Part shown: piece by piece, positions 1-64,000 of the stretch
Layout of the letters: each line of letters begins with the position of its first letter
How positions within the stretch are numbered: the stretch's first letter is position 1
NCBI GenBank assembly: GCA_965203445.1
Contig: OZ241883.1
Coordinates: forward strand, 1,152,001 to 1,216,000
From: Candidatus Oxydemutator sp.
GTDB taxonomy: Bacteria > Pseudomonadota > Gammaproteobacteria > Poriferisulfidales > Oxydemutatoraceae
Length of the DNA stretch: 64,000 bases
Direction of reading: 5' to 3'
Translations under genes and position numbers: made by a program
The notes under the pieces: model-generated
Told to the model about the DNA's origin: nothing
Databases searched by the model: none
The model's input: only the letters and a program-made list of their open reading frames with translations

Positions 1-49
1 CGCGTATAAAGGCGCCCATTCACCTTGTTTATCCATCCGGAGGAATTCA

Positions 50-1243
50 ATGTCTATTTTGCAATCCCGAATCGCGGGCATCCTGTTTCTGTCGCTTGCT
101 TTTGTCGGTGCATCGCCGACGGCGTCCGCCGCCAAGTTCAAAGTCGGGGACGGTGCGACGATAGACGTCTGGGGTCTGCTGCAATTCGGTTTCGAGCAGT
201 ACGACAGAAAAGGCGGCGACTCGGATCGGGACGGCCTGGAGTTCGACACCGACCGCGTTCGCTTCGGCACCAAGATGAAGTGGGGCGACTGGGACGGTGG
301 TTTTCAGTTCGACGCCAATAACACCGATGGCGGCGGCAGGCCGACCACGCTCGATACTTTCATCCGCGACGCGTTTGTCCGCTACAAGTTCGGCGACGCC
401 GCAAAGCTCAAATTAGGCCAGTTCAAGACGCCGGTCGGCATGGGTTACACGTTGAGCGGCACGCGCCTGCCGCTGATCAAGCGCACGTTCACGGCGCGCT
501 TGGCGCTCGACCGTTCCATCGGCGCGATGCTGAGCGGACGCAACGTCGGCGGCGGCAAGGAAACCGGCGGTTTTGGTTACGACGTCGGCATCTTCAACAC
601 CGCCGATCGTTCCAAGGCCGTTGGAATTATTGATGATAGTCAAAAGGGTGATGATCATAGTTTCGCCGCCCGCCTGATGTACGACTACGGCAAGGTGCTG
701 CACGTGCAGGCGTATTACGGCGAGATCGAGAACGCCGGAGGGCCGGACGATGGTTTTCACGCTTGTGCCGCCGATGCAGATGACAATACCGCCGGCTATC
801 AGCCGTCTCGATATGGTTGTACGGAAGCAGGTCAAGAATTGGATAGCGAAGACTACGAAGTCATGGGCGCGGGTATGATCTACAAAAACGGCCCGATGCA
901 TTTCCGTGCCGAGTATATTGACGGTGAAGACGTGCGGGGCAGGGACGGATACGACGAACGGGCGTGGTATCTGATGGCCGGCTACAAGTTCACCGACGTC
1001 GTCGAGGGCATGGTGCGTTATCAGGACATGGAATGCGACAACTGCGGCGGCGCCGCCAACGTGGATGAAGACATCAACCGCCTCGAGGTCGGCCTGAACT
1101 TTTATCTCGGCCCCAACGACAGGAACGGGCGCGTGCAGCTGAACTACGTCACAGTCGGCGGCGACGAGGAGGATTATTCCGGTCGCGCCAGCGGCGACGA
1201 CAAGTACGACGCGATATTAGGTCAAGTCCAACTGTATTTCTAA
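50..1243 (+). CDS. Outer-membrane porin, OprO/OprP-like
   Basis: Signal peptide, RDAFV...LKLGQFKTP motif typical of OprO/P porins, amphipathic strands, C-terminal Phe (VQLYF). Confidence 0.8.
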   Translation: MSILQSRIAGILFLSLAFVGASPTASAAKFKVGDGATIDVWGLLQFGFEQYDRKGGDSDRDGLEFDTDRVRFGTKMKWGDWDGGFQFDANNTDGGGRPTTLDTFIRDAFVRYKFGDAAKLKLGQFKTPVGMGYTLSGTRLPLIKRTFTARLALDRSIGAMLSGRNVGGGKETGGFGYDVGIFNTADRSKAVGIIDDSQKGDDHSFAARLMYDYGKVLHVQAYYGEIENAGGPDDGFHACAADADDNTAGYQPSRYGCTEAGQELDSEDYEVMGAGMIYKNGPMHFRAEYIDGEDVRGRDGYDERAWYLMAGYKFTDVVEGMVRYQDMECDNCGGAANVDEDINRLEVGLNFYLGPNDRNGRVQLNYVTVGGDEEDYSGRASGDDKYDAILGQVQLYF

Positions 1244-1352
1244 AGTCTCCTTACGCGGTCGCTTCGCCGGCACCCGGCGAAGCGGTGTTTCGATGCGTGG
1301 CAATGGGGTTGCGTTTGCGTGTCGTGCAACCTCGTTAGATGGCCTCATCTGC

Positions 1353-1385
1353 ATGCCCGGCGGCACGTCCGCCGGGCATTTTTTT
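1353..1385 (+). terminator. Rho-independent terminator after the porin
   Basis: Perfect 11-bp stem ATGCCCGGCGG/CCGCCGGGCAT followed by a T run. Confidence 0.85.
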
Positions 1386-1430
1386 GCGCACCCGCCGGAA
1401 TACCGCTTCGCCGTATAATCGCGTCAGCCC

Positions 1431-2717
1431 ATGTCCCTCCGCTGTTCCTTTTTTTGGCTGTCGCTGCTGACGTTGGCCGCCGCCTCGGGCGCGAGCGCCG
1501 CCGGCGGGCGCGTCGCGGTGGTGTCGTTGTTGGGCGACGTTTTTCCCGCGACCTACATCGGCGCCACCGCGATGTCGAAGCGAACCTACCGCACGCGCGT
1601 GGCGCCGTGGCGGCTCGACGATTACGCGCGCGCCGTCGCCGCCGCCGCCATCAAGCGCGAAGACGAGTTCGACTACGTGGATTTTCGCCCCAATCGCAAG
1701 GCTTTCATGCGTCTCTACAGCGACGAGTTCCGCCTGCTCGACGACGGCCACTACGATGTCGACAACGTCGCCGGTCTGGTGCGCGCGCTGCGCGCGAAGT
1801 ACGGGGTGGATACACTGGTGCTTATCATCGCCGACCGCGTAAGCGACCCGATCGAGGAGACCTCGCTTACGTTCGGCGGCTACGGCCTGTATCGCAACGA
1901 CTTCATCGGCGACCGTAGCTATCTCTACGGTTTTTTCAAGGTGCTCGTGATAGACACCGACACGCTCGCCGAGCGGGCGCGGGGGACGGCCGCGGCCTAC
2001 ACCAGGATAGCCAAACGCTACTGGGGAGCGGGGTTGAATAAACTGTCGCGCGCCGCGCGCCGCACGGTGCGCGATACGACCGAAAGCCTGCTGGCAAAGC
2101 ACGTGCCGCTGGCGCTGGCCGACGCCGGGTTGATCGTGCGCACAAGCGTTGCCGCGCCTATGGATGAAGATGGGCTACCCTCGGGAGGGGAGATCGAGGA
2201 GCTCGAGTTCGAGGCCTCGCGCGTCGCTCCGGGCGAGGCGGGCGCCGACGTCGAGGCCGATTCCGACGCGAACGCCGGCACCGCTCGCCGCCGCGTCGCC
2301 GGTGGCTATGGGGCCGCGGCGCGGCGGCTTTTCATCGCGTCTGACGCGCGCCGGGCGTTCTACGAGTACACGCTGGAACACGTCAAGAATCGTCTGCTGC
2401 ACCGAGGAGAGAGCGCCGCGCCGTACCGGGACGTATGCCGCGCCTGGGTCGCCGAGCACTTTCGGTGGCCCGCCGTCGGAAAGCGGGTGATCGCGATGTA
2501 TCGGCGCACGGGTTTCAGCGCGCGCGATCTTGCCGAGATCGCCGATTTCGGCGCTTCCGCCGCCGGCGCGAAATTGCTGAAAAACGTACGATTTTCCGAC
2601 GAGCAGCGCAAGATATGGCGCGCAGTGGCGACCGCGCCACGTCTGAAAAGGCTGGCTGCGGCGGTGGCTGCACGCCGCGACTTGATCAGGCGCCAGGCCG
2701 GAAACCCGCAACCCTGA
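1431..2717 (+). CDS. Exported hypothetical protein with a DUF2059-like C-terminal motif
   Basis: Signal peptide, TATAAT just upstream, C-terminal YRRTGFSARDLAEIADFGASAAGAKLL resembles DUF2059. Confidence 0.55.
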   Translation: MSLRCSFFWLSLLTLAAASGASAAGGRVAVVSLLGDVFPATYIGATAMSKRTYRTRVAPWRLDDYARAVAAAAIKREDEFDYVDFRPNRKAFMRLYSDEFRLLDDGHYDVDNVAGLVRALRAKYGVDTLVLIIADRVSDPIEETSLTFGGYGLYRNDFIGDRSYLYGFFKVLVIDTDTLAERARGTAAAYTRIAKRYWGAGLNKLSRAARRTVRDTTESLLAKHVPLALADAGLIVRTSVAAPMDEDGLPSGGEIEELEFEASRVAPGEAGADVEADSDANAGTARRRVAGGYGAAARRLFIASDARRAFYEYTLEHVKNRLLHRGESAAPYRDVCRAWVAEHFRWPAVGKRVIAMYRRTGFSARDLAEIADFGASAAGAKLLKNVRFSDEQRKIWRAVATAPRLKRLAAAVAARRDLIRRQAGNPQP

Positions 2718-2853
2718 AGGTTCCAATTCGCCGACGAGGACGCTGCCGTAAGTTATTGAACGGGAAAGCGCCGGATGCCTGGTATCATGATCTTCCATAT
2801 GATGGTCGGGTTCAATTTCGGCCCGATGACGACGCAGGAGCACAAAACTGAAA

Positions 2854-3159
2854 ATGAAGGACTTTCGCGACGTATTAAGAAGTATGCGGGAAGTGGCGCT
2901 TCAGTACGGCGACGACGCCGAGTTCAAGGCACGCGTGGACGACGATCCGGTCGCGGTGCTGCGAGAGCAGGGAATTGACGTCGCGCCGCCGGAAAAGGGC
3001 GCCGTACGTTTATACGTGAACGACGACAAGACGATGCACATTGTGTTTCCGCCCGCGCCCGGGCAACTCGGCGACGCCAAGTTGGAACGGGTGTCCGGCG
3101 GCACCCACGTCCAATTCGACACTTTCTGGCGCTCGCCCCAGTACTACGGCTATCCCTGA
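2854..3159 (+). CDS. NHLP-leader (proteusin-type) RiPP precursor peptide
   Basis: Leader DAEFKARVDDDPVAVLREQGI...HIVFPPAP...LERVSGG followed by the 18-aa core THVQFDTFWRSPQYYGYP. Confidence 0.8.
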   Translation: MKDFRDVLRSMREVALQYGDDAEFKARVDDDPVAVLREQGIDVAPPEKGAVRLYVNDDKTMHIVFPPAPGQLGDAKLERVSGGTHVQFDTFWRSPQYYGYP

Positions 3160-4577
3160 ACTTCCCGCGTGTGCGGGTCGTGACCGCTGCGGCAGCGCGC
3201 GGCGGCGGCCAACATTTCCCCGACGCGCGTGAACTTCTCGCGCGGCTTTTGCTTCGGCGCGCCGCGCGCTATCTCGGCGGCGTCTATCGCCTTCCAGCGG
3301 GCGTAGTCCACGTGTTCGACGCCGCGTTCGTCCAGTATCTCGAGCAGTCTCGCGGCGCCGGGTTTTGCGCGCGCGCGCAACGAGGCGGCGTCTTCCAGCA
3401 GCGCCGCGACGGTCTCGACCGCGCACGCGCGGTTGGTGCCGATGATTCCGGACGGCCCCCTCTTGATCCAACCCGCGGTATAGACGCCGGGGACTACCCC
3501 GCCGCCCCTGGACTCGGTAACCCTGCCGGCGCGGTTCGGGAAGGTGCCGCTTGCGTCGTCGAAGGGCACGCCGGCAATCGGCACGCCGCGGTAACCGATG
3601 CTGCGAAACAGCAGGCCGCACGCAAGCGCGCTCGTGGCGCCGGTCGCACGCGCCGATTGGCGAAAAGGTTCGCCTTCGAGGCGGTTGTGTTCGAGCACGA
3701 CGCGCTCAAGCCGCGCGCCGCCTTCGAGGCGCAGCGGGCTTTTCAGGAACGTGAAGCGGCAGACGCGCGGCTTGGCCGCATCCGCGTCGGCGTCCGCGAA
3801 TTGTTGCAGGATGGCGTAGTTTTTTTTGCCCATCGCGCCGGCTTTGTCCTCGATCTCGCGCCGGCTTTGCGGGTTTAGCGCAAGCTCCCGGGCGTCGACG
3901 CGCGCGCTGCAATTTTCGATCGTCAGAAACTCGCGCAATTCCTTCGACGTGAACTTGACCTGCGCCGGGCCGCGCCGCCCGACGACGTGGATCTCGCGGA
4001 TGCGGCTTTCGGCCAGCGCCGCAAGCGCGTGCTCGGCGATGTCGGTGTTTTTCAATTCGTCCACCGATTTGGCGAGGATGCGCGCCGCGTCGGCGGCGAC
4101 GTTGCCCTGGCCGATGATGACCGCGGTCTCGCGGGAGAAGTCGAAGACGCGGTCGCGGTAATCGGGATGGCCGTTGTACCAGCCGACCAGCTCGGTCGCG
4201 GTGTGGCTGCCCGGCAGGTGCTCGCCGGGGATACCGAGCTTGCGGTCGGTCTCCGCGCCGCAGGTATAGATCACGGCGTGGTGCGTTTGCCGCAGTTCCT
4301 CGGCGTCCAGGTCGCGGCCTACGGTGACGTTGCCGATGAAGCGGAACTCGGGGTTGTGCGCGATCTTGTCATAGACCCCGATAGCCTGTTTCAGCTTGGG
4401 ATGATCGGGTGCTACGCCGTTGCGCACCAGCCCGTACGGCGCCGGCAGGCGCTCGATCACGTCGACCCGCACCGGGCAGTCGGATTTGATCAGCGCCTCG
4501 GCGGCGTAAAAGCCGCTCGGCCCGGAACCGACGATGGCTACCTGGAGCGGATTTCTTTCGGTTGCGGTGCGTGCCAC
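3150..4577 (-). CDS. Ferredoxin-NADP+ reductase, FprA/adrenodoxin reductase type
   Basis: GSGPSG FAD motif, GVAPDH, GQGNVA, GWIKRGPSGIIGTN. Confidence 0.9.
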   Translation of the reverse strand: MARTATERNPLQVAIVGSGPSGFYAAEALIKSDCPVRVDVIERLPAPYGLVRNGVAPDHPKLKQAIGVYDKIAHNPEFRFIGNVTVGRDLDAEELRQTHHAVIYTCGAETDRKLGIPGEHLPGSHTATELVGWYNGHPDYRDRVFDFSRETAVIIGQGNVAADAARILAKSVDELKNTDIAEHALAALAESRIREIHVVGRRGPAQVKFTSKELREFLTIENCSARVDARELALNPQSRREIEDKAGAMGKKNYAILQQFADADADAAKPRVCRFTFLKSPLRLEGGARLERVVLEHNRLEGEPFRQSARATGATSALACGLLFRSIGYRGVPIAGVPFDDASGTFPNRAGRVTESRGGGVVPGVYTAGWIKRGPSGIIGTNRACAVETVAALLEDAASLRARAKPGAARLLEILDERGVEHVDYARWKAIDAAEIARGAPKQKPREKFTRVGEMLAAAARCRSGHDPHTREVQG

Positions 4578-4584
4578 CGAGGCG

Positions 4585-4890
4585 TCAAAAGCCGAGTTCC
4601 GCCTTGCGGTCGTCGGCGCCCGGCAGCGGATCCATTTTGTCCTCTATCACCGGCAGGCCGGGGGCGCGTTCGGCGTTGATCGCGATCCACTCGTGCTTGT
4701 CCTCTGGCAGGTCGTCCTCCTCGTATATCGCCTCGACCGGGCATTCCGGGATGCACGCGCTGCAATCTATGCACACGTCGGGGTCTATGTAGAGCATTTC
4801 GTCGTCGTAGTGAAAGCAGGCGACCGGGCACACCGAAACGCAGTCGGTGAAGCGGCAACCCTTGCAGTTGTCGGTAACGATGGTGGTCAT
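4585..4890 (-). CDS. fdxA: 7Fe-type ferredoxin (FdxA-like)
   Basis: MTTIVTDNCKGCRFTDCVSVCP...CIDCSACIPECP; start taken at the internal Met. Confidence 0.85.
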   Translation of the reverse strand: MTTIVTDNCKGCRFTDCVSVCPVACFHYDDEMLYIDPDVCIDCSACIPECPVEAIYEEDDLPEDKHEWIAINAERAPGLPVIEDKMDPLPGADDRKAELGF

Positions 4891-4924
4891 GGGGTTTCTC
4901 CGGTTATTTGCCAGGTGGATTCTA

Positions 4925-5740
4925 TCAGTCCGACGGATGAAACAACAGAATTTCACCCTTGTTCAATTCGAGTCCGTCGCCACTGAAGCGCCGGTAGAGA
5001 CCGCTTGCATGGCGGTCTTCGACGGCGAGGCCGAGGTGCCGCAGGCGCGCCAGGTAGAGCGCGATGAACGGCGGTCGGTAGGTGCAGGCGTAGCCGTAGG
5101 TCGGCAGCATTTCCGCCGGCCTCATGCTCACGATGGTGGCGCGTTTCATGCCGGCGCCGGCGCGTATGCCGAGGTTGCCGAACACGAAGATCGTGCCCGC
5201 GATTGCGTTGACGCCGGTGAAGTCGCCGGCGTCGCCGCCGATGGCGATCAGGCCGCGGCGCATGGCCGCCCCGACCTCGTTGCGGACGCTGCCGTGGACG
5301 ATAATCTCGCCGCCGCAAATGCCGGAAGTCTGGCCGCGGTAGGCGCTGCCGACCATGTGCCCGGCGTCGCCCTTGACGATGATGCGCCCGCCCCTCATCT
5401 CCGGCCCGACCCAGTCGTGGGCGTCGCCGTCGACGACAATCTCGCCGCCGCTCATGCCCCAGCCGAGGTGCATACCGGCGTTGCCCGCGACGCGGATACT
5501 GCCGTGCGACATCTGTGCGCCGATCATCTTGACCAGCGACAGGTCGCCGCCGAGCGCGATCTCGTCGCCGCCTTGGCCTTGGACCTTGAAGAAGTCGCCG
5601 ATGCGCACCTTGCGGTTGCCGTGCATCGCGTCGAGATTCTCGACCGCGGCCGCGCTCAGGCCGGCCAGGCGGTGCGGGGTCAGACATTCCGCCTCGAGCG
5701 GCACCTCGGGGCGCGTGTGCAGCGTCAGTTCGATGGCCAT
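4925..5740 (-). CDS. fwdC: Formylmethanofuran dehydrogenase subunit C (FwdC/FhcC)
   Basis: GxxMxxGxIxVxG beta-helix repeats; start MAIELTL at 5740. Confidence 0.9.
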   Translation of the reverse strand: MAIELTLHTRPEVPLEAECLTPHRLAGLSAAAVENLDAMHGNRKVRIGDFFKVQGQGGDEIALGGDLSLVKMIGAQMSHGSIRVAGNAGMHLGWGMSGGEIVVDGDAHDWVGPEMRGGRIIVKGDAGHMVGSAYRGQTSGICGGEIIVHGSVRNEVGAAMRRGLIAIGGDAGDFTGVNAIAGTIFVFGNLGIRAGAGMKRATIVSMRPAEMLPTYGYACTYRPPFIALYLARLRHLGLAVEDRHASGLYRRFSGDGLELNKGEILLFHPSD

Positions 5741-5754
5741 GGTGCGCTCCGCGC

Positions 5755-6645
5755 TCAGGCGCCTTTCAGGATCTCCTCGAGGTGGAGATGGTGGCGCCCG
5801 AGGGTGCCGCCGTAGTTGCCGGCGCTGATCATGTCGACGCCGGCGTCGGCCGCGGCCAGCATGCCGCGGCGCATGGCCTCGCGCACCGCGGCCTCGCTCA
5901 AGCCGTTGATGACGATCTCGTAGACCGCGTTGATGCCTTCCGGCAGTTGCGTCGCCGGTGCGACGTCGCGCAGCGTCGGGCAGTAGGCGTCGTTGGTCGA
6001 GGCCGGCAGGGTTTTGTATTTCGAGCCGACCTTGCTGCCCGAGCGGGTGCCGCCTGGAAACGGCATGAACGTGCCCTCGACTTCGGCGATCGCGGCGCAC
6101 GCCGCCTGCGTTGCTTCCAGCGTCGGCGCCGCCGACGCGCCCAGCAGCAGCAGGTTGCCGCCGCCGACGGTGCGTTGCACGCCGAACAGCTCGTCTATCA
6201 GGAATTCGCCGTCGAACACCGGAATGCGCCACATGCGCCGTCCGTCCAGAACTTTCGATCCCTGGTAGCCGTCGCCGAAATAGCGCAGCGCGCCGCCCAC
6301 GGAGACGCTTTGCGCCGACTCGAGACCGTTGAAGCAGGCCGTCGTCGGGCAGGTCATCACGCATTGGCCGATGCGTTCCACCAAGCGTTTCTTGAGGTCC
6401 CGTTCGCGCATCGTGAACAGCAGCACGCCGACGCCGGGGCGTCCGTCGGGGGTCGCGTCTGCGGCGACGTCGCTCTCGATGGCGGCCTCGCATCCGCAGG
6501 CGATGACCGACGTCGCAAACCCGGTCATCGTGCGCGCCGCGGTGCGCGCCCACTCGCGGTCGCTCGCGGTTATCACGACGCGGCTGCCCCAGGTCTCGAA
6601 GGCCTCGGCGTAGGTGGCGACGATCTCGGTGTTCTTGATTTTCAC
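5755..6645 (-). CDS. ftr: Formylmethanofuran--H4MPT N-formyltransferase (Ftr/FhcD)
   Basis: TYAEAF, TGFATSVIACGCEA, TPDGRPG, SGSKVGSKY, SAGNYGG. Confidence 0.95.
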   Translation of the reverse strand: MKIKNTEIVATYAEAFETWGSRVVITASDREWARTAARTMTGFATSVIACGCEAAIESDVAADATPDGRPGVGVLLFTMRERDLKKRLVERIGQCVMTCPTTACFNGLESAQSVSVGGALRYFGDGYQGSKVLDGRRMWRIPVFDGEFLIDELFGVQRTVGGGNLLLLGASAAPTLEATQAACAAIAEVEGTFMPFPGGTRSGSKVGSKYKTLPASTNDAYCPTLRDVAPATQLPEGINAVYEIVINGLSEAAVREAMRRGMLAAADAGVDMISAGNYGGTLGRHHLHLEEILKGA

Positions 6646-8291
6646 CGCGCGTCCTTATCCGTTGCGGTCGGCACCACCTCGTGCAGATGCAGATAGTCGT
6701 CGCTGATCGCGTAGTTGTCGAAGCGGATGGTGTAATAGTCGTCGAAGAACGGGCGCAGCACGCCCTCGATGGCGTCGTCGTAGCCGGGCGCCACGTGCAG
6801 CAGGCGCCCGCGATGGTCGTGCTTGAACTCGTGATCCTCGATCACCAGCACGCCGTCCTTGATGACGTAGCGCGGCGAGTTGAACATCTTTTCGCGGTCG
6901 GCGTCCTCGGTGTATATCGTCACGTCGGCGTCGGCGCCGACGCCCAGGTGCCCCTTGTTGGCGAGGCCGAGGGCGCGCGCCGGGCCGGCGCGCGTGATGA
7001 TCGCGATCTCGCTCATCGTGTATTCGCGCTCCAAGCTCGCAAGGCTGGTCGTCGCCACCGCCTTCTCGTTGATGCGCTTGATCTCCTCGCGCCGAAACGC
7101 GCCGTCCATCAGCAGCCGGATCAGGCGCGGGTAATGCATGAACGAGCCGCCGTTGGGGTGGTCGGTGGACAACACCAGGCGCCACGGATCCTCCGACAGC
7201 AGGAACAATTCGAGGCCGATGGCCCATTGCAGCGCGTGCGTGAACACGTGCTCCTGGTAGGCGAACGGCATGATGCCGCAGCCGCTTTCGCATTCGGTAT
7301 CGGCGTTGACCCACTTGCTGGCCTTGTAACGGCGCAGCATCCACGCCAGCGGCGCGTCGGCGGTCATCGTGATGGCCTTGCCGAACATCACCTGGCCGAC
7401 GTCGGCGGTGACGTTCGGGTTGGCGTTGATGTAGTCTATGATCTGCTGCGCGCCCGAGCGCGGATTTTTGCCGGCCTCGCCGTCGTAACTGTGGAACTGA
7501 ATGTGCGCGATGTGCACGCGCCGTCCCTCGGCGGCCTTCATCGTTTGCAGCGTCGTGTGATAGTTGCCGCTGTGCCCCAGGTTGTTGCAGTGGATATGCG
7601 GCGGGTGCGGGAGACCGAGTTCGTTCACGGCCTCGACGAACGAGTGGATGATCTCCAGCGGCGTCAGCTCGAAGTGGTCCACCTTCTGGTCGAGGTCGGT
7701 GATGTTGCCGCGCCGCCCCTTCCACAACTCGTCGCTGCCGGGGTTGACCAGTTTCGTCGTGTAGCCCTTGGCCGCGTTCAGCCACCACGCAATCGCTTCC
7801 TTGAAGTCCTTCTTGCGGCCCTCCTTGAGCATTTTGTAGAGAAAGACGTTGTTGCCGAGCAGGATGTAAAAGCCCTTGTCTATGACCGGCGTGTCGCTGA
7901 ATTCCTCTATCGTGTGGCGCGCGAAGATCGGCGGCACCGCGGCCTCCATCGCGGTCGTGTAGCCCATGGTCGCGTAGCGGTAGCCGGTGGTGAAGGTCGA
8001 GGGCGTGATGCCGCCGGTGCCCGAGCGCGTGACCTCGGTGCCGGGGTGCACGTCCAGGCGGTGGTCCTCGGGTTGCAGCTTGCGCGCGAGATTGACCTTG
8101 GGGCCGGCGATGTGGCAATGGATGTCGACGCCGCCCGGCATCACGACCATGCCGTGCGCGTTGATGGTTCTGGCTGCGTCGGACACCGACTCGACGATTT
8201 TGCCGTCGCGGATGCAAATGGTCGCGACGTCGCCGTCCACGCCGTTGGCCGGGTCATAGACGCGCCCGTTGGTTATGCGCAATTCTGGCAC
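6642..8291 (-). CDS. fwdA: Formylmethanofuran dehydrogenase subunit A (amidohydrolase)
   Basis: DIHCH, KLVNPG, HIHCNNLG, HIQFHSY, STDHPNGG. Confidence 0.95.
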   Translation of the reverse strand: MPELRITNGRVYDPANGVDGDVATICIRDGKIVESVSDAARTINAHGMVVMPGGVDIHCHIAGPKVNLARKLQPEDHRLDVHPGTEVTRSGTGGITPSTFTTGYRYATMGYTTAMEAAVPPIFARHTIEEFSDTPVIDKGFYILLGNNVFLYKMLKEGRKKDFKEAIAWWLNAAKGYTTKLVNPGSDELWKGRRGNITDLDQKVDHFELTPLEIIHSFVEAVNELGLPHPPHIHCNNLGHSGNYHTTLQTMKAAEGRRVHIAHIQFHSYDGEAGKNPRSGAQQIIDYINANPNVTADVGQVMFGKAITMTADAPLAWMLRRYKASKWVNADTECESGCGIMPFAYQEHVFTHALQWAIGLELFLLSEDPWRLVLSTDHPNGGSFMHYPRLIRLLMDGAFRREEIKRINEKAVATTSLASLEREYTMSEIAIITRAGPARALGLANKGHLGVGADADVTIYTEDADREKMFNSPRYVIKDGVLVIEDHEFKHDHRGRLLHVAPGYDDAIEGVLRPFFDDYYTIRFDNYAISDDYLHLHEVVPTATDKDAR

Positions 8292-8391
8292 TGATACGTA
8301 GCGAGGACGCCGGATCGCGCCCTATCTTCAGGGGCCGATTCGGCGGCTGGCTCGATCTGCTGGTTTGGCGGACAACTATGATTTCCCGTCG

Positions 8392-9741
8392 CTACGCGGC
8401 CCGTGGTCGGTTGCGCAGCGCGAGCACTTTGTCGTGGATCGCGGACAGGATCTCCTCGTCGTCCGGGAACGGCGACGCAAACGCCGGGCGCAGCGAAATC
8501 GGCACGTCGTCCATCCGGTACACGGTGCCGCCGGTGTTGATACCGTAGGTGGCGACGGTGAAGGCGACCCTGGCCAGGCGGCTGGTCTCGGTCGGCTTGG
8601 TGTCGAGCGAGATTACCGGGATGCGCCGCAGGCACTCGATGGCCTTCTTCGGAAAATTGGACGCCGGGTCGGTGGCGATGACCATGGCCGCGTCGGCCTC
8701 GCCGCGCGCGAGCACGTCCACGGTCGTGAACTCGCCCGGGTTGAAACGCGGAAAACCGCGATTGAAGTTGACGCCGAACGGATAACCGGTCTGCCACGAC
8801 ACGACGTTGTCGGCGCCGGTCACGTTGCCGTGTCCGCGCACCGGCTTGGCGACGAACGGCGCGTATTTGTTGAGGTCCGCGGCCAGCGCCAGCACCGCGC
8901 CCGAATTGAAGTGGCGCCCGCGCGTCATCGTCAGCCCCATGCCGAAGAACAACACACCGTAGCGACAGCTTTTCATGCGCGCGACGAGATCGTCCAGGGT
9001 CTCGCGCGACACGCCGGTCACCTCCTCGACGTCGGCGGACACCCGGCGGCCCTCGACCAGCGCGCGCAGCGTCCACAGCAACTCGAAGTCGCGCCCCGGC
9101 TTGACCTGGATGAAGATGTCGGCGACCGGCGCGCTCGGCGTCTTGCGCACGTCCACCAGCACCACGGTGCGGTCCTTCTTGCCGTTGGGGACGTGCATGC
9201 CCTTGGGCGTTACCGCGTAGCGCGTGAAGTGGCGCGGGTGCGACTCGGCCGGGTTGCCGCCCCAATAGATGACCAGGTCGGCGCGGTTCTTGACTTCGCC
9301 CAGGGTCGAGGTGGTCTCGCCGACGCCCTGAAACGCGATGCCGGAGGGGCCGTGGCACACCGACGTCGTGGTATCCACGCTGCCGCGAATCGCGTCGCTG
9401 ATCGCGACCGCGACGCGCTGTGCCTCGCAGGTCGAGTCGCTGAGCCCGTAGGTGATCGGATAGCGGGCGTTTACCAGGATGCGCGCGGCCTCCTCGACCG
9501 CCTCCTCGACGCTCGCCTCGCGCCCGTCTATCAGCGCCGCCGGACGATCCTCTATCGTATGTTCGGCGAACCACGCGCGTCCGAGCACGCATGCGTTCTT
9601 GGCCTTGGTGATCCGGTTTTCCTTCAGGTCGACGGTCAGTTCCATGTCGTCGCAGACGCAGCCGCAGAAGGTGCAGGTCGCGTCCTTGACGATTTTGGTC
9701 GGGTTTTTTTCCCGTTCCGGTTTTGTTTTGTTCTCGCTCAT
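8392..9741 (-). CDS. fwdB: Formylmethanofuran dehydrogenase subunit B (Mo/W-pterin)
   Basis: CTFCGCVCDD Fe-S motif, SVCHGPS, HPRH, RGHGNV, YRMDDVP. Confidence 0.92.
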   Translation of the reverse strand: MSENKTKPEREKNPTKIVKDATCTFCGCVCDDMELTVDLKENRITKAKNACVLGRAWFAEHTIEDRPAALIDGREASVEEAVEEAARILVNARYPITYGLSDSTCEAQRVAVAISDAIRGSVDTTTSVCHGPSGIAFQGVGETTSTLGEVKNRADLVIYWGGNPAESHPRHFTRYAVTPKGMHVPNGKKDRTVVLVDVRKTPSAPVADIFIQVKPGRDFELLWTLRALVEGRRVSADVEEVTGVSRETLDDLVARMKSCRYGVLFFGMGLTMTRGRHFNSGAVLALAADLNKYAPFVAKPVRGHGNVTGADNVVSWQTGYPFGVNFNRGFPRFNPGEFTTVDVLARGEADAAMVIATDPASNFPKKAIECLRRIPVISLDTKPTETSRLARVAFTVATYGINTGGTVYRMDDVPISLRPAFASPFPDDEEILSAIHDKVLALRNRPRAA

Positions 9742-9745
9742 CGGA

Positions 9746-10114
9746 TTACTCGGCTTTGTCGTGCTCGTTGGTCTTGGGCACGGCCTCGACGCGGACTTCG
9801 ATCTGCTTGGACAAGGGCATGCCGCTGCCCGCCGTGTCGCTGCCCATCAACTCGCTCGACGACGGGCCGTAGGCCATGAAAATTATACCAGACGGCAAGT
9901 CGGCGGCCTTCTTCGGCACGCACGTTACGACGACCTCGCCCTCGTCGGAAGTCAGGCGCACCGCGTCGCCTTTTTCGAGTTTCAGGCTCTTCATGTCGTC
10001 TTCGTTCATCTCGACGGTCGAGGTGACGGCGAGGTATTCGTCCTTGAGTTTGCCGGCGTTCAGCGAGGTGCCCTGCTTGGTCGTTCTGCCGGGAATCAGC
10101 AGCATGGTTCTCAT
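9746..10114 (-). CDS. fwdD: Formylmethanofuran dehydrogenase subunit D (molybdopterin-binding)
   Basis: GRTTKQG, MNEDDMKSL, FMAYGP, DTAGSGMP. Confidence 0.85.
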   Translation of the reverse strand: MRTMLLIPGRTTKQGTSLNAGKLKDEYLAVTSTVEMNEDDMKSLKLEKGDAVRLTSDEGEVVVTCVPKKAADLPSGIIFMAYGPSSSELMGSDTAGSGMPLSKQIEVRVEAVPKTNEHDKAE

Positions 10115-10461
10115 ACGGTTTTTGTACGTACGTCGTGCGGAAGTCGTGGTAAGGAATCGTGAAGGAATTGCGCGCACGGCGCGAGCGCAGGCGACAAAGA
10201 TACTACGATACTACAATACAAGCTTAATTCAAGAAATATCCGGCTTTGCCTGGCCGGGCGCGGCCCGCGGCCACGCCCGCACGCTGACCCGGAAGTTATA
10301 GTCGTCGTTGCCGGCCCCTTCGGTGGGTACGCCGGCGGGGCCGCCGGCTGCGTTGCTTGTCTGTTATACTGGTATATTCTGCCGCGTACAATCCGCAAAA
10401 CAGTTCCGCGCCAGGCAGAACGTCAGGCCACGGCATCTAACGAAGTCTTTTTAAGGAGAGA

Positions 10462-11577
10462 ATGGTGAGCCAAGCAAGCCAGCCGTGCGTCGGCGTCTTG
10501 TCGGAGACGACCGCGCTCGAGAAACGGGTTTCATTGGTGCCGGAGACGGTGGGTTCTCTGGTCGGCGCCGGTCTTCGGGTCACGGTGGCGCGCGACGCCG
10601 GCGCGGGCGCCGGTTTCGGCGACGAATTGTACGCCGACGCGGGCGCGTCGCTCGCCGACAACGACGCGGTCTATCGCGACGCCGACGTCATCGTTTGCGT
10701 GACGCCGTTTTCGCCCGACAACGCCGAGCGTCTGCGCGACGGCTGCATCGTCGCCGGCTTTCTCGATCCCGTGGGGCAGCCCCAGGCGGCGGAAGTGTTC
10801 GCGCGCAAGAACGTCACGGCCTTGGCGTTCGAGCAAATGCCGCGCACGACGCGCGCCCAGGCCATGGACGCGCTGTCGTCGCAGCGCTCGGTCATCGGCT
10901 ACACGTCGGTGCTGATGGGCGCCAACCTGCTGCCGCGTTTTATCCCGATGCTGACGACGCCGGCGGGAACGATCCGTCCGGCGAGCATCTTTGTCATCGG
11001 CACCGGCGTCGCCGGCTTGCAGGCGATTGCGACGGCCAAGCGCCTCGGCGCCATCGTGCTTGCGACCGACGTGCGCGCGGTGGCCAAGGAGCAGGTCGAA
11101 TCTCTCGGCGCGCGTTTCGTGTTTCCCGACATCGAGGCCGACGCCGACGGCGGCTACGCGCGCGAATTGACCGAGGACGAAAAGAAAAAGCAGCAGGAGC
11201 TGCTGGCCAAGAGCATCGCCGACTCCGATATCGTGATCACCACGGCCCTGATCCCGGGGCGCCCGGCGCCGAAGATCGTCGGCGAGGACGTGATCAAGAC
11301 GATGAAGCCGGGTTCGGTTATCGTCGACGCCGCGGCCGACGGCGGCGGCAACTGCGCGCTCAGCAATCCGGGCGCCACCGAGACGCACCACGGCGTCACG
11401 GTGCACGCGCCGCTGAACGTGCCGAGCCACCTGCCGACCCATTCGAGCGTCATGTATTCGCGCAACCTGCACAACCTCCTGAAACTGATGTTGGACGACG
11501 ACGGGAACTTGGCGCCGGATTGGGAAGACGAGATTTTGCAGGGGGCGCGGCTTGCGCGCGCCGGCGCCGAAAACTAA
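10462..11577 (+). CDS. pntA: NAD(P) transhydrogenase subunit alpha, part 1
   Basis: EKRVSLVP, RAQAMDALSSQ, GTGVAGLQA, ITTALIPGRPAP. Confidence 0.95.
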   Translation: MVSQASQPCVGVLSETTALEKRVSLVPETVGSLVGAGLRVTVARDAGAGAGFGDELYADAGASLADNDAVYRDADVIVCVTPFSPDNAERLRDGCIVAGFLDPVGQPQAAEVFARKNVTALAFEQMPRTTRAQAMDALSSQRSVIGYTSVLMGANLLPRFIPMLTTPAGTIRPASIFVIGTGVAGLQAIATAKRLGAIVLATDVRAVAKEQVESLGARFVFPDIEADADGGYARELTEDEKKKQQELLAKSIADSDIVITTALIPGRPAPKIVGEDVIKTMKPGSVIVDAAADGGGNCALSNPGATETHHGVTVHAPLNVPSHLPTHSSVMYSRNLHNLLKLMLDDDGNLAPDWEDEILQGARLARAGAEN

Positions 11578-11697
11578 GGCGGCGCACGGCGACCCGAACC
11601 AACCCCCGGTGCTCTTTGTTTTTGCCAACCCCAATTTTATCAACCCAACTTTACCAACCAAGGGCCCCCACGAGAAACGCCCACACAGGAGACACCC

Positions 11698-12039
11698 ATG
11701 AGTGCGGAAATTATCGGAATCATCGCGTTGTACATTTTCATGCTGTCGGCGTTCACCGGCTACGAGGTCATCAGCCGCGTGCCTTCGATTTTGCACACGC
11801 CGCTGATGTCGGGCTCGAACTTCATCCACGGCATCGTGCTGGTCGGCGCCATGGTGGTGTTGGGTCGGGCCGATCCGAATGACGTGGTCAGCTTGGTCAT
11901 CGGCTTCATCGGCGTGGTGCTGGCCGCCGGCAACGCGGTCGGCGGCTACGTCGTGACCGAGCGCATGCTCGGCATGTTCAAACAGAGCGGCGACTCCAAG
12001 AACGACTCCAAGGGCGATTCCAAGGGCGGCTCCAAATGA
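11698..12039 (+). CDS. pntA: NAD(P) transhydrogenase subunit alpha, part 2
   Basis: LHTPLMSGSN, GGYVVTERML. Confidence 0.95.
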   Translation: MSAEIIGIIALYIFMLSAFTGYEVISRVPSILHTPLMSGSNFIHGIVLVGAMVVLGRADPNDVVSLVIGFIGVVLAAGNAVGGYVVTERMLGMFKQSGDSKNDSKGDSKGGSK

Positions 12040-13415
12040 TCTCCGAGATCCAGACCGCGGTCATCCAGATCGCGTACTTCGTCGCCGCGTTTTTGTTCAT
12101 CGTCGGCCTGCGCCAGATGAGCTCGCCGGTGTCCGCCGGACGCGGCATCGTCTGGGCCGGCATCGGCATGCTGGTGGCGACGCTGGTCACCTTCGGCTGG
12201 CCCGACATGGGCAACTACGCGCTGATGACGGTCGCAATTTTCGTCGGCGGCATCGTCGCGTGGATCACCGGCAAGCGCGTGCAGATGACCGGAATGCCGC
12301 AGATGATCGCGCTCTACAACGGCATGGGCGGCGGCGCCGCGGCCTGCATCGGCGCGCTCGAACTATGGCACAGCGAAAGCCACGGCCACGTCGTGCTGGC
12401 GCTGGCGGCGGCCGGCGGCCTGATCGGTTCGGTGTCCTTTTCCGGTTCGCTGATCGCGTTCGCCAAGCTGCAAGGGCTGATCAACAAGTCGTTCGTGTTC
12501 AAGGGGCAGCACGTGCTGAACGGCGCGCTGCTGCTGGCGGCGGTCGTGCTCGGCGTGATATTTGCAAGCGGCGCGGTGCCGACCCATCTGCTGATCCTGT
12601 TCTTTGCCGGCGTCCTGCTGCTCGGCATCCTGATGACGCTGCCGATAGGCGGCGCCGACATGCCGGTCGTGATCTCGCTCTACAACGCGCTGACCGGCCT
12701 GGCCGTCGGCTTCGAGGGTTTCGTGCTGAACAACGCGGCGATGATTATCGCCGGCACCGTGGTCGGCGCCTCGGGCACGCTGCTTACGCAGCTGATGGCC
12801 AAGGCCATGAACCGCTCGCTTGCGAACGTGCTGTTCTCCGGTTTCGGTTCGCAGCAGCAGGCCGAGGGCGACGTCGACGGTCAGATGAAGCCCATCGAGG
12901 CCAACGACGCGGCCGTGATGATGGCGTACTCGCAGAAGGTCATCGTCATTCCCGGCTACGGCATGGCCGTGGCCCAGGCGCAGCACAAGCTGTGGGAGTT
13001 CGCGCAGATGCTCGAGGCGCGGAACGTCGAGGTGCTGTTTGCGATCCATCCGGTGGCCGGGCGCATGCCGGGGCACATGAACGTGCTGCTGGCCGAGGCC
13101 GGCGTACCCTACGACAAAATTTTCGATCTGGAGGACGTCAACGCCAGTTTCCCGCAGACCGACGTCGCGCTGGTCATCGGCGCCAACGACGTCGTCAACC
13201 CGGACGCGCGCACCAACAAGTCGAGTCCGATCTACGGCATGCCGATCCTGGACGCCGACCGGGCGGCGACGTGCATCGTCATCAAGCGCGGCCAGGGCAA
13301 GGGCTTCTCCGGCATCCAGAACAAACTGTTTTTCGCCGACAACACGCGCATGCTGTACGGCGACGGCCAGAAGGTCTGCTCCAACCTGGTACAGGGAATC
13401 AAGCAGTTGGGCTGA
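12036..13415 (+). CDS. pntB: NAD(P) transhydrogenase subunit beta
   Basis: GGADMPVVIS, HPVAGRMPGHMNVLLAEA, GANDVVNP. Confidence 0.97.
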   Translation: MISEIQTAVIQIAYFVAAFLFIVGLRQMSSPVSAGRGIVWAGIGMLVATLVTFGWPDMGNYALMTVAIFVGGIVAWITGKRVQMTGMPQMIALYNGMGGGAAACIGALELWHSESHGHVVLALAAAGGLIGSVSFSGSLIAFAKLQGLINKSFVFKGQHVLNGALLLAAVVLGVIFASGAVPTHLLILFFAGVLLLGILMTLPIGGADMPVVISLYNALTGLAVGFEGFVLNNAAMIIAGTVVGASGTLLTQLMAKAMNRSLANVLFSGFGSQQQAEGDVDGQMKPIEANDAAVMMAYSQKVIVIPGYGMAVAQAQHKLWEFAQMLEARNVEVLFAIHPVAGRMPGHMNVLLAEAGVPYDKIFDLEDVNASFPQTDVALVIGANDVVNPDARTNKSSPIYGMPILDADRAATCIVIKRGQGKGFSGIQNKLFFADNTRMLYGDGQKVCSNLVQGIKQLG

Positions 13416-13592
13416 ACGCGCGCGGCGCGCGCGCGCCGCGCCATACACGTCGTCGGTCGGCGCCACGCCGAACGCGCGACGGGGCGGCTGCGCCGCCGGC
13501 GACGAGGCGACGATCCGCCACACCCCGCGGCCGTCGAGAAAATCAGAAAACGCGCCAAGTTGCGAAAGCCCGCGCCGTGATAAAATCCGGCC

Positions 13593-14561
13593 GTGTCCGC
13601 GCACGCCGAAATCAACAACCTCAAAACCTGCATCGAACGGCGCATCATCGGCCAGGACGCGCTGGTCGAACGGCTTTTGATCGCGCTGTTGGCCGACGGC
13701 CACTTGCTGGTGGAAGGCGCGCCGGGACTGGCCAAGACGCGCGCGGTCAAGGTGCTCGGAGACGCCGTCGAGGGCGACTTCCAGCGCATCCAGTTCACGC
13801 CGGATCTATTGCCCGCCGATCTCACCGGCACCGAGATCTACCGCCCGCAAGAGGGCGTTTTTACATTTCGCAGCGGCCCGTTGTTCCACAACCTGGTGCT
13901 GGCCGACGAAGTCAACCGCGCGCCGGCCAAGGTGCAGTCGGCGCTGCTCGAGGCGATGGCCGAGCGCCAGGTTACGGTCGGCGACCGCACCTATCCGCTG
14001 CCGAGGCTGTTTCTGGTAATGGCGACGCAGAACCCGATCGAGCAGGAGGGTACCTACGGCCTGCCCGAGGCGCAGCTCGATCGTTTTCTGATGCACGTGC
14101 GCATAGACTATCCCGATGCCGAACGCGAACGGGAGATACTGAGGCTGGTGCGCGATGAGCAGCTCAGCGCCGCCGCCGAGCGGCGCGATGCCGACGCGCC
14201 GCTGTCGCAACGGACGGTCTTCGCCGCGCGCGACGAGGTGCTGGGGCTGCACATGTCGCAGGAGGTCGAGGGGTATCTGCTGCAACTGGTGTTGGCGACG
14301 CGCGATCCCGGCGCCTATGGCGACGATCTCGCGGGGTGGTTGCAGTACGGCGGCAGCCCGCGCGCGACCATCGCGCTGGACCGTTGCGCCCGCGCCCGTG
14401 CCTGGCTGGCCGACCGCGACTACGTGGCGCCCGACGACGTCCAGGCCGTCAGCGCCGACGTGCTGCGCCACCGTTTGATTCTGAATTACGAGGCGGAAGC
14501 GGACGGCGTCACGCCGGATCAGGTGGTCTCCGAACTCGTTGCCCGCATCGCGGTGCCGTGA
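13593..14561 (+). CDS. moxR: MoxR-family AAA+ ATPase
   Basis: GAPGLAKT, RIQFTPDLLP, ADEVNRA, ATQNPIEQEGTY. Confidence 0.93.
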   Translation: MSAHAEINNLKTCIERRIIGQDALVERLLIALLADGHLLVEGAPGLAKTRAVKVLGDAVEGDFQRIQFTPDLLPADLTGTEIYRPQEGVFTFRSGPLFHNLVLADEVNRAPAKVQSALLEAMAERQVTVGDRTYPLPRLFLVMATQNPIEQEGTYGLPEAQLDRFLMHVRIDYPDAEREREILRLVRDEQLSAAAERRDADAPLSQRTVFAARDEVLGLHMSQEVEGYLLQLVLATRDPGAYGDDLAGWLQYGGSPRATIALDRCARARAWLADRDYVAPDDVQAVSADVLRHRLILNYEAEADGVTPDQVVSELVARIAVP

Positions 14562-14757
14562 GCGGCACGGCAGTTGGTTTGTCGCCGGCGGATCGGACGG
14601 CCGCTACGACCCTTCCGGTATAGAAGGCGTGTCGGCGTCGGGCCTCGCTTGCGCGTGCCTCGCCGAGTCATCCGCCTGGGAAAGTCCGATTCGCTTTGGT
14701 GAAGGTGTACACTTCGTGTATTGGGGCGCCGGGTACAATAGTTTGTGTTCAAAGCCG

Positions 14758-14846
14758 GGAGAGGTGGCTGAGTGGTCGAAGGCGGCGGTCTTGAAAACCG
14801 TTGACCGTTTTGCGGTCCGGGGGTTCGAATCCCTCCCTCTCCGCCA
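14758..14846 (+). tRNA. tRNA-Ser (anticodon TGA)
   Basis: GGAGAGG/CCTCTCC acceptor stem, CTTGAAA anticodon loop, long variable arm, GTTCGAATC, encoded CCA. Confidence 0.95.
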
Positions 14847-14980
14847 CAGTTTTCCGGGCGCGCGGCCGCGGCGCTTGCAGTGACGCCAGAGCAGCCCGCG
14901 CGCCGTTGTTTTGGGCACCTCGTGCCATTCCCATACAATAGCGGCATGAAATTTGCGTGCGGCAGGAGGAGTGGGCGCGG

Positions 14981-15430
14981 ATGACGCCACCGGCCTACAA
15001 GCGTCCCGAATCGGTGCTGGTGTTGGTGTACGCAAAGTCCGGCAAAGTGCTGTTGTTGCGCCGCAAGACCCCCGACTTTTTCTGGCAGTCGGTCGCCGGC
15101 AGCCTGGAATGGGGCGAGGCGCCGCGCGCCGCGGCGGCGCGCGAATTGCAAGAGGAGACCGGCTTGAGCGCGGCCGACGTCGTGGATTGCGAGACCGTGA
15201 ACCGTTATCTGATTTACCCGATGTGGCGGCACCGCTACGCGCCGGGCGTGATCGAAAATACCGAGTACGTGTTTCGCCTGCGTCTTGAGCGACCCTGCGA
15301 CGTCAGGCTCGATACGCGCGAACACCGCGAATACCAGTGGCTCGCCGCCGCCGAGGCCGCGGCCGCGGTCGGTTCGCACACCAACCGCACCGCGATAGAG
15401 CGATGGGTGGACGGGTATGGCCGGCCATAG
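14981..15430 (+). CDS. nudB: Dihydroneopterin triphosphate diphosphatase (Nudix)
   Basis: [21 protein letters not shown]...[10 protein letters not shown]; synteny with yebC. Confidence 0.9.
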
Positions 15431-16184
15431 CAAGTGGGCCAACATACAGCACCGCAAAAAGGCGCAGGACGCCAAGCGCGGCAAGTTGTTCACGCGCCTG
15501 ATCCGCGAGGTCACGGTCGCCGCGCGCCTGGGCGGCGGCGACCCCGACGCCAACCCGCGCCTGCGCGTAGCGGTCGAGAAAGCCACGGCGGCCAACATTG
15601 GCAAGGACAACATCCGGCGCTCGATTCAACGCGGCGTCGGCGAGTCGGACGGGTGCGTCTATGAAAACGTCACCTACGAAGGCTATGGCCCCGGCGCCGC
15701 CGCGGTGCTCGTCGAGTGCGCGACCGACAACAAAAACCGCACCGTGGCCGAGGTGCGCCACGCCTTCGGCCGCTACGGCGGCAATCTCGGCGCCTCGGGT
15801 TCGGTTCTCTATCTGTTCAAACAAAGGGGCGTGCTCAGGTACCCGCCCGGCTGCGACGAGGACGCGGTGATAGAGGCGGCCATCGCCGCCGGTGCCGACG
15901 ACGTGGCGTCGGACGCCGACGGTCTGCGCGTGATCGTCGCCCCGCAACGACTCCTCGAGACGCGCCAGGCGATGCAACGCGCGGGGTCGGCGCCCGCCGC
16001 CGACGCGGTCGAGATGACGCCCGTAAGCATGGTGCCGCTGGCCGCGGACGACGCCGACAAATTGGCGCGCCTGCTCGAGGCGCTCGAGGCGATAGACGAC
16101 GTGCAGGACGTCTATTGCAACGCCGCCTTCCCCGACGAGCGCCCGGACGAGGCGCCCGCCGAGAGACCCGGCGCGCCGGGCTGA
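15417..16184 (+). CDS. yebC: YebC/PmpR family protein
   Basis: [21 protein letters not shown]. Confidence 0.97.
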
Positions 16185-16202
16185 CGGCGCGCGTGGAGCA
16201 CG

Positions 16203-16700
16203 TTGAGACGAATACTCGGCATAGACCCCGGTTTTCGCAACACCGGCTATTGCGTCATCGAAAGCGACGGGCGCGCGCACCGCTATATCGCGGGCGGCGT
16301 GATCGCCGTCGCGCCCCTGCCGCCGCACCGCCGGCTGGCCGCGATCTTCGACGCCACCTGCGACGTGATCCGCGCGCATGAACCGCGCGAGCTGGCGGTC
16401 GAGGAAGTGTTTTTGGCAAAGAACGTCTCGATAGCGTTGAAGCTCGGCCAGGCGCGCGGCGTCGCAATATGCGCGGCCGTCAAGGCCGGCGTCGCGGTGC
16501 ACGAGTACAGCGCGCGCTTCATCAAGAAAACGGTGACCGGCGGCGGCGGCGCCGACAAGCGCCAGGTGCAATACATGGTGTGCCGCCTGCTCGGTATCGC
16601 CGAGCGCGAGATCGAGGACGAGGCGGACGCGCTGGCCGCGGCGCTGTGCCACGCCTTCGTGGCGCGCGCCGAGCGGCGGCTGACGGAGGCGGCGCGATGA
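16203..16700 (+). CDS. ruvC: Holliday junction resolvase
   Basis: ILGIDPG, AVEEVF, LGQARG, DEADALA. Confidence 0.95.
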   Translation: MRRILGIDPGFRNTGYCVIESDGRAHRYIAGGVIAVAPLPPHRRLAAIFDATCDVIRAHEPRELAVEEVFLAKNVSIALKLGQARGVAICAAVKAGVAVHEYSARFIKKTVTGGGGADKRQVQYMVCRLLGIAEREIEDEADALAAALCHAFVARAERRLTEAAR

Positions 16701-17278
16701 TCGCGCGTCTGCGCGGCCAGCTGCTCGTAAAGAGGCCGCCGCACCTGCTGATAGACGTGGACGGCGTCGGTTACGAGTTGCAGGCGCCGATGTCCACGTT
16801 CTACGCGCTGCCGGACGTCGGCTGCGAGGTGGTCGTGCTGACGCATCTGCTGGTGCGCGACGACGCGCACGTGCTGTACGCGTTCAGCGGCGAGTACGAC
16901 CGCGCGTTGTTTCGGGAATTGCTCAAGGTCGGCGGCGTCGGCGCGAAGATCGCGCTGGCGATACTGTCCGGCATGGAGGCCGCGGTCTTCCGCGAGTGTA
17001 TCGCAGCCGCCGACGCCGACGCGCTGGCGCGTCTGCCCGGCATCGGGCGCAAGACCGCGGAACGCCTCATCGTCGAGATGAAAAATCGCTTCGACGACGA
17101 GTTCTGGCGCGCGGCGACGACGGGTGCCGTCGCGCGCGACGACGTCGCGCGCGACGCGCGCAACGCGCTGATCGCGCTCGGCTACAAGCCGGGCGACGCG
17201 AAGCGCATGGTCGAGACCGTGAACACCGCCGGCGGGAACCTCGAACAGATCATCCGCGACGCGCTGCAATCATCGTGA
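16697..17278 (+). CDS. ruvA: Holliday junction branch migration protein
   Basis: MIARLRG, DVDGVGYE, HhH motifs GVGAK and PGIGRKTAER. Confidence 0.95.
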   Translation: MIARLRGQLLVKRPPHLLIDVDGVGYELQAPMSTFYALPDVGCEVVVLTHLLVRDDAHVLYAFSGEYDRALFRELLKVGGVGAKIALAILSGMEAAVFRECIAAADADALARLPGIGRKTAERLIVEMKNRFDDEFWRAATTGAVARDDVARDARNALIALGYKPGDAKRMVETVNTAGGNLEQIIRDALQSS

Positions 17279-17339
17279 ATTCGCCGTGCCCCTCGTGAAT
17301 CCCGGCGAACCGGACAAGGCGTCGCGGGTATAATCCGGC

Positions 17340-18374
<1,035 letters not shown>

Positions 18375-18436
18375 GGCGGTTTTGCGCCGGATGCGCTACA
18401 ATCGCAGCGTGCGCCAAGCATACGGAGAGGTTTCCC

Positions 18437-19138
18437 ATGCAATCTGAATTCAGTTTTTTCTCGCTGGTGGCGGAAGCCACTTTTGTCGTGCAGCTGGTGC
18501 TGTTGGTTCTGATAGCGGCCTCCGTCGTAAGTTGGACGCGCATCATCGGCAAGTGGCGCGAGTTCAAGAGGGTGCGGCGCGACGCCGCCGATTTCGAGCG
18601 GCGGTTCTGGTCGGGCGACGACCTGACGCAGTTGTATTCCGAAATCGGGGAGCGCGAGGCTTCCGGCATGGCCGCTATTTTTCAAAGCGGCTTCAAGGAA
18701 TACGCGCGTCTGCACAAGCAGGGCGCGCTGTCGCCGTCGGCCATCGCCGACACCGCGGTGCGCTCGATGAAAGTGGCGCTGTCGCGGGAAGTGGAAAGTC
18801 TTGGCAGGCACCTCAATTTTCTGGCCACGGTCGGTTCGACCTCGCCGTACGTCGGTCTGTTCGGCACCGTGTGGGGCATCATGCACGCTTTTCTCGCGTT
18901 GCGCGACGTGCAGCAGGCGACCCTGTCGCTGGTGGCGCCCGGCATCGCCGAGGCGCTGGTAGCGACGGCGATAGGACTGTTCGCGGCCATTCCGGCGACC
19001 ATCGCCTACAACCGCTTCAGCGCCGCCACCAACCAGCAACTGCTGCGCTACGACAACTTTATCGAGGAATTCACCGCGATCCTGCACAAGCAACTGCATC
19101 GCGCCGACGCCGCGGCGCGGGAGACGCACGATGAATGA
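18437..19138 (+). CDS. tolQ: Tol-Pal protein TolQ
   Basis: SPYVGLFGTVWGIM, APGIAEAL. Confidence 0.95.
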   Translation: MQSEFSFFSLVAEATFVVQLVLLVLIAASVVSWTRIIGKWREFKRVRRDAADFERRFWSGDDLTQLYSEIGEREASGMAAIFQSGFKEYARLHKQGALSPSAIADTAVRSMKVALSREVESLGRHLNFLATVGSTSPYVGLFGTVWGIMHAFLALRDVQQATLSLVAPGIAEALVATAIGLFAAIPATIAYNRFSAATNQQLLRYDNFIEEFTAILHKQLHRADAAARETHDE

Positions 19139-19556
19139 CCGCCGCCGCTTCGGCCCGATGTCCGAGATCAACGTCGTCCCGTACATAGACGTGATGCTGG
19201 TGTTGCTGATCATCTTCATGGTGACGGTGCCGCTGATCCAGCAGGGCGTCGAGATCGATCTGCCGGAGGCCTCGACCGAGACCCTGACCGACGAGGCCGA
19301 GACCGAACCGCTGATCGTGTCGGTCGACCGCCACGGCCGGTTTTTCCTGAACCGGGGGAAAAACGCCAACCGCCCGATTTCGGCCGCGGTGTTGACGCGG
19401 GACGTCAAGGCGCTGATGGCCGCGGCCGCCGCGCCGCCGGTGTACGTGCGCGGCGACCGCGGTACCGAATACGGGCACGTAATGACCGCGATGGTCGTTT
19501 TGCAGCGCGCCGGGGCCGACCAGATCGGGTTGGTGACGCAGCCGCCCGTCCGATAG
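19131..19556 (+). CDS. tolR: Tol-Pal protein TolR
   Basis: EINVVPYIDVMLVLLIIFMVT. Confidence 0.95.
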   Translation: MNDRRRFGPMSEINVVPYIDVMLVLLIIFMVTVPLIQQGVEIDLPEASTETLTDEAETEPLIVSVDRHGRFFLNRGKNANRPISAAVLTRDVKALMAAAAAPPVYVRGDRGTEYGHVMTAMVVLQRAGADQIGLVTQPPVR

Positions 19557-19572
19557 TCCGGCGCGCGCGGTC

Positions 19573-20475
19573 GTGATGGACAGACGCTCCGTAGTGCGGT
19601 CTTCGGCGGCGCTTTCGGTACTGCTGCACGCCGCCGTTTTCGGGTTGCTCGGCGTCAGCTTCGCGTCGTGCACCGGCCCCGTCGAGCGCGGCGTCGCGGC
19701 GCAGCCGCGCGTGATACAGGCGGAGGCGGTCGCGCCGCGCAAGGTCGAGGCGTATTACCGCGAGCGGCGCGCGCGCGAACGCGAGCGGCTCGAGGCGCTC
19801 GAGGAGAAAAAGCGCGAGCAGCGCAAACGCCTGGAGCAGGAGCGGCGCCGCGCCGAGGCGCTGGCGAGTGAGCAACGGGAACTGCAGAAACGCAAGCAAG
19901 CCGAGCGCGAGCGCCGGCAGGCGCTGTTGCAGAGCAAGAAGCGCAAGGCCGAGGAGGCGCGCCGCATGCAGGAGCAGCTCGAGCATCGGGAGGCCGAGCG
20001 CAAGCGCAAGGAACGGCAGGCGCGCGTCGAACGCGAGCGCAAGGAACGGGAGGCGAGGCGCCTGGCCGAGGAGCAGCGCCTGCGCAAGGAGCAGCAAGCG
20101 AGACGCAAGGCCGAGGAGGAACGCCTGCGCAAGGAGCAGGAAGCGCGGCGCCTGGCCGAGGAACAACAACGGCTGATCATGCGCAAGCGCCAGCGCGCGC
20201 TGTGGACGCGGCAGTACGCGGGCCTGTTGCGCGCCAGCATCGAGCGCCACTGGAAAAAGCCGCCCAGCAGCGTCAAGGGCGGCGACTGCGTCCTCAAGCT
20301 GCGCCAGGACGAGAACGGCACGGTGCTCGATTTGGACGTCGTCAGTTGCGACGGCGACCGCCTGTTCGTGCGTTCGGTCGAGGAGGCGGTGTGGAAGGCA
20401 AGCCCGCTGCCGTCGCCGCCGTCGCCGGAAGTGTTCGACGCCGACGTGGAATTGACTTTTCGGCAGAAGTACTGA
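19573..20475 (+). CDS. tolA: Tol-Pal protein TolA
   Basis: N-terminal TM with SxxxH, E/R/K-rich helix, TonB/TolA C-terminal domain. Confidence 0.85.
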   Translation: MMDRRSVVRSSAALSVLLHAAVFGLLGVSFASCTGPVERGVAAQPRVIQAEAVAPRKVEAYYRERRARERERLEALEEKKREQRKRLEQERRRAEALASEQRELQKRKQAERERRQALLQSKKRKAEEARRMQEQLEHREAERKRKERQARVERERKEREARRLAEEQRLRKEQQARRKAEEERLRKEQEARRLAEEQQRLIMRKRQRALWTRQYAGLLRASIERHWKKPPSSVKGGDCVLKLRQDENGTVLDLDVVSCDGDRLFVRSVEEAVWKASPLPSPPSPEVFDADVELTFRQKY

Positions 20476-21758
20476 TGAGCAGGCCGTGCCTTAGCGCGTT
20501 TTTGCTCGCGGCGCTCGTCGGCGCGGCGCAGGCTGAGCTCAAGATCGAGATCACCGAGGGCGTCGAGGGCGGCGTGCCGATTGCGGTGCTGCCGTTCGAC
20601 GACGAGCCGCCGGAGCTCGAACGCGGCTACAGCGCCATCGTCGCCTCGGATCTCGCGTACAGCGGCTTGTTCAGCCTGATCTCGGCGCGCGACGTCGCCG
20701 CGCTCGAGCGGCGCCCCGGCGAGGCCTCCGATTACGTCGCGTGGGCCGACGCCGGCGTCGAGAAAATCGTCGTCGGCAGGGTCGTGCCCGGCGGCGACCT
20801 GCAGGTCGCGCTGTTCGACGTCGTCAGGCGCAAGAGACTGCGCGAATGGGAATTTCCGGTGGATTCGCGCAGGGTCAGCGACGTTGCGCATTACGCCAGC
20901 GACCTGGTCTACGAGGAGCTTACCGGCGTTCCGGGAATCTTCAGCACGCGCCTCGCGTTCGTGGATTCGGTGCAGGTCAAACCGCGCGTGCGGCGTTTCC
21001 GTCTGAACGTGGCGGACGCCGACGGCGGCAATCGCATCGCCATTTTCACGTCGCACAGTCCGATCATGTCCCCGTGCTGGTCGCCGGACTACAAACGTCT
21101 GGCCTACGTCTCCTACGAGAACGGCGCGCCGGAGATCTTCGTGCAGGTCCTGGGCAGCGGCCAGCGCACCAATCTGTCGGCCTCGATCGGCGAGGGCAAT
21201 TCGCCGGACTGGTCGGACGACGGCGACGCGCTGGCCTTTGTTTCATCGCGCGACGACAACCCCGAGATCTACGTCTATCATTTTGCCGATGACCGCATCG
21301 AGCGCGTCACGGAAAACCTGGCGATAGACACCGAACCGGCGTGGGCGCCCGACGGCTCGCTGTTCTTCACTTCCGACCGCGGCGGTTCACCGCAGTTGTA
21401 CCGCCTGGACCGCGACCGCGGCGACCTCAAGCGATTGACGTTCGACGGCGATTACAACTCGGACGCCGACGTCTCTCCGCGCGGCGACAAGTTCGCCTAC
21501 GTCAGCCAGCGTCCCGGGGGCTTCTCGATAGTCGTACGCGACGTGTCCGGCGGCGATGGGCTGGAGTTGAGTCTCGGCCACCTCGACGAGCGCCCGCGGT
21601 TTGCTCCGAACGGCAATTTGCTGAGCTATCTGACCGAGCAGGGCGGACGCTCGGCGCTGGGGCTGGTGACCGTGGATGGCCTGTTCGGCAAGCGGATTCC
21701 GGTGTCGGAGGACGTCGGCAAGGTGCGCGGCGTCGCATGGTCGCCGCTGGTGCGCTGA
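20475..21758 (+). CDS. tolB: Tol-Pal beta-propeller protein TolB
   Basis: AELKIEITEG N-terminus, PD40 repeats (SPCWSPD, PAWAPDG). Confidence 0.92.
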   Translation: MSRPCLSAFLLAALVGAAQAELKIEITEGVEGGVPIAVLPFDDEPPELERGYSAIVASDLAYSGLFSLISARDVAALERRPGEASDYVAWADAGVEKIVVGRVVPGGDLQVALFDVVRRKRLREWEFPVDSRRVSDVAHYASDLVYEELTGVPGIFSTRLAFVDSVQVKPRVRRFRLNVADADGGNRIAIFTSHSPIMSPCWSPDYKRLAYVSYENGAPEIFVQVLGSGQRTNLSASIGEGNSPDWSDDGDALAFVSSRDDNPEIYVYHFADDRIERVTENLAIDTEPAWAPDGSLFFTSDRGGSPQLYRLDRDRGDLKRLTFDGDYNSDADVSPRGDKFAYVSQRPGGFSIVVRDVSGGDGLELSLGHLDERPRFAPNGNLLSYLTEQGGRSALGLVTVDGLFGKRIPVSEDVGKVRGVAWSPLVR

Positions 21759-21759
21759 G

Positions 21760-22767
21760 ATGCGCGGGCTGGTGGCGACCGTCGTTTTGTTCGTCGCGTT
21801 GTCGGCGACGGCGCGGGAGGAAAACGCCGGCGATAACCGCCCCGAAAGCCGGCTGCTGATGCGCCTGCTCGACAAGGTGGAGCGTTTGCAGGGCGAGTTG
21901 CAGGAAGTGCGCGGGCGCAGCGATCGCCAGGAGCGTGAGTTGCGCGCGCTCAGGAGGAAAATGCGTGAACTGGAAGGCCGCGGCGCCGCGTCTGCCGCGC
22001 CTGCCACTGCCGCCGATGCCGCACCCACCGTGCCTATTGTGCGGCCGCCTGCTGCCGCTGCTGATGCCACGCCCGCCGCTGATGCCGCGCCCGCCGCGCC
22101 CGTAACGCAGCCGCCGGCCGCGGAACGGGAAGCGCCGGATGACGATGTACGGAGCGCGACAAGGCCCGCCGACGAAACGCCGCCGCGAGTGCAGGCGCCG
22201 TCGTCCGGCGATGGCGAAGCGCCTGCCGTTGGCGAGTCGCCTGCCGGTGCCGAAGCGCCTGCCGCTGCCGAGTCGCCTGCCGCAGCCGCGCAAGCCGCGC
22301 GCGCCGACGGCGCGCGCGCGCCGCAGCCGCACGAGCAGCGTTTGGGATTTTTGCCGAAAGACGCGGCGACGCCGAATGAAAGGGACGAGCGCCGTGCGTA
22401 TCAGCGTGCGACGCGCGCGTTGGACGACAACGACTACGCGCTTTTGCGACAAGAGCTCGACGTGTTTTTGCGCGGCTGGCCGCGCGGAAGATACGCGGCC
22501 AACGCGAAGTTCTGGATCGGCGAGGCCTGGTACGCCGAACGCAACCTCGATGAGGCCGAGCATTATTACAAGCGCGTGACGGAGGAAAACGCCGACCACC
22601 AGAAGAGCGAAGACGCCCGTCTCAAGCTCGCCTATATCCACATGGAGCGCGAGCAGTGGGACGCCGCCGCCGCCGTTTTGCAGGAACTCGCGCAAAACGC
22701 CAGCCAGGGGCGCATCCGCGCGCTTGCGCACAAGAAGCTCGGCCAGGTACAGGAGCAGGAGCGCTGA
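21760..22767 (+). CDS. cpoB: CpoB/YbgF-like protein with a long Ala/Pro linker
   Basis: Signal peptide, coiled coil LQGELQEVRG, TPR NAKFWIGEAWY; lies between tolB and queE. Confidence 0.8.
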   Translation: MRGLVATVVLFVALSATAREENAGDNRPESRLLMRLLDKVERLQGELQEVRGRSDRQERELRALRRKMRELEGRGAASAAPATAADAAPTVPIVRPPAAAADATPAADAAPAAPVTQPPAAEREAPDDDVRSATRPADETPPRVQAPSSGDGEAPAVGESPAGAEAPAAAESPAAAAQAARADGARAPQPHEQRLGFLPKDAATPNERDERRAYQRATRALDDNDYALLRQELDVFLRGWPRGRYAANAKFWIGEAWYAERNLDEAEHYYKRVTEENADHQKSEDARLKLAYIHMEREQWDAAAAVLQELAQNASQGRIRALAHKKLGQVQEQER

Positions 22768-23468
22768 CGTCGTCCACGTCGCACCGGCTTACGCCCGCAA
22801 ACGGAAGCGGCGCCGCCACGCAGGAGCGCGCGCGCCTCAAAGTCACCGAGTTGTTCCATTCCTTGCAGGGCGAGTCGCTGACGGCGGGCGTGCCGACCGC
22901 GTTCGTGCGTCTGACCGGCTGTCCGTTGCGCTGTCGCTATTGCGACACGGCCTATGCCTTCGGCGGCGGACACTGGATGAGCATAAGCGACGTGCTGGCG
23001 CGCGTGCGCGGCTACGGCGCGCGCTACGTCACGGTCACCGGCGGCGAGCCGCTGGCGCAGAAACGCTGCCTCGATCTGCTGACCGAGCTTTGCGACGCGG
23101 GCTACCGGGTCTCGCTCGAAACCGGCGGCGCGCACGACGTCGCCGGCGTTGATGCGCGCGTCGTGATTGTGATGGACTTGAAGACGCCGGCCTCCGGCGA
23201 GGTCGCGCGCAACCGCTACGAGAACGTCGCTCGTCTGCGCGCCAAGGATCAGATCAAGTTCGTCATTTGCGGGCGCGCCGATTACGAGTGGGCCAAGCGC
23301 AAGCTCGGCGAGTACCGCCTCGATGAACGCTGTTGCGTGCTGTTTTCCCCAAGTTACGGCGAGCAGGACGCCACCGAGCTGGCCGACTGGATATTGCGCG
23401 ACGCGCTGCCCGTGCGCTTGCAGTTGCAGCTCCATAAGATTCTGTGGGGCGAGGAGCGCGGGCGGTGA
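22764..23468 (+). CDS. queE: 7-carboxy-7-deazaguanine synthase (start approximate)
   Basis: [27 protein letters not shown]. Confidence 0.93.
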
Positions 23469-24157
23469 GCACCACCGTCGGTGCGCGCGCCGTGGTGCTG
23501 CTGTCGGGCGGTCTCGATTCGGCGACGACGTTGGCCGTCGCCGCGCACGAGGGCTGCCGATGTTACGCGCTGAGCTTCGCCTACGGCCAACGCCACGCCG
23601 TCGAAGTGGAAGCGGCGCGCCGCGTCGCCGCCGCCGTCGGCGTCGCCCGCCACCGTGTCTTCGATCTCGATCTGGCGGCCATCGCCGCGTCGGCCTTGAC
23701 CGACGCCAAGGCGCCGCTGCCGCCGGCCGCGGACGGCGCGATTCCGCCGACCTACGTGCCGGCGCGCAACACCGTGTTTCTTGCGCTGGCGCTGGCCTGG
23801 GCCGAGACGCTGGACGCGCGCCGGATTTACATCGGCGCCAACGCGGTGGATTATTCGGGGTATCCCGACTGTCGTCCCGAGTTCATCAGGGCCTTCGAGC
23901 ACGTCGCAAACCTTGCGACGCGCGCCGGCGTCGAAGGCGACGGTTTCCGCGTCGTCGCGCCGCTGATCTCGCTGACCAAGGCCGCGATCATACGGCGCGG
24001 CGTCGAACTCGGCCTCGATTATTCGCTGACGGTGTCCTGCTACCGCGCCGACGAACGCGGCCGTGCCTGCGGCGAATGCGATTCCTGCCGCCTGCGCCGC
24101 CGCGGCTTCGAGGAGGCCGGCGTACCCGACCCGACCGGCTACGTCGCCGCCGCTTGA
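23465..24157 (+). CDS. queC: 7-cyano-7-deazaguanine synthase
   Basis: [28 protein letters not shown]. Confidence 0.95.
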
Positions 24158-24164
24158 TGGAAGT

Positions 24165-24238
24165 GGCCCATCCTCTCCTAGGGGGAGAGGGTTATATTAC
24201 GGGCCTGCGGACAACTCTTCCCGCTGGGAGAGGGCAGG
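24165..24238. repeat. Palindromic REP-like element, long variant
   Basis: CCTCTCCTAGGGGGAGAGG hairpin plus GGGCCTGCGGAC plus a second hairpin; close copies at 27417 and 30822. Confidence 0.8.
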
Positions 24239-24289
24239 ATTACACTGGCGTATACAATTCCCCCTTATAATAGATAACGGGAGGTTCAC

Positions 24290-25507
24290 GTGGAACTTTC
24301 ATTGCCGCAACAGGTTTTGCTCTCGGGTTTCGCCATCGCGTTGGTGATGGGCGCGGTCGCGTGCAAGACGAGTTTTTGCACGATGGGCGCGGTCTCCGAC
24401 TGGGTCAACATCGGCGACACCGGGCGCCTGCGCGCGTGGCTGTGCGCGATGGCGGTTGCGGTGCTCGGGGTCGCGCTGATCGACGGCCTGGCCGGCGCCG
24501 ACCTGTCGCTGGCGGATAGTGGCGAAACCGGCAGGCCGCCTTACGGGACGCCGGTGTTCGTATGGCCGCGCTATCTGCTGGGCGGGCTGCTGTTCGGCAT
24601 CGGCATGACCTTGGGCTCCGGTTGCGGCAACAAGACGCTGGTGCGCGTCGGCGGCGGCAACCTGAAGTCGCTCGTCGTGTTCCTGGTGATGGGCGCCGGC
24701 GCCTACCTGATGATCTACACCGATTTCGGCTACCACCTGTTTCTGCGCTGGATGCCGGCGCTCGACTTTTCCGCCTACGGCCTCGGCAGCCAGGGCGTGG
24801 ACGAGCTGATCGGCGCGCCGCTCGGCGTCGCCGGGCCGGCCTTTGCGTACGCGACGGCGCTGGTGATCGGCGTGTCGGTGCTGGCGTGGGCTTTCCGATC
24901 GCGCGAATTCCGCTCCAGCGCGGATAACGTTCTCGGCGCGCTCGTCGTCGGCGCCGCGGTGGTCGCGGCCTGGTACGTGACGACCGGGCCGCTCGGCCGC
25001 AGCCTGATGGAGGAGCTTGAGTTTCTCGACGAGGTTCCGTACGACGTGGGTGCGCAGTCCCTCACCTTCGTCAAACCAAGCGGCCAGTTGTACTACTTCA
25101 TCGGCGAAGGCTTCGCCGCCAACGTCGCAACCTTCGCGCTAATCGCGGCGCTCGGCGTCGTCGTCGGGGCCTTTCTCTACTCGGTCTTTTCCGGAAAATT
25201 CCGCGTCGAATGGTTCAGCGACGGTGGCGACTTCCTGCGCCACCTCGTCGGCGGCCTGTTGATGGGCATCGGCGGCGTGCTGTCGCTCGGCTGCACCTTC
25301 GGCCAGGCGATCACCGGCGCTTCAACGCTGGCGTTGGGTTCTTTCGTAACCTTCGCGTCCATAGTGCTCGGCGCGGCACTGACGATGAAGGTGCAGTACT
25401 ACAAGATGGTCTATGAGGAGGAGGCGACTTTCGCCAAGGCGATGGTCGCGGCGCTCGCCGATCTCCGCATCGTGCCCGGCGCCTGGCGCAAGCTCGACAA
25501 CGTCTGA
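24290..25507 (+). CDS. YeeE/YedE family sulfur-compound transporter
   Basis: Multi-TM protein with FCTMG, GSGCG and LGCTFG motifs. Confidence 0.88.
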   Translation: MELSLPQQVLLSGFAIALVMGAVACKTSFCTMGAVSDWVNIGDTGRLRAWLCAMAVAVLGVALIDGLAGADLSLADSGETGRPPYGTPVFVWPRYLLGGLLFGIGMTLGSGCGNKTLVRVGGGNLKSLVVFLVMGAGAYLMIYTDFGYHLFLRWMPALDFSAYGLGSQGVDELIGAPLGVAGPAFAYATALVIGVSVLAWAFRSREFRSSADNVLGALVVGAAVVAAWYVTTGPLGRSLMEELEFLDEVPYDVGAQSLTFVKPSGQLYYFIGEGFAANVATFALIAALGVVVGAFLYSVFSGKFRVEWFSDGGDFLRHLVGGLLMGIGGVLSLGCTFGQAITGASTLALGSFVTFASIVLGAALTMKVQYYKMVYEEEATFAKAMVAALADLRIVPGAWRKLDNV

Positions 25508-25570
25508 GGACGCGCGCGGACGGCATCGTGGGCGCGCCCACGCCGCGCCCGCGTCCTGGGCGCGGGGCGG

Positions 25571-26452
25571 CTACCGCCCGAACAGATACTTGAGCGTGAA
25601 CAGCGCGCTCCACCGGCTCATGCCGGCGAACCTCGTGGTGTTGGTCAGGTCCGGTTCGCGCGTGTGCTCGTCGTAAAGCTCGGTGTCGGAGAAATCGTTG
25701 AGATCGGTGTAGGAAACCTTGAGACCGGCGAGCAGGTCGCGTCGCACGCGATAATCGAAGCCCGCGTGCGCCTGCCACGCGTAGCTCGAGTCGCTCATGT
25801 CCGTGTCCTGGATAATGCGGCGGTTGTCGTTTGTGAATATGGACGAGAAACGCACTCTTTCGACCGTGACGTCGGCTTTGCCGACGCCGACGCCGAGATA
25901 CGGAACAAAGCCGCCGCGTTCCGCGAAATCGTAATAAACGCTGGCGAACAACGACCGGATTTCGACCCGATCCAGGCTGCTGCCGTCGTCGGCGGCATCC
26001 GCCGGATTGCGGTTGCCGGGAATACCGCCGTTGAAGAAACGCAGGCCCCGGAAACTATGCGTCGCGCTGTTGCGCGACTGGCCGGCGGCGACCTCGAGGC
26101 GCAGGCGCTCCCAGATCCAGCCGGCGGCGAGATCGTATTGGAAGCCGGTGTCCGTATCCACCGCGTAGTTCCATCGGTAGCCGCCGTGGGACGCGGGACT
26201 GGTGCAGTTGTCGTAGTAGCAATCCATTTCCCGATTGCGCCCTTGCTGGCGAAAGTCGCCGAGCCAGCTGGCACCCGCGCCGGCACCGACGTAGAAGCCG
26301 GAACGCGCCGCCGCGTCGCCGGCGTGGGCCGTTCCGCCGAGCGCCAGGCCCGTGAGCACCGTGAGCAGCGCGGCGAAAATCTTGTTGTTCCCGGCTTTGG
26401 CCGCCGCTGAGGAGGGTGTTGTGGCGGGCGGCGTCGTGGCGGGGGGCGTCAT
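25571..26452 (-). CDS. Outer-membrane beta-barrel protein (opacity/Msp2-like)
   Basis: GFYVGAGAG, PYLGVGVG, AWQAHAGFDY, C-terminal KYLF. Confidence 0.75.
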   Translation of the reverse strand: MTPPATTPPATTPSSAAAKAGNNKIFAALLTVLTGLALGGTAHAGDAAARSGFYVGAGAGASWLGDFRQQGRNREMDCYYDNCTSPASHGGYRWNYAVDTDTGFQYDLAAGWIWERLRLEVAAGQSRNSATHSFRGLRFFNGGIPGNRNPADAADDGSSLDRVEIRSLFASVYYDFAERGGFVPYLGVGVGKADVTVERVRFSSIFTNDNRRIIQDTDMSDSSYAWQAHAGFDYRVRRDLLAGLKVSYTDLNDFSDTELYDEHTREPDLTNTTRFAGMSRWSALFTLKYLFGR

Positions 26453-26492
26453 CGGGGGCCTCGTGGCGGCTGCGCGGGCGGCGGGGCGACGC

Positions 26493-26891
26493 TTAGCGCT
26501 TCGAGTACTGGATGTCCTTGCGCGCCTTGCGCAGTCCGACTTTTTTGCGCTCGACGATGCGCGCGTCGCGCGTCAGAAAATCACCCTTGCGCAGCACGGC
26601 GCGCGTGCTTTCGTCGTATTGCAACAGCGCGCGGGCGATGCCTAAGCGCACCGCGCCGGCCTGGCCGCTGGGGCCGCCGCCGCGCACGGTGACGTCCAGG
26701 TCGAATTTTTTCTGCATGGACAACGCCGCCAAGGGCTGCTCGACGATCATGCACAAGGTCTCGCGCGAAAAATAATCCTCGAACTTGCGTCGGTTGACGC
26801 GGATTTTGCCGGAACCGGGACGCAGGAAGACGCGCGCCACCGAGCACTTGCGCCGCCCGGTTCCGTAATACCGCTGCGCCGCCTCGGCCAT
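26493..26891 (-). CDS. rpsI: 30S ribosomal protein S9
   Basis: [17 protein letters not shown]-terminal QYSKR. Confidence 0.98.
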
Positions 26892-27325
26892 CAGTTCAGG
26901 ATCTCCAGTCTGGTCGGCCGTTGCGCCTCGTGTTTATGGTGCCCGTCGGCATAGACGCGCAGCTTGCGAAACATCGCGCGCCCGAGACGGTTTTTCGGCA
27001 GCATGCCCTTGACCGCGTATTCGATGGCGCGCTCCGGGCGTTCCTCGAGTATTTTCCTGAGCGAGGTCTGCTTCAGGTTGCCGACGTAACCGCTGTGGCG
27101 GTAATAGATCTTGTGTTCTTTCTTGTTGCCGGTGACCGCAACCCGTGCGGCGTTGATGACGACGATATGGTCGCCGGTGTCCACGTGTGGCGTGAACTGC
27201 GGCTTGTGCTTGCCGCGCAGGCGCCGCGCGATCTCGCTGGCGAGCCGCCCGAGCGGCTTGTCCGAGGCGTCAATCAGATACCATTTCTGCTCGATTTCGC
27301 CGGGCTTGGCGCTGTAGGTTTTCAT
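26891..27325 (-). CDS. rplM: 50S ribosomal protein L13
   Basis: [30 protein letters not shown]. Confidence 0.98.
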
Positions 27326-27416
27326 GAGGTTTTCATTCGGGTCTTGTTTTCGATGCGGGTTCCCGCCGTGCGGGACGGGCAATCATATCCGAAGCGACGG
27401 CGATGGGCAAGTTCTT

Positions 27417-27490
27417 GGCCCACCCTCTCCTAGGGGGAGAGGGTTACAGTACGGGCCTGCGGACAACTTCTCCTGGAGGGAGAGGGTTTG
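27417..27490. repeat. Palindromic REP-like element
   Basis: CCCTCTCCTAGGGGGAGAGGG...GGGCCTGCGGACAAC, near-copy of the 24165 element. Confidence 0.8.
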
Positions 27491-27581
27491 AGGGCCTCGT
27501 GCGTTGTGCACGTTTAGGGTTCCGCGTGGGTTTCCTCTATACTTACCAGCGCCTTTCTTGGCACAGGAGCGCATCCGTTCC

Positions 27582-28859
27582 ATGAAAATCGAAAGCATCC
27601 GTCTGCGAAATTTCAAGTCTTTCAAAGAGGTCGAGATAAAGCGAATTCCCGACTTTTGCGTGATCGTGGGCGCCAACGGCACCGGCAAGTCCACGCTGTT
27701 CGACGTCTTCGGCTTTCTCAAGGACGCGCTGACCGACAACGTCCAGATGGCGCTCTCCAAGCGCGGCGGCTTCCGTGAAGTACGCACGAGAACCTCCGAT
27801 GGGGCTATCGAGCTGGAAATCAAATTCAGATTCAAAGCCAAGGAAAAGGAAAAGCCGAAACTCGCCACCTACCTTCTTGCGATCAACGAGAGAAACGGGG
27901 AGCCCGTCGTCGAGCGCGAGGAGCTGCGTTATCGGCGCGGCAGCCATGGCCGACCGTGGAGATTTTTGTCTTTCGCCTGCGGCAAGGGAGAGGCGGTCAT
28001 CAACGAAATTGATGACGTCGAAAGCGAGAAAGACCTGAAGCGCGAGCAGCAGGAACTCGCCAAGCCCGACATACTGGCGATCAAAGGCTTGGCGCAATTT
28101 CGGCGCTATCCGGCGGTTATGGCACTTGGGCAGACGATAGAAAACTGGCACCTCTCCGACTTCCATATCAGCGACGCCCGGTTCAGCCTTCCGGATGCCG
28201 GTGTCGCCCCGCATCTGTCACGGGAAGGAGAGAATCTTGCCTTGGTGACGCAGTATCTTTATGACCACCACCGAGAAAAATTTAACGACATATTGGAGCG
28301 CATGACCAGGAGGGTTCCAGGCATATCGAAAGTGCAGGCAAAGACCACGGAAGAAGGGCGGGTGCTGTTGAAATTTCAGGACAGCGCGTTCAAGGATCCA
28401 TTTCTGATGAGATACGTCTCCGACGGAACCATCAAAATGTTCGCCTATCTGGTGCTGCTGTACGATCCCTCTCCGCACCCGTTGTTGTGCGTCGAGGAAC
28501 CGGAGAATCAACTGTATCCCAGTCTGCTTGCGGAACTGGCGGAAGAATTTTCGAGCTACGCGCGCGATGATCGGCAGGTTTTCGTTTCCACCCACTCTCC
28601 GGATTTCTTGAACGCCGTCGAACTGGAAAGCGTATTCTGGTTCGTGAAAAAAGACGGTTTTACCCAAATCAGGCGTGCGCAAGACGACGCCCAAATTGCC
28701 GCCTTCATAGAGGAAGGAGACCAGATGGGCTATCTTTGGAAAGAAGGCCTCTTTGAAGGGGCGCACCCCGGATTTGAACGCCGTGGAGTGGGGATTGGGG
28801 ATCGGCAATTCGACGGCGTTCGCCGACTGGCCCGACTGCCACCGTCGAACGAACCTTGA
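27582..28859 (+). CDS. ABC/SMC-like (AAA_21-type) ATPase, defence-associated type
   Basis: GANGTGKST, VSDGT signature, CVEEPEN Walker B, STHSP. Confidence 0.85.
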   Translation: MKIESIRLRNFKSFKEVEIKRIPDFCVIVGANGTGKSTLFDVFGFLKDALTDNVQMALSKRGGFREVRTRTSDGAIELEIKFRFKAKEKEKPKLATYLLAINERNGEPVVEREELRYRRGSHGRPWRFLSFACGKGEAVINEIDDVESEKDLKREQQELAKPDILAIKGLAQFRRYPAVMALGQTIENWHLSDFHISDARFSLPDAGVAPHLSREGENLALVTQYLYDHHREKFNDILERMTRRVPGISKVQAKTTEEGRVLLKFQDSAFKDPFLMRYVSDGTIKMFAYLVLLYDPSPHPLLCVEEPENQLYPSLLAELAEEFSSYARDDRQVFVSTHSPDFLNAVELESVFWFVKKDGFTQIRRAQDDAQIAAFIEEGDQMGYLWKEGLFEGAHPGFERRGVGIGDRQFDGVRRLARLPPSNEP

Positions 28860-28921
28860 CACCGCGCGTTTGCGGCAACGCGCGGGCTTCCTCTATACTT
28901 ACCCGCGTGCGCACGATTCGG

Positions 28922-29011
28922 GGAGAGGTACCGAAGTGGTCATAACGGCGCTGACTCGAAATCAGATGGTCGGTTTTTGCCGGCACGTGGGTTCGAATCC
29001 CACCCTCTCCG
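28922..29011 (+). tRNA. tRNA-Ser (anticodon CGA), CCA not encoded
   Basis: GGAGAGG/CCTCTCC stem, CTCGAAA loop, long variable arm, GGTTCGAATCC; followed by CCG rather than CCA. Confidence 0.93.
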
Positions 29012-29045
29012 CCGCGCCGTGAGCGTCCGCCGCAGCGAGAGCAAA

Positions 29046-30767
29046 ATGTCTCAAGAACGAAACCAGACAGGCTTTGAAAAAGTCCATTTGGAACCGGGAA
29101 ACCAGACGTTTTCCGGGGTGATGGCCAATGACAAAAAATACATAATCCCGAGATTTCAGCGCGATTACTCGTGGGAAGAGGGTCATTGGGAAGAGTTGTG
29201 GCAGGACGTCGAGCACATGCGCAAAGATCGAAAGCAACACTTTATGGGGTATCTGGTCTTTCAGGAGCAAAAGGGGAAAACGTTGCAGATTATTGACGGC
29301 CAGCAACGGTTGACGACTTTGTCCATTGTAATCCTGGCGGCGATTGGCAAGCTGAAAAAATTGATTGCCGACGAAATAGAACCTGATGCAAATGAAAAGC
29401 GAATAAAAATCTACCGCGACACCTATGTCGGTGTTTTCGATCCCGTGACCTTGACGGTCAAACCGAAATTGGCCCTCAACCGGAATAATGATGGGCACTT
29501 CCGCACCATTGCGAAAGCTTCGGCGGTAACCACGCAACGCAACGTTACCGTGATAAACCGGCGGCTCAACAAGGCGCTTCGGTTTTTTCAATCCAAATTC
29601 GAGTCTTGTAAGTCCGGCGAAGAAGTAGCCGCGATTCTGGCCGACGTTGCGGACGGCCTGCTTTTTACAACCATCACCGTACAGAATGATCTGAACGCCT
29701 ATATGGTTTTTGAGACTCTCAATGCCAGAGGGCTGCATTTGTCCACGCCCGATTTGTTGAAAAATTATCTGCTCTCGACGATGGCGACTGATGAGGCATA
29801 TTCAGAAGAGCATTTTGTTGATTTTGAGGAACAATGGGCCGGTATTCTGGAGCAGCTGGGGGAGACGGAATTTACCAACTTTCTGCGTAGCTACCGCGGA
29901 ATGCGGAAAAAACTCGTCAGTAAAAAAGACTTGTTCCGCCACTTGAAAACAGACGTGGACCAGCCTGACCAGGTCACGCCTTATCTGGAGGACTTGAAAA
30001 AATACGCTGCCGTCTATGCCGCGTTACAGAACCCCAAAGATGATTTTTGGGAGGAACCTGACGGCGAATACAAAGAGGCGGGCCGACATCTGGAAGCCTT
30101 GGATCTGTTTCACATCAAGACCCCGCTCAGCCTGATGATGGCGGGGTATGAAAAATTGTCACCCGCGGATTTTTTGGGTTTGCTCCGCTATATCGTTATT
30201 GTTACTATTCGCTACAACGTGATCTGCGGGAAGTCTCCCAATAATCAGGAAATCTTGTACAACCGCATGGCCAACGAACTGATGCACTCCGAAGTCGCCT
30301 TGCGCGATCTGATCGCTATGCTCGAACCTGCGTATCCCGGAGATAAAGAATTCGAGAACGCATTTACGTCAAAAACCATGCCGAGCCGTCAATCCAACAA
30401 GAAAATCCTCTTTTTGTTGAGAAAAATAGAACGACATCTCAGCGGCGGCGATGAACCGCCCCGCACCCTGACGCTGGAGCACGTCCTGCCGTTTTCTCCG
30501 GCCGACGCGTGGCAAGAGTATTTTGGCAGAGAAACTTATGAAAACGCGACGGATCGGCTGGGCAATATGGCTTTGCTGGCGTCGAGGGAAAACATGGGGC
30601 AGGAAAGCTTTACAAAGAAAAAGGGGGTTTTGAAAAACAGCCCCTACAAGATAAATCAATGCATCGCTGAATATGCGGAATGGAACATGGACAATTTGGA
30701 TTGCCACCAAAAATGGTTGTCAAAGCATGCCAAAGCCATATGGAGAATACCTCAGCTCGAGCAATAA
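29046..30767 (+). CDS. GmrSD-like protein (DUF262 + DUF1524/HNH), putative type IV restriction enzyme
   Basis: IPRFQRDYSW, IIDGQQRLTT, FETLNARG, LEHVLP...RLGNMALL. Confidence 0.9.
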   Translation: MSQERNQTGFEKVHLEPGNQTFSGVMANDKKYIIPRFQRDYSWEEGHWEELWQDVEHMRKDRKQHFMGYLVFQEQKGKTLQIIDGQQRLTTLSIVILAAIGKLKKLIADEIEPDANEKRIKIYRDTYVGVFDPVTLTVKPKLALNRNNDGHFRTIAKASAVTTQRNVTVINRRLNKALRFFQSKFESCKSGEEVAAILADVADGLLFTTITVQNDLNAYMVFETLNARGLHLSTPDLLKNYLLSTMATDEAYSEEHFVDFEEQWAGILEQLGETEFTNFLRSYRGMRKKLVSKKDLFRHLKTDVDQPDQVTPYLEDLKKYAAVYAALQNPKDDFWEEPDGEYKEAGRHLEALDLFHIKTPLSLMMAGYEKLSPADFLGLLRYIVIVTIRYNVICGKSPNNQEILYNRMANELMHSEVALRDLIAMLEPAYPGDKEFENAFTSKTMPSRQSNKKILFLLRKIERHLSGGDEPPRTLTLEHVLPFSPADAWQEYFGRETYENATDRLGNMALLASRENMGQESFTKKKGVLKNSPYKINQCIAEYAEWNMDNLDCHQKWLSKHAKAIWRIPQLEQ

Positions 30768-30821
30768 TAACCGGCTGAAGTCTCGCTTGCGCAGGGAATA
30801 AATCAGAAGCTTTTCAATCTA

Positions 30822-30891
30822 CCTTCTCCCTCTGGGAGAGGGGTGCCACAGGCTCGTAATGTAACCCTCTCCCCCTAGGAGAGGGTGGGCC
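30822..30891. repeat. Palindromic REP-like element, inverted relative to 24165/27417
   Basis: CCCTCTCCCCCTAGGAGAGGG; supplies the stop codon of the adjacent MTase. Confidence 0.8.
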
Positions 30892-31747
30892 GCATCCTTC
30901 GGGGGTCGTAGACGGGTCTGTTCATCGGGCGGGTGGCCAGCGTCCCCGCCATTTGCCGGCGGATGCGCTCGCGCGCCAACTGCACATAGGGTGCGCATAT
31001 TTCCGCTCCGGCACCGCGCCGGTCGTGTCTCAGCGCCGCGATGATGGTCGTTCCCGTCCCCAGAAACGGATCCAGCACCCAATCGTTTTCGGTGGTCATC
31101 GAGAGCACCAGCCGCTCGATCAACTCGACCGGAAATTGGCACGGGTGCCCGGTCTTCTCCACGTGGTTGTTCTTGACGTTGGGAATGACCCAGACGTCGC
31201 CCGGATTTTTGCCCAGCGGGTTGCAGGAATACTCGCCGGCGCGCGGGCCTTTGAAGTATTTTTTGCCGGGATATTTCTGCGGAACCCTGACCGCGTCAAG
31301 GTCAAAGACGTAATCGTCGCTTCTGGTGAACCACAGGACGGTTTCGTATCTTCCGGAGAAGCGCTTGCTGCAATGCAGCCCGTGCTCGAAATGCCAGACA
31401 ATCCGGTTCCTCAGTTTCAGGCCGTGGCGTGCGAACAGCGGGTACAGCACCGTGTCCAACGGGACGATGGCCCCGTTTTCGACGGTATTGCCGACCTGCC
31501 AGCAGATACTGCCGGACGGGGAGAGAACACGGATGCACTCTTTGATAACCGCATCCTGCTCTTTCAGGTAGGCGTCCAGTTTCAGCTTCTTTTCGTACTC
31601 CTTGCCGAGATTGTAGGGGGGCGACGTAGCCACCAGGCGGATCGCTTCGTCGGGTATCCGGCGCAATAATTTTCTGCAATCCCCCGGGAACACGACGGCC
31701 CGTCCTTCGGCGGAGAACTTCTCGAGGATGGGGAGGGGTCGGGTCAT
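30875..31747 (-). CDS. Orphan beta-class DNA methyltransferase (N4-C/N6-A)
   Basis: TSPPYN precedes HPCQFP and VLDPFLGTGTT. Confidence 0.92.
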   Translation of the reverse strand: MTRPLPILEKFSAEGRAVVFPGDCRKLLRRIPDEAIRLVATSPPYNLGKEYEKKLKLDAYLKEQDAVIKECIRVLSPSGSICWQVGNTVENGAIVPLDTVLYPLFARHGLKLRNRIVWHFEHGLHCSKRFSGRYETVLWFTRSDDYVFDLDAVRVPQKYPGKKYFKGPRAGEYSCNPLGKNPGDVWVIPNVKNNHVEKTGHPCQFPVELIERLVLSMTTENDWVLDPFLGTGTTIIAALRHDRRGAGAEICAPYVQLARERIRRQMAGTLATRPMNRPVYDPRRMRPTLS

Positions 31748-31804
31748 CGGAGGGTCATCGGCGTTGCCGTCGGGCGCCGACGGCCGGATGATTTATAACC
31801 CGGC

Positions 31805-34126
31805 TCAGAACGTCAGTTGCAGGCCGACGCCGGTGTGAAAGTCGGAGTGGTGCATTGCGCCTACGGACAGGGTTTTGTTGATCTCCCAGAACAGGCCGAC
31901 GTGGTATTCGTCCTCGTCGTCGAACTTGTATTTCCAGTGGAGGCTGGCGCGCTCCGTCAGTTGCAGCTCGGAGTGCAGCCGCAGGCTCAGGTCGTTGTCG
32001 GTGTCGAGGCGCAGGCTGGTCTCTATCAACAGCGGCAGCGTGTAGCCGATGCCGACGGCGGCCGCGGTTTCCGGCGCCTCGTGCCGATCCTCGCGCTCTG
32101 GGTTGACGCCGATCTGGAGGTTCAGGAAGCGCCCGACGTAACGCTTATAAAACAGTTCCGCCTCGTAGCCCCTGTCGTAGTCGTAGTCGTACTCCAGCTC
32201 GATCTCGTTGCGCGTGTTCGACGCCACTACGTCGCCGACGATCATCCGGTGCAGCAGCGCGGTCTCGCTGCGCAGATACCATTCGTCGTCGTGCGCGATC
32301 TTTTCTATCACGTCGCCCCCGGCGCTCGAGGAGTCCGCGTAGCTGATGACGCGCGCCATGCCCGTGTGCATGTGGTAAAGATTGTGGCAGTGGAAGAACC
32401 AGTCCTTGTCCTCGTTGGCCGCGAACTCGATGGCGGTGGTGTCCATCCGCGCCACGTTGACGGTGTGCTTCAACGGGCTGTGTTCGCCCTGTCCGTTCAG
32501 CACGCGGAAGAAATGTCCGTGCAGGTGCAGCGGGTGGTTCATCATCGTCTGGTTTTCGAGCACAAGGCGCACGTTTTCACCCTTGCGGATGCGGATGGTG
32601 TCGGACTCGGAAAGAGTCTTGCCGTCGAACGACCAGACGTAGCGCTCCATGTTGCCGGTGAGCGCCAGGCGTATTTCCCTCGTGGGCGCGTCGGTGCCAA
32701 GCGTAGTCGGGCTTCGCGCGCGCAGCGCCGAGTAATCGGTCATGTGCTCGATAACGCCGCCGTGTGCGTCGTGTCCGGCATGTGCGGCATGTGCGGCATG
32801 CTCGGTGTGTCCGGCGTGCTCGGCGTGTCCGGTGTGTTTGCCGTGTGCAGTGTGTTTGCGATGTTTGGCGTCGTGATCGTGACGTTGCTCGAGGCGCGAA
32901 GCCGCATCGTCGCCGTCGTGTGCGTCGCCGCCCTCATGACGCGCGTGGCTCATGCCGCCGTCGTGTGCGTCGCCGCCCCCGTGATGTGCGTGGTCCATCA
33001 GGTACGGGTTGGGGGCCGGCACCGCGGGCGCGTGCACGCGCTCACCCGCGCCGACGAAGGTGTTGCTGAAACCGGTGCCGTCTTCCGACGTCGCGCGCAG
33101 CGCGTAGGCGCGGCGTTCGGGAATCTCGACCAGCACGTCGTAGGTCTCGGCGATCGCGATACGCAGGCGCCGCACTTGGCGCGGCTCGACCGCAAGCCCG
33201 TCGGCGGCGATGATCGTCATCGCGCCGCCGGCAAACTCGACGTAAAAATAACTCGAGGCCGCGGCGTTGATCAGCCGCAGCCGCACGCGCTCGCCGGCGG
33301 CCGCCGCCAACGTCTGCTCCGGTTTGCCGTTGGCCAGAAACAGGTCGTAGCCGACGTCCGACACGTCCATCGGCCCCATCCGTATCCACGCCCCGTGCAC
33401 GCGGTTTTTGACCGCGTCCCAGCCGTGCGCCAGCACCTGATCCCACGACTGCACGGCGTTCTTCTTGCGCGCGTAATAATCGCCGTCCTGCTTCAGGTGG
33501 CGCAAAACCGCGTGCGGATGCTCGTCGGTCCAGTCGGACAGCACCACGACGTAGTCTCGTTGCGCTTCGAGATTCTCGCTCCCGACGCGAGGCTCGTGAT
33601 GGGACTTGTGATCGTGCCTGGGGTGGAACACCAGCGCGCCGTACACGCCGCGCTGCTCCTGCAAGCCGCTGTGCGAGTGATACCAGTAGGTGCCGGCGTG
33701 GGTCACCTCGTATTCGTAGGTGAACGAGGCGCCGGCGGCAATCGGCTGCGTCGTAAGCCACGGCACGCCGTCCTGGTCGTTCGGCAGCAGCACGCCGTGC
33801 CAGTGCACCGAACTTTCCTCGTCAAGCCTGTTGTGGAAGGTAACGCGCAGAACGTCGCCGACGGTCGCCTCGATGGTCGGCGCCGGAATCCGCCCGTCGA
33901 CCGCAAGCGCCCGCACGGGCTTGCCGGTGAAATCCACGGTTATCGCGTCTATGTCGAAGGCGTATTCGACCACGCGCGCTTGCGCACCGGTCGCCAGCAA
34001 CCCCGCCAGACACAGCACATGCGTCACCCTCTCCCATGGGGGAGAGGGTTTGTTAAGGCGTTGAAACGAAAACAACGATACAGCTCCTCTGGGAGAGGGT
34101 TTGATGGGGCACCGGCCTGCGGCCAT
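31805..34126 (-). CDS. copA: CopA-like multicopper oxidase with His-rich linker and C-terminal extension (start uncertain)
   Basis: HWHG, WYHSH, HPLHLHGH, HCHNLYH copper motifs. Confidence 0.88.
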   Translation of the reverse strand: MAAGRCPIKPSPRGAVSLFSFQRLNKPSPPWERVTHVLCLAGLLATGAQARVVEYAFDIDAITVDFTGKPVRALAVDGRIPAPTIEATVGDVLRVTFHNRLDEESSVHWHGVLLPNDQDGVPWLTTQPIAAGASFTYEYEVTHAGTYWYHSHSGLQEQRGVYGALVFHPRHDHKSHHEPRVGSENLEAQRDYVVVLSDWTDEHPHAVLRHLKQDGDYYARKKNAVQSWDQVLAHGWDAVKNRVHGAWIRMGPMDVSDVGYDLFLANGKPEQTLAAAAGERVRLRLINAAASSYFYVEFAGGAMTIIAADGLAVEPRQVRRLRIAIAETYDVLVEIPERRAYALRATSEDGTGFSNTFVGAGERVHAPAVPAPNPYLMDHAHHGGGDAHDGGMSHARHEGGDAHDGDDAASRLEQRHDHDAKHRKHTAHGKHTGHAEHAGHTEHAAHAAHAGHDAHGGVIEHMTDYSALRARSPTTLGTDAPTREIRLALTGNMERYVWSFDGKTLSESDTIRIRKGENVRLVLENQTMMNHPLHLHGHFFRVLNGQGEHSPLKHTVNVARMDTTAIEFAANEDKDWFFHCHNLYHMHTGMARVISYADSSSAGGDVIEKIAHDDEWYLRSETALLHRMIVGDVVASNTRNEIELEYDYDYDRGYEAELFYKRYVGRFLNLQIGVNPEREDRHEAPETAAAVGIGYTLPLLIETSLRLDTDNDLSLRLHSELQLTERASLHWKYKFDDEDEYHVGLFWEINKTLSVGAMHHSDFHTGVGLQLTF

Positions 34127-34147
34127 CCTCTCCCAGAGACAGAGGGT
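34025..34147. repeat. Cluster of palindromic REP-like elements
   Basis: CCCTCTCCCATGGGGGAGAGGG, CCGGCCTGCGGCCATCCTCTCCCAGAGACAGAGGG. Confidence 0.75.
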
Positions 34148-34152
34148 AGCGA

Positions 34153-37100
34153 CTACCGGCGCGTGCGGCGGCGTTGCAACAAGGCGGCCGAGGCGAGCAG
34201 CAGCAACGCCAGCGCGCCGGCCAGACCGAAACTGCCGCCGCCGCTTGGCGGTAACGGCGCATCCACCGCATCCACCAAACCCAGCGGGTCATCCACTATG
34301 CCGTTGACCGTCCCATCCTCGTCGTTCGGGCCGCCGTCCACTACGTAAATCACCAGGCATGCATCGTGCGCCTGCTTCTCGATTATTCCGTCGCCGGCTT
34401 TGCGGTAGCGATCACCCGCGTCGGGCGGGCACGCCCCGCCGTCGTCCAGCGGAGCAAAACCATAGTCGTTCGCTCCAGACGTGTCGAAGGGATCTTCCGA
34501 AGGCAACTTGACCGGAACCATGCCCGCCTCCCGATACAGGTTCGCCGGCAGTGGAATAATCACGCCCGCCGCACCGCCCGTCAGGTCGCCGTCGGTGCTT
34601 ATCGCCGCCACGTCCACCCCGTGTACCTCAAAATCATATATCACGCCGTAATCATATATCACGTCGTACGACGGATTCTCCAACGAGGACGCAGCGTAGT
34701 CGGAGTAGCCGAGCGCCAGCCCCGCCATGGCGCGCTCGCTCACTCTGGTTCGCGCACTCTCGCCTATGCGCAAACGATGCAGCGGCAACACCGGGCGCAT
34801 GTGGTGGGAACCGTCCGCACCCGCCATCGTGCCGGTAACGATCACCGGCAACACGGTACCGCCGCCGAAGTTATCCACCGCGTTCTCTATGCCGTCGCCG
34901 TCATCATCAGTCGCAGACAATATCGGCCACCCGTATTCCGACTCCACGCTGCTGCCGCCCGAGGACAGCGTCACCTGAAGCACCAGCGTCGCCGTCGTCG
35001 CGTCCGCCGCTATGCCGAAAGGCACCGTCACCACGTAGCCCGTCGTCGCGTACCAATTCGTCCCAAGCGCGCCCGTGGCCGTGGACGCAGCCTTCACGTC
35101 CACCACTTTCGCGGTGCCGTCCGCCGGCGCGCGCGCCGCTATGCGCAACGAGTAGCCGCTCTCGCCGACCCGCAAATCGGTGCGCGCCTCGCCGTTTCGC
35201 GTCAATTCGGCGGGCCCCAGCAACAACTCGGCCTGCGGCAACAACGACACCCGCGTCCCGGTCACCAGACCGAGCGAGTATTTGTCCGCCGTCAATTCGG
35301 ACAACCCGTCCGAAGGACGCCACAGCAGTTGCGGCGTTTCGTCTCCGGTATCCGCCCCGATGATCTCGTAGCGCGAGGCTTCCTCCGCGGAAGCGACCAC
35401 AATGCGGCCCGAAGTCGTCAACAGCGCCACGCGCTCCATCCCCGTGCCGGTCTCCGTCGTCACCATCAGGTGCAAGCGTGCGCCCGTCGCCGCCGCTCCG
35501 TCCTGCATCGCCTCGACCGCAACGCCGCCGCCCTTGCCTCTCGTGTACAAACGCTGCGACGCCATGTTCAGCTCGACCACGCGCCGCACGCTCTGCTGCG
35601 GCAGGCCGCTCGCCGTCGCCGTCGTGAAACGGTAGCCGGCCTCATTCGGCGCGAACCATCCGATCACGTGATCCACCCCGGCACGCATATTGCCGAAGTC
35701 CACCGTCGCGCAACCGCCCTCCGACAGAGGCGCGTCGTAGTTCGACGGAAAGTTCCCGTCGCAACCGTACGTCGCCGTCTCGCCGCCGCTGCTGTAGCCG
35801 AACGTGTTCGACAGGTAATACGCCCGCAAGCGCGTCGCCGTGGGCGTCACCATAACGCCGAGATGCTCCAGGGCACCGTTTGCGCGCACGCCCGAGTACG
35901 CCACGTGCGCGGTCGCCGCGACGCCCCGCGCCAACGTCACCGTCGGCACGTCGTCCGGCACCCCTTCGGCAGACAGCGGGTTGCTTCCCAACCTCGTCTC
36001 CAGTGCGTCCGCAATGCCGTCGCCGTCGCGGTCCCTTCTCGCATCGCGCGTCATCCGGCCAATCGCGCTCCGCAGCAGGTTGCGACCGCCGTCCGGCGCG
36101 GCTTCGCCACGCTCCAGCGCCAAATCGTATATGCCCGGATTCTCGCGGCCTGATCGGTAGCAGTAGCCGACCCAGACGTTGTCCTCGGTTCGCGCAAGCG
36201 GCCTCGCCAACTCGAGCACCACCGCCCGGGCGTCGTCGTAATACGCCCGCATAACGCCTATCGTCATCGCCGCCGAGTTGTCGGCGCACGGATCAACGCG
36301 CGATTGAAGGTTCAGGATTACGACGAAACCCTCGAACTCGGTGCCCGCGCCAAGACTCACGGAAGCGGTCGAATTGCGCGCGTTCTCCCGTTCACTCAGA
36401 ACCTTGACCTCCTCGGACAACGGCAGCCACAACCTGGACGAACCGGGCGCAAACGCGGGCGCATCCTCGCCAAACAGAAACTGCGGCGGTTCGGTGTCCG
36501 ACACGACGCCGGGCGGCGGCGAAACCATGCCGCGTTGACGCTCTACGGAAAAGCCGCCGTATTGCAGCGCCGGGTACTGCCCCGAAGTGCCGAAGTCCCA
36601 CGGATCGTCGTTGCCGTTCACGCCGGTCATGGTGCTGCCGTCCACGTCTATATTCCAGTTCGCGTAGATGCCGCCGTAGGTCGTCGGCGTCTGCAACGAC
36701 GCGGTGTCGGTGCCAATCGCGCCGCTGCCGGCGCTCTCGGCTTGGCCGCTGGCCTCGGTATCCCAGTAGGAGTCTTTATAGTTGTCGCCGCCGGACACAG
36801 TCTCACTCTGCCCGACCAGACCGCCCACCATAGCCGTGCCGGTGACTGCGCCCGCCGCGTAACTGGCTATGATCTTCTCCGCACCCGTCGCGTTGTTCTT
36901 TCCCACCAGACCGCCCGCCGACGAACCACCGCGAACGCGAACCCGCGCGTAGCTAGCCTTGATCCTGACGCCGCCCGAATTTCCCAGAGCACCCACCAGA
37001 CCGCCCACCTCCGACGTGCCGGCTACCGAACCTCCCGCCACGTAACTCGTCACCACCGTTCCAGTGCTGATGCTCCCCGTCAGCGCGCCAACCTGATTGC

Positions 37101-40100
37101 GCCCGCTTACGTCCGCGTCCACTATGCCGACGTTCCTTATGGCCGGCGTCTCTTCCGCAGTGTGATCGTCACTGTTCCTGAAACCAAAGTAACCAAACAG
37201 ACCGACGTGATCCTCGGTCGGGCGATGGATGAACAGATTTTCGATAACGTGGCCTTGGCCGTCGAAATCGGCGACAAAATTGTCGCTTTCAGTGCCTATC
37301 GGCTGCCAGCCCTCGGTGCTGCTGCTACGGCTCCAACGCGAAGCGCCCAGGTCCACGTCGGCAACCAGCGCGTAGCCGGTGCAGTTCGGGGCACAACCTG
37401 CGTCCGCAAACGCGGCACGCCAGGAGGCGCTGCTGGCCTCGGCGGGCGCGCCGTCGCCGTCCAGGTCCCAGCGCATCGCGTGCAACTGCGCGGGCGTGCG
37501 CACGGCTATCAGCGTCGCATCGTCCACTATCGTCACCATGAGCGCGCTCTTGTTCGGGTTTATAGTCACCCTCTCGGGAGCAGACGCCTCCGAAACAAAG
37601 CCCAAATTCACGGTGAACGTCTCCGCACCCTCGACGACGTCGTCATCGATCAAAGCCACGCTGCTACACGTGCTGTTGACGCTGCTGCCAAAGGGGCCTA
37701 TCACCGTGGCGGAAGACACGTAGTCGTCGCCCGCCACGGCGCTGCCGTCCGCCATACGCAACGCCAAACTGAAGTCACTTCTCTCTATCAGGCCATCAGT
37801 GCTCGGATCCGTGATCGCGACGCACACGGAAGCCGACAAATCAACGCCCTCGGTCACCGTCAGCGTGGTCTGCTCGAAACCGATTGTGATTTCGTCGTCT
37901 TCCCCTATTGCCACCTCCGCTACCGCGGGATTGATGGTGACTCTTTCCAGCGTCTGGCCCGGGGGCGCGGTCAAGTCCAGAAAAAAGCTCTCAGCGTCTT
38001 CACGTATCGCATCGTCCGTGATATCAATAGCGAAGCATTGACGCCGAGTCCTGTTCGAGAACGGTCCGACGTCTTGCTGATTGATCGAAACATAGTCGTT
38101 GGTGCCGGCGGTGCCCGGCCTCGTCGAGACCCTCAAACTGAACCGCCGATCCAGAGGCTGCGTACTCAACGGCGTGGTCGGAACCACGCATGCAGAAAAA
38201 CCACCACTGTCCTCTTCCGTGCTATAGGAGGCCCGTTGAAAACCGATTACAACCGGGTCGTCGTCCTCTATCGTCGCCGTCGCCATCTGCGTGGATTCCG
38301 AATAACCGGCGCTCACCAACTGCAACGGAATGGTCTTCGCTTCCTCCGGTATCACGTCGTCAACGATGCTTATTGTTACATCGGCTCGCGTGGCGCTCGA
38401 CGCATTCAATGAAAACACGACCGGCGACGTTGACAAGTCATAATAAAAAAACGTGTCGCCGCGGAAATTCATCAATAGCGTCGTGCCGTCGTCCAACGCC
38501 GTCACCATGCCGGTGACCGAAAAATCGCTTATCCTCAGCGCCTCGTCCGAAAGCCGCACCGTCACCGTGACGACAGCGCCGGAACTTTCCACCGCCGAAT
38601 ACATCGAACTGGAAAAAACCACCGGCGGCCCCGTCAACTCGACCGGCACCGCGCCGCGCTGCCGCGCGACCGAAAAACTGCTCGCCTGCAACACCGGATA
38701 CTGCATCGAAGTGCCGAAGTCCCACGGATCGTCGTTGCCGCCCACGCCGGTCTCGGTGCTGCCGTCCACGTCTATATTCCAGTTCGCGTAGATGCCGCTG
38801 TAGGTCGTCGGCGTCTGCAACGACGCGGTGTCGGTGCCAATCGCGCCGGTGCCGGCGCTTTCGGCCAAGCCGCTGGCCTCGGTATCCCAGTAGGAGTCTT
38901 TATAGTTGTCGCCGCCGGACACAGTCTCACTCTGCCCGACCAGACCGCCCACCATAGCCGTGCCGGTGACTGCGCCCGCCGCGTAACTGGCTATGATCTT
39001 TTCCGCACCCGTCGCGTTGTTCTTTCCCACCAGACCGCCCGCCGACGAACCACCGCGAACGCGAACCCGCGCGTAGCTGGCTTTGATCCTCACGCTGCCC
39101 GAATTTTCCAGGGCACCCACCAGACCACCCACCTCCGACGTGCCGGATACCGTGCCTCCCACCACGTAACTCGTCACTACCGTTCCAGTGCTGATGCTCC
39201 CCGTCAGCGCGCCAACCTGATTGCGCCCGCTTACGTCCGCGTCCACGATGCCGACGTTCCTTATAGCCGGCGTCTCTTCCGCAGTGTGATCGTCACTGTT
39301 CTTGAAACCAAAGTAACCGAACAGACCGACGTGATCCTCGGTCGGGCGATTGATGAACAGGTTTTCGACAACGTGGCCTTGGCCGTCGAAATCGGCGACA
39401 AAATTGTCGCTTTCAGTGCCTATCGGCCGCCAGCCCTCGGTGCTGCTGCTGCGGCTCCAACGCGAAGCGCCCAAATCTATATCGGCATCCAGCGCGTAGC
39501 CGACGCAGTTCGGGGCACAACCTGCGTCCGGAAACGCGGCACGCCAGGAGGCGCTGCTGGCCTCGGCGGGCACGCCGTCGCCGTCCAGGTCCCAGCGCAT
39601 CGCGTGCAACTGCGCGGGCGTACGCACGGCTATCAACGTCGGAGCGTCGTTGTCCTCTATCGTCACCGTCAGCGTGTTGCTGGCCGCTGCAAACTGCAAC
39701 GTCGAACTGATGGTGAAAGTCTCATCGCTCTCGACCACGGCATCGTCCACCGTGGGCACCGAAGTGCAGGTGCGGCCGCGCACCGGGTCGGGCTGGACGG
39801 TGATGGAGCGAATACCGGAACCGCCGCGGTCATAGTCGCCGGGATGTTCGGCGCTGCCGTCCGCCACCGTCAGCTGGGCTACGAACAACGGACTGGTGAA
39901 CCCTATGTCCGACACCACACAAGCCGTGACCGGCTCACCTTCGCGCAGCCGCAGGCTTGATCGCTCGAAGCCGAAGGAGACCACGTCGTCGTCTCGGATG
40001 ATCACCTGCGTCTGCTGAACGGTGCCCTTCTCCACCGCCCTCGGCAAATCGCGGAAGTTCACCGTGAAGGCCTCGTTGTTCTCCTGCACCCTGTCGTTCA

Positions 40101-42957
40101 CTATCGGAACGGTGATGCAACTGGTGCGCGTCGCGTCGCCGAACTCGAGGGTGGCCGTGGTCTCGGTATAGTCCGCGGGCGCGGTGGCCTCGGCCGGATT
40201 TGTATTCTGCGTGTACGCCTCGACCGCAAACACCCGCTCCATGCGGCTCGAGGTGGACGCCAAACCGGCGTTTCTATTGATGTCCATTATCTCCAGACAC
40301 GCCATCCGGGAAGCGGAGCTCTCGGACACTTCGTACGTGTCGCTCACCCACTGCAACCCGATCACCTCGTCGTCCTGAATCGTCACCGTCGCCGTCTGCA
40401 CCGTCGCCAAGTCGCCGCGGCTGACCAGGCGCAATGAGAAACTCTCGTGTTCCTCCGGAATCTGGTCGCCCCGGATCACCACGCTGACGCGCGCCGTAAC
40501 CGGCCCGGCGGCGCGCAACGTGACCGCGTGCGACATAGTGCCGTAGTCGCCGGGCGCCACGGCGGTGCCGTCCACCGTGACCACCGTGGCCGACGCCGCA
40601 AAGCCGGCCGTCTGGCGCACGCCAGGGGCAAGACCGATAGTGAAGTGCAGCGTGGTGCCGCCGGCGTGACCTTCCGACACGCTGGTGGCGGTGGCGCCTT
40701 CAAAAACCACCGGCGGGCCCGTCAACTCAGAGACCGCCACCGCGCCGCGCTGCCGCGCTGCGGAAAAGCCGCCGTATTGCAGCGCCGGGTACTGCCCCGA
40801 AGTGCCGAAGTCCCACGGATCGTCGTTGCCGTTCACGCCGGTCTCGGTGCTGCCGTCCACGTCTATATTCCAGTTCGCGTAGATGCCGCCGTAGGTCGTC
40901 GGCGTCTGCAACGACGCGGTGTCGGTGCCAATCGCGCCGCTGCCGGCGCTTTCGGCCAAGCCGCTGGCCTCGGTATCCCAGTAGGAGTCTTTATAGTTGT
41001 CGCCGCCGGACACAGTCTCACTCTGCCCGACCAGACCGCCCACCATAGCCGTGCCGGTGACTGCGCCCGCCGCGTAACTGGCTATGATCTTTTCCGCACC
41101 CGTCGCGTTGTTCTTTCCCACCAGACCGCCCGCCGACGAACCACCGCGAACGCGAACCCGCGCGTAGCTGGCTTTGATCCTCACGCTACCCGAATTTTCC
41201 AGGGCACCCACCAGACCACCCACCTCCGACGTGCCGGATACCGTGCCTCCCACCACGTAACTCGTCACTACCGTTCCAGTGCTGATGCTCCCCGTCAGCG
41301 CGCCAACCTGATTGCGCCCGCTTACGTCCGCGTCCACGATGCCGACGTTTCTTATGGCCGGCGTCTCTTCCGCAGTGTGATCGTCACTGTTCTTGAAACC
41401 AAAGTAACCGAACAGACCGACGTGATCCTCGGTCGGGCGATTGATGAACAGGTTTTCGACAACGTGGCCTTGGCCGTCGAAATCGGCGACAAAATTGTCG
41501 CTTTCAGTGCCTATCGGCCGCCAGCCCTCGGTGCTGCTGCTGCGGCTCCAACGCGAAGCGCCCAAATCTATATCGGCATCCAGTGCGTAGCCGGTGCAGT
41601 TCGGGGCACAAGCCACGCTCGGAAACGCCGCGCGCCAGGAGGCGCTGCTGGCCTCGGCGGGCACGCCGTCGCCGTCCAGATCCCAGCGCATCGCGTGCAA
41701 CTGCGCGGGTGTGCGCACGGCTATCAACGTCGGAGCGTCGTCGTCCGCTATCGTCACCGTGAGCGTGTTCGAGTCGGTGTTTATAACCACCCCCTCGAGA
41801 GCAGACGCAAAACCTAAATTCACGGTGAACGTCTCCGTACTCTCGACGGCGTTGTCATTGATCAAAGCCACGTTGCGACACACTCTGCGATTGCTGCCGA
41901 CGCCAAAGGGGCCTATCGTCGGCGACGACGGCGGCGTGTAGTCGGAACCCGCCGACGCGCTGCCGTCCGTCGTGCGCAGCGACAGCGAAAAAGCGGGGCC
42001 GCGCTCTATCATGGCCGGCGCCGAAATCTCGACGCATACGGTGGCCGACGAAGAGGCGCCCTCGACCACCGCCACCTCGGTGCTTGCAAAGCCGAGGATT
42101 ATCGGATCATCGTCCGTTATCGTCACCTCGGCCTGGTCGTCGCCGAGGAGTGCCCTGGAAGGCCTGTCCAGATTGAGAAACATGCTCTCTTCATTCTCGG
42201 CCACGTCGTCATCGGTGGCCTCGAACCCGAAGCAGACGCTGCGCGTGCCGCTGGCGAACGTGAGGCGCCCCGTCTCTGCGGAGAAGTCGCCGCTGCCGGC
42301 GGAGCCCGCGTTGGATAACACTTCCACCGAAAACTCCCGTTCCACGGGAGTCGCGGCCGTCGGCATCGTCACCACGGCGCATATGGAAAGCGTGGTGCCC
42401 TCGGCCAAGGCATACGACGTGTTCTCGAGACCGACCGTAACTTCATCATCGTCCGTTATCGTCACCGTCGCCGTCTGTATCGTCGCCAAGTCGCCGCGGC
42501 TGACCAGGCGCAATGAGAAACTCTCGTGTTCCTCCGGAATCTGGTCGCCCCGAATCACCACGCTGACGCGCGCCGTAACCGGCCCGGCGGCGCGCAACGT
42601 GACCGCGTGCGACATAGTGCCGTAGTCGCCGGGCGCCACGGCGGTGCCGTCCACCGTGACCACCGTGGCCGAGGCCGCAAAGCCGGCCGTCTGGCGCACG
42701 CCGGGGGCAAGACCGATAGTGAAGTGCAACGTCGTGTTGCCGGCGTTGCCTTCCGACACGCTGGTGGCGGTGGCGCCTTCAAAAACCACCGATGGGGTGG
42801 TTTGCGCGAAAGACGGGCCGGCGACGCCGAGCGTTCCCGCGACGACCAGCAACGTGACAAGGCGTACGACGAAGCGCCGCGCGCCGGCAGAATCGTTGCA
42901 CACCGCAACTCTCTTGATCATCGAATACATATAGGAACAATCGAAGAACATCGGCAA
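34153..42957 (-). CDS. Giant surface adhesin: Calx-beta repeats, three GLUG/beta-helix modules, GlyGly-CTERM anchor
   Basis: TxDGTAxAxxDY...DDxxxExxExF...VTIxDDD Calx-beta pattern, VGGLVG (GLUG) motifs, DGGPNDEDGTVNGIVDDP, then SGGGSFG + TM + RRR tail. Confidence 0.85.
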   Translation of the reverse strand: MPMFFDCSYMYSMIKRVAVCNDSAGARRFVVRLVTLLVVAGTLGVAGPSFAQTTPSVVFEGATATSVSEGNAGNTTLHFTIGLAPGVRQTAGFAASATVVTVDGTAVAPGDYGTMSHAVTLRAAGPVTARVSVVIRGDQIPEEHESFSLRLVSRGDLATIQTATVTITDDDEVTVGLENTSYALAEGTTLSICAVVTMPTAATPVEREFSVEVLSNAGSAGSGDFSAETGRLTFASGTRSVCFGFEATDDDVAENEESMFLNLDRPSRALLGDDQAEVTITDDDPIILGFASTEVAVVEGASSSATVCVEISAPAMIERGPAFSLSLRTTDGSASAGSDYTPPSSPTIGPFGVGSNRRVCRNVALINDNAVESTETFTVNLGFASALEGVVINTDSNTLTVTIADDDAPTLIAVRTPAQLHAMRWDLDGDGVPAEASSASWRAAFPSVACAPNCTGYALDADIDLGASRWSRSSSTEGWRPIGTESDNFVADFDGQGHVVENLFINRPTEDHVGLFGYFGFKNSDDHTAEETPAIRNVGIVDADVSGRNQVGALTGSISTGTVVTSYVVGGTVSGTSEVGGLVGALENSGSVRIKASYARVRVRGGSSAGGLVGKNNATGAEKIIASYAAGAVTGTAMVGGLVGQSETVSGGDNYKDSYWDTEASGLAESAGSGAIGTDTASLQTPTTYGGIYANWNIDVDGSTETGVNGNDDPWDFGTSGQYPALQYGGFSAARQRGAVAVSELTGPPVVFEGATATSVSEGHAGGTTLHFTIGLAPGVRQTAGFAASATVVTVDGTAVAPGDYGTMSHAVTLRAAGPVTARVSVVIRGDQIPEEHESFSLRLVSRGDLATVQTATVTIQDDEVIGLQWVSDTYEVSESSASRMACLEIMDINRNAGLASTSSRMERVFAVEAYTQNTNPAEATAPADYTETTATLEFGDATRTSCITVPIVNDRVQENNEAFTVNFRDLPRAVEKGTVQQTQVIIRDDDVVSFGFERSSLRLREGEPVTACVVSDIGFTSPLFVAQLTVADGSAEHPGDYDRGGSGIRSITVQPDPVRGRTCTSVPTVDDAVVESDETFTISSTLQFAAASNTLTVTIEDNDAPTLIAVRTPAQLHAMRWDLDGDGVPAEASSASWRAAFPDAGCAPNCVGYALDADIDLGASRWSRSSSTEGWRPIGTESDNFVADFDGQGHVVENLFINRPTEDHVGLFGYFGFKNSDDHTAEETPAIRNVGIVDADVSGRNQVGALTGSISTGTVVTSYVVGGTVSGTSEVGGLVGALENSGSVRIKASYARVRVRGGSSAGGLVGKNNATGAEKIIASYAAGAVTGTAMVGGLVGQSETVSGGDNYKDSYWDTEASGLAESAGTGAIGTDTASLQTPTTYSGIYANWNIDVDGSTETGVGGNDDPWDFGTSMQYPVLQASSFSVARQRGAVPVELTGPPVVFSSSMYSAVESSGAVVTVTVRLSDEALRISDFSVTGMVTALDDGTTLLMNFRGDTFFYYDLSTSPVVFSLNASSATRADVTISIVDDVIPEEAKTIPLQLVSAGYSESTQMATATIEDDDPVVIGFQRASYSTEEDSGGFSACVVPTTPLSTQPLDRRFSLRVSTRPGTAGTNDYVSINQQDVGPFSNRTRRQCFAIDITDDAIREDAESFFLDLTAPPGQTLERVTINPAVAEVAIGEDDEITIGFEQTTLTVTEGVDLSASVCVAITDPSTDGLIERSDFSLALRMADGSAVAGDDYVSSATVIGPFGSSVNSTCSSVALIDDDVVEGAETFTVNLGFVSEASAPERVTINPNKSALMVTIVDDATLIAVRTPAQLHAMRWDLDGDGAPAEASSASWRAAFADAGCAPNCTGYALVADVDLGASRWSRSSSTEGWQPIGTESDNFVADFDGQGHVIENLFIHRPTEDHVGLFGYFGFRNSDDHTAEETPAIRNVGIVDADVSGRNQVGALTGSISTGTVVTSYVAGGSVAGTSEVGGLVGALGNSGGVRIKASYARVRVRGGSSAGGLVGKNNATGAEKIIASYAAGAVTGTAMVGGLVGQSETVSGGDNYKDSYWDTEASGQAESAGSGAIGTDTASLQTPTTYGGIYANWNIDVDGSTMTGVNGNDDPWDFGTSGQYPALQYGGFSVERQRGMVSPPPGVVSDTEPPQFLFGEDAPAFAPGSSRLWLPLSEEVKVLSERENARNSTASVSLGAGTEFEGFVVILNLQSRVDPCADNSAAMTIGVMRAYYDDARAVVLELARPLARTEDNVWVGYCYRSGRENPGIYDLALERGEAAPDGGRNLLRSAIGRMTRDARRDRDGDGIADALETRLGSNPLSAEGVPDDVPTVTLARGVAATAHVAYSGVRANGALEHLGVMVTPTATRLRAYYLSNTFGYSSGGETATYGCDGNFPSNYDAPLSEGGCATVDFGNMRAGVDHVIGWFAPNEAGYRFTTATASGLPQQSVRRVVELNMASQRLYTRGKGGGVAVEAMQDGAAATGARLHLMVTTETGTGMERVALLTTSGRIVVASAEEASRYEIIGADTGDETPQLLWRPSDGLSELTADKYSLGLVTGTRVSLLPQAELLLGPAELTRNGEARTDLRVGESGYSLRIAARAPADGTAKVVDVKAASTATGALGTNWYATTGYVVTVPFGIAADATTATLVLQVTLSSGGSSVESEYGWPILSATDDDGDGIENAVDNFGGGTVLPVIVTGTMAGADGSHHMRPVLPLHRLRIGESARTRVSERAMAGLALGYSDYAASSLENPSYDVIYDYGVIYDFEVHGVDVAAISTDGDLTGGAAGVIIPLPANLYREAGMVPVKLPSEDPFDTSGANDYGFAPLDDGGACPPDAGDRYRKAGDGIIEKQAHDACLVIYVVDGGPNDEDGTVNGIVDDPLGLVDAVDAPLPPSGGGSFGLAGALALLLLASAALLQRRRTRR
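36548..41735. repeat. Three near-identical ~0.95-kb intragenic modules (~36548-37515, ~38705-39645, ~40765-41735)
   Basis: LIAVRTPAQLHAMRWDLDGDG...DDPWDFGTS occurs three times with near-identical DNA. Confidence 0.9.
40379..42789. repeat. Duplicated ~330-bp Calx-beta domain (~40379-40710 and ~42458-42789)
   Basis: VVFEGATATSVSEG...TATVTI is near-identical in both copies. Confidence 0.9.
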
Positions 42958-43049
42958 AGGCTTCGTTCTTTGTAGATTTCAGGCATGTGGCTCCCTTGAT
43001 ATTACCATAGGCGACACTTCGGGCACGCCCGTGGGGGTGTCCCCTTGCC

Positions 43050-44123
43050 TTGGGGTGCCATCGGGCGAGAGGGCAACAAAACGGGAATTGGGTTTCGATG
43101 CCGCAAAGCGGGCGCAATTTACCGCTCGTCGAGATGCTTTTGACAACTATGCGCAATGTGGGCATAGTAAGCGGCACACCGCTTCTTCCCCAAGTGAATA
43201 ACAAAAATCCACTTGTCAACGGCAGGGGTCGAAAGAAACCGCCGCCACCGATTGCAAGGCTTGCCCGAAAAAAGAAGCTGATTCCATTCGGATGGTACGG
43301 TGGCAAGTTCTCGCACCTGGATTGGCTGTCGCCGCTGTTGTCGCAGTGCCATCATTACTGCGAACCGTTTGGAGGCTCCGCCGCCTTACTGCTGAATCGC
43401 GCGCCCGCCCCCGTGGAAACATACAACGATCTCGACGGCGAAGTTTGCAATTTCTTCCGCGTGCTTCGGGACGAATCCCAAGAATTGATTCGGCTGATCG
43501 GGCTGACTCCCTTTTCGCGCGAGGAATTCGGGATTGCCTGCACACTCGACCCGGACGCCTCTCCGGTAGAGCGGGCGCGAAGGTTTTACGTCAGGGCGAG
43601 ACAGGTGCGCACGGGTCTGGCGCAGACCGCCTCGATGGGCCGATGGGCAAATTGCAAAAATACGACCAGGGCCGGGATGAGCGGCGTTGTCAGTCGCTGG
43701 CTGGGAGGCGTGCAGGCATTGCCCGAAATTGCGGAACGTCTGCTGCGCGTCCAAATCGAGAATCGCCCGGCCGTTGACGTGATCAATTTATACGACGCCC
43801 CCGATACATTGTTCTACTGCGACCCGCCCTACGTACACCAGACTCGCGGCGATGCAAAGGCATACGGCTTCGAGATGACCGACGAACAGCACGAGGAACT
43901 TGCCGACGTGCTCAATTCCGTGCGCGGGATGGTCGCGTTTTCCAATTACGATTGCCGTTTGCTGAACCGGCTCTATCCGAAAAGTCGCTGGTTCAAGCAC
44001 GTTTCCCCGCCAAGAACCAACCACGCGACAAAAGGCAAGCGGATCGAGGTGCTGTGGACGAATTACGATTTGCGAAAAAGTCTTTCCCGACGGGAGAAAC
44101 AGGAAAAGCTGGAGCTGGCCTGA
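43050..44123 (+). CDS. D12/Dam-class N6-adenine DNA methyltransferase (true start probably downstream, e.g. GTG 43194)
   Basis: WYGGK, YCEPFGGS, YNDLD, FYCDPPY. Confidence 0.9.
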   Translation: MGCHRARGQQNGNWVSMPQSGRNLPLVEMLLTTMRNVGIVSGTPLLPQVNNKNPLVNGRGRKKPPPPIARLARKKKLIPFGWYGGKFSHLDWLSPLLSQCHHYCEPFGGSAALLLNRAPAPVETYNDLDGEVCNFFRVLRDESQELIRLIGLTPFSREEFGIACTLDPDASPVERARRFYVRARQVRTGLAQTASMGRWANCKNTTRAGMSGVVSRWLGGVQALPEIAERLLRVQIENRPAVDVINLYDAPDTLFYCDPPYVHQTRGDAKAYGFEMTDEQHEELADVLNSVRGMVAFSNYDCRLLNRLYPKSRWFKHVSPPRTNHATKGKRIEVLWTNYDLRKSLSRREKQEKLELA

Positions 44124-45247
44124 TGGCGGAGACGCCGTCTCAGGTACTTGAGCGCCTCTACAACAGGGTCGCAAGCGATCCGGATACGCCTCTCGTCAGA
44201 AGCGCGGCCATATTGAAAAGAATCGAATCCATAGTCCGATGCATGGAGAATCGGGCGAGCGTTCGCCTTCTTATGGCGTGCATGACGGGGAAAATTGACC
44301 GCCCGCAAATTGACCCTCGTCAGCCATACACGGAAATCGGGGGCAATTCATCATTTTCCGGGCGCGCGTATGATGAGCGATACATCACTCAGTTCATCAA
44401 CGACAACAAACTCCCCTGCAATTCCACGACTGCGTTTTTAACCCCCGCTTTGAGAAATATTGATCGTCCGTTGACGACCGATGTGGCCATCGTCGGACGC
44501 CCGGCACAAGTGTATCGTGACACGCTTCAAATACTTGACGACGTTGCGCACGGCCGGGCAACGGCGGAGGACGTTCTTGCGGACACGATACGGTTGCTCT
44601 GCATCGTCCGAGATGAGAAAGCGAGGCGAATGGATGCTCTGCTTGCGAGAGGTGAAAAGATCAAAGGCGACCTGCCTTTGTCTTCAGAGGCAATCGTGAC
44701 CTTGATTGAACAACATCTGGCTTGCAAAAACGCAAGCCGGCTGCCCGTGTTGATAGTGGCCGCCGCGTATCAGATGGCAAGACATAAAATTGGTGAGACC
44801 GCGAAGGAATTGCTCTCCCACAATGCGGCCGACGAGCAAACGGGTGCGTTCGGGGACGTGGAGGTATGCCTGACGAGCGAGGACAAAGTCGTCACCAGCT
44901 ACGAAATGAAAATGAAACGGGTGGCCGTTCACGACATAGATCGCGCGGCCGCAAAGATCGCCTCATACGCCTCCCAAATTGACAACTATGTTTTTATAAC
45001 GACCGATGCGATTGATCCGGAAGTGCATGAGTATGCCCGATCCATGTATGAGCGGTTGGGGGTGGAGGTCGCCGTGCTCGATTGCATTAGCTTCCTGCGC
45101 CACTTCCTGCATTTCTTTCACCGGATCAGGATCGAGTTTCTCGATGCTTATCAGGCTCTGGTTCTTGCCGAACCGGACAGTGCGGTCAAACCGCCGCTCA
45201 AGGAAGTATTCTTGTCGCTGCGCCAAGCTGCCGAATACGACGATTAA
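44123..45247 (+). CDS. Putative type II restriction endonuclease
   Basis: Coupled to the MTase by TGATG; GDVEV...SYEMK is a PD-(D/E)xK-like motif. Confidence 0.7.
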   Translation: MAETPSQVLERLYNRVASDPDTPLVRSAAILKRIESIVRCMENRASVRLLMACMTGKIDRPQIDPRQPYTEIGGNSSFSGRAYDERYITQFINDNKLPCNSTTAFLTPALRNIDRPLTTDVAIVGRPAQVYRDTLQILDDVAHGRATAEDVLADTIRLLCIVRDEKARRMDALLARGEKIKGDLPLSSEAIVTLIEQHLACKNASRLPVLIVAAAYQMARHKIGETAKELLSHNAADEQTGAFGDVEVCLTSEDKVVTSYEMKMKRVAVHDIDRAAAKIASYASQIDNYVFITTDAIDPEVHEYARSMYERLGVEVAVLDCISFLRHFLHFFHRIRIEFLDAYQALVLAEPDSAVKPPLKEVFLSLRQAAEYDD

Positions 45248-45496
45248 CGCTGGTCAGGGAAGCGAAGGTCACAGATGGTACGAAGGAAACGACAGATGTG
45301 GAGAGGCTGAATCCGTGCAATCCTTTGATCCGCGCCAAGTCGTGCTTCGGACAAGGAAACTGGAGGAGATACGATGAGTAATCAACAAAATGAGCAGAGA
45401 AGGGCTGCCAGAACGGGAGGGTTTTCAAACAGTACCCACATCGTTCATGTCGCCGACTGAACTGCCCCGACTTTTCCGGAGACTGGTTTATGAGAG

Positions 45497-46096
45497 TCAG
45501 GCTGCAACAGCCGACTCCTTCTCTCGGCAATAATACATTGCCTCCCACTCCGCCGGCGGGCGGTAGCCTATCGAACTCAACAAACGACGATTGTTGTACC
45601 AGTCCACCCATTTCAGCGTCTCGCATTCCAGCGACGACTTCCCGTTCCACGCACCCTGGCGCCGGATCAACACATACGTTGCGTCCGCCACCCACAACTG
45701 GTTCGGACGCGGCGCCTGAAAGTTGCGCTTCACCTCATCCGGGTACTTAGAGCCCTGCGCCGCGGCGCTGTCCGTCGTTTGCCACCGGCGCCCGCGAACC
45801 ACGCCCTGCATACCCGCCCTTCTCATCAAACGCTCCACCGTGCAGCGCGCCGCCGCTATCTCTTCACGCTCCAACTGGTGCCACACCTTGCGCGCACCAT
45901 ACGTCTCATGGCTCTCTTCCCATATGCGCGCTATCTCCATAGACAGCGCCGCGTCCGTGTGCCAGCGGCGACAGCGCAGACGCGGATCCCGCTCCTGCGC
46001 CTTGTGCGCATAGTAGGTGGATGGGGCTATCGGCAATACCTTGCACATAGGCTCGACCCCATACGCTTCCTTGTTCTCGTCTATGAAACGCACCAT
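45497..46096 (-). pseudogene. IS3 OrfB transposase lacking most of the DDE core
   Basis: YGARKVW, TVERLMR and WVADATYV join directly to the C-terminal ...WVDWYNNRRL. Confidence 0.8.
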
Positions 46097-46416
46097 CACT
46101 TCGCTTCGCGGTCGAGCTCCGCCTGGGCAAAAAAAGCCGTCGCCTTGCGCAGAATCTCGTTCGTGCGACGCAACGCAGCATTCTCCCTTTGCAGTCTCTT
46201 GCACTCCTGGGCTCGCTGCTCGTTGCTCATGCCCGGCGTCGCCGCCGCCTGCTCCGCTCGACGTACCCACCTGCGCAGTGTCTCCGAACCGCAGCCGAAC
46301 ATAGCGGCCACCGATTCGATGGCTTTCCATTGCGATGGATGCTCCTGTTGGTTCTCAAGAACCATCCGGACGGCGCGTTCACGCACCTCCGGCGTATATC
46401 GGTTAAGGTGTTTCAT
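46096..46416 (-). CDS. IS3 OrfA (HTH)
   Basis: RYTPEVRERAVRMV, ETLRRWVR, LQREN...NEILRKA. Confidence 0.88.
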   Translation of the reverse strand: MKHLNRYTPEVRERAVRMVLENQQEHPSQWKAIESVAAMFGCGSETLRRWVRRAEQAAATPGMSNEQRAQECKRLQRENAALRRTNEILRKATAFFAQAELDREAK

Positions 46417-46509
46417 ACCCCTATTCTCCCTCATTTAGAGGTCTCCGAAAAACACGGGGCGATTCACAGAGGGAGAGGGTAGATGGGGCGGCATATTCAC
46501 CTTAGCACT

Positions 46510-46656
46510 TCAAATGAGACGCCAAGTTTCAATCAATACATGGTCACTTGTGACAAGTGGCTCGTTCGTTGCCAAAAGATTCTTCGCGCGGTTATTTTGG
46601 CGATCACCTCGATCAGCGGCGGCATACCAGACCGAGCTGTCCACAAAGATACTCAT
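46510..46656 (-). pseudogene. Truncated PIN-domain (VapC-like) toxin
   Basis: Own translation MSIFVDSSVWYAAADRGD...VTSDHVLIETWRLI* (48 aa); overlaps the antitoxin stop. Confidence 0.75.
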
Positions 46657-46916
46657 CGTGGATCGGAGCGATGACGCTTCTCTGCGCCGGTTGCTGCTCC
46701 GATCATCTGATCTTTTTGCGATGCGACGTCGGCACCGTTCGACGTGCCGAGATCAAAGACGATGGAACGGTCGCAGCTCCGTGGGGGTGTCCCGGCCAAA
46801 TCCTGATCTACGAGCCGGCGCATGTACTCGGCAATGGAAATACCAAGAGCGGCCGCACGCGCCCGGACTTTCGTATGCAACTCCGAATTGAGGGATATTT
46901 GAGTGCGAACCACCAT
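46653..46916 (-). CDS. RHH-type antitoxin (VapB-like)
   Basis: RTQISL...ARAAALGISIAEYMRRLV; directly upstream of the PIN fragment. Confidence 0.75.
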   Translation of the reverse strand: MVVRTQISLNSELHTKVRARAAALGISIAEYMRRLVDQDLAGTPPRSCDRSIVFDLGTSNGADVASQKDQMIGAATGAEKRHRSDPR

Positions 46917-47029
46917 TATGGCGCTACTATACCACCACCAACATTGATGGCGCCAACACGGGATACGCTTAATTTTATCAGGGTTGCATGAAACTGGCGT
47001 ATATAATTCGCGGTCGGCACGATGAGCAG

Positions 47030-50000
47030 ATGAGCACCAAATTTTTCACCAATGACGGCAAGGGCACCTTGCTTGGCAAGTTTGCCGCGGTCTTCGAGCA
47101 CAATCCCCAACTGGTCGCGTTCGACGCCTTGGCGGGGTATTTCCGCGCCACCGGTTATTTCCGCCTGCGCCCGCATCTGGAACGGATCGGGCAGGTCAGG
47201 ATTCTGGTCGGCATAGACGTCGACAAGTGGAGCAGTGCGGCCCATCAAACCGGCCTCGCGTTGCGCTTCGGCGCCGATCAGGAGCAGGTCGCGCAAGACT
47301 TCCGGCGCAAGCTCAAGAAAGAGATAGCCGACGCCCCCTACGACTCCGACCTGGAGGACGGCGTGCTCCGGTTTGTCGAGGACGTCTCGTCCGGCAAAGT
47401 CGTGATAAAAGCGCATCCCTCGCGCAGGCTGCACGCCAAGATCTACATCTTCCGCCCCGAAAACTTCAACGAGCACAGCGGCGGCGAGGTCATCACCGGC
47501 TCCTCCAACCTGACCGAGGCCGGCCTGGGCGCGTCCGACCGCGACGCCAATTACGAGTTCAACGTCTCGCTCCGGGATTACGACGACGTCAAGTTCGCCA
47601 CCGACGAGTTCGAGCGGCTGTGGCGGGAGGCCGTGGACATCCTGCCGGAGGCGGTCGTCGCCGCAAAAAACGAGACCCACCTGGGCGACGACTGCACCGC
47701 CAACGATTTATACCTGAAACTGCTGATCGAATACTTCGGCAAGGAAATCGAGTTCGACCCCGACCGCATCACCGACGTGCCGAGCAACCTCATGCGCCTG
47801 AATTATCAGATGGACGCGGTCGAACAGGGTTACGCCCTGCTCGACCGGCATCGCGGCTTCTTTCTCGCCGACGTGGTCGGCCTGGGCAAGACCGTCATCG
47901 CCATCATGATCGCGCGCAAGTATTTCTTCATGAACGGCTATCCGGAATATCGTTCCCATACGCTGGTCGTGTGCCCGCCGGCGGTGGAGGCGAACTGGCG
48001 CGATACCATTGACGACTTCCGGCTGGACAATCCCCACTTCATCACCACCGGCAGTCTGCACAAGATAGACGACCCCGACAAATACGATCTGATCATCGTC
48101 GACGAGGCGCACAAATTCAGAAACAACACTTCCGAGAGTTACGCCCAACTACAGCGCATCGCCAACACGCCGTGCCGCAACGGGAAACTCAAGCGCGTCA
48201 TCCTGGTTTCCGCCACGCCGCTCAACAACAGGCCCGACGACCTGAAAAATCAGATCCTGCTGTTTCAGGACGCCAACAACGGCACCCTGGACGTCAACCT
48301 CGCGCGCTTCTTCAGCGAGGCCGAACGCAGATACAGCCAGCTGATCCGCAAGACCGGCCAGGACGGCAAGGCCAACAAGGCCAAACTCCACGGACTGTTT
48401 GAACAGATCCGCCTGAAAATCATCGAGCCGCTGACCGTGCGCCGCACCCGCGGCGACCTGCTTGAGCATCCGCTCTATGCGGAGGATTTGCGCGAGCAGG
48501 GAGTAGTCTTTCCGACGATCAACAAGCCGCAGACGCTGCTGTATCCGCTGAGCCGGAAACTGAACGAACTGTATGAGCAGACCGTGGCCCGCATTCAGAA
48601 CAGAAACGGCGCCGGCCTGCAATACGCCCGCCACCGGCTGATAGAGTTTCTCAAACCGGAGCACAAAAAAGATTACCAGCGCGCCGATTTCATCGTCAAG
48701 CAATTGACCGCCATCATGAAAACCCTGCTGGTCAAGCGCCTGGACAGCAGTTTTCATGCGTTCCACCGCTCGCTGCGACGGGCGCTCGACGCTTCCGACA
48801 TGCTGCTGAAGATGTGGGCGGACGACCGCATCATCATCGCGTCCAGCGTGGATCTCCAGAAGTATATCGAGGAAGGCAAAGAGGAAGACGAAGGGGCCGA
48901 ACTGATGGCGCAGCTGGAACGGGAGCAGGCCACCAACCCCGGCCTCAAAATCCTCACCCGCGACGACTTCGAGCAAGGGTGGCACGGGCTGATGGAACGC
49001 GATCACGCAATCCTGCGGGAGATGGAGCAACAGTGGCGGCAGGCGAACACGCAACCGGATCCCAAGCTGGCGGAGTTGCTCAAGCAGTTGCCGGCCACCC
49101 TGCTGGCGCCGCGGCAAAACCCCGAACGCAAGCTGGTGATTTTCTCGGAAGCCGCCGACACCACCGATTACCTGGCCGCCAGGCTGCAGGAAAAGGACTA
49201 TCGCGTGCTGGCCGTAACCGCCCACAACCGCGGCCAGCAGAAGGATGCCATCGAGCAGAACTTCGACGCCAACCACGCGCCGGACGAACAGAAATCCGAC
49301 TACGACGTCATCATCGCCACCGAAGCGCTGGCCGAAGGCGTCAACCTGCACCGCGCCAACACCATCGTCAACTACGACACGCCGTGGAACGCCACCCGCC
49401 TGATGCAGCGCATCGGGCGCATCAACCGCATCGGCAGCCAGGCGGAACAGATATACATCTACAACTTCCTGCCCACCGAGCAGGTCGAGGGCGACATCAA
49501 CCTGCGCCACCGCGCCCAGGTGAAACTGCAAGCCTTCCACAGCATCCTGGGCGAGGACTCGCAGATCTACACCCCCGACGAGAAATACAAAAGCTTCGGC
49601 CTGTTCGACAAGAACGTCACCGAAGAGCGGGAAATCAGCGAACGCCTGGCCTGCCTGATGGAAATCCGCCGCTTCCGGGAACAGCACCCCGACGAGTTCA
49701 AGCGCATCAAAAACCTGCCGTTGAAAATACGCAACGCCGTTCCTGTCGCCGGTGCCGTTCCCGACGACGACGACGGCGACGATGGCGGCACCATTCCCGG
49801 TGACCACACCGTCGCGCCGCCAAACGCCACCCTGTGTTTTCTGCGCAACCCGGCCCACGACGCCTTCTATCAGGTGGAAGGTTATCGCGCGGACGACGAC
49901 GGCGGCGATGGCAATGGCGATGGCGGCGACGATGGCCGCGTGAAAGAACTGGGCTTTCTCGAGGCGGTGGCGATGATGAAAGCGCATAAAGACGCCGCGA

Positions 50001-50425
50001 CAAAACCGCTGCCGGCCTGGCACCATCCGCAAGTGAAGGCCGCGACCGGACACTTTGCCCGCCAGATTCAGGAAAAAGCGATTGCCGAACAACAGACGCC
50101 GCAACTGAACCTGCAACAACGCGAAGCCATCGAATATGTCAGAGTATTCTGCGACCACAAAGTGAGCGGCGACGAGGAAAAACAGCGTATGCGCCAAGCC
50201 ATGGAATGGATGAAAATCGGGCGCTCGCAGCCACTGCACCGGGACCTGCAAAAGCTGAAACGCAGCCAGAAAAAATCGCCGACGGTTCCGGCCCTCCAGC
50301 TGGAAGCCATCCTCAAAATCATAGACAAGCACGTGCCGCCCGGGACAGACCGCCCCGAGAAAACCGCACCGGCCACAAAGCCTGACCAGCCGCCGCGCAT
50401 CATCATCTCCCAGAGCTACCTGTAA
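47030..50425 (+). CDS. PLD-nuclease + SF2/SNF2-like helicase (restriction-like subunit)
   Basis: LHAKIY...GSSNLT, ADVVGLGKT, VDEAH, SATP, EGVNL, QRIGRINRIG. Confidence 0.9.
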   Translation: MSTKFFTNDGKGTLLGKFAAVFEHNPQLVAFDALAGYFRATGYFRLRPHLERIGQVRILVGIDVDKWSSAAHQTGLALRFGADQEQVAQDFRRKLKKEIADAPYDSDLEDGVLRFVEDVSSGKVVIKAHPSRRLHAKIYIFRPENFNEHSGGEVITGSSNLTEAGLGASDRDANYEFNVSLRDYDDVKFATDEFERLWREAVDILPEAVVAAKNETHLGDDCTANDLYLKLLIEYFGKEIEFDPDRITDVPSNLMRLNYQMDAVEQGYALLDRHRGFFLADVVGLGKTVIAIMIARKYFFMNGYPEYRSHTLVVCPPAVEANWRDTIDDFRLDNPHFITTGSLHKIDDPDKYDLIIVDEAHKFRNNTSESYAQLQRIANTPCRNGKLKRVILVSATPLNNRPDDLKNQILLFQDANNGTLDVNLARFFSEAERRYSQLIRKTGQDGKANKAKLHGLFEQIRLKIIEPLTVRRTRGDLLEHPLYAEDLREQGVVFPTINKPQTLLYPLSRKLNELYEQTVARIQNRNGAGLQYARHRLIEFLKPEHKKDYQRADFIVKQLTAIMKTLLVKRLDSSFHAFHRSLRRALDASDMLLKMWADDRIIIASSVDLQKYIEEGKEEDEGAELMAQLEREQATNPGLKILTRDDFEQGWHGLMERDHAILREMEQQWRQANTQPDPKLAELLKQLPATLLAPRQNPERKLVIFSEAADTTDYLAARLQEKDYRVLAVTAHNRGQQKDAIEQNFDANHAPDEQKSDYDVIIATEALAEGVNLHRANTIVNYDTPWNATRLMQRIGRINRIGSQAEQIYIYNFLPTEQVEGDINLRHRAQVKLQAFHSILGEDSQIYTPDEKYKSFGLFDKNVTEEREISERLACLMEIRRFREQHPDEFKRIKNLPLKIRNAVPVAGAVPDDDDGDDGGTIPGDHTVAPPNATLCFLRNPAHDAFYQVEGYRADDDGGDGNGDGGDDGRVKELGFLEAVAMMKAHKDAATKPLPAWHHPQVKAATGHFARQIQEKAIAEQQTPQLNLQQREAIEYVRVFCDHKVSGDEEKQRMRQAMEWMKIGRSQPLHRDLQKLKRSQKKSPTVPALQLEAILKIIDKHVPPGTDRPEKTAPATKPDQPPRIIISQSYL

Positions 50426-53400
50426 TGGCCGACAAACAAGCACTGCAAGCGCTATTCGCCGCCGCCTACGACCGCGACCGCTGGCTTAAGCAACTGCATG
50501 ATATTTTTGCCGGGCGCCTGGAGGAGTTTGCGGCACCGCACGCTTTGCCGGCGAAAGAAGGCGAGGATGCGCCCCCGCGCCACTATCTCGGCAACCTCAC
50601 CACCGCGGACGGCAAAAAACTCGGCATCTTCGAGATACCGGTGGGCACCAATATCCGCCTTGCCCGCAACCGCGTGCAACTGCGCAACCTCGTGGCGCGC
50701 CAAGTGCAGGAACATACCCTGAACGGCGCCCTGGCCGTCTATCCCGACGCCGACAACCGCTGGCGCTTCAGCTACATCGCCGTTACCGGAAAACTGGATG
50801 AGAAGGGCGCCATCACAAAAGAAGAAACCGCCCACAAACGCTACACCTACCTGTTGGGCGAAGGCATGCAGACCCGTACTGCGGTCGACCGCTTTGTCGC
50901 CTTGCCGACACCCCCCATCCTCGAACAACTCGACTATGCCTTTGCGACGGAACCGCTCAACAAAGTGTTCTACCAGGAGCTTTACCATTGGTACGAACGC
51001 GCCAAACTTCATGTGGTGTTCCCCAACGATGAACGGGAAGAGGAAGACACGCACGTCTCCACAAGCCTGATTCGCCTGCTGACCCGATTACTCTTTATCT
51101 GGTTTATGAAGGAAAAGGAACTGATCAATCAGGATTTCTTTGTCCTCGATAAGGTCAGACACATGATTGATTGGAACAGGGAGAGCAGCTACTACAAAGC
51201 CATCCTGCAAAACCTGTTTTTTGCCACTTTGAACCGCGAGATCCCAAAGCGCCGGTTCCGCACCACCAACGCCAAGGGCAAGCCGACCGGCAACAACTAC
51301 CTGGTGACCAATGTCTATCGCTATGAGCGCTATTTCAAAGGCATGAAAAAAGCGGAAATTATCAAGCTGTTCGCCCAAACCCCGTTCCTGAACGGCGGCC
51401 TGTTCGAGTGCCTGGACAGAGACGCCGATGAAGAGAAACAACGGGTTTATGAGAAAGACAGAACTATTCGCAAAGAGAGAAAAGAGAAACGAGCAATCCG
51501 CATGGACGGCTTTTCCGACCATGACAAAAACCGGCTGCGTGTGCCCAACGACCTGTTTTTCAACGACGACGAAGAACAACCCGGCCTCATCAACCTGCTT
51601 TCCCGATACCAGTTCACCGTGGAAGAAAGCATGCCGTTGGATGCAGACGTGGCGTTGGACCCCGAACTCCTGGGGTTGGTGTTTGAAAATCTGCTGGCAT
51701 CCTACAACCCCGAAACCGAGCAAACCGCCCGCAAAGCCTCCGGCTCCTACTACACCCCGCGCGAGATCGTCTCCTACATGGTGGACGAAAGCCTGAAAGC
51801 ATATTTTGCGCAAGCAACCGACGTGGCCGACACAAAGATCAACCGCTTGTTCCTGCCCCCGCAGGCAGGCAAGGATTCGACTACCGGCGCGGCAAGCGAA
51901 CTCACCGAGAATGAGACGACGGCCCTCATCCAGGCGATAGATACCATCAAGATCATTGATCCTGCGGTCGGCAGCGGCGCCTTTCCGATGGGGATATTAC
52001 AGCGATTGGTGCAGATACTCGGCATTGTTGATCCCGAAAACAAACGCTGGAAAAAACGGCAAACGGACATTATTGACAAACTGCCGGACACCGAGAGCCG
52101 CGAGCAGGCACGCAAGGAAGTGGAAACTATTTTCAGCGAAAAGAATCGTTTTAACGATTTCGGACGCAAGCTGTATCTGATCGAAAAGTGCATCCACGGC
52201 GTGGACATCCAGCCCATCGCCTGCCAGATTGCCAAGCTGCGCTTCTTCATCTCGCTGACCATCGAGCAGAAGCCGACCGATGACCCTCACGACAACCGCG
52301 GCATCAAACCACTCCCCAACCTCGAAACCAGGTTTGTCGCCGCCGATACGCTGCTGGGACTTGACAGACCGGCCCAACGCACATTGGGACAAACCGACGC
52401 CGTCAACCGGTTGGAACGGGAGCTGAACGCCAATCGGGAGCGACATTTTCGCATCACCACACGCAAATCAAAGATGGCGTGCTGGAAAAAGGACAAGGAA
52501 CTGCGAAACCAACTGGCCACCGAGCTGAAACAGGCCGGCTTCCCCGCCACCAACGCCGACAAAATTGCCCGCTGGGATCCCTACGACCAGAATGCCTCAG
52601 CAGCTTGGTTCGACCCTGCATGGATGTTCGGCGTCAAGGGTGGCTTTGATGTAGTTATCGGCAATCCACCCTATGTCGAGTCAAGAAATAGTTTGCTGCC
52701 AAATGAACTAAAGAATTCTTACGGAAAGCAGGTACTAAGTGACTGGAAAGAAACCTTACCTCGTGGAAGTGATTTGCTTATCTACTTTTACGCTCGCTCC
52801 TCGAAACTACTAAAGCGTGATTCAAGTTACGGCTGTTTTATCACTCAAAACGCTTGGCTAAGCACCGACTATGGGAAAAAATTTCAAAAGTTTTCAATCG
52901 GAAAACTCTCTTTCCAGAAGATCGTTGACACCTCCTCCAAATTCTTTCTCGATACCAAAAGCCAAAACATCAATGCAGTTATCACATTTTTTACTACGAA
53001 ACCATTGCAAACCATAGAATATGGGGTTGCTGATAGCAATATGACTGTTGCCTCAATGAAGAATATTAAAGCGAAGCAAACAATGAAATGGGGACACCTT
53101 TTTTCTATGCCACAATTCTTCGCGGATATATTGTCGAAAATGTCTGCTAACGCTGGTACGAGCAATACGATCAAGTTTGGACAAGGATTAAACTTCCCTC
53201 TGCAAGAATTAAACAAAGTGGGAGCCAAAATACCTATTATTGTCAAAACCTCGTGGTTCGTTGCCAAATCTGCCGACGGGCTGATACTTCAGGCTAACAG
53301 GAAAAAAGAAAAAATACCGGCACTGATTCTACCGCGTGGAGTGGGAAACCGGCACTATTGCACCTTTAATTTGTGCAGGGCATTTTCATACAGCCATGTA

Positions 53401-53787
53401 GAATTATATCTACCTGATGACTTACGAAATTCGGCAAAGCACTATTGCCTATGGCTCTATCTCAACTCTTCCTTTGTTTGGTTGTATAGAGAAATCACAG
53501 GTAGAAAGAATCTTGGGGGAGGCTTGTTGAAGGCCGAGGCAACGGATATGAAAGCATTGCCTGTTGATTTTGACTTTGATTTTGGCAAGGACGCAAAAAA
53601 GGTGTTTAATAGTATCCGAGATAGAACACCAATGCCCGTTTTGGAGGAAATTCATACGAAGGATCATATTCTCATAGACGAAATAGTGGCTAACTATTTT
53701 GGTTTTACAGATATGCAAGGAACCATTAGAGAAACTCTATCTGAACAGGTTAATTTTCGTCTGAACAGAGTGCGCCCCCAACACTGA
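50425..53787 (+). CDS. Eco57I/TaqI-class N6-adenine MTase with C-terminal TRD (type IIG-like)
   Basis: GSYYTP, IDPAVGSGAF, GVDIQ, GFDVVIGNPPY; coupled to the helicase by TAATG. Confidence 0.92.
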   Translation: MADKQALQALFAAAYDRDRWLKQLHDIFAGRLEEFAAPHALPAKEGEDAPPRHYLGNLTTADGKKLGIFEIPVGTNIRLARNRVQLRNLVARQVQEHTLNGALAVYPDADNRWRFSYIAVTGKLDEKGAITKEETAHKRYTYLLGEGMQTRTAVDRFVALPTPPILEQLDYAFATEPLNKVFYQELYHWYERAKLHVVFPNDEREEEDTHVSTSLIRLLTRLLFIWFMKEKELINQDFFVLDKVRHMIDWNRESSYYKAILQNLFFATLNREIPKRRFRTTNAKGKPTGNNYLVTNVYRYERYFKGMKKAEIIKLFAQTPFLNGGLFECLDRDADEEKQRVYEKDRTIRKERKEKRAIRMDGFSDHDKNRLRVPNDLFFNDDEEQPGLINLLSRYQFTVEESMPLDADVALDPELLGLVFENLLASYNPETEQTARKASGSYYTPREIVSYMVDESLKAYFAQATDVADTKINRLFLPPQAGKDSTTGAASELTENETTALIQAIDTIKIIDPAVGSGAFPMGILQRLVQILGIVDPENKRWKKRQTDIIDKLPDTESREQARKEVETIFSEKNRFNDFGRKLYLIEKCIHGVDIQPIACQIAKLRFFISLTIEQKPTDDPHDNRGIKPLPNLETRFVAADTLLGLDRPAQRTLGQTDAVNRLERELNANRERHFRITTRKSKMACWKKDKELRNQLATELKQAGFPATNADKIARWDPYDQNASAAWFDPAWMFGVKGGFDVVIGNPPYVESRNSLLPNELKNSYGKQVLSDWKETLPRGSDLLIYFYARSSKLLKRDSSYGCFITQNAWLSTDYGKKFQKFSIGKLSFQKIVDTSSKFFLDTKSQNINAVITFFTTKPLQTIEYGVADSNMTVASMKNIKAKQTMKWGHLFSMPQFFADILSKMSANAGTSNTIKFGQGLNFPLQELNKVGAKIPIIVKTSWFVAKSADGLILQANRKKEKIPALILPRGVGNRHYCTFNLCRAFSYSHVELYLPDDLRNSAKHYCLWLYLNSSFVWLYREITGRKNLGGGLLKAEATDMKALPVDFDFDFGKDAKKVFNSIRDRTPMPVLEEIHTKDHILIDEIVANYFGFTDMQGTIRETLSEQVNFRLNRVRPQH

Positions 53788-53820
53788 GTGCAAATCACTT
53801 GGGTGGCCAAGCCCATTAAG

Positions 53821-53931
53821 TCCACCAACACCACCGACACCAGCGCCCAAGAAACCAAAATCAACCACCTCGTATATAATCTCTACAACCTGACCCCAAA
53901 AGAAATCGCCGCATTGGAGCAGAAAAAATGA
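53821..53931 (+). pseudogene. Remnant of a type IIG MTase C-terminus (type A copy 1)
   Basis: Translates DTSAQETKINHLVYNLYNLTPKEIAALEQKK*; its TGA overlaps the next ATG. Confidence 0.75.
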
Positions 53932-55295
53932 ACAAACCAGCCAAGGTATTCATCACCTATTCACATCGCAATAAAGACGCGAGGGAAAAACTGAGCGAGC
54001 GCCTTGCGGTGATGGAGAAAAATGGGGAGATAGAAATCTGGCACGATAACGAAATACTCCCGGGCGACAGGTGGCGAGAAGAGATCTCCAAGAATCTTGC
54101 CGGTTCAGATATTCTGCTTCATCTTACTTCCGCGGCCAGCCTTGCCTCCGAAAACTGCAACAGAGAACTGACCGAAGCACTGCGAAGTGAGGAAAGGATA
54201 CGTAGGATTCCCATCATCCTCGAAGCTTGCGACTGGAAGCACGAACATGATCTCAGTCAGATTGAGGCACTTCCCGACAAAGGCAAACCTATCAACGAGT
54301 GGAAACCTAAGAGCAAAGGTTGGCAAAGTGTAGTCGACGGCCTACGCAAAGCTATCCAGAAAACCCGCCAGCTCATGCAGGAAGAGCAAAGTGAAGCACA
54401 GGCTTATTTGATGCTGCAAAATGGCAATTTTTTTGCGATATTAGGGCAACTGGAAGACGCAATAAACACTTATTCACAAGCCATTAAGATCAAATCAGAT
54501 TTTGCCGATGCCTATTGCAATCGCGGCATTGTTCATGCCAAGAAAGGCGACCATGACCAAGCCATCCGAGACTACAACCAAGCCATTGAACTAAACCCCG
54601 ATTTTGCCGAGGCCTATTACAATCGCGGCATTTCCTGCGAGAAGCAGGATAACCATAACCAAGCCATCCAGGATTACAGTAAAGCCATCGAACTAAAGCC
54701 CAGTTATACCGAGGCCTATAACAATCGCGGCGTTGCCTACGAGAAGCAAGGCAACCTTAACCAAGCCATCCAGGATTACAGTAAGGCCATTGAACTAAAT
54801 CCCAATTTTGCCAACTATTATTTCAATCGCGGCCTTGCCTACGAGAAGCAAGGCAACCTTAACCAAGCCATCCAGGATTGCAGTAAAGCCATTGAACTAA
54901 ATCCCGATTATGCCGAAGCCTATAACAATCGCGGCCTTGTCTACGAGAAGCAAGGCAACTTTAACCAAGCCATCCAGGATTACAGTAAGGCCATTGAACT
55001 AAATCCCAATTATGCCGATGCCTATTGCAATCGTGGCACTACTTACTTTGAACAGGGTGATTTTGACCAAGCCATCCGAGACTACAACCAAGCCATTGCG
55101 CTCCAGCCAGATTTTGCCGAGGCCTATTGCAACCGAGGTATAGTTTGGTTGTGCAAGCAAGCATGGAATGAAGCCAAGTCAGATTTGGAGACCGCCAAGG
55201 AAAAGGGCATGAACATTGCCAAGCGAATGTCTGACTTTGTAGAGAAATACCAGAGCCAACTACCGGAGGACATCATAGATATACTGACCGAATAA
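53928..55295 (+). CDS. TIR-domain + TPR protein (about 8 TPRs)
   Basis: VFITYSHRNK, IWHDNEILPG, SENCNREL, IPIIL; then AYxNRG repeats. Confidence 0.9.
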   Translation: MNKPAKVFITYSHRNKDAREKLSERLAVMEKNGEIEIWHDNEILPGDRWREEISKNLAGSDILLHLTSAASLASENCNRELTEALRSEERIRRIPIILEACDWKHEHDLSQIEALPDKGKPINEWKPKSKGWQSVVDGLRKAIQKTRQLMQEEQSEAQAYLMLQNGNFFAILGQLEDAINTYSQAIKIKSDFADAYCNRGIVHAKKGDHDQAIRDYNQAIELNPDFAEAYYNRGISCEKQDNHNQAIQDYSKAIELKPSYTEAYNNRGVAYEKQGNLNQAIQDYSKAIELNPNFANYYFNRGLAYEKQGNLNQAIQDCSKAIELNPDYAEAYNNRGLVYEKQGNFNQAIQDYSKAIELNPNYADAYCNRGTTYFEQGDFDQAIRDYNQAIALQPDFAEAYCNRGIVWLCKQAWNEAKSDLETAKEKGMNIAKRMSDFVEKYQSQLPEDIIDILTE

Positions 55296-55312
55296 GGCTT
55301 CTCCTTTCATTG

Positions 55313-55544
55313 CCCCCTCCCTCACCCGGCCTGCGGCCACCCTCTCCCAGAGGGAGAGGGTTTGGTTGACAGGAGTATCCCCACATAGGCCACCTTCATC
55401 CGCTTGGTGGACGCTATAATAGCCGCCAAATCCACCAATCCAACCGCCGACACCAGCCCCCAAGAAACCAAAATCAACCACCTCGCATATCAACTCTACA
55501 ACCCGACCCCGAAAGAAATCGCCGCTGTGGAAGACAAAACATGA
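55313..55544 (+). repeat. Inter-cassette spacer: palindrome + MTase C-terminal remnant (type A copy 2)
   Basis: CCCTCTCCCAGAGGGAGAGGG, then FIRLVDAIIAAKSTNPTADTSPQETKINHLAYQLYNPTPKEIAAVEDKT* overlapping the next ATG. Confidence 0.8.
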
Positions 55545-56875
55545 ATAATCAGACCGACAAAAACCAATTAGAAACAGTGCTGGAAATCATCAACCGCCTC
55601 GCCAAAGAATCGGTTAGCGGTGACTACATTTATCGTGGCGAACCCAAATGCTACGAGAAAGTATCATCCCGCCTCTACAGAGAAGAATGTAAGGATATAA
55701 AGGTTGATGGCTTTGACATTGAGGTTGTACAACAGGAAATACTAAAAGACGCTAAGCAATACACCACGCTGACAGATAAACTCGAAATTCTATCCGAACT
55801 CCAGCACTATGGCGGTAATACCAACCTGATAGACTTCACCACTGATTACCTGATCGCCCTTTTCTTTGCCTGTAACAGTTTGCTTGGCAAAGATGGTAAA
55901 GATGGCAGGGTGATCTTGCTGGAAAATACAGGCGAGTCTATTAACCAACCTCGAAATCCGCTCAATCGCATCATTGCCCAGAAGAGTAGATTCATCCGCC
56001 CGAAGCAAGGCTTCATTGAACCGAAAAAATATAAGGTCATTAAGATTTCAAAAGAGCTCAAGCCGCACATCTTGACGCACCTGCGAAAATCTCACGGCAT
56101 CTCCACGGAAACCATCTATAACGACCTACATGGATTCATAAGAAACCGAAGCATCCACCAAAGTGCCTACATAGAGTTCTATCGGGCATTTACCTATCAA
56201 GACAAAGGCGATAATGATGAGGCGATTAAACACTATACCGAAGCCATTAGACTCAATCCGAATTTAGTTGAGGCCTATAACAATCGCGGCCTTGCTTACT
56301 ATAGGAAAGATGACTACGACCAAGCCATCCAGGATTACAGTAAAGCCATTGACCTAAATCCTAATTATGCCAAAGCCCATTACAGTCGCGGCATTGTTTA
56401 CTATAGAAAAGGCGAACTTGATGAAGCCTTCCAAGACTTCACCCGAGCTATTGAACTACAGCCAGATTTTACCGATGCTTATTACAACCGCGGCGTTGCT
56501 TACTCTAGCAAAGGTGAATTTGATGAAGCTATCAGAGACTACAACCAAGCTATTGCGCTCAATCCAGATCATGCCGAAGCCTATAACAACCGTGGTGCTG
56601 CTTACGATAAGAAAGGTAATTTTGATAAAGCTGCCGAAGACTACAACCAAGCCATTACGCTCCAGCCAGACAATGCTGTTGCCTATTTCAACCAAGGTAC
56701 AGTCTGGTTGCGCAAGCAGGCATGGGATGCAGCCAAGTCAGATTTGAAGGCCGCCAAGGAAAAGGGCGCAGACATTGCCGAGCTATTTTCCAATGACTAT
56801 GGCAGCGTTTCAGCCTTTGAAGAGAGATACCATATTCAACTACCAGCGGACATCAGAGATATGCTGACCGCATAA
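55541..56875 (+). CDS. FRG-domain + TPR protein (about 6 TPRs)
   Basis: YIYRGE, LQHYGGNTNLIDFT, IALFFAC, NRIIAQKS; TPRs plus shared C-terminal cap. Confidence 0.88.
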   Translation: MNNQTDKNQLETVLEIINRLAKESVSGDYIYRGEPKCYEKVSSRLYREECKDIKVDGFDIEVVQQEILKDAKQYTTLTDKLEILSELQHYGGNTNLIDFTTDYLIALFFACNSLLGKDGKDGRVILLENTGESINQPRNPLNRIIAQKSRFIRPKQGFIEPKKYKVIKISKELKPHILTHLRKSHGISTETIYNDLHGFIRNRSIHQSAYIEFYRAFTYQDKGDNDEAIKHYTEAIRLNPNLVEAYNNRGLAYYRKDDYDQAIQDYSKAIDLNPNYAKAHYSRGIVYYRKGELDEAFQDFTRAIELQPDFTDAYYNRGVAYSSKGEFDEAIRDYNQAIALNPDHAEAYNNRGAAYDKKGNFDKAAEDYNQAITLQPDNAVAYFNQGTVWLRKQAWDAAKSDLKAAKEKGADIAELFSNDYGSVSAFEERYHIQLPADIRDMLTA

Positions 56876-56892
56876 GGATTTCCATTTCATTA

Positions 56893-57077
56893 CCCCTCCC
56901 CCGGCCTTCGGCCACCCTCTCCCAGAGGGGGAGGGTTTGGCTGATAGGAATATCCGCTGTGAAGGATAGCCACAATCAGGGAGGATAGGCTACTATAATC
57001 AAACAAAACTTGACTACCTAATCTACCGAAGCACAATCTCAGCCAAGCCGAAATCGCCACTTATGGAGAAAAAATGA
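56893..57077 (+). repeat. Inter-cassette spacer: palindrome + type B remnant
   Basis: Palindrome, then GCCACAATCAG...CTATAATCAAACA...TTGACTACC...GCCAAGCCGAAA shared with 59649; frameshifted LDYLIY..NLSQAEIA. Confidence 0.7.
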
Positions 57078-58579
57078 ACGAACCGGCCAAACTGTTCATC
57101 ACCTATTCGCATCGGGACAAAGACGCGAAGGACAAACTGATCGAGCGTCTTGCGGTGATGGCCCACAATGGGGAGATAGAAACTTGGCACGACAACGAAA
57201 TTCTCCCAGGCGACCAATGGAAGGAAAAAATCTCCGACCGTCTCGCCGGTTCGGATATTCTGCTTTATCTTACTTCCGCGGCCAGCCTTGCCTCCGAAAA
57301 CTGCAACAAGGAACTGACCGAAGCACTGCAAAGCAGGGGAAGGATACGTACGATTCCCGTCATCCTTGAAGCTTGCGACTGGCAGGAACATAAGCTCAGT
57401 CAGTTTGAGGTGCTCCCCCACAAAGGCAACCCCGTCAACGAGTGGAAGCCTGAGAGCAAAGGTTGGCAAAATGTAGTCGAAGGCATACGCAAAGTTATCC
57501 AGGAAATCCAGGCTATCCAGGCAACCCGCCGGCCCATGCAAGAAAAGCAAAGTGAAATACTGGCTTATTTGATGCTGCAAAATGGCAATTTTTTTGTGAT
57601 GTTGGGGCAACCAGCAAACGCAATAGCCGCTTACTCACAAGCCATCAAGATCAAACCGGATTTTGCCGCAGCCTATAATAATCGCGGCGCCGCATACGAT
57701 AAGAAAGGTAAATTTGATGAAGCTATCGAGGACTTCAACCAAGCCATTGAACTGAACCCCAATCATGCTGAGGTCTACTACAATCGCGGCATTGCTCATG
57801 GCAAAAAAGGCAACTATGACCAAGCCATCCGAGACTGCAACAAAGCCATTGCGCTCCGGCCAAGTGATGCCGATACCTATAACAATCGCGGCATTGTCTA
57901 TGAAAAGCAAGGCAACCCTAACGCAGCCATCCAGGATTACAGTAAAGCCACTGAACTAAATCCCGATTATGCCGAGGCCTATTACAATCGCGGCATTGCT
58001 CATGGTAAAAAAGGCGACTATGACCAAGCCATCCAAGACTTCGACAAAGCCATTGAACTAAACCTGAATTATGCCGGGACCTATAACAATCGCGGCGTTG
58101 TCTACGAGAAGCAAGGCAACCATGACCAAGCCATCCGAGACTACAATAAAGCCATTGCGCTAAACCCCAATTTTGCCGAGGTCTATTGCAATCGCGGCGT
58201 TATCTATAAGAAACAAGGCAACTCTAATCAAGCCATCCAGGATTTCAGTAAAGCCATTGAACTAAATCCCAATTTTACCGGGGCCTATTACAATCGCGGC
58301 CTTGCTCATGGCAAAAAAGGCGACTATGACCAAGCGCTCCGAGACTTCAACCAAGCCATTGAACTACACCCTAATTATGCCAAAGCCTATTTCTACCGAG
58401 GCATGGTCTGGTTGCTCAAGCAAGCATGGGATAAAGCCATGTCAGATTTGAATACCGCCAGGGGAAAGGGCCTGAATATTGCCGAGCTGTTTTCCAGCGC
58501 CTTTGGCAGCGTTCCTGCCTTTGAACAGAAATACCGTATCCAACTACCGCAGGACATCAAAGATATGCTGACCGCATGA
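57074..58579 (+). CDS. TIR-domain + TPR protein (about 9 TPRs)
   Basis: Paralog of 53928; SENCNKEL. Confidence 0.9.
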   Translation: MNEPAKLFITYSHRDKDAKDKLIERLAVMAHNGEIETWHDNEILPGDQWKEKISDRLAGSDILLYLTSAASLASENCNKELTEALQSRGRIRTIPVILEACDWQEHKLSQFEVLPHKGNPVNEWKPESKGWQNVVEGIRKVIQEIQAIQATRRPMQEKQSEILAYLMLQNGNFFVMLGQPANAIAAYSQAIKIKPDFAAAYNNRGAAYDKKGKFDEAIEDFNQAIELNPNHAEVYYNRGIAHGKKGNYDQAIRDCNKAIALRPSDADTYNNRGIVYEKQGNPNAAIQDYSKATELNPDYAEAYYNRGIAHGKKGDYDQAIQDFDKAIELNLNYAGTYNNRGVVYEKQGNHDQAIRDYNKAIALNPNFAEVYCNRGVIYKKQGNSNQAIQDFSKAIELNPNFTGAYYNRGLAHGKKGDYDQALRDFNQAIELHPNYAKAYFYRGMVWLLKQAWDKAMSDLNTARGKGLNIAELFSSAFGSVPAFEQKYRIQLPQDIKDMLTA

Positions 58580-58596
58580 GGATTCCCATTTCATTG

Positions 58597-58828
58597 CCCC
58601 CTCCCTCACCCGGCCTGTGGCCACCCTCTCCCAGAGGGAGAGGGTTTGGTGAAGAAGAATATCCCCTGCATAGGCCATCTTCATCTGCCTGATGGACGTT
58701 ATAATAGTGCTATGCCCACCAAAGCTGGCTGCCGACACCAGCCTCCGAAAAACCAAAATCAACCACCTCATCTATCAACCCTGCAACCTGACCCCGAAAG
58801 AAATCGCCACCGTGGAGAAACAAAGTGA
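58597..58828 (+). repeat. Inter-cassette spacer: palindrome + type A remnant copy 3
   Basis: Palindrome, then ADTSLRKTKINHLIYQPCNLTPKEIATVEK. Confidence 0.78.
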
Positions 58829-59625
58829 GCACACAACCAATTGAAGCAGTTGCTGAATACCTTAAGCAAGTCTCAACAATAAAACAGCAGTGGCAGTCTC
58901 CTGTATTAGTCTTTCGCGGCCAGGAAAATGAAGAGTGGAGCTTGGAATCTTCGGCGGAACGCCGCCTGAAGAAGTCCGAGAGCAGAAAAAGAATAAACAA
59001 ACAGTTATTCATTAAGTATCACAAAGACCTGTTAAAGGAATGCAAGCTGAAGAACTATGACAGGCGGGAAGGCAAATCATTGCATGAACTGGAACTCCTG
59101 GCCGATCTCCGACACCATGGCGCCGCTACTTGCCTCATGGATTTCACGCGTAGTGCTCTCGTTGCTCTATGGTTTGCCTGCGAAAAATCAGAGGCGAATG
59201 GAAAAGTGTTTGTTGTCAACACCGCCAATAAAAAAACCTTTTCGGGAATAGAACCCGACGATATAGACAGCCAATCAATAGAAGACATTCTCAGATTTCA
59301 AACTCGTAAAAAGAAGCGAGTCAAACTACAGGAAGAAAGAACATCCAAAACAGTACAAAGCAGACGTTTTTGGCACTGGGCACCAGCACGCCTGAACGAA
59401 CGCATAACGGCGCAACATTCGCTGTTCCTCTTCGGCCCCCCTACCTCTGGAGAACCGGAGGCAGGAACGATACTTATAGAATCAGGGGAAAAAGCGCAAA
59501 TAAGGCGGGAACTGGAAGAAATACACGGGATCAATGAAGAGTCTCTCTTCCCGGATTTTGCAGGTTTTGCCTACACCCAGCGATACCGTGTCTGGGGTCA
59601 ATACTTGGACAAAAGCTTGGCATAG
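58825..59625 (+). CDS. FRG-domain protein without TPRs (possibly 3'-truncated)
   Basis: VFRGQ, LRHHGAATCLMDFT, VALWFAC, ERITAQHSLF, GINEESLFPD. Confidence 0.85.
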   Translation: MSTQPIEAVAEYLKQVSTIKQQWQSPVLVFRGQENEEWSLESSAERRLKKSESRKRINKQLFIKYHKDLLKECKLKNYDRREGKSLHELELLADLRHHGAATCLMDFTRSALVALWFACEKSEANGKVFVVNTANKKTFSGIEPDDIDSQSIEDILRFQTRKKKRVKLQEERTSKTVQSRRFWHWAPARLNERITAQHSLFLFGPPTSGEPEAGTILIESGEKAQIRRELEEIHGINEESLFPDFAGFAYTQRYRVWGQYLDKSLA

Positions 59626-59648
59626 AGTGATATTCTCCACAAGAGATG

Positions 59649-59761
59649 GCCACAATCAGAGTAGACAGGCTGCTATAATCAAACATAAGGTTGACTACCC
59701 AATCCAACCAATATTACTATCTCGGCCAAGCCGAAACCGCCGCTTAATGGAGGAACAATGA
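59649..59761 (+). repeat. Type B remnant spacer
   Basis: Homologous to 56969-57077; contains TGCTATAAT; TGA overlaps the next ATG. Confidence 0.7.
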
Positions 59762-61017
59762 ACGAACCGGCCAAACTGTTCATCACCTATTCGCATCGGG
59801 ACAAAGACGCGAAGGACAAACTGAGCGAGCACCTTGCGGTGATGGCCCGAAATGGGGAGATAGAAACTTGGCACGACAACGAAATTCTCCCGGGCGACCA
59901 ATGGAAGGAAAAAATATCCGACCGTCTCGCCGGTTCGGATATTCTGCTTTATCTTACTTCCGCGGCCAGCCTCGCCTCCGAAAACTGTAACAAGGAACTG
60001 GTCGAAGCGCTGCAAAGTGGGGAAAGAATACAGCCAATTCCCATCATCCTTGAAGCTTGCGACTGGAAGCAACATAAGCTCAGTCAGTTTGAGGTGCTCC
60101 CCCACAAAGGCAAACCCGTCAACAAGTGGGAGCCTGAGGGCAAAGGCTGGCAAAGCGTAGTTGAAGGCATACGCAAAGTTGCCCAGGAAACCCGCCGGCC
60201 TATACAAGAAGAGCATAGTGAACCACTGGCTGACGCGCTGCTGGAAAATGGTAATTTTTTTATGATGCTGGGGCAGCTGGCAAGCGCGATAGACGCTTAT
60301 TCACAAGCCATTAAGATCAAGCCGGATTTTGTCGAAGCCTATCGCAACCGCGGCGCTGCCCACGGTATGAAAGACGAACATGACCAAGCCATCGAGGACT
60401 TCACCCGCGCTATCGAACTACAGCCAGATTTTGCCAAAGCCTATTGCAACCGCGGCATCGTCTACAGCAGGACAGGCGAACAGGGCCAGGCCGTCCGAGA
60501 CCTCACCCGCGCGATTGAACTACGGCCGGATTTTGCCAGAGCCTATAACAGCCGCGGTGTTGCTTACGGCAGGAAAGGTAAATTTGATGAAGCTATCAGA
60601 AACTTCGACCAGGCCATTGCGCTCCAGCCAGATTATGCCGAGGCCTATTACAATCGCAGCATTACCTACGAGAGGCGAGGCAACCTTGACCAGGCCATCG
60701 AGGATTATAATAAAGCCGCTGATACCTATATCAAGCGCGGCAACGCTCATGGCAGGAAAGGCGACTATGGCCGAGCCATTCGGGACTACAACCATTCCAT
60801 TGCGCTCAATTCAGATGATGCTGCCGCCTATTGCAATCGAGGTATGTTCTGGTTGCTCAAGCAAACATGGGATAAAGCCAAGTTGGATTTGAGGACCGCC
60901 AGGGACAAGGGCGCGGACATTGCCGAACTGTTTTCCAATGACTATGGCAGCGTTTCAGCCTTTGAAGAAAAATACCATCAACTGCCGGAGAACATCAAAA
61001 ATATGCTGACCGCATGA
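59758..61017 (+). CDS. TIR-domain + TPR protein (about 7 TPRs, one shortened)
   Basis: TIR near-identical to 57074; TPR5 lacks its IELNPx linker. Confidence 0.9.
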   Translation: MNEPAKLFITYSHRDKDAKDKLSEHLAVMARNGEIETWHDNEILPGDQWKEKISDRLAGSDILLYLTSAASLASENCNKELVEALQSGERIQPIPIILEACDWKQHKLSQFEVLPHKGKPVNKWEPEGKGWQSVVEGIRKVAQETRRPIQEEHSEPLADALLENGNFFMMLGQLASAIDAYSQAIKIKPDFVEAYRNRGAAHGMKDEHDQAIEDFTRAIELQPDFAKAYCNRGIVYSRTGEQGQAVRDLTRAIELRPDFARAYNSRGVAYGRKGKFDEAIRNFDQAIALQPDYAEAYYNRSITYERRGNLDQAIEDYNKAADTYIKRGNAHGRKGDYGRAIRDYNHSIALNSDDAAAYCNRGMFWLLKQTWDKAKLDLRTARDKGADIAELFSNDYGSVSAFEEKYHQLPENIKNMLTA

Positions 61018-61036
61018 GGACTTCCATTTTATTATT

Positions 61037-61230
61037 CCCTCACCCGGCCTTCGGCCACCCTCTTCCGTTCTTTATTCCCTCTCCCCCTCTGGGGGAGAAC
61101 CTTCATCTTCCCCCTCTCCCTCTGGGAGAGGGCCGGGGTGAGGGCCCTTGCATAACTCCTCACCCTCACCCGGCCTGTGGCCACCCTCTCCCAGAGGGAG
61201 AGGGTTTGGTTGACAGGAATATCCCCTGCA
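61037..61230. repeat. Expanded cluster of palindromic elements
   Basis: Multiple CCCTCACCCGGCC.TxGGCCACCCTCTCC and CCCTCTCCC..GGGAGAGGG units, including an inverted one. Confidence 0.8.
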
Positions 61231-61234
61231 AAAG

Positions 61235-62023
61235 ATGAACCGGCTTTCTGAACAAGTGGACAGTTATTACAGTTGGCTGCGGGCGAAGACGCATCTGCCC
61301 GCGGCAGGCGACAACGGCTGGCATTTGATTTCCACTCCTTTCCTGGGGTTGTTTAACGACACCATAGAGATATACGCCAGAAAGCGGGGCGACAACATCG
61401 TTCTCTCGGATGACGGCAAAACCTTGCACGACCTGGAACTGACGGGGATTTCCTTTTCCCGCTCATCCGCCCGCAAAGAGGCGCTGGAGCAGGTGTTGCT
61501 CAACTACGGCATTACGGAAAACCAGGGCGAATTGACGGTGCACGCGCAAGAGACCAATTTTCCGCAAAAGAAACACGACCTGATTCAGGCGATGCTGGAG
61601 ATCGGAGAGCTCCAGGTGCCGGCAAAGCATACCGTCGCCAAAGTTTTCAAGGACGACGTGCGCGCTTATCTGGATGAGCAGGAAATTGTCTATACGCCCC
61701 AGTTTATTTCCAAGGGTGCCGTCGGCATTGAGTTCACGTTTGATTTTCAAGTGGCCTACCGGGAAAGGGAAATTGTGTTGAAGTGCTTCAACGGCATCAA
61801 CAAAACCTCGTTGTCCAGTTTTTTGTTCATGTGGAAGGACATCAGTCCATTCAGGCGGGAGCTGACCGACAAGGACATATCGGGGCTTGCCTTCGTCAAT
61901 AACGAAGACAAGAACATCAAACGCGAATTTTTGGACGCCCTGAAGTCCGGCGGCGCGGATTACATCCTGTGGCAGGACCGACACGCGCCCGCAAACCTTG
62001 CAAAACTGAAAGAAGCCGCATAA
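61235..62023 (+). CDS. DUF1828/DUF1829-like protein
   Basis: ISTPFLGLFNDTIEIY...LSDDGKTL...FKDDV...SKGAVGIEFTFDF pattern. Confidence 0.7.
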   Translation: MNRLSEQVDSYYSWLRAKTHLPAAGDNGWHLISTPFLGLFNDTIEIYARKRGDNIVLSDDGKTLHDLELTGISFSRSSARKEALEQVLLNYGITENQGELTVHAQETNFPQKKHDLIQAMLEIGELQVPAKHTVAKVFKDDVRAYLDEQEIVYTPQFISKGAVGIEFTFDFQVAYREREIVLKCFNGINKTSLSSFLFMWKDISPFRRELTDKDISGLAFVNNEDKNIKREFLDALKSGGADYILWQDRHAPANLAKLKEAA

Positions 62024-62225
62024 AAGACAGGCTTGAGGAAGCTGTTTCATTACCCCCCTCTCCCTCCGGAAGAGGGCTTCTTCATTCTCCCTCTCCCCAT
62101 CAAAAACATAATCTATAATCGAACAAAAGCCGACCACCCAATCCAACCAGAGCACAATCTCAGCCGAACCGAAATCACCGTTAATGGTAATCTACAATAA
62201 ACGGGCATTTTGAGGCCGACGAACC

Positions 62226-63029
62226 ATGTCGCACCGAGATCGCCCCTTCGACGTCCAACCTATTCCTGCCGCCGGTCTGTCGGACCTCAATCTGGTTGGG
62301 TTTGAAAACGAGTATCTGCCCCGGGCGTTTTCCGATGAGGTGCTGGCCGCCAATGATCGCAGTCTGCATCAGCAACTCGCCGCCACAAAAATGATCGCAG
62401 CCGGCGCGCAGCCGGACGCCGATCAGGTCGCCGCGACTGTGCTCGGCCTTCTCACCATCGGCAAGAACCCGCAGGATTTTCTGCCCGGCGCCTACGTGCA
62501 ATTTCTCAGGATCAACGGCACCGAACGCAGCGACGACATCAGCGACGACGAGACCATGCGCGGCGCGATTCCCGACCTGCTCCGGCGCGTAGACGACAAG
62601 TTGACGGCGCACAACCGCGTCGCGGTCGCCATCGCCACCGGCACGGTCGAACGACGCACCGCGCTATATCCCGTCGAGGCGCTGCAACAAATCATCTGGA
62701 ACGCCGTCATGCACCGGACATATGAGGCGACCAACGCGCCGATCCATATTTACTGGTTCGACGACCGCATCGAGATCACCAGTCCCGGCGGCGCGTTTGG
62801 CATGGTCGCCGCCGACAACTTCGGGCAACCCGGCATCGTTGATTACCGCAACCCCAATCTGGCGGACGCGATGAAAACGCTCGGCTATGTCCAGCGCTTT
62901 GGCGTGGGAATATCCATCGCCAAACGGCAGTTGGCGGACGCGGGACATCCGCCGCCCGAGTTCGATATTTCCGCCAATCACGTGCAGGTCACAATCCGGC
63001 GCGTCGCACCCGCAGGGATGAAAAAATGA
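62226..63029 (+). CDS. RecG-C/HATPase_c_4-type ATP-binding protein lacking its N-terminal AlbA_2 domain (probably truncated)
   Basis: YPVEALQQIIWNAVMHRTY, DRIEITSPGG, RNPNLA, VQRFGVGI. Confidence 0.7.
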   Translation: MSHRDRPFDVQPIPAAGLSDLNLVGFENEYLPRAFSDEVLAANDRSLHQQLAATKMIAAGAQPDADQVAATVLGLLTIGKNPQDFLPGAYVQFLRINGTERSDDISDDETMRGAIPDLLRRVDDKLTAHNRVAVAIATGTVERRTALYPVEALQQIIWNAVMHRTYEATNAPIHIYWFDDRIEITSPGGAFGMVAADNFGQPGIVDYRNPNLADAMKTLGYVQRFGVGISIAKRQLADAGHPPPEFDISANHVQVTIRRVAPAGMKK

Positions 63030-64000
63030 CGGTTCCCGTACTGACTTTCTTCAACCACAAGAGCGGGGTCGGCAAAACTTCGCTGGTTTATCACTTGTCG
63101 TGGATGCTGTCCGACCTCGGCTATCGAGTGCTCGCCTGCGACTTGGATCCGCAGGCCAACTTGAGCGCCGCGTTTCTGGACGAAGATCGGCTGGAGGAGA
63201 TTGGGCGCAAAGACACGGCTGTGGCAGCGGGGAAGACCATCATGCAATGCGTCCAACCGCTGACGGAAGCGGGCGATATTCGGCCCCCGCAACTTGTCCA
63301 AATCACGCCCGAGTTGCACCTGATCCCGGGAGATTTGGCCGTGGCCGGTTTTGAAGAAACCCTGTCGGCGGAATGGCCCAACGCATCGGGTTCCGGCAAT
63401 CTGTATCGTCCGTTTCGCATCCTGACCGCGTTCTCGACCGTTATGCGGGAGGGCGCGGAGCAGATGGACGCCTCGGTTGTCATAGCCGACGTCGGCCCCA
63501 ATCTCGGCGCCGTCAACCGCTCGGCGCTGATAGCGACCGACCACGTCGTCGTGCCGTTGGGCGCGGACCTGTTTTCCCTGCAAGGCTTGCGCAATCTCGG
63601 CCCGACCCTGCATCGGTGGCGAGAGGATTGGAGAAAGCGAAAAGAACGCTGGCCGCAACCCGATTTTCCCTTGCCCGCCGGAGGCATGAAACCCATCGGC
63701 TATACCGTGCAACAACACGGCATACGCCTAAGCCACCCGATAATGGCGTATGACAAGTGGGTGAATCAAATGCCGGAGGAGTACGCCCGCAACCTGCTCG
63801 GAGACGACCAAGGCCCGTATCCCCCGACGCCGACCGAAGACAAAGAACACGCCCTTGCCACCGTCAAGCACTACCGCAGCCTGGTGCCGATGGCACAGGA
63901 AGCGCGCAAGCCCATCTTTCATCTCACCCCGGCCGACGGCGCCATCGGCAGCCACGCCGCCGCCCGCAACGACGCCCGCCGGGACTTCAAGCTTCTGGCC
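63026..64000 (+). CDS. ParA-family ATPase, runs off the window end
   Basis: Own translation MTVPVLTFFNHKSGVGKTSLVYHL...CDLDPQANL...DVGPNLGAVNR. Confidence 0.85.
   Translation, partial: MTVPVLTFFNHKSGVGKTSLVYHLSWMLSDLGYRVLACDLDPQANLSAAFLDEDRLEEIGRKDTAVAAGKTIMQCVQPLTEAGDIRPPQLVQITPELHLIPGDLAVAGFEETLSAEWPNASGSGNLYRPFRILTAFSTVMREGAEQMDASVVIADVGPNLGAVNRSALIATDHVVVPLGADLFSLQGLRNLGPTLHRWREDWRKRKERWPQPDFPLPAGGMKPIGYTVQQHGIRLSHPIMAYDKWVNQMPEEYARNLLGDDQGPYPPTPTEDKEHALATVKHYRSLVPMAQEARKPIFHLTPADGAIGSHAAARNDARRDFKLLA

Follow-up and report, generated by a model that had tools for sequence, protein, structure and literature searches.

Three known kinds of arrangement are involved in the locus described here: the embedding of defence genes, insertion that leaves a long target duplication, and the swapping of specificity domains. 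Insertion of restriction-modification (R-M) units with long target duplication is said to have been reported originally in H. pylori. Furuta et al. (2010, PMC2853133) describe repeats overlapping gene 3' ends, with examples from type I-IV systems, and mention tRNA integration with long repeats. PMC2853133 and PMC3983042 also describe target recognition domains (TRDs) of type IIG and other methylases that are substituted allelically or moved. The work on embedded defence genes (Hma and the PDC candidates) ascribes embedding to a "genomic sink"; the mechanism of insertion is not given, and neither "recombination" nor "remnant" occurs in its main text.

We describe a two-gene restriction-type defence system, i.e., a PLD-SNF2 helicase-nuclease and an Eco57I-type methylase, with a row of co-oriented defence genes that has grown behind the 3' end of the methylase (Table 1). 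It lies in a 64,000-nt stretch of DNA, here called the window. Inspection of ORFs and sequence recovered the gene layout and spacer positions given in the initial annotation. The helicase stop codon overlaps the start of the methylase, and a helicase homologue lies immediately 5' of the methylase in 50 of the 94 loci with upstream room. Among PADLOC models, the helicase matches "HKD+Snf2" C3a139 best (4.4e-47), followed by DrmD and HmaA. HmaB is absent from the best 25 PADLOC models for the window methylase and HmaC was not found, so the system is Hma-like, not Hma.

Table 1. Features of the methylase locus and the gene row behind it, in window coordinates.
Feature	Position	Strand	Basis
PLD(HKD)-SNF2 helicase, 1145 aa	46988..50425	+	Pfam PLDc_2, SNF2-rel_dom, Helicase_C
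Methylase core, residues 1-750, through NPPY motif	50425..52674	+	Pfam Eco57I, N6_Mtase
Replaced methylase 3' module (specificity region), residues 751-1120	52675..53787	+	Composition, P0001 comparison
Orphan tail A1	53788..53927	+	HMM E 4e-13 genome-wide; TBLASTN vs P0021 1.7e-8
TIR-TPR1, 455 aa	53928..55295	+	Pfam TIR_2 + TPR; PADLOC ThsB-like TIR
REP-type hairpin, CCCTCTCCC-loop-GGGAGAGGG	55314..55386	.	Repeat family D6, genome-wide repeat
Orphan tail A2 (longest, ~50 codons)	55387..55540	+	HMM E 3.3e-20; TBLASTN vs P0008 5e-13
FRG-TPR, 444 aa	55541..56875	+	Pfam FRG + TPR; PADLOC PDC-S15
Repeat B1	56937..57073	+	nhmmer E 4e-37
TIR-TPR2, 501 aa	57074..58579	+	Pfam, PADLOC
Orphan tail A3	58671..58824	+	HMM E 2.6e-8; TBLASTN 1.1e-5
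FRG protein without TPR, 266 aa	58825..59625	+	Pfam FRG; PADLOC PDC-S15 6.8e-35
Repeat B2	59617..59757	+	nhmmer E 1.5e-36
TIR-TPR3, 419 aa	59758..61017	+	Pfam, PADLOC
REP hairpin run	61018..61234	.	Repeat families D6, D10, D11
DUF1828/DUF1829 protein, 262 aa	61235..62023	+	Pfam; PADLOC PDC-M24B 3.4e-89
Repeat B3, 37 nt 5' of next start	62080..62189	+	nhmmer E 7e-21
HATPase_c_4 protein, 267 aa	62226..63029	+	Pfam
ParA-like ATPase	63026..64000, extends to equivalent of 64042	+	Pfam
Repeat B4, outside window	equivalent of 65236-65350		nhmmer

Past the ParA-like ATPase lie REPs, repeat B4 and a 1102-aa TIR-TPR-HATPase gene. The REP core motif occurs in 34 copies dispersed across the genome. A 74-aa ORF at 61014-61238 is made up of REP hairpins, lacks a Pfam match and is probably spurious; the DUF1828/DUF1829 gene that follows is not preceded by a tail. 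GC3 climbs with distance from the methylase, from 0.42 beside it to 0.76 in the ninth segment. The cassettes, at 0.48-0.59, are far under the genome's native genes (0.70-0.81), and the HATPase_c_4 gene (0.757) is near native values. The array had been called integrase-free. Indeed, Pfam found no integrase among window ORFs from 43050 to 64000, and an Rfam scan of 46000-64000 returned an IS3 frameshift element and nothing else, including no attC-like family.

By sequence comparison, the lineage A spacers are clearly identifiable as displaced 3' ends (the last 30-52 codons) of the Eco57I-type methylase family. A tail HMM, made from the C-termini of 73 of the 120 homologues among the matches listed, was searched against the complete 2.38-Mb genome in 62,834 six-frame pieces; A2, A1 and A3 were the sole matches, the next best having an E value of 6.3. 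With full-length P0007, P0008 and P0021 as TBLASTN queries, the 16.7 kb that follow the methylase aligned only with their last 30-52 residues, at A1-A3, and gave no remnant of core or TRD at E<=1. These are the nearest tail-bearing homologues, and their tails are the closest to A1-A3. Both searches are significant at all three spacers, in agreement with the initial annotation, whose quoted tail peptide, FIRLVDAIIAAKSTNPTADTSPQETKINHLAYQLYNPTPKEIAAVEDKT with its stop, reads at 55398-55544. Together, A1, A2 and A3 form direct-repeat family D7, with 74-87% identity over 106 nt. The overlap of tail stop and passenger start that had been described is present as ATGA in A1 (with TIR-TPR1) and A2, and as GTGA in A3 (with FRG).

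A degenerate methylase tail had been proposed in front of six genes; this stands for A1-A3 and is not shown for the B spacers. The latter are a true four-copy repeat family (nhmmer E 4e-37 to 7e-21 for B1-B3), for which sequence comparison does not establish a methylase origin. TBLASTN of P0007, P0008 and P0021 against the same 16.7 kb left the B spacers unmatched, the A profile searched genome-wide did not detect them, and protein-HMM scores against shuffles were mixed (p = 0.09 for B1, 0.33 for B2, 0.047 for B3 and 0.003 for B4). When the search was limited to the B spacers, the A profile matched the last 45-65 nt of B4 (E 0.0015) and B1 (E 0.013), and B1 is possibly a heavily decayed, frameshifted tail. 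In 14 upstream regions of foreign TIR homologues, the B profile matched none and the A profile four (E<=0.0052).

The window methylase is itself a recombinant, with a breakpoint just past the NPPY motif. It shares 91% identity with its closest relative, P0001, over 812 aligned residues; identity is high to about residue 745, drops just past NPPY (about residue 750, nt 52670), and downstream of this motif there is no similarity to P0001. Composition breaks at the same place, with GC at 0.59 before and 0.39 after it, and GC3 at 0.705 and 0.42, respectively. The core as a whole is native-like (GC 0.556, GC3 0.705). The 3' module (GC 0.405, GC3 0.42) ends in a stop of its own, without the family tail, and A1 begins immediately after this new stop. 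The C-terminus type of the window methylase, "...NFRLNRVRPQH", is also found in P0002-P0006 and others. The coincident breaks in identity and composition support the proposed swap of R-M specificity.

The orphan-tail scar is general within this methylase family. We scanned 131 loci, of which 129 have a methylase core and 73 were eligible; at least one orphan tail occurs in 22 of the 73. Before de-duplication, all 33 orphans (33/33) were downstream of and co-oriented with the methylase, with none upstream or antisense. Clustering at 95% identity gave 102 clusters, 63 of them eligible, and left 21 orphans in 18 of the 63, in a search of both strands over ~614 kb upstream and ~467 kb downstream. 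An orphan lies downstream in 9 of the 18 clusters with a tail-less methylase versus 9 of the 45 with a tail-bearing one. However, of the 18 orphans in this de-duplicated set that have an ORF behind them, only 6 are within 30 nt of the ORF start and 9 within 120 nt.

Methylase 3'-end repeats (12 in 8 loci) are 38-212 nt long with 80-94.5% identity; 10 of the 12 terminate -10 to +39 nt from the stop, and their left ends are variable. Similarly, orphan left ends range from HMM position 5 to 37, and some orphans take in 80-150 residues of the specificity region's end. Such variation argues against a fixed att site; the term "integron-like" in the initial annotation holds as a loose analogy only. 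The genes between methylase and orphan or behind orphans (33 ORFs, 11 loci) are varied and defence-like, with TIR-TPR, AAA_13/PDC-S06, GmrSD, AlbA_2, deaminase-HATPase_c_4 and radical SAM types; they include no integrase or resolvase, save for one IS1595 transposase. In support of the initial interpretation, intact methylases ending in the tail helix lie directly 5' of an orthologous TIR-TPR gene in other genomes, in loci L060 and L138; TIR-TPR1 of the window is 48% identical to the L060 protein, whose gene is immediately behind the intact tail.

What distinguishes related loci is entire modules of TRD, tail and passenger, set between a core and an orphan tail that are both conserved; this supports the incoming modules that had been proposed. 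In L070 and L075, the cores are 99.7% identical, the TRDs unrelated, the tails 92% identical and the passengers unrelated, and the orphan tail with the next gene is again 94.5% identical. The cores of L044 and L113 are 96% identical; L113 carries another TRD, an orphan and a 747-aa ORF ahead of an orphan matching the L044 resident tail at 89-94% identity. Against such exchange, L112 and L033 differ by ~1.1 kb at the end of the tail, with the orphan absent. Comparisons with the nearest tail gave a mixed outcome. The L113 orphan is 94% identical to the L044 resident tail and 81% to the other tail in L113, and the L103 orphan shares 54% identity with the resident tail of L103. Elsewhere, in several loci, an orphan is nearest its own resident tail (L056: 0.88, versus 0.68 to others), which in-place duplication would fit too.

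Within the window, much of the copy number reflects local block duplication. In a tree with 15 foreign homologues, the four TIR domains of the array group as a single clade (support 98/96), in which TIR1, behind an A tail, is sister to TIR2, TIR3 and TIR4, behind B repeats; tail type thus tracks the tree. The segment from TIR1 to A2 is colinear with that from TIR2 to A3 (79% identity), and B1 plus TIR2 with B2 plus TIR3 (85%). TIR-TPR2 is 62% identical to TIR-TPR1, and TIR-TPR3 is 64% identical to TIR-TPR2; among representative genomes, the top foreign TIR homologue shares 66% identity with TIR-TPR2. FRG-TPR and TIR-TPR2 are homologous in their TPR parts. Given the monophyly and the colinear blocks, serial foreign capture is unnecessary for most copies here, and the earlier picture of six independent modules captured in series does not fit. 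Homologues occur in 4 of 41 relatives, own genome included, with at most 50% identity outside it, and the best locus from genome and metagenome scans reaches 55%; the array was not found in the close relatives covered (41 relatives, genome and metagenome scans), nor was a donor, empty site or intermediate for the window seen.

Module recombination at the methylase tail followed by local duplication is the best explanation overall, and one that we consider somewhat probable. Methylases of this family have a hypervariable specificity region followed by a conserved "tail" of ~50-70 codons, with the next gene usually beginning at the methylase stop or close to it. As DNA, the tail is conserved where the segments on both sides of it vary, and so we read it as a recombination handle. 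A related allele would recombine in through a crossover within the conserved core on the left and a junction on the right that lies at or inside the old tail. Its specificity region, tail and passenger would arrive as one module in place of the previous 3' part; the displaced tail and passenger would stay further downstream, this tail decaying from its 5' side. Repeated tails and repeated TPR and REP sequences would then permit cassettes to be duplicated or replaced locally. We infer that recombination was homologous or homology-facilitated illegitimate. The tails may also have a role, if any, in passenger expression. In the window, an older set of tail-gene units would have been followed by local duplication of tail-TIR-TPR-REP-tail blocks, then by gene exchange in the interval from an A tail to the B repeat that follows (FRG versus FRG-TPR). 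Most recently in this inferred order, a low-GC specificity module with its own stop would have replaced everything past NPPY and orphaned A1.

A purely local origin would begin with one ancestral unit of methylase tail and TIR-TPR (with or without FRG), which unequal crossing-over at TPR, REP or tail repeats would have multiplied in tandem; its copies would diverge, lose or swap domains and decay, and inter-genomic capture would be limited to one specificity-region swap. Such a history accommodates the single TIR clade with TIR1 as sister to the rest, the colinear blocks that include tails, the shared TPR, the 66% identity of the best foreign TIR homologue and the REP hairpins, which are native genome-wide repeats. 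We nevertheless regard it as unlikely. Between the two FRG genes, identity is just 30% and the architecture differs, despite the 74-87% identity of their A tails, and tails or B repeats also precede the unrelated HATPase_c_4 gene. The low cassette GC3 indicates that the material is foreign, even if duplicated later. Moreover, the scar accompanies unrelated passengers in 18 of 63 independent clusters, and the locus pairs show module exchange directly.

Quite improbable, in our view, is long target duplication, a poorly understood process of R-M units in which tens to hundreds of target bases are duplicated; a passenger would be inserted at the methylase stop, and the orphan would be a copy of the recipient's own tail. 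The orphans behind tail-less methylases, in 9 of 18 clusters and at A1 in the window, are instead displacement products, and the L113 and L103 orphans depart from the tails of their own loci; L070 and L075, furthermore, differ in TRD as well as passenger. The process would suit the direct repeats with variable left ends and right ends mostly near the stop, the absence of mobility genes and the orphans nearest their own resident tails, and PMC2853133 documents it for type I-IV systems. Very improbable is site-specific capture in a true integron analogue, with an att site in the tail, a recombinase elsewhere and circular cassettes. Strict polarity and co-orientation, repeat right ends near the stop codon in most cases, and weak Y1-transposase-like matches (under the Pfam cut-off) in the first post-methylase gene of L018 and L028 are what it offers, set against a window in which integrase, resolvase and attC-like families were not found, the near absence of recombinases from the 33 ORFs, left ends that vary and extend up to 150 residues further upstream, and inter-cassette hairpins that are genome-wide REPs.

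Compared with known systems, the locus resembles embedded defence genes in having co-oriented defence genes inside or behind a helicase-methylase system, and the passenger families of this and the other loci overlap PDC candidates: FRG (PDC-S15), DUF1828/9 (PDC-M24B), AAA_13 (PDC-S06) and GmrSD-like proteins. What differs is that orphan tails here provide a physical footprint that locates entry at the 3' end of the methylase. With long target duplication, the locus shares flanking direct repeats, tens to hundreds of bases long and often at a gene 3' end, the absence of mobility genes and the deviant GC of the insert. There, however, the R-M unit is the insert and any host sequence the target, whereas here the methylase 3' end is the repeated target and other defence genes are the inserts; events recur at one place, and several orphans resemble displaced alleles more than copies. 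As in the known TRD substitutions, a specificity region is exchanged between conserved flanks, as in the window chimera; the exchange here can additionally take the downstream passenger along and leaves the old tail.

Much as here, rhs and cdiA genes have a conserved body with a variable 3' module, and new modules displace earlier toxin-immunity modules, whose fragments accumulate downstream with partner genes. The displaced piece in those systems is the variable toxin tip with its immunity gene, whereas here it is the conserved tail that remains recognisable, with a separate downstream gene as displaced cargo and the TRD mostly lost. The present arrays also resemble integrons, and tandem islands at tRNA or tmRNA 3' ends, in the co-orientation of cassettes beside a fixed entry point and in the copies of the target 3' end, but IntI, attI, attC and an integrase were not found here and the repeat boundaries are variable. 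The same scar in unrelated bacteria hints at how defence genes come to be placed behind such systems.

Three of the spacers in the gene array behind the window's Eco57I-type methylase are orphan copies of a methylase C-terminal tail, i.e., of the conserved last ~50–70 codons of this methylase family. Using 73 of the best 120 methylase homologues, we made an HMM of their C-termini and searched it against all six-frame pieces of the whole genome, a single contig of 2.38 Mb (63.6% GC) in which the window spans positions 1152001–1216000. The model matched the lineage A spacers A2 (E = 3.3e-20), A1 (4e-13) and A3 (2.6e-8), and those three only. Similarly, when three full-length homologues were compared by TBLASTN with the 16.7 kb behind the methylase, their last 30–52 residues matched at A1–A3 only, and no remnant of the core (the methylase up to its NPPY motif) or of the specificity region (TRD) was found in that stretch. 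The nearest tail-bearing homologues have C-terminal sequences very similar to the A spacers. A1 starts right behind the methylase's new stop codon, and all three spacers adjoin the start of the next gene. Together, the HMM and TBLASTN searches bear out the initial annotation, which had read the A spacers as methylase C-termini. The tail lies beyond the TaqI_C domain, which in the homologue P0008 ends at residue 1093 of 1151; solved structures span residues 739–1073 only of this protein. There is no Pfam model for the tail, and the three A peptides have no Pfam match at E ≤ 1.

Features of the array and of its surroundings (window positions unless stated otherwise)
Feature	Position	Strand	Remark
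IS3-family transposase fragment (HTH_21, rve_3)	45497–46330	−	just upstream of helicase gene
ALIL frameshift pseudoknot of the IS3 fragment	46022–46138	−	99 bits
PLD-SNF2 helicase	46988–50425	+	stop overlaps next start
Eco57I-type methylase	50425–53787	+	Pfam Eco57I, 3.3e-29
TIR-TPR1	start 53928	+	preceded by A1
FRG-TPR	start 55541	+	preceded by REP hairpin, then A2
TIR-TPR2	start 57074	+	preceded by REP, then B1
FRG	start 58825	+	preceded by REP, then A3
TIR-TPR3	start 59758	+	preceded by B2
DUF1828/DUF1829	start 61235	+	preceded by three REP hairpins
HATPase_c_4	start 62226	+	preceded by REP, then B3; overlaps ParA-like gene
ParA-like gene	start 63026	+	overlaps HATPase_c_4 gene
B4, 1102-aa TIR-TPR-HATPase gene and 435-aa ORF	locus L061, 2190–6964 (window equivalent 65190–69964)		
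REP-like hairpins, examples	genome 915775–916169 and 1847604–1851113; window 55340, 58624 and 61112–61204		

The array extends past the range initially assigned to it, since a fourth lineage B repeat (B4), an 1102-aa gene and a 435-aa ORF lie downstream. Beyond the window, more REPs and a ~1 kb stretch lead to B4, which is directly followed by the 1102-aa gene; its product combines TIR, TPR, HATPase_c_3 and HATPase_c domains, and the 435-aa ORF has no family match. The cassettes are compositionally foreign, with a GC3 of 0.48–0.59 versus 0.70–0.81 in native-like genes. Across the first nine segments, GC3 increases with distance from the methylase, a gradient that fits younger material lying nearest the methylase, the paralogues among these segments not being independent points. 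The hairpins between cassettes belong to a native REP family (CCCTCTCCC-loop-GGGAGAGGG; 34 core copies genome-wide), strongly clustered in the array and a few other places in the genome, and are probably not cassette sites. A promoter and terminator consensus scan of 53500–63100 found no excess over shuffled sequence (7 vs 9.2; 10 vs 13.8). Elsewhere in the window, a D12-class adenine methylase (357 aa) overlaps a 431-aa ORF without Pfam or PADLOC match (43050–45247, + strand), a pair that may be another small restriction-type unit of the same island, and a 2934-aa ORF occupies 34153–42957 on the − strand, opposite to the array.

The lineage B spacers were likewise first described as methylase tails. 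They are a true repeat family of four copies (E = 7e-21 to 4e-37); their methylase origin was not established by protein HMM, TBLASTN or DNA profiles. TBLASTN with full-length methylase homologues gave no match in the B spacers, and shuffle-based p values for the methylase-tail protein HMM were 0.09 for B1, 0.33 for B2, 0.047 for B3 and 0.003 for B4. The A profile matches B only when the search is limited to the B spacers (E = 0.0015 and 0.013), over the last 45–65 nt before the start codon. Upstream of foreign TIR genes, the B profile matched 0 of 14 regions and the A profile 4 of 14. A DNA profile made from foreign tails is too insensitive here, as even A1–A3 score only E = 1.8e-6 to 0.014 with it. 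We regard a decayed methylase tail as about an even bet for the origin of B. All four B copies contain a TATAAT-like box and three of the four a TTGAC box, with matches to TTGAC-16/18-(C/T)ACnAT inside B1 and B2; these boxes are a lead toward a promoter role, nothing more.

Much of the array's copy number is due to local duplication. The four array TIR domains form one clade relative to 15 foreign homologues (support 98/96). Within it, TIR1, the copy with an A tail in front, is the sister of the three copies with B repeats in front (TIR2, TIR3 and TIR4). Moreover, colinear blocks of DNA include the spacers: the block from TIR1 through A2 is 79% identical to that from TIR2 through A3, and B1 plus TIR2 is 85% identical to B2 plus TIR3. 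Simple tandem duplication of one unit, which the initial annotation had set against its own reading, thus describes the TIR genes with their upstream repeats, but does not fit the whole array. The FRG and FRG-TPR genes both lie behind similar A tails, yet share 30% identity and have different architectures, and HATPase_c_4 and DUF1828/9 are unrelated units. The similarity between TIR1 and TIR2 begins ~26 nt before the start codon, at the point where the A and B elements meet. Contigs of four sequencing runs break at the repeats, the listed joints being short-sided or within TPR repeats. A second sequencing study contains parts of the array at roughly 95–99% identity, none of which spans a cassette boundary.

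The same scar is found in other genomes. We gathered loci of methylase relatives from representative genomes (55) and metagenomes (76); 73 of the 129 loci with a recognizable core were eligible, i.e., their methylase frame was closed and ≥2 kb of downstream sequence was available. Among these, 55 methylases end in the tail, and 22 loci have at least one orphan tail in short frames. In the full set, all 33 orphans are downstream of the methylase and on its strand; none was upstream or antisense, despite 614 kb of upstream sequence having been searched versus 467 kb downstream. After clustering at 95% identity, there were 21 orphans in 18 of 63 eligible clusters. Eight foreign loci also contain direct repeats of the resident methylase 3′ end (12 repeats, 38–212 nt, 80–94.5% identical). 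The right ends of these repeats are mostly a few bases from the stop codon, while their left ends vary from −41 to −170 nt relative to it. Orphan tails begin at HMM positions 5 to 37, and some orphans also cover 80–150 residues from the end of the specificity region. Of the 18 orphans followed by an ORF in the de-duplicated set, 6 are at most 30 nt from its start and 9 at most 120 nt.

The genes neighboring the tails are diverse and mostly defense-like: TIR-TPR, AAA_13 (PDC-S06), GmrSD, AlbA_2, deaminase-HATPase_c_4, radical SAM, Bro-N, DUF3800 and PIN. One IS1595 transposase and two weak Y1-transposase-like matches below the Pfam cut-off were also seen; apart from the IS1595 gene, no recombinase was found among 33 ORFs of foreign orphan-bearing loci. 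Searching with the TIR domain instead identified 14 foreign loci, mostly in long-read Poribacteria genomes. A same-strand tail match lies upstream in 7 of the 14, in four of them <300 nt from the start of the TIR gene; the orphan tail in L139 is full-length (96 bits) and adjoins the TIR start codon. The anticipated arrangement of an intact methylase directly upstream of a TIR gene occurs in two loci, L138 and L060, where the methylase ends just before the TIR gene. Other arrangements were also seen. One Poribacteria chromosome carries two methylase genes 9.3 kb apart, each followed by a TIR gene (L142 and L143); the two TIR domains are nearly identical, another local duplication of a methylase-TIR unit. 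In L010 (2340–17538), on a Poribacteria chromosome, a helicase gene precedes three tandem methylase paralogues, of the tail type, the type with the window's alternative C-terminus, and the tail type, in that order.

Pairs of closely related loci are mosaics in which whole modules differ. L070 and L075 share a core (99.7% identity) and a tail (92%), with unrelated specificity regions and unrelated passengers, i.e., the genes after the tail; beyond the passengers, similarity resumes in an orphan tail and the first part of the gene behind it (94.5%). The cores of L044 and L113 are 96% identical, and their TRDs differ. The specificity module of L113 is of a different type and ends in a stop codon of its own; behind it come an orphan tail, a 747-aa ORF and a second orphan tail, giving two tails versus the one in L044; this second orphan is 89–94% identical to the resident tail of L044, and a more distal gene is common to both at 67%. 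Orphans lie behind the methylase in 9 of 18 clusters whose methylase has no tail of its own versus 9 of 45 clusters with a tail, and one junction between a tailless methylase and an orphan is kept in L028, L069, L108 and L113. As a separate observation, L071 and L075 differ from L018, L072 and L097 by a 624-nt insertion in the methylase gene; these alleles are otherwise 90–92% identical.

The methylase of the window is likewise chimeric. It is 91% identical to its closest relative, P0001, over 812 aligned residues, and this identity stops just past NPPY at about residue 750. The same point marks a drop in GC (0.59 to 0.39) and in GC3 (0.705 to 0.42). The module exchange initially proposed is thus seen in the two mosaic pairs and in this chimera; the serial capture proposed with it is not needed for most copies in the array, which we put down to local duplication. 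A methylase homologue is present in 4 of 41 related genomes, its own included, and the array in none of them; scans of genomes and metagenomes returned no methylase locus above 55% identity. The same genome encodes a second methylase paralogue, 64% identical over residues 1–854 (genome 524995–532650; L005 and beyond). The two proteins begin almost identically, but the C-terminus of this paralogue differs and lacks the tail. A 1316-aa ORF lies behind it, no helicase gene was seen directly upstream, and the local GC is 0.48–0.58.

How might such scars arise? The orphans could stem from another methylase copy that has since degraded, a reading we reject for the window, where neither core nor TRD remnants were found. 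They could also be artefacts of assembly, which we reject because orphans differ from resident tails by 6–46%. In-place duplication of the target, as in “insertion with long target duplication,” is possible for some loci, namely those in which the orphan is nearest its own resident tail. The combined orphan evidence fits recombination anchored in the conserved methylase core, with the right-hand junction falling within or beside the old tail. Where an orphan tail already exists, this junction would be homologous; elsewhere it would be illegitimate, for which homology-facilitated illegitimate recombination is a model. The useless 5′ part of the tail remnant would then be eroded. This core-anchored route is in line with left ends that vary, right ends that hardly do, orphans that resemble alleles, and the lack of a recombinase. 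Such scars are not unique to the array locus: a direct repeat of 269 nt (88.5% identical, 12.9 kb apart; genome 2228514–2228781 and 2241376–2241644) is a second scar of the displaced-3′-end kind in the same genome.

Embedding in or behind restriction-type operons is known for defense genes, and new systems have been discovered from that position. Orphan methylase tails offer a general mark that sequence searches can pick up; it points to entry at the 3′ end of the methylase gene and gives the polarity of insertion and a rough order of events. Such marks could serve to date and count insertions in many genomes and to find new passenger defense genes. They also suggest a possible coupling between the switching of specificity and the turnover of effectors. 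We propose tentatively, and consider rather unlikely, that the tail of this widespread family of helicase-partnered methylases is a recombinase-independent capture handle across phyla, with core and tail homology allowing whole modules of specificity domain, tail and defense gene to be traded between genomes. If so, a single event would bring both a new restriction specificity and an additional effector; older effectors would stay downstream behind decaying tails, which may serve again as promoters or ribosome-binding regions of these effectors. The handle would then be the missing mechanism behind “embedded” defense genes and a homology-based counterpart of the integron.

Among known systems, the integron is the one to which the array was initially likened, and the resemblance is geometric only. 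Among 14 ORFs in 43050–64000, a Pfam search found no IntI-type integrase; the only mobility gene is the IS3-type fragment, which carries an ALIL frameshift element. The TPR genes are followed by hairpins, as cassettes are by attC sites, but these hairpins belong to the genome-wide REP family, and no relevant Rfam family was matched at E ≤ 1. Furthermore, an integron has a fixed crossover point, whereas the left ends of the orphans and of the repeats vary. The initial interpretation is partly supported, by the displaced A tails, the chimeric methylase and the mosaic pairs; independent capture of the TIR copies is not supported.

The methylase itself has the gamma-class methylase and C-terminal specificity region of type IIG enzymes (Eco57I/MmeI class), matches PADLOC REase_MTase_IIG (8.7e-60), and has relatives with TaqI_C. 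No fused nuclease domain was detected in its first 380 residues. Because the PLD nuclease-helicase is encoded by a separate upstream gene, the system looks like a split, helicase-dependent form of type IIG. It is also Hma-like, yet its PADLOC matches lack the full set of HmaA, HmaB and HmaC: HmaA is only the third-best PADLOC model for the helicase (2.4e-35), HmaB is absent from the methylase's best 25 models (type IIG, DrmMI, PglX, MTase_II), and HmaC was not found. According to Payne et al., who left the reason open, embedded and co-oriented defense genes are often found in Hma, BREX, DISARM and type I systems; their candidates overlap with the passenger families found here. In the literature covered, we found no account of orphan methylase tails before embedded defense genes. 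Furuta et al. (PMC2853133) describe insertion with long target duplication and allelic substitution of specificity domains in type IIG genes. Like such insertions, the foreign repeats and A1–A3 are target-derived direct repeats of >30 bp without mobility genes; an empty, single-copy allele, which also characterizes them, was not found for the window among its relatives or in the scans. Lastly, the analogy drawn with Rhs/CDI orphan arrays holds as a likeness of process, the proteins being unrelated: A1–A3 are displaced 3′ fragments, each followed by what may be a former partner gene.

What the first reader, a model, noticed from the sequence alone, without database searches (positions are those of the whole stretch)
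53928..61017. Modular TIR-TPR / FRG-TPR family: swappable N-terminal effectors on a shared TPR scaffold and cap
Seen: three TIR-TPR genes alternate with one FRG-TPR gene and one FRG-only gene (TIR, FRG, TIR, FRG, TIR). All four TPR proteins end in a related cap, WLxKQxWxxAxxDLxxAxxKGxxIA...QLPxxIxxxLT. All three TIRs keep the Glu in SENCN(R/K)EL at the position of the catalytic NADase glutamate. Knowledge: bacterial TIR domains act as NAD+-cleaving or signal-generating effectors in Thoeris, Avs, CBASS and SPARTA; TPR arrays act as pattern sensors in Avs. Inference: an NTPase-less sensor-effector immune repertoire backing up the adjacent R-M system, with FRG as an alternative effector or partner. 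A host-immune-modulating role is an alternative, but no signal peptides are evident.
Basis: partly seen in the sequence, partly recalled or inferred. Interest (0 to 1): 0.85.

Follow-up and report, generated by a model that had tools for sequence, protein, structure and literature searches.

The report
NAD-enzyme/TPR cassette array behind restriction methylase
A row of related genes, each joining a probable NAD-consuming enzyme head (TIR or FRG) to a TPR repeat sensor with a conserved tail, sits behind a restriction-type helicase and methylase, an arrangement that recurs in unrelated bacteria and probably forms an untested anti-phage system.

Summary
Five intact + strand genes (TIR-TPR, FRG-TPR, TIR-TPR, FRG only, TIR-TPR) lie at 53928-61017 in a 47% G+C island of a 64% G+C genome. 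The four TPR proteins share a 56-residue C-terminal cap that has no Pfam family. Two more TIR-TPR-cap genes lie outside the window.

The cap is a widespread module: 467 cluster representatives, mostly behind FRG heads, then TIR heads. FRG folds like an ADP-ribosyltransferase. All three TIRs keep Glu80.

The main new result is the linkage. Each gene of the array is preceded by a relic of the C-terminal tail of an Eco57I-type methylase. The order helicase, methylase, TIR/FRG-TPR-cap recurs in a metagenome contig and in two Poribacteria genomes, once with the methylase stop overlapping the cassette start.

Best reading (0.55): autoinhibited NAD-targeting sensor-effector cassettes, expanded into a repertoire, act as a third component of a restriction-like operon. 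Function is inferred, not shown.

This scan met the same family earlier in Poribacteria. I found no paper describing it. Burroughs and Aravind 2020, which may do so, was not readable.

The parts
46988..50425 (+). PLD (HKD) nuclease-like + SNF2 helicase, 1145 aa; first gene of the conserved operon
   Evidence: Pfam PLDc_2, SNF2-rel_dom, Helicase_C. Best PADLOC model is C3a139 'HKD+Snf2', E 4.4e-47. It is 26% identical over 880 aa (E 1e-57) to the helicase in the same position in L021. Homologues lie upstream of the methylase in L049, L053 and L056.
50425..53787 (+). Eco57I-family (type IIG-like) N6-adenine methylase, 1120 aa, with a replaced low-GC C-terminal specificity region
   Evidence: Pfam Eco57I 3.3e-29. 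PADLOC REase_MTase_IIG 8.7e-60. It is 46% identical over 700 aa to the L021 methylase and not alignable from residue ~852. G+C is 0.54 for aa 1-850 against 0.41 for aa 851 to the end.
53788..53930 (+). Relic of the ancestral methylase C-terminal tail. It is in frame directly after the present TGA stop, and its own TGA overlaps the ATG of gene A (ATGA). It serves as leader type 1 of A.
   Evidence: Translation. It is 55% identical over 29 aa to the true C-terminus of the L021 methylase. The same tail ends the methylases of L049, L052, L053 and L057, with a 4-nt stop/start overlap in L049.
53928..55295 (+). A: TIR-TPR(7 units)-cap, 455 aa
   Evidence: (ThsB1 model E 5.1e-27)
55337..55360 (+). 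REP-like hairpin after A (genome-wide element, not specific to the cassettes)
   Evidence: 10 matches in the window against 0 expected, including five outside the array
55443..55548 (+). Leader type 1 of B: second copy of the methylase-tail relic, its TGA again overlapping the ATG
   Evidence: Repeat family D7, 87% identical to 53830-53935; translation
55541..56875 (+). B: FRG (short type)-TPR(5 units)-cap, 444 aa
   Evidence: (PDC-S15 E 1.6e-21). The N-terminus resembles that of the FRG-TPR-cap gene that overlaps the methylase stop in L049.
57010..57073 (+). Leader type 2 of C (more decayed tail relic; shared with E and with F outside the window)
   Evidence: Repeat families D11 and D12. Leaders of C, E and F are 80-81% identical. 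A promoter-like site lies at 57010-57037, but the scan as a whole was not above chance.
57074..58579 (+). C: TIR-TPR(8 units)-cap, 501 aa
58728..58833 (+). Leader type 1 of D: third copy of the methylase-tail relic
   Evidence: D7, 74%; translation
58825..59625 (+). D: FRG (long type) only, 266 aa; probably an FRG-TPR-cap that lost its TPR-cap by deletion
   Evidence: Pfam FRG 2.6e-19. PDC-S15 6.8e-35. The nearest homologues (55-63% identity) are nearly all FRG+TPR. Homology to the B-C spacer (D11) starts at 59617, 6 nt before D's stop codon. AF2 model pLDDT 89.7.
59758..61017 (+). E: TIR-TPR(5 units, one disrupted)-cap, 419 aa
   Evidence: AF2 model pLDDT 88.1; the cap forms three short helices at 388-396, 399-405 and 411-418.

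Best explanation
The array is a paralogous repertoire of single-chain, NTPase-less sensor-effector proteins. Each has an N-terminal NAD+-using head: either a TIR with its catalytic-position Glu80, or an FRG, which is an ADP-ribosyltransferase-fold domain. Each also has a variable array of near-consensus TPR units as sensor and autoinhibitor, and a conserved three-helix cap. The cassettes are not random island neighbours. They are the third component of a conserved operon made of an HKD/PLD-SNF2 helicase, an Eco57I-type methylase and one or more TIR/FRG-TPR-cap genes. That operon entered this gammaproteobacterial genome by horizontal transfer. The array then expanded by duplications that carried the methylase's 3' tail along as leader. 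Heads were exchanged between conserved flanks. Proposed working (inferred, not shown): in uninfected cells the TPR-cap keeps the head inactive. A phage factor bound on the concave TPR face, possibly one that interferes with the restriction module, releases or clusters the heads. The heads then cleave or convert NAD+ and abort the infection. Different paralogues recognise different triggers.
For: Shown by tools.

- Domain make-up and intact ORFs.
- ThsB-type TIR model E ~1e-27 and PDC-S15 models for FRG.
- Glu80 lies in register with the conserved Glu of solved TIRs.
- FRG model pLDDT 89.7. The top structural matches are almost all ART-fold proteins, best Z 5.6. The literature assigns FRG to the ART superfamily as a possible NADase effector (PMC9503650, passages read).
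- The cap is a family of 467 representatives at E<=1e-3. Of the 62 best hits of >=250 aa, 35 have FRG heads and 11 have this TIR. One further hit carries a BrnT head.
- Of the 119 listed TIR relatives, 67 carry the cap.
- Conserved synteny. A methylase homologue lies directly upstream in 2 of 7 metagenome loci with enough upstream DNA and in 6 of 13 Poribacteria loci. The helicase lies upstream of the methylase in 4 of 8 methylase-bearing loci.
- The methylase tail motif is shared, and in L049 the stop overlaps the cassette start by 4 nt, the same geometry as the relics before A and B.
- Fusions tie the cap to the methylase specificity domain (TaqI_C): P0035, P0052, P0106, P0109, P0118, P0277, P0279, P0288, L025, L027, L048, L058.
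- Mosaic DNA identities.
- Other loci lie among defence genes: CBASS and Schlafen in L022, an ABC ATPase in L025/L027. Here the seventh member sits beside Dsr1 (E 0).
- TPR variability is highest at canonical positions 12, 9, 17, 2 and 13. I recall these as mostly on the ligand-binding face.
- HGT: 47% against 64% G+C. The cap was found in 1 of 40 relatives and 0 of 400 other genomes of the phylum.
- Experimental analogue: BcTpr, an N-glycosidase head plus TPR, is an autoinhibited NADase needed for phage defence (bioRxiv 10.1101/2023.05.26.542521; abstract and sections 5, 6 and 9 read).
Against: - No experiment on any member was found.
- The ART assignment rests on weak scores: Foldseek found nothing at E<=1e-3, and VIA Z was 5.6 at best, below the level the tool calls safe.
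- The methylase link is absent in part of the loci: 3 of 7 metagenome loci and 6 of 13 Poribacteria loci show neither a methylase nor a fused specificity domain.
- The seventh copy in this genome has no relic leader and no such methylase beside it. So the cassettes can clearly exist apart from the operon.
- Variable TPR positions are also the non-structural ones in any TPR family, so they do not prove diversifying selection.
- D is truncated and F is fused to an unrelated ATPase, which could equally mean decay.
- The trigger, the oligomerisation and the role of the cap are all conjecture.
Confidence: 0.55

Rival explanations
1. The cassettes are stand-alone abortive-infection genes that merely accumulate downstream of this methylase. 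The conserved methylase tail and the cap would act as recombination handles or an insertion hotspot. There is no functional coupling to restriction.
For: Many family members lie without a methylase: 3 of 7 and 6 of 13 loci, and copy G here. FRG proteins are listed as a single-gene candidate, PDC-S15. An earlier scan note on an FRG gene after hsdS judged it stand-alone (e1-779013). The mosaic identities show frequent recombination at exactly these flanks.
Against: The stop/start overlap in L049 and its relics here imply co-translation with the methylase. There are repeated in-frame fusions of the cap to the methylase-type specificity domain. The three-gene order is kept across distant genomes.
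Confidence: 0.22
2. TIR-TPR-cap and FRG-TPR-cap form a two-protein signalling pair, Thoeris- or BcTir/Tpr-like. One makes an NAD-derived signal and the other senses it or executes. The alternating order reflects duplicated pairs.
For: TIR followed by FRG recurs here (A-B, C-D) and in L021 and L030. A TIR-FRG-TPR-cap fusion exists, P0323. In BcTir/Tpr both proteins are needed and form a complex (preprint, section 5 read).
Against: Only 2 of 8 metagenome loci with downstream DNA pair TIR with FRG. In Poribacteria, FRG cassettes mostly occur without TIR: 7 loci have FRG, 2 have TIR, none has both. E, F and G have no FRG partner. No SLOG, Macro or STING-type signal receiver was seen, and the ThsA model hits only the SIR2 part of Dsr1.
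Confidence: 0.1
3. The proteins are eukaryote-like repeat effectors used by symbionts to modulate a host (TIR mimicry of host immune adaptors), not phage defence.
For: The family is richest in Poribacteria, with 8 and 11 copies in two genomes and named hits from Poribacteria. I recall these as sponge symbionts rich in TPR/ankyrin proteins. I also recall that bacterial TIR proteins can interfere with host signalling.
Against: No signal peptide or hydrophobic segment. No secretion genes nearby. The genes are embedded in, and translationally coupled to, a restriction-type operon. Neighbours elsewhere are CBASS, Schlafen-type, Dsr1 and ABC ATPases. The heads include a BrnT RNase toxin.
Confidence: 0.05
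4. The array is mostly decaying duplicated DNA without present function.
For: D lacks its TPR-cap. F has lost its stop and runs into an ATPase gene. E has a disrupted TPR unit. The methylase lost its original tail.
Against: All seven ORFs are open over 266-1102 codons. The catalytic-position residues and cap motifs are kept. The SD-like GGAG is kept before every start.
Confidence: 0.05

Closest known systems
PADLOC candidate system PDC-S15 (single-gene FRG-domain proteins; Pfam FRG PF08867)
   Same: B and D match PDC-S15 models (E 1.6e-21 and 6.8e-35). FRG acts as the presumed effector head.
   Different: PDC-S15 is an untested candidate: the two papers found only list it (search listing). It says nothing about the TPR-cap scaffold, the TIR sister genes or the methylase linkage.
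BcTir/Tpr system of Bacillus cereus (bioRxiv 10.1101/2023.05.26.542521) and the 'TPR-centred assemblies' of Burroughs and Aravind 2020
   Same: A head acting on the N-glycosidic bond of NAD+ is fused to a C-terminal TPR domain of about 400 aa. The TPR regulates the head. A TIR gene lies next to it. Phage defence occurs by NAD+ depletion.
   Different: The BcTpr head is MilB-like, not Pfam TIR_2 or FRG. BcTir is a short, catalytically altered TIR without TPR. No cap and no methylase or helicase context are described in the parts I read. Burroughs and Aravind 2020 (PMC7685563) was not held, and its text and supplements may already list FRG-TPR or TIR-TPR architectures.
Thoeris (ThsA + ThsB)
   Same: The TIR heads match the ThsB1 model (E ~1e-27 over ~150 of 319 positions).
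   Different: There is no ThsA. The ThsA model hits only the SIR2 part of a Dsr1 gene 290 kb away. Here the TIR is fused to its own sensor.
Dsr1/DSR2-type defence sirtuins and SARM1 (recalled knowledge)
   Same: Both are NTPase-less single chains in which an NAD+-consuming head is controlled by a helical-repeat domain. This is the working model adopted here.
   Different: The head is SIR2 rather than TIR/FRG (SARM1 has TIR but with ARM and SAM domains). They do not form arrays or show a methylase linkage. Resemblance of mechanism only.
Avs / bacterial NLR-like STAND sensors with TPR arrays
   Same: An effector head plus a TPR sensor. The paralogue clusters are reminiscent of NLR gene clusters.
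   Different: No NTPase domain is present in A-E.
PrrC-EcoprrI and RloC type restriction-linked suicide effectors (recalled knowledge)
   Same: An abortive-infection effector is encoded inside a restriction operon and is thought to watch over it.
   Different: The proteins are unrelated (anticodon nucleases). The guard relation is only a hypothesis here.

Membership tests
TIR-domain NAD+ hydrolase/cyclase | TIR fold recognised by family models | tested here: met
   Pfam TIR_2 E 3.6e-17, 3e-17 and 2.2e-15 for A, C and E, all above the 28-bit cut-off. E model residues 1-145 show beta-alpha alternation with pLDDT mostly 73-92.
TIR-domain NAD+ hydrolase/cyclase | Catalytic glutamate (that this position is catalytic is recalled knowledge) | tested here: met
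   Glu80 of A, C and E aligns with the Glu of Cat1, PdTIR, RPP1 and 7xoz chains. Position 80 is nearly invariant across 53 family members.
TIR-domain NAD+ hydrolase/cyclase | NADase activity | not testable with these tools
   Needs an enzyme assay.
ADP-ribosyltransferase (ART) superfamily, for FRG | ART fold | tested here: inconclusive
   Foldseek found no hit at E<=1e-3. VIA-align gave a best Z of 5.6 (TreX), then diphtheria-like, pertussis-like, LT, TccC3, Scabin, Tpt1, RES and ParT at Z 3.3-5.2. The lists are dominated by ARTs, but the scores are below the tool's safe range. The literature assignment was read in PMC9503650.
ADP-ribosyltransferase (ART) superfamily, for FRG | Conserved catalytic triad positions | not tested
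   The family-conserved motifs are intact in B and D: [FY]RG, H..G..T.L.DFT and R...AQ.S.F. They were not mapped onto ART catalytic sites.
Thoeris | ThsA (SIR2/Macro/TM with SLOG) partner gene | tested here: not met
   The ThsA1 model finds one place in the genome, positions 18-243 of 478 only, inside Dsr1. None lies in the array.
Avs / STAND NLR-like | Central P-loop NTPase (NACHT/NB-ARC/AAA) | tested here: not met
   No NTPase family appears among the Pfam hits shown for A-E (best 25 of 30-44 families shown, the rest being lower-scoring). Lengths leave no room: about 150 aa of head, then TPR units start at about residue 160-190.
PDC-S15 (PADLOC candidate) | FRG-domain protein matching the PDC-S15 HMMs | tested here: met
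   B matches 13 and D 14 PDC-S15 models at E<=0.01.
BcTir/Tpr | MilB-like N-glycosidase head on TPR, plus a separate short TIR protein | not tested
   No BcTpr sequence was available in the tools. From the text the head is MilB-like. Here the heads are Pfam TIR_2 or FRG, and the TIR proteins carry their own TPR.
Type IIG-like restriction operon accessory (new grouping proposed here) | Located directly downstream of, and co-oriented with, the Eco57I-type methylase with the ..LVYELY.LT.EEI..E tail | tested here: met
   Window; L020/L021; L048, L049, L052, L053, L056 and L057, i.e. 6 of 13 loci.
Type IIG-like restriction operon accessory (new grouping proposed here) | Physical or functional dependence on the methylase/helicase | not testable with these tools
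   Only Rosetta-stone fusions of the cap to the TaqI_C-type domain.

The most novel reading that the evidence does not exclude
The TPR-cap is a docking and sensing module for the specificity (TaqI_C-type) domain of the partner methylase. In the fused forms (TIR-TPR-cap-TaqI_C) and, in trans, in this array, the NAD-consuming head is switched on by what the restriction module sees or suffers: unmodified target DNA, or a phage anti-restriction protein. Restriction and abortive infection would then be one machine. The paralogue row would be an NLR-cluster-like repertoire generated by cassette exchange between two conserved handles, the methylase tail and the cap.
Probability: 0.15. Interest if true: 0.85.

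Novelty: new variant of a known kind. Interest (0 to 1): 0.62.

Why it matters
If the reading holds, this is a widespread, untested defence architecture with three teachable points.

- Two unrelated NAD+-using folds (TIR and the ART-like FRG) are interchangeable on one sensor scaffold. This gives a natural experiment on effector modularity.
- Sensor-effectors without any NTPase form tandem, diversifying gene clusters, as plant NLRs do.
- An abortive-infection layer appears hard-wired, even translationally coupled and sometimes fused, to a restriction-type helicase/methylase. That would make the long-discussed 'second line behind restriction' directly testable with a three- or four-gene construct.

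The conserved 56-residue cap is an unnamed domain with hundreds of members and could be added to domain databases. The relic leaders give a rare, readable record of how such an array grew.

Tried and rejected
- Complex prediction of E (TIR-TPR-cap) with B (FRG-TPR-cap): 'no answer', score 0.00 in two runs, controls not run. This is not evidence either way.
- Expression: no RNA holder was listed for the stretch.
- Laying contigs of four runs showed identical pieces in one run and 95-99% alike pieces in a run of another study. Contigs break inside the repeats, and the many short-sided joints between TPR units cannot be told from assembly artefacts, so I drew nothing from them.
- The genome-contig scan with the four-sequence cap alignment used very narrow patterns and gave only 2 loci.
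I switched to the TIR alignment and to whole-genome searches.
- Foldseek of the E model returned only generic TPR proteins.
- A sequence search of PDB with FRG found nothing.
- A weak PDB lead, 9m0n 'Tetratricopeptide repeat protein' (E 0.66 with C's TIR), did not recur with E's TIR. No paper was found for it.
- The promoter/terminator scan was not above shuffles.
- Thoeris and Avs membership were considered and rejected (see membership tests).
- The REP-like hairpins after each gene were first suspected to be cassette ends. They occur elsewhere in the window, so they are a genome-wide element.
- Literature searches: 'FRG domain'+defense gave 4 papers, 'TIR-TPR' 4, 'PDC-S15' 2, and Frg/TIR/ART/TPR 22 with one relevant. 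None describes this family.
- Burroughs and Aravind 2020 was not held. I did not ask for supplementary files. That paper's tables, and the list of 78 operons used in the BcTir/Tpr preprint, could contain members.

Full report
**1. What is there.**
Between 53928 and 61017 lie five co-oriented, uninterrupted ORFs:

| Gene | Coordinates | Length |
|---|---|---|
| A | 53928-55295 | 455 aa |
| B | 55541-56875 | 444 aa |
| C | 57074-58579 | 501 aa |
| D | 58825-59625 | 266 aa |
| E | 59758-61017 | 419 aa |

- Pfam finds TIR_2 in A, C and E, FRG in B and D, and very strong TPR signals in A, B, C and E but not in D.
- PADLOC models call the TIRs ThsB-like (E about 1e-27) and the FRG proteins PDC-S15.
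- The region is a 44-52% G+C island in a single-contig genome of 2.38 Mb and 63.6% G+C.
- The nearest named relatives of a housekeeping protein are uncultivated Gammaproteobacteria.
- A, C and E are 63-68% identical. B shares 40% with A, almost all of it in the TPR-cap part.
- None of the five has a hydrophobic segment.

**2. The cap.**
From the Trp of the last TPR unit to the C-terminus, A, B, C and E align over 56 residues with 22 invariant columns. Pfam has no family for it (0 hits). In the AlphaFold model of E (pLDDT 88.1) it forms three short helices after the last TPR helix pair, at pLDDT about 90-97.

A profile of the four caps finds 467 cluster representatives at E<=1e-3 among 1.84 billion proteins, 83 of them at E<=1e-10. 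The match is almost always at the very C-terminus. Of the best 150:
- 88 are shorter than 250 aa, mostly fragments;
- 62 are longer. By HMMs I built from this genome's own heads, 35 of these 62 carry FRG, 11 carry this TIR type and 16 carry something else.

The 'something else' includes:
- a BrnT RNase-toxin head (P0133);
- TPR-cap followed by a TaqI_C restriction-specificity domain (P0106);
- TPR-cap followed by TIR/SEFIR plus pentapeptide repeats (P0126).

Seen from the heads:
- D's 113 homologues are mostly FRG+TPR, and 41 of the 72 that are >=330 aa end in the cap.
- The TIR head has 351 cluster relatives at E<=1e-8. Of the 119 listed, 67 carry the cap, 65 of them at the C-terminus.

**3. 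More members in this genome.**
The cap profile finds six places in the genome.
- F starts 1.35 kb past the window end (L007:1352-4660). It is a TIR-TPR-cap that has no stop and runs straight into a 706-residue HATPase_c_3 ... HATPase_c protein. A relative genome has that ATPase as a stand-alone 710-codon frame (31% identity). The two halves of F differ in G+C (0.50 against 0.57), so F is a secondary fusion.
- G (L008:12351-13643) is a TIR-TPR-cap beside a Dsr1 defence sirtuin (PADLOC E 0) and a type III-like methylase.
- An eighth relative, H (L009:4069-5442), is FRG-TPR with a different end.

**4. The heads.**
All three window TIRs have Glu80 in SENCN(R/K)EL. In pairwise HMMER alignments to solved TIR chains it falls on the Glu of the equivalent motif of Cat1, PdTIR, RPP1 and a plant 'ADP-ribosyl cyclase' TIR. 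That this is the catalytic residue is recalled knowledge.

FRG was modelled from D with 116 sequences (pLDDT 89.7, pTM 0.86).
- Foldseek gave no hit at E<=1e-3, but the list is almost entirely ADP-ribosyltransferases.
- The Foldseek-independent search gave a best Z of 5.6 (an Rhs ART toxin). Diphtheria-, pertussis- and LT-type toxins, TccC3, Scabin, Tpt1, RES and ParT followed at Z 3.3-5.2.
- The scores are weak. They agree with the Aravind lab's statement that Frg is an ART-superfamily member and a possible NADase effector (PMC9503650, passages read).
- The family-conserved motifs are intact in B and D.

Both heads are therefore plausibly NAD+-using, which makes their interchange sensible.

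**5. The array is a mosaic.**
TPR units are strictly 34 residues (102-nt periodicity; 19 in-register copies; 35 units listed). Segment-wise nucleotide identities are as follows:

| Segment | Identity |
|---|---|
| Leaders, type 1 (A, B, D) | 80-81% |
| Leaders, type 2 (C, E, F) | 80-81% |
| TIR heads | 73-90% |
| Heads of B and D | unrelated to each other and to the TIRs (about 45%) |
| All caps, including the FRG gene B | 73-87% |
| Trailers of A, B, C | 84-91% |

Leader type therefore does not follow head type. Heads have been exchanged between conserved flanks.

D's homology to the B-C spacer begins 6 nt before its stop (D11), and D's relatives have TPRs. D has probably lost its TPR-cap by deletion.

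The G+C-rich hairpins after each gene also occur at five other places in the window, so they are a genome-wide REP-like element.

**6. The leaders are relics of a methylase tail.**
Read in one frame, the 100 nt before A, B and D give a peptide ending ..INHLVYNLYNLTPKEIAALEQKK. Its TGA overlaps the ATG of A and of B. Before A this frame continues the methylase ORF directly after its present stop. C, E and F have a more decayed version. No intact parent exists in the genome.

The parent turned up elsewhere. A 165-kb metagenome contig (L021, 45% G+C), found through the TIR domain, carries in this order:
- a PLD-SNF2 helicase (26% identical to the window's, E 1e-57);
- two small genes;
- an Eco57I-type methylase, 46% identical over 700 aa;
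- a TIR-TPR-cap;
- a small ORF;
- an FRG gene and a TPR-cap gene.

That methylase ends in the intact form of the relic, ..DADTSDRENEIDKLVYELYNLTEDEITIVERSV (55% identity over 29 aa).

The window's methylase stops being alignable at about residue 852. From there to its stop it has 41% G+C against 54% before. Its specificity region was evidently replaced, bringing its own stop and stranding the old tail.

**7. The linkage is general.**
Of the 12 metagenome loci:
- 7 have at least 4.7 kb upstream of the TIR gene. Of these, 2 (L020 and L021, probably sister organisms) have the methylase upstream, 2 (L025, L027) have the TaqI_C-type domain fused behind the cap and an ABC-type ATPase gene overlapping the stop, and 3 (L022, L028, L031) have neither.
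- 5 loci are too short to judge.
- L022 lies beside a Schlafen-type gene and a CBASS pair.

Two Poribacteria genomes reached through the cap hold 8 and 11 cap matches. In 13 loci cut from them:
- a homologue of the window's methylase lies upstream on the same strand in 6;
- cap-specificity-domain fusions occur in 2 (one locus has both);
- heads are FRG in 7 loci and TIR in 2.

The methylases of L049, L052, L053 and L057 end in the same tail. In L049 the TGA overlaps the ATG of an FRG-TPR-cap by 4 nt, exactly the relic geometry here. The N-terminus of that gene resembles B's.

The helicase is found upstream of the methylase in 4 of 8 methylase-bearing loci. In two of the other four there is under 1 kb to look in.

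By contrast, the cap was found in only 1 of 40 relatives (weakly) and in 0 of 400 other genomes of the phylum. The island therefore came in by horizontal transfer.

**8. How it most likely works.**
Shown:
- the architecture;
- conservation of the catalytic-position residues;
- the ART-like fold;
- the mosaic structure;
- the operon synteny;
- the fusions;
- the defence-island neighbours.

Inferred: the proteins are autoinhibited NAD+-consuming abortive-infection sensors, as in the experimentally studied BcTpr. BcTpr is a MilB-like head plus TPR. Its TPR governs product and activity, and the preprint describes an autoinhibitory configuration (sections 5, 6 and 9 read). I recall Dsr-type sirtuins and SARM1 as further examples.

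The most variable TPR positions are canonical 12, 9, 17, 2 and 13. I recall these as largely on the concave ligand face, but this is expected of any TPR family and is only weak support.

Translational coupling and repeated fusion to the specificity domain argue that the cassettes work with the restriction module rather than merely beside it. How they do so (guarding it, or using its DNA reading) is open.

**9. Comparison and novelty.**
- It is not Thoeris: there is no ThsA.
- It is not an Avs/STAND system: there is no NTPase.
- FRG proteins are already a listed but untested candidate (PDC-S15).
- TIR or glycosidase heads on TPR are known in outline (BcTir/Tpr; Burroughs and Aravind 2020, which I could not read).
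- Earlier notes of this scan described the same FRG/TIR-TPR-cap family in Poribacteria, including 'rows behind a restriction-type methyltransferase'. I reached the same picture independently before reading them, and tested it here.

New in this window:
- the seven-member expansion in a small, unrelated high-GC genome;
- the readable relic leaders that document the coupling and growth of the array;
- the DNA-level proof of head exchange;
- the F fusion;
- the three-gene synteny with the HKD-SNF2 helicase.

I class it as a new variant of a known kind, with interest 0.62.

Noticed in passing
L007:1352-4660 (genome 1217352-1220660, 1.35 kb beyond the window end) and L007:4660-5967: F: a TIR-TPR-cap without a stop codon, fused in frame to a 706-aa HATPase_c_3 ... 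HATPase_c protein. It is followed, with overlapping stop/start, by a 435-aa protein with no Pfam or PADLOC family. A relative genome has the ATPase alone (710-codon frame, 31% identity).
   Followed up: partly
L008:12351-13643 and L008:4615-8523: G: a seventh TIR-TPR-cap in a second low-GC island, next to a 1302-aa Dsr1 defence sirtuin (PADLOC E 0), a type III-like methylase and a UvrD-like helicase. It has no methylase-tail relic upstream.
   Followed up: partly
L010 (genome 487538-491608, - strand): A 39% G+C frame in which a type I specificity-subunit-like part is followed by a TIR domain and a P-loop NTPase (STAND-like). This is another TIR effector placed right behind a restriction specificity gene.
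   Followed up: no
L009:4069-5442: H: an FRG (long type)-TPR protein with a different C-terminal end (no cap), preceded by REP-like elements.
   Followed up: no
window 52975-53787 (methylase residues ~851-1120): The methylase's C-terminal specificity region has 41% G+C against 54% for the rest. It is not alignable with the homologous methylase of L021 and ends in its own stop 47 codons before the ancestral one. It looks like a specificity-domain replacement.
   Followed up: partly
window 24168, 27420, 30822, 30865, 34123, 55337, 56912, 58621, 61112, 61181: A G+C-rich REP-like hairpin element (10 matches, 0 expected). It creates spurious ORFs on both strands and is tandemly arrayed beyond the window end.
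   Followed up: partly
window 27504-31747: Another defence patch: an AAA_21/AAA_15 ATPase, tRNA-Ser (28922-29013), a GmrSD type IV restriction enzyme (28977-30767) and an N6_N4 methylase. A Dam-like methylase lies at 43050-44123 with an unassigned 431-aa ORF behind it.
   Followed up: no
window 61235-62023 and 62226-63029: Directly after the array lie a DUF1828/DUF1829 protein that matches PADLOC candidate PDC-M24B (E 3.4e-89) and a HATPase_c_4 protein resembling the N-terminal regions of pAgo-associated proteins. A ParA-like ATPase follows at 63026.
   Followed up: no
P0323, P0324/P0357, L013:7100-10363, L048:8048-12202: Unusual fusions in the family: TIR-FRG-TPR-cap in one chain; TIR-TIR-TPR-cap; and long frames with two caps, one of them ending in a TaqI_C-type domain.
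   Followed up: partly
L021:12275-12694 and L030:1400-1987: The same small ORF (C-terminal sequence nearly identical) sits between the TIR-TPR-cap and the FRG gene in two metagenome loci. It has no PADLOC family. From memory it resembles GxxExxY-type nuclease-like proteins; this was not tested. In both loci FRG and its TPR-cap are separate ORFs.
   Followed up: no
window 34153-42957 (- strand): A 2934-aa protein with eight Calx-beta domains, next to a multicopper oxidase. It is unrelated to the finding.
   Followed up: no
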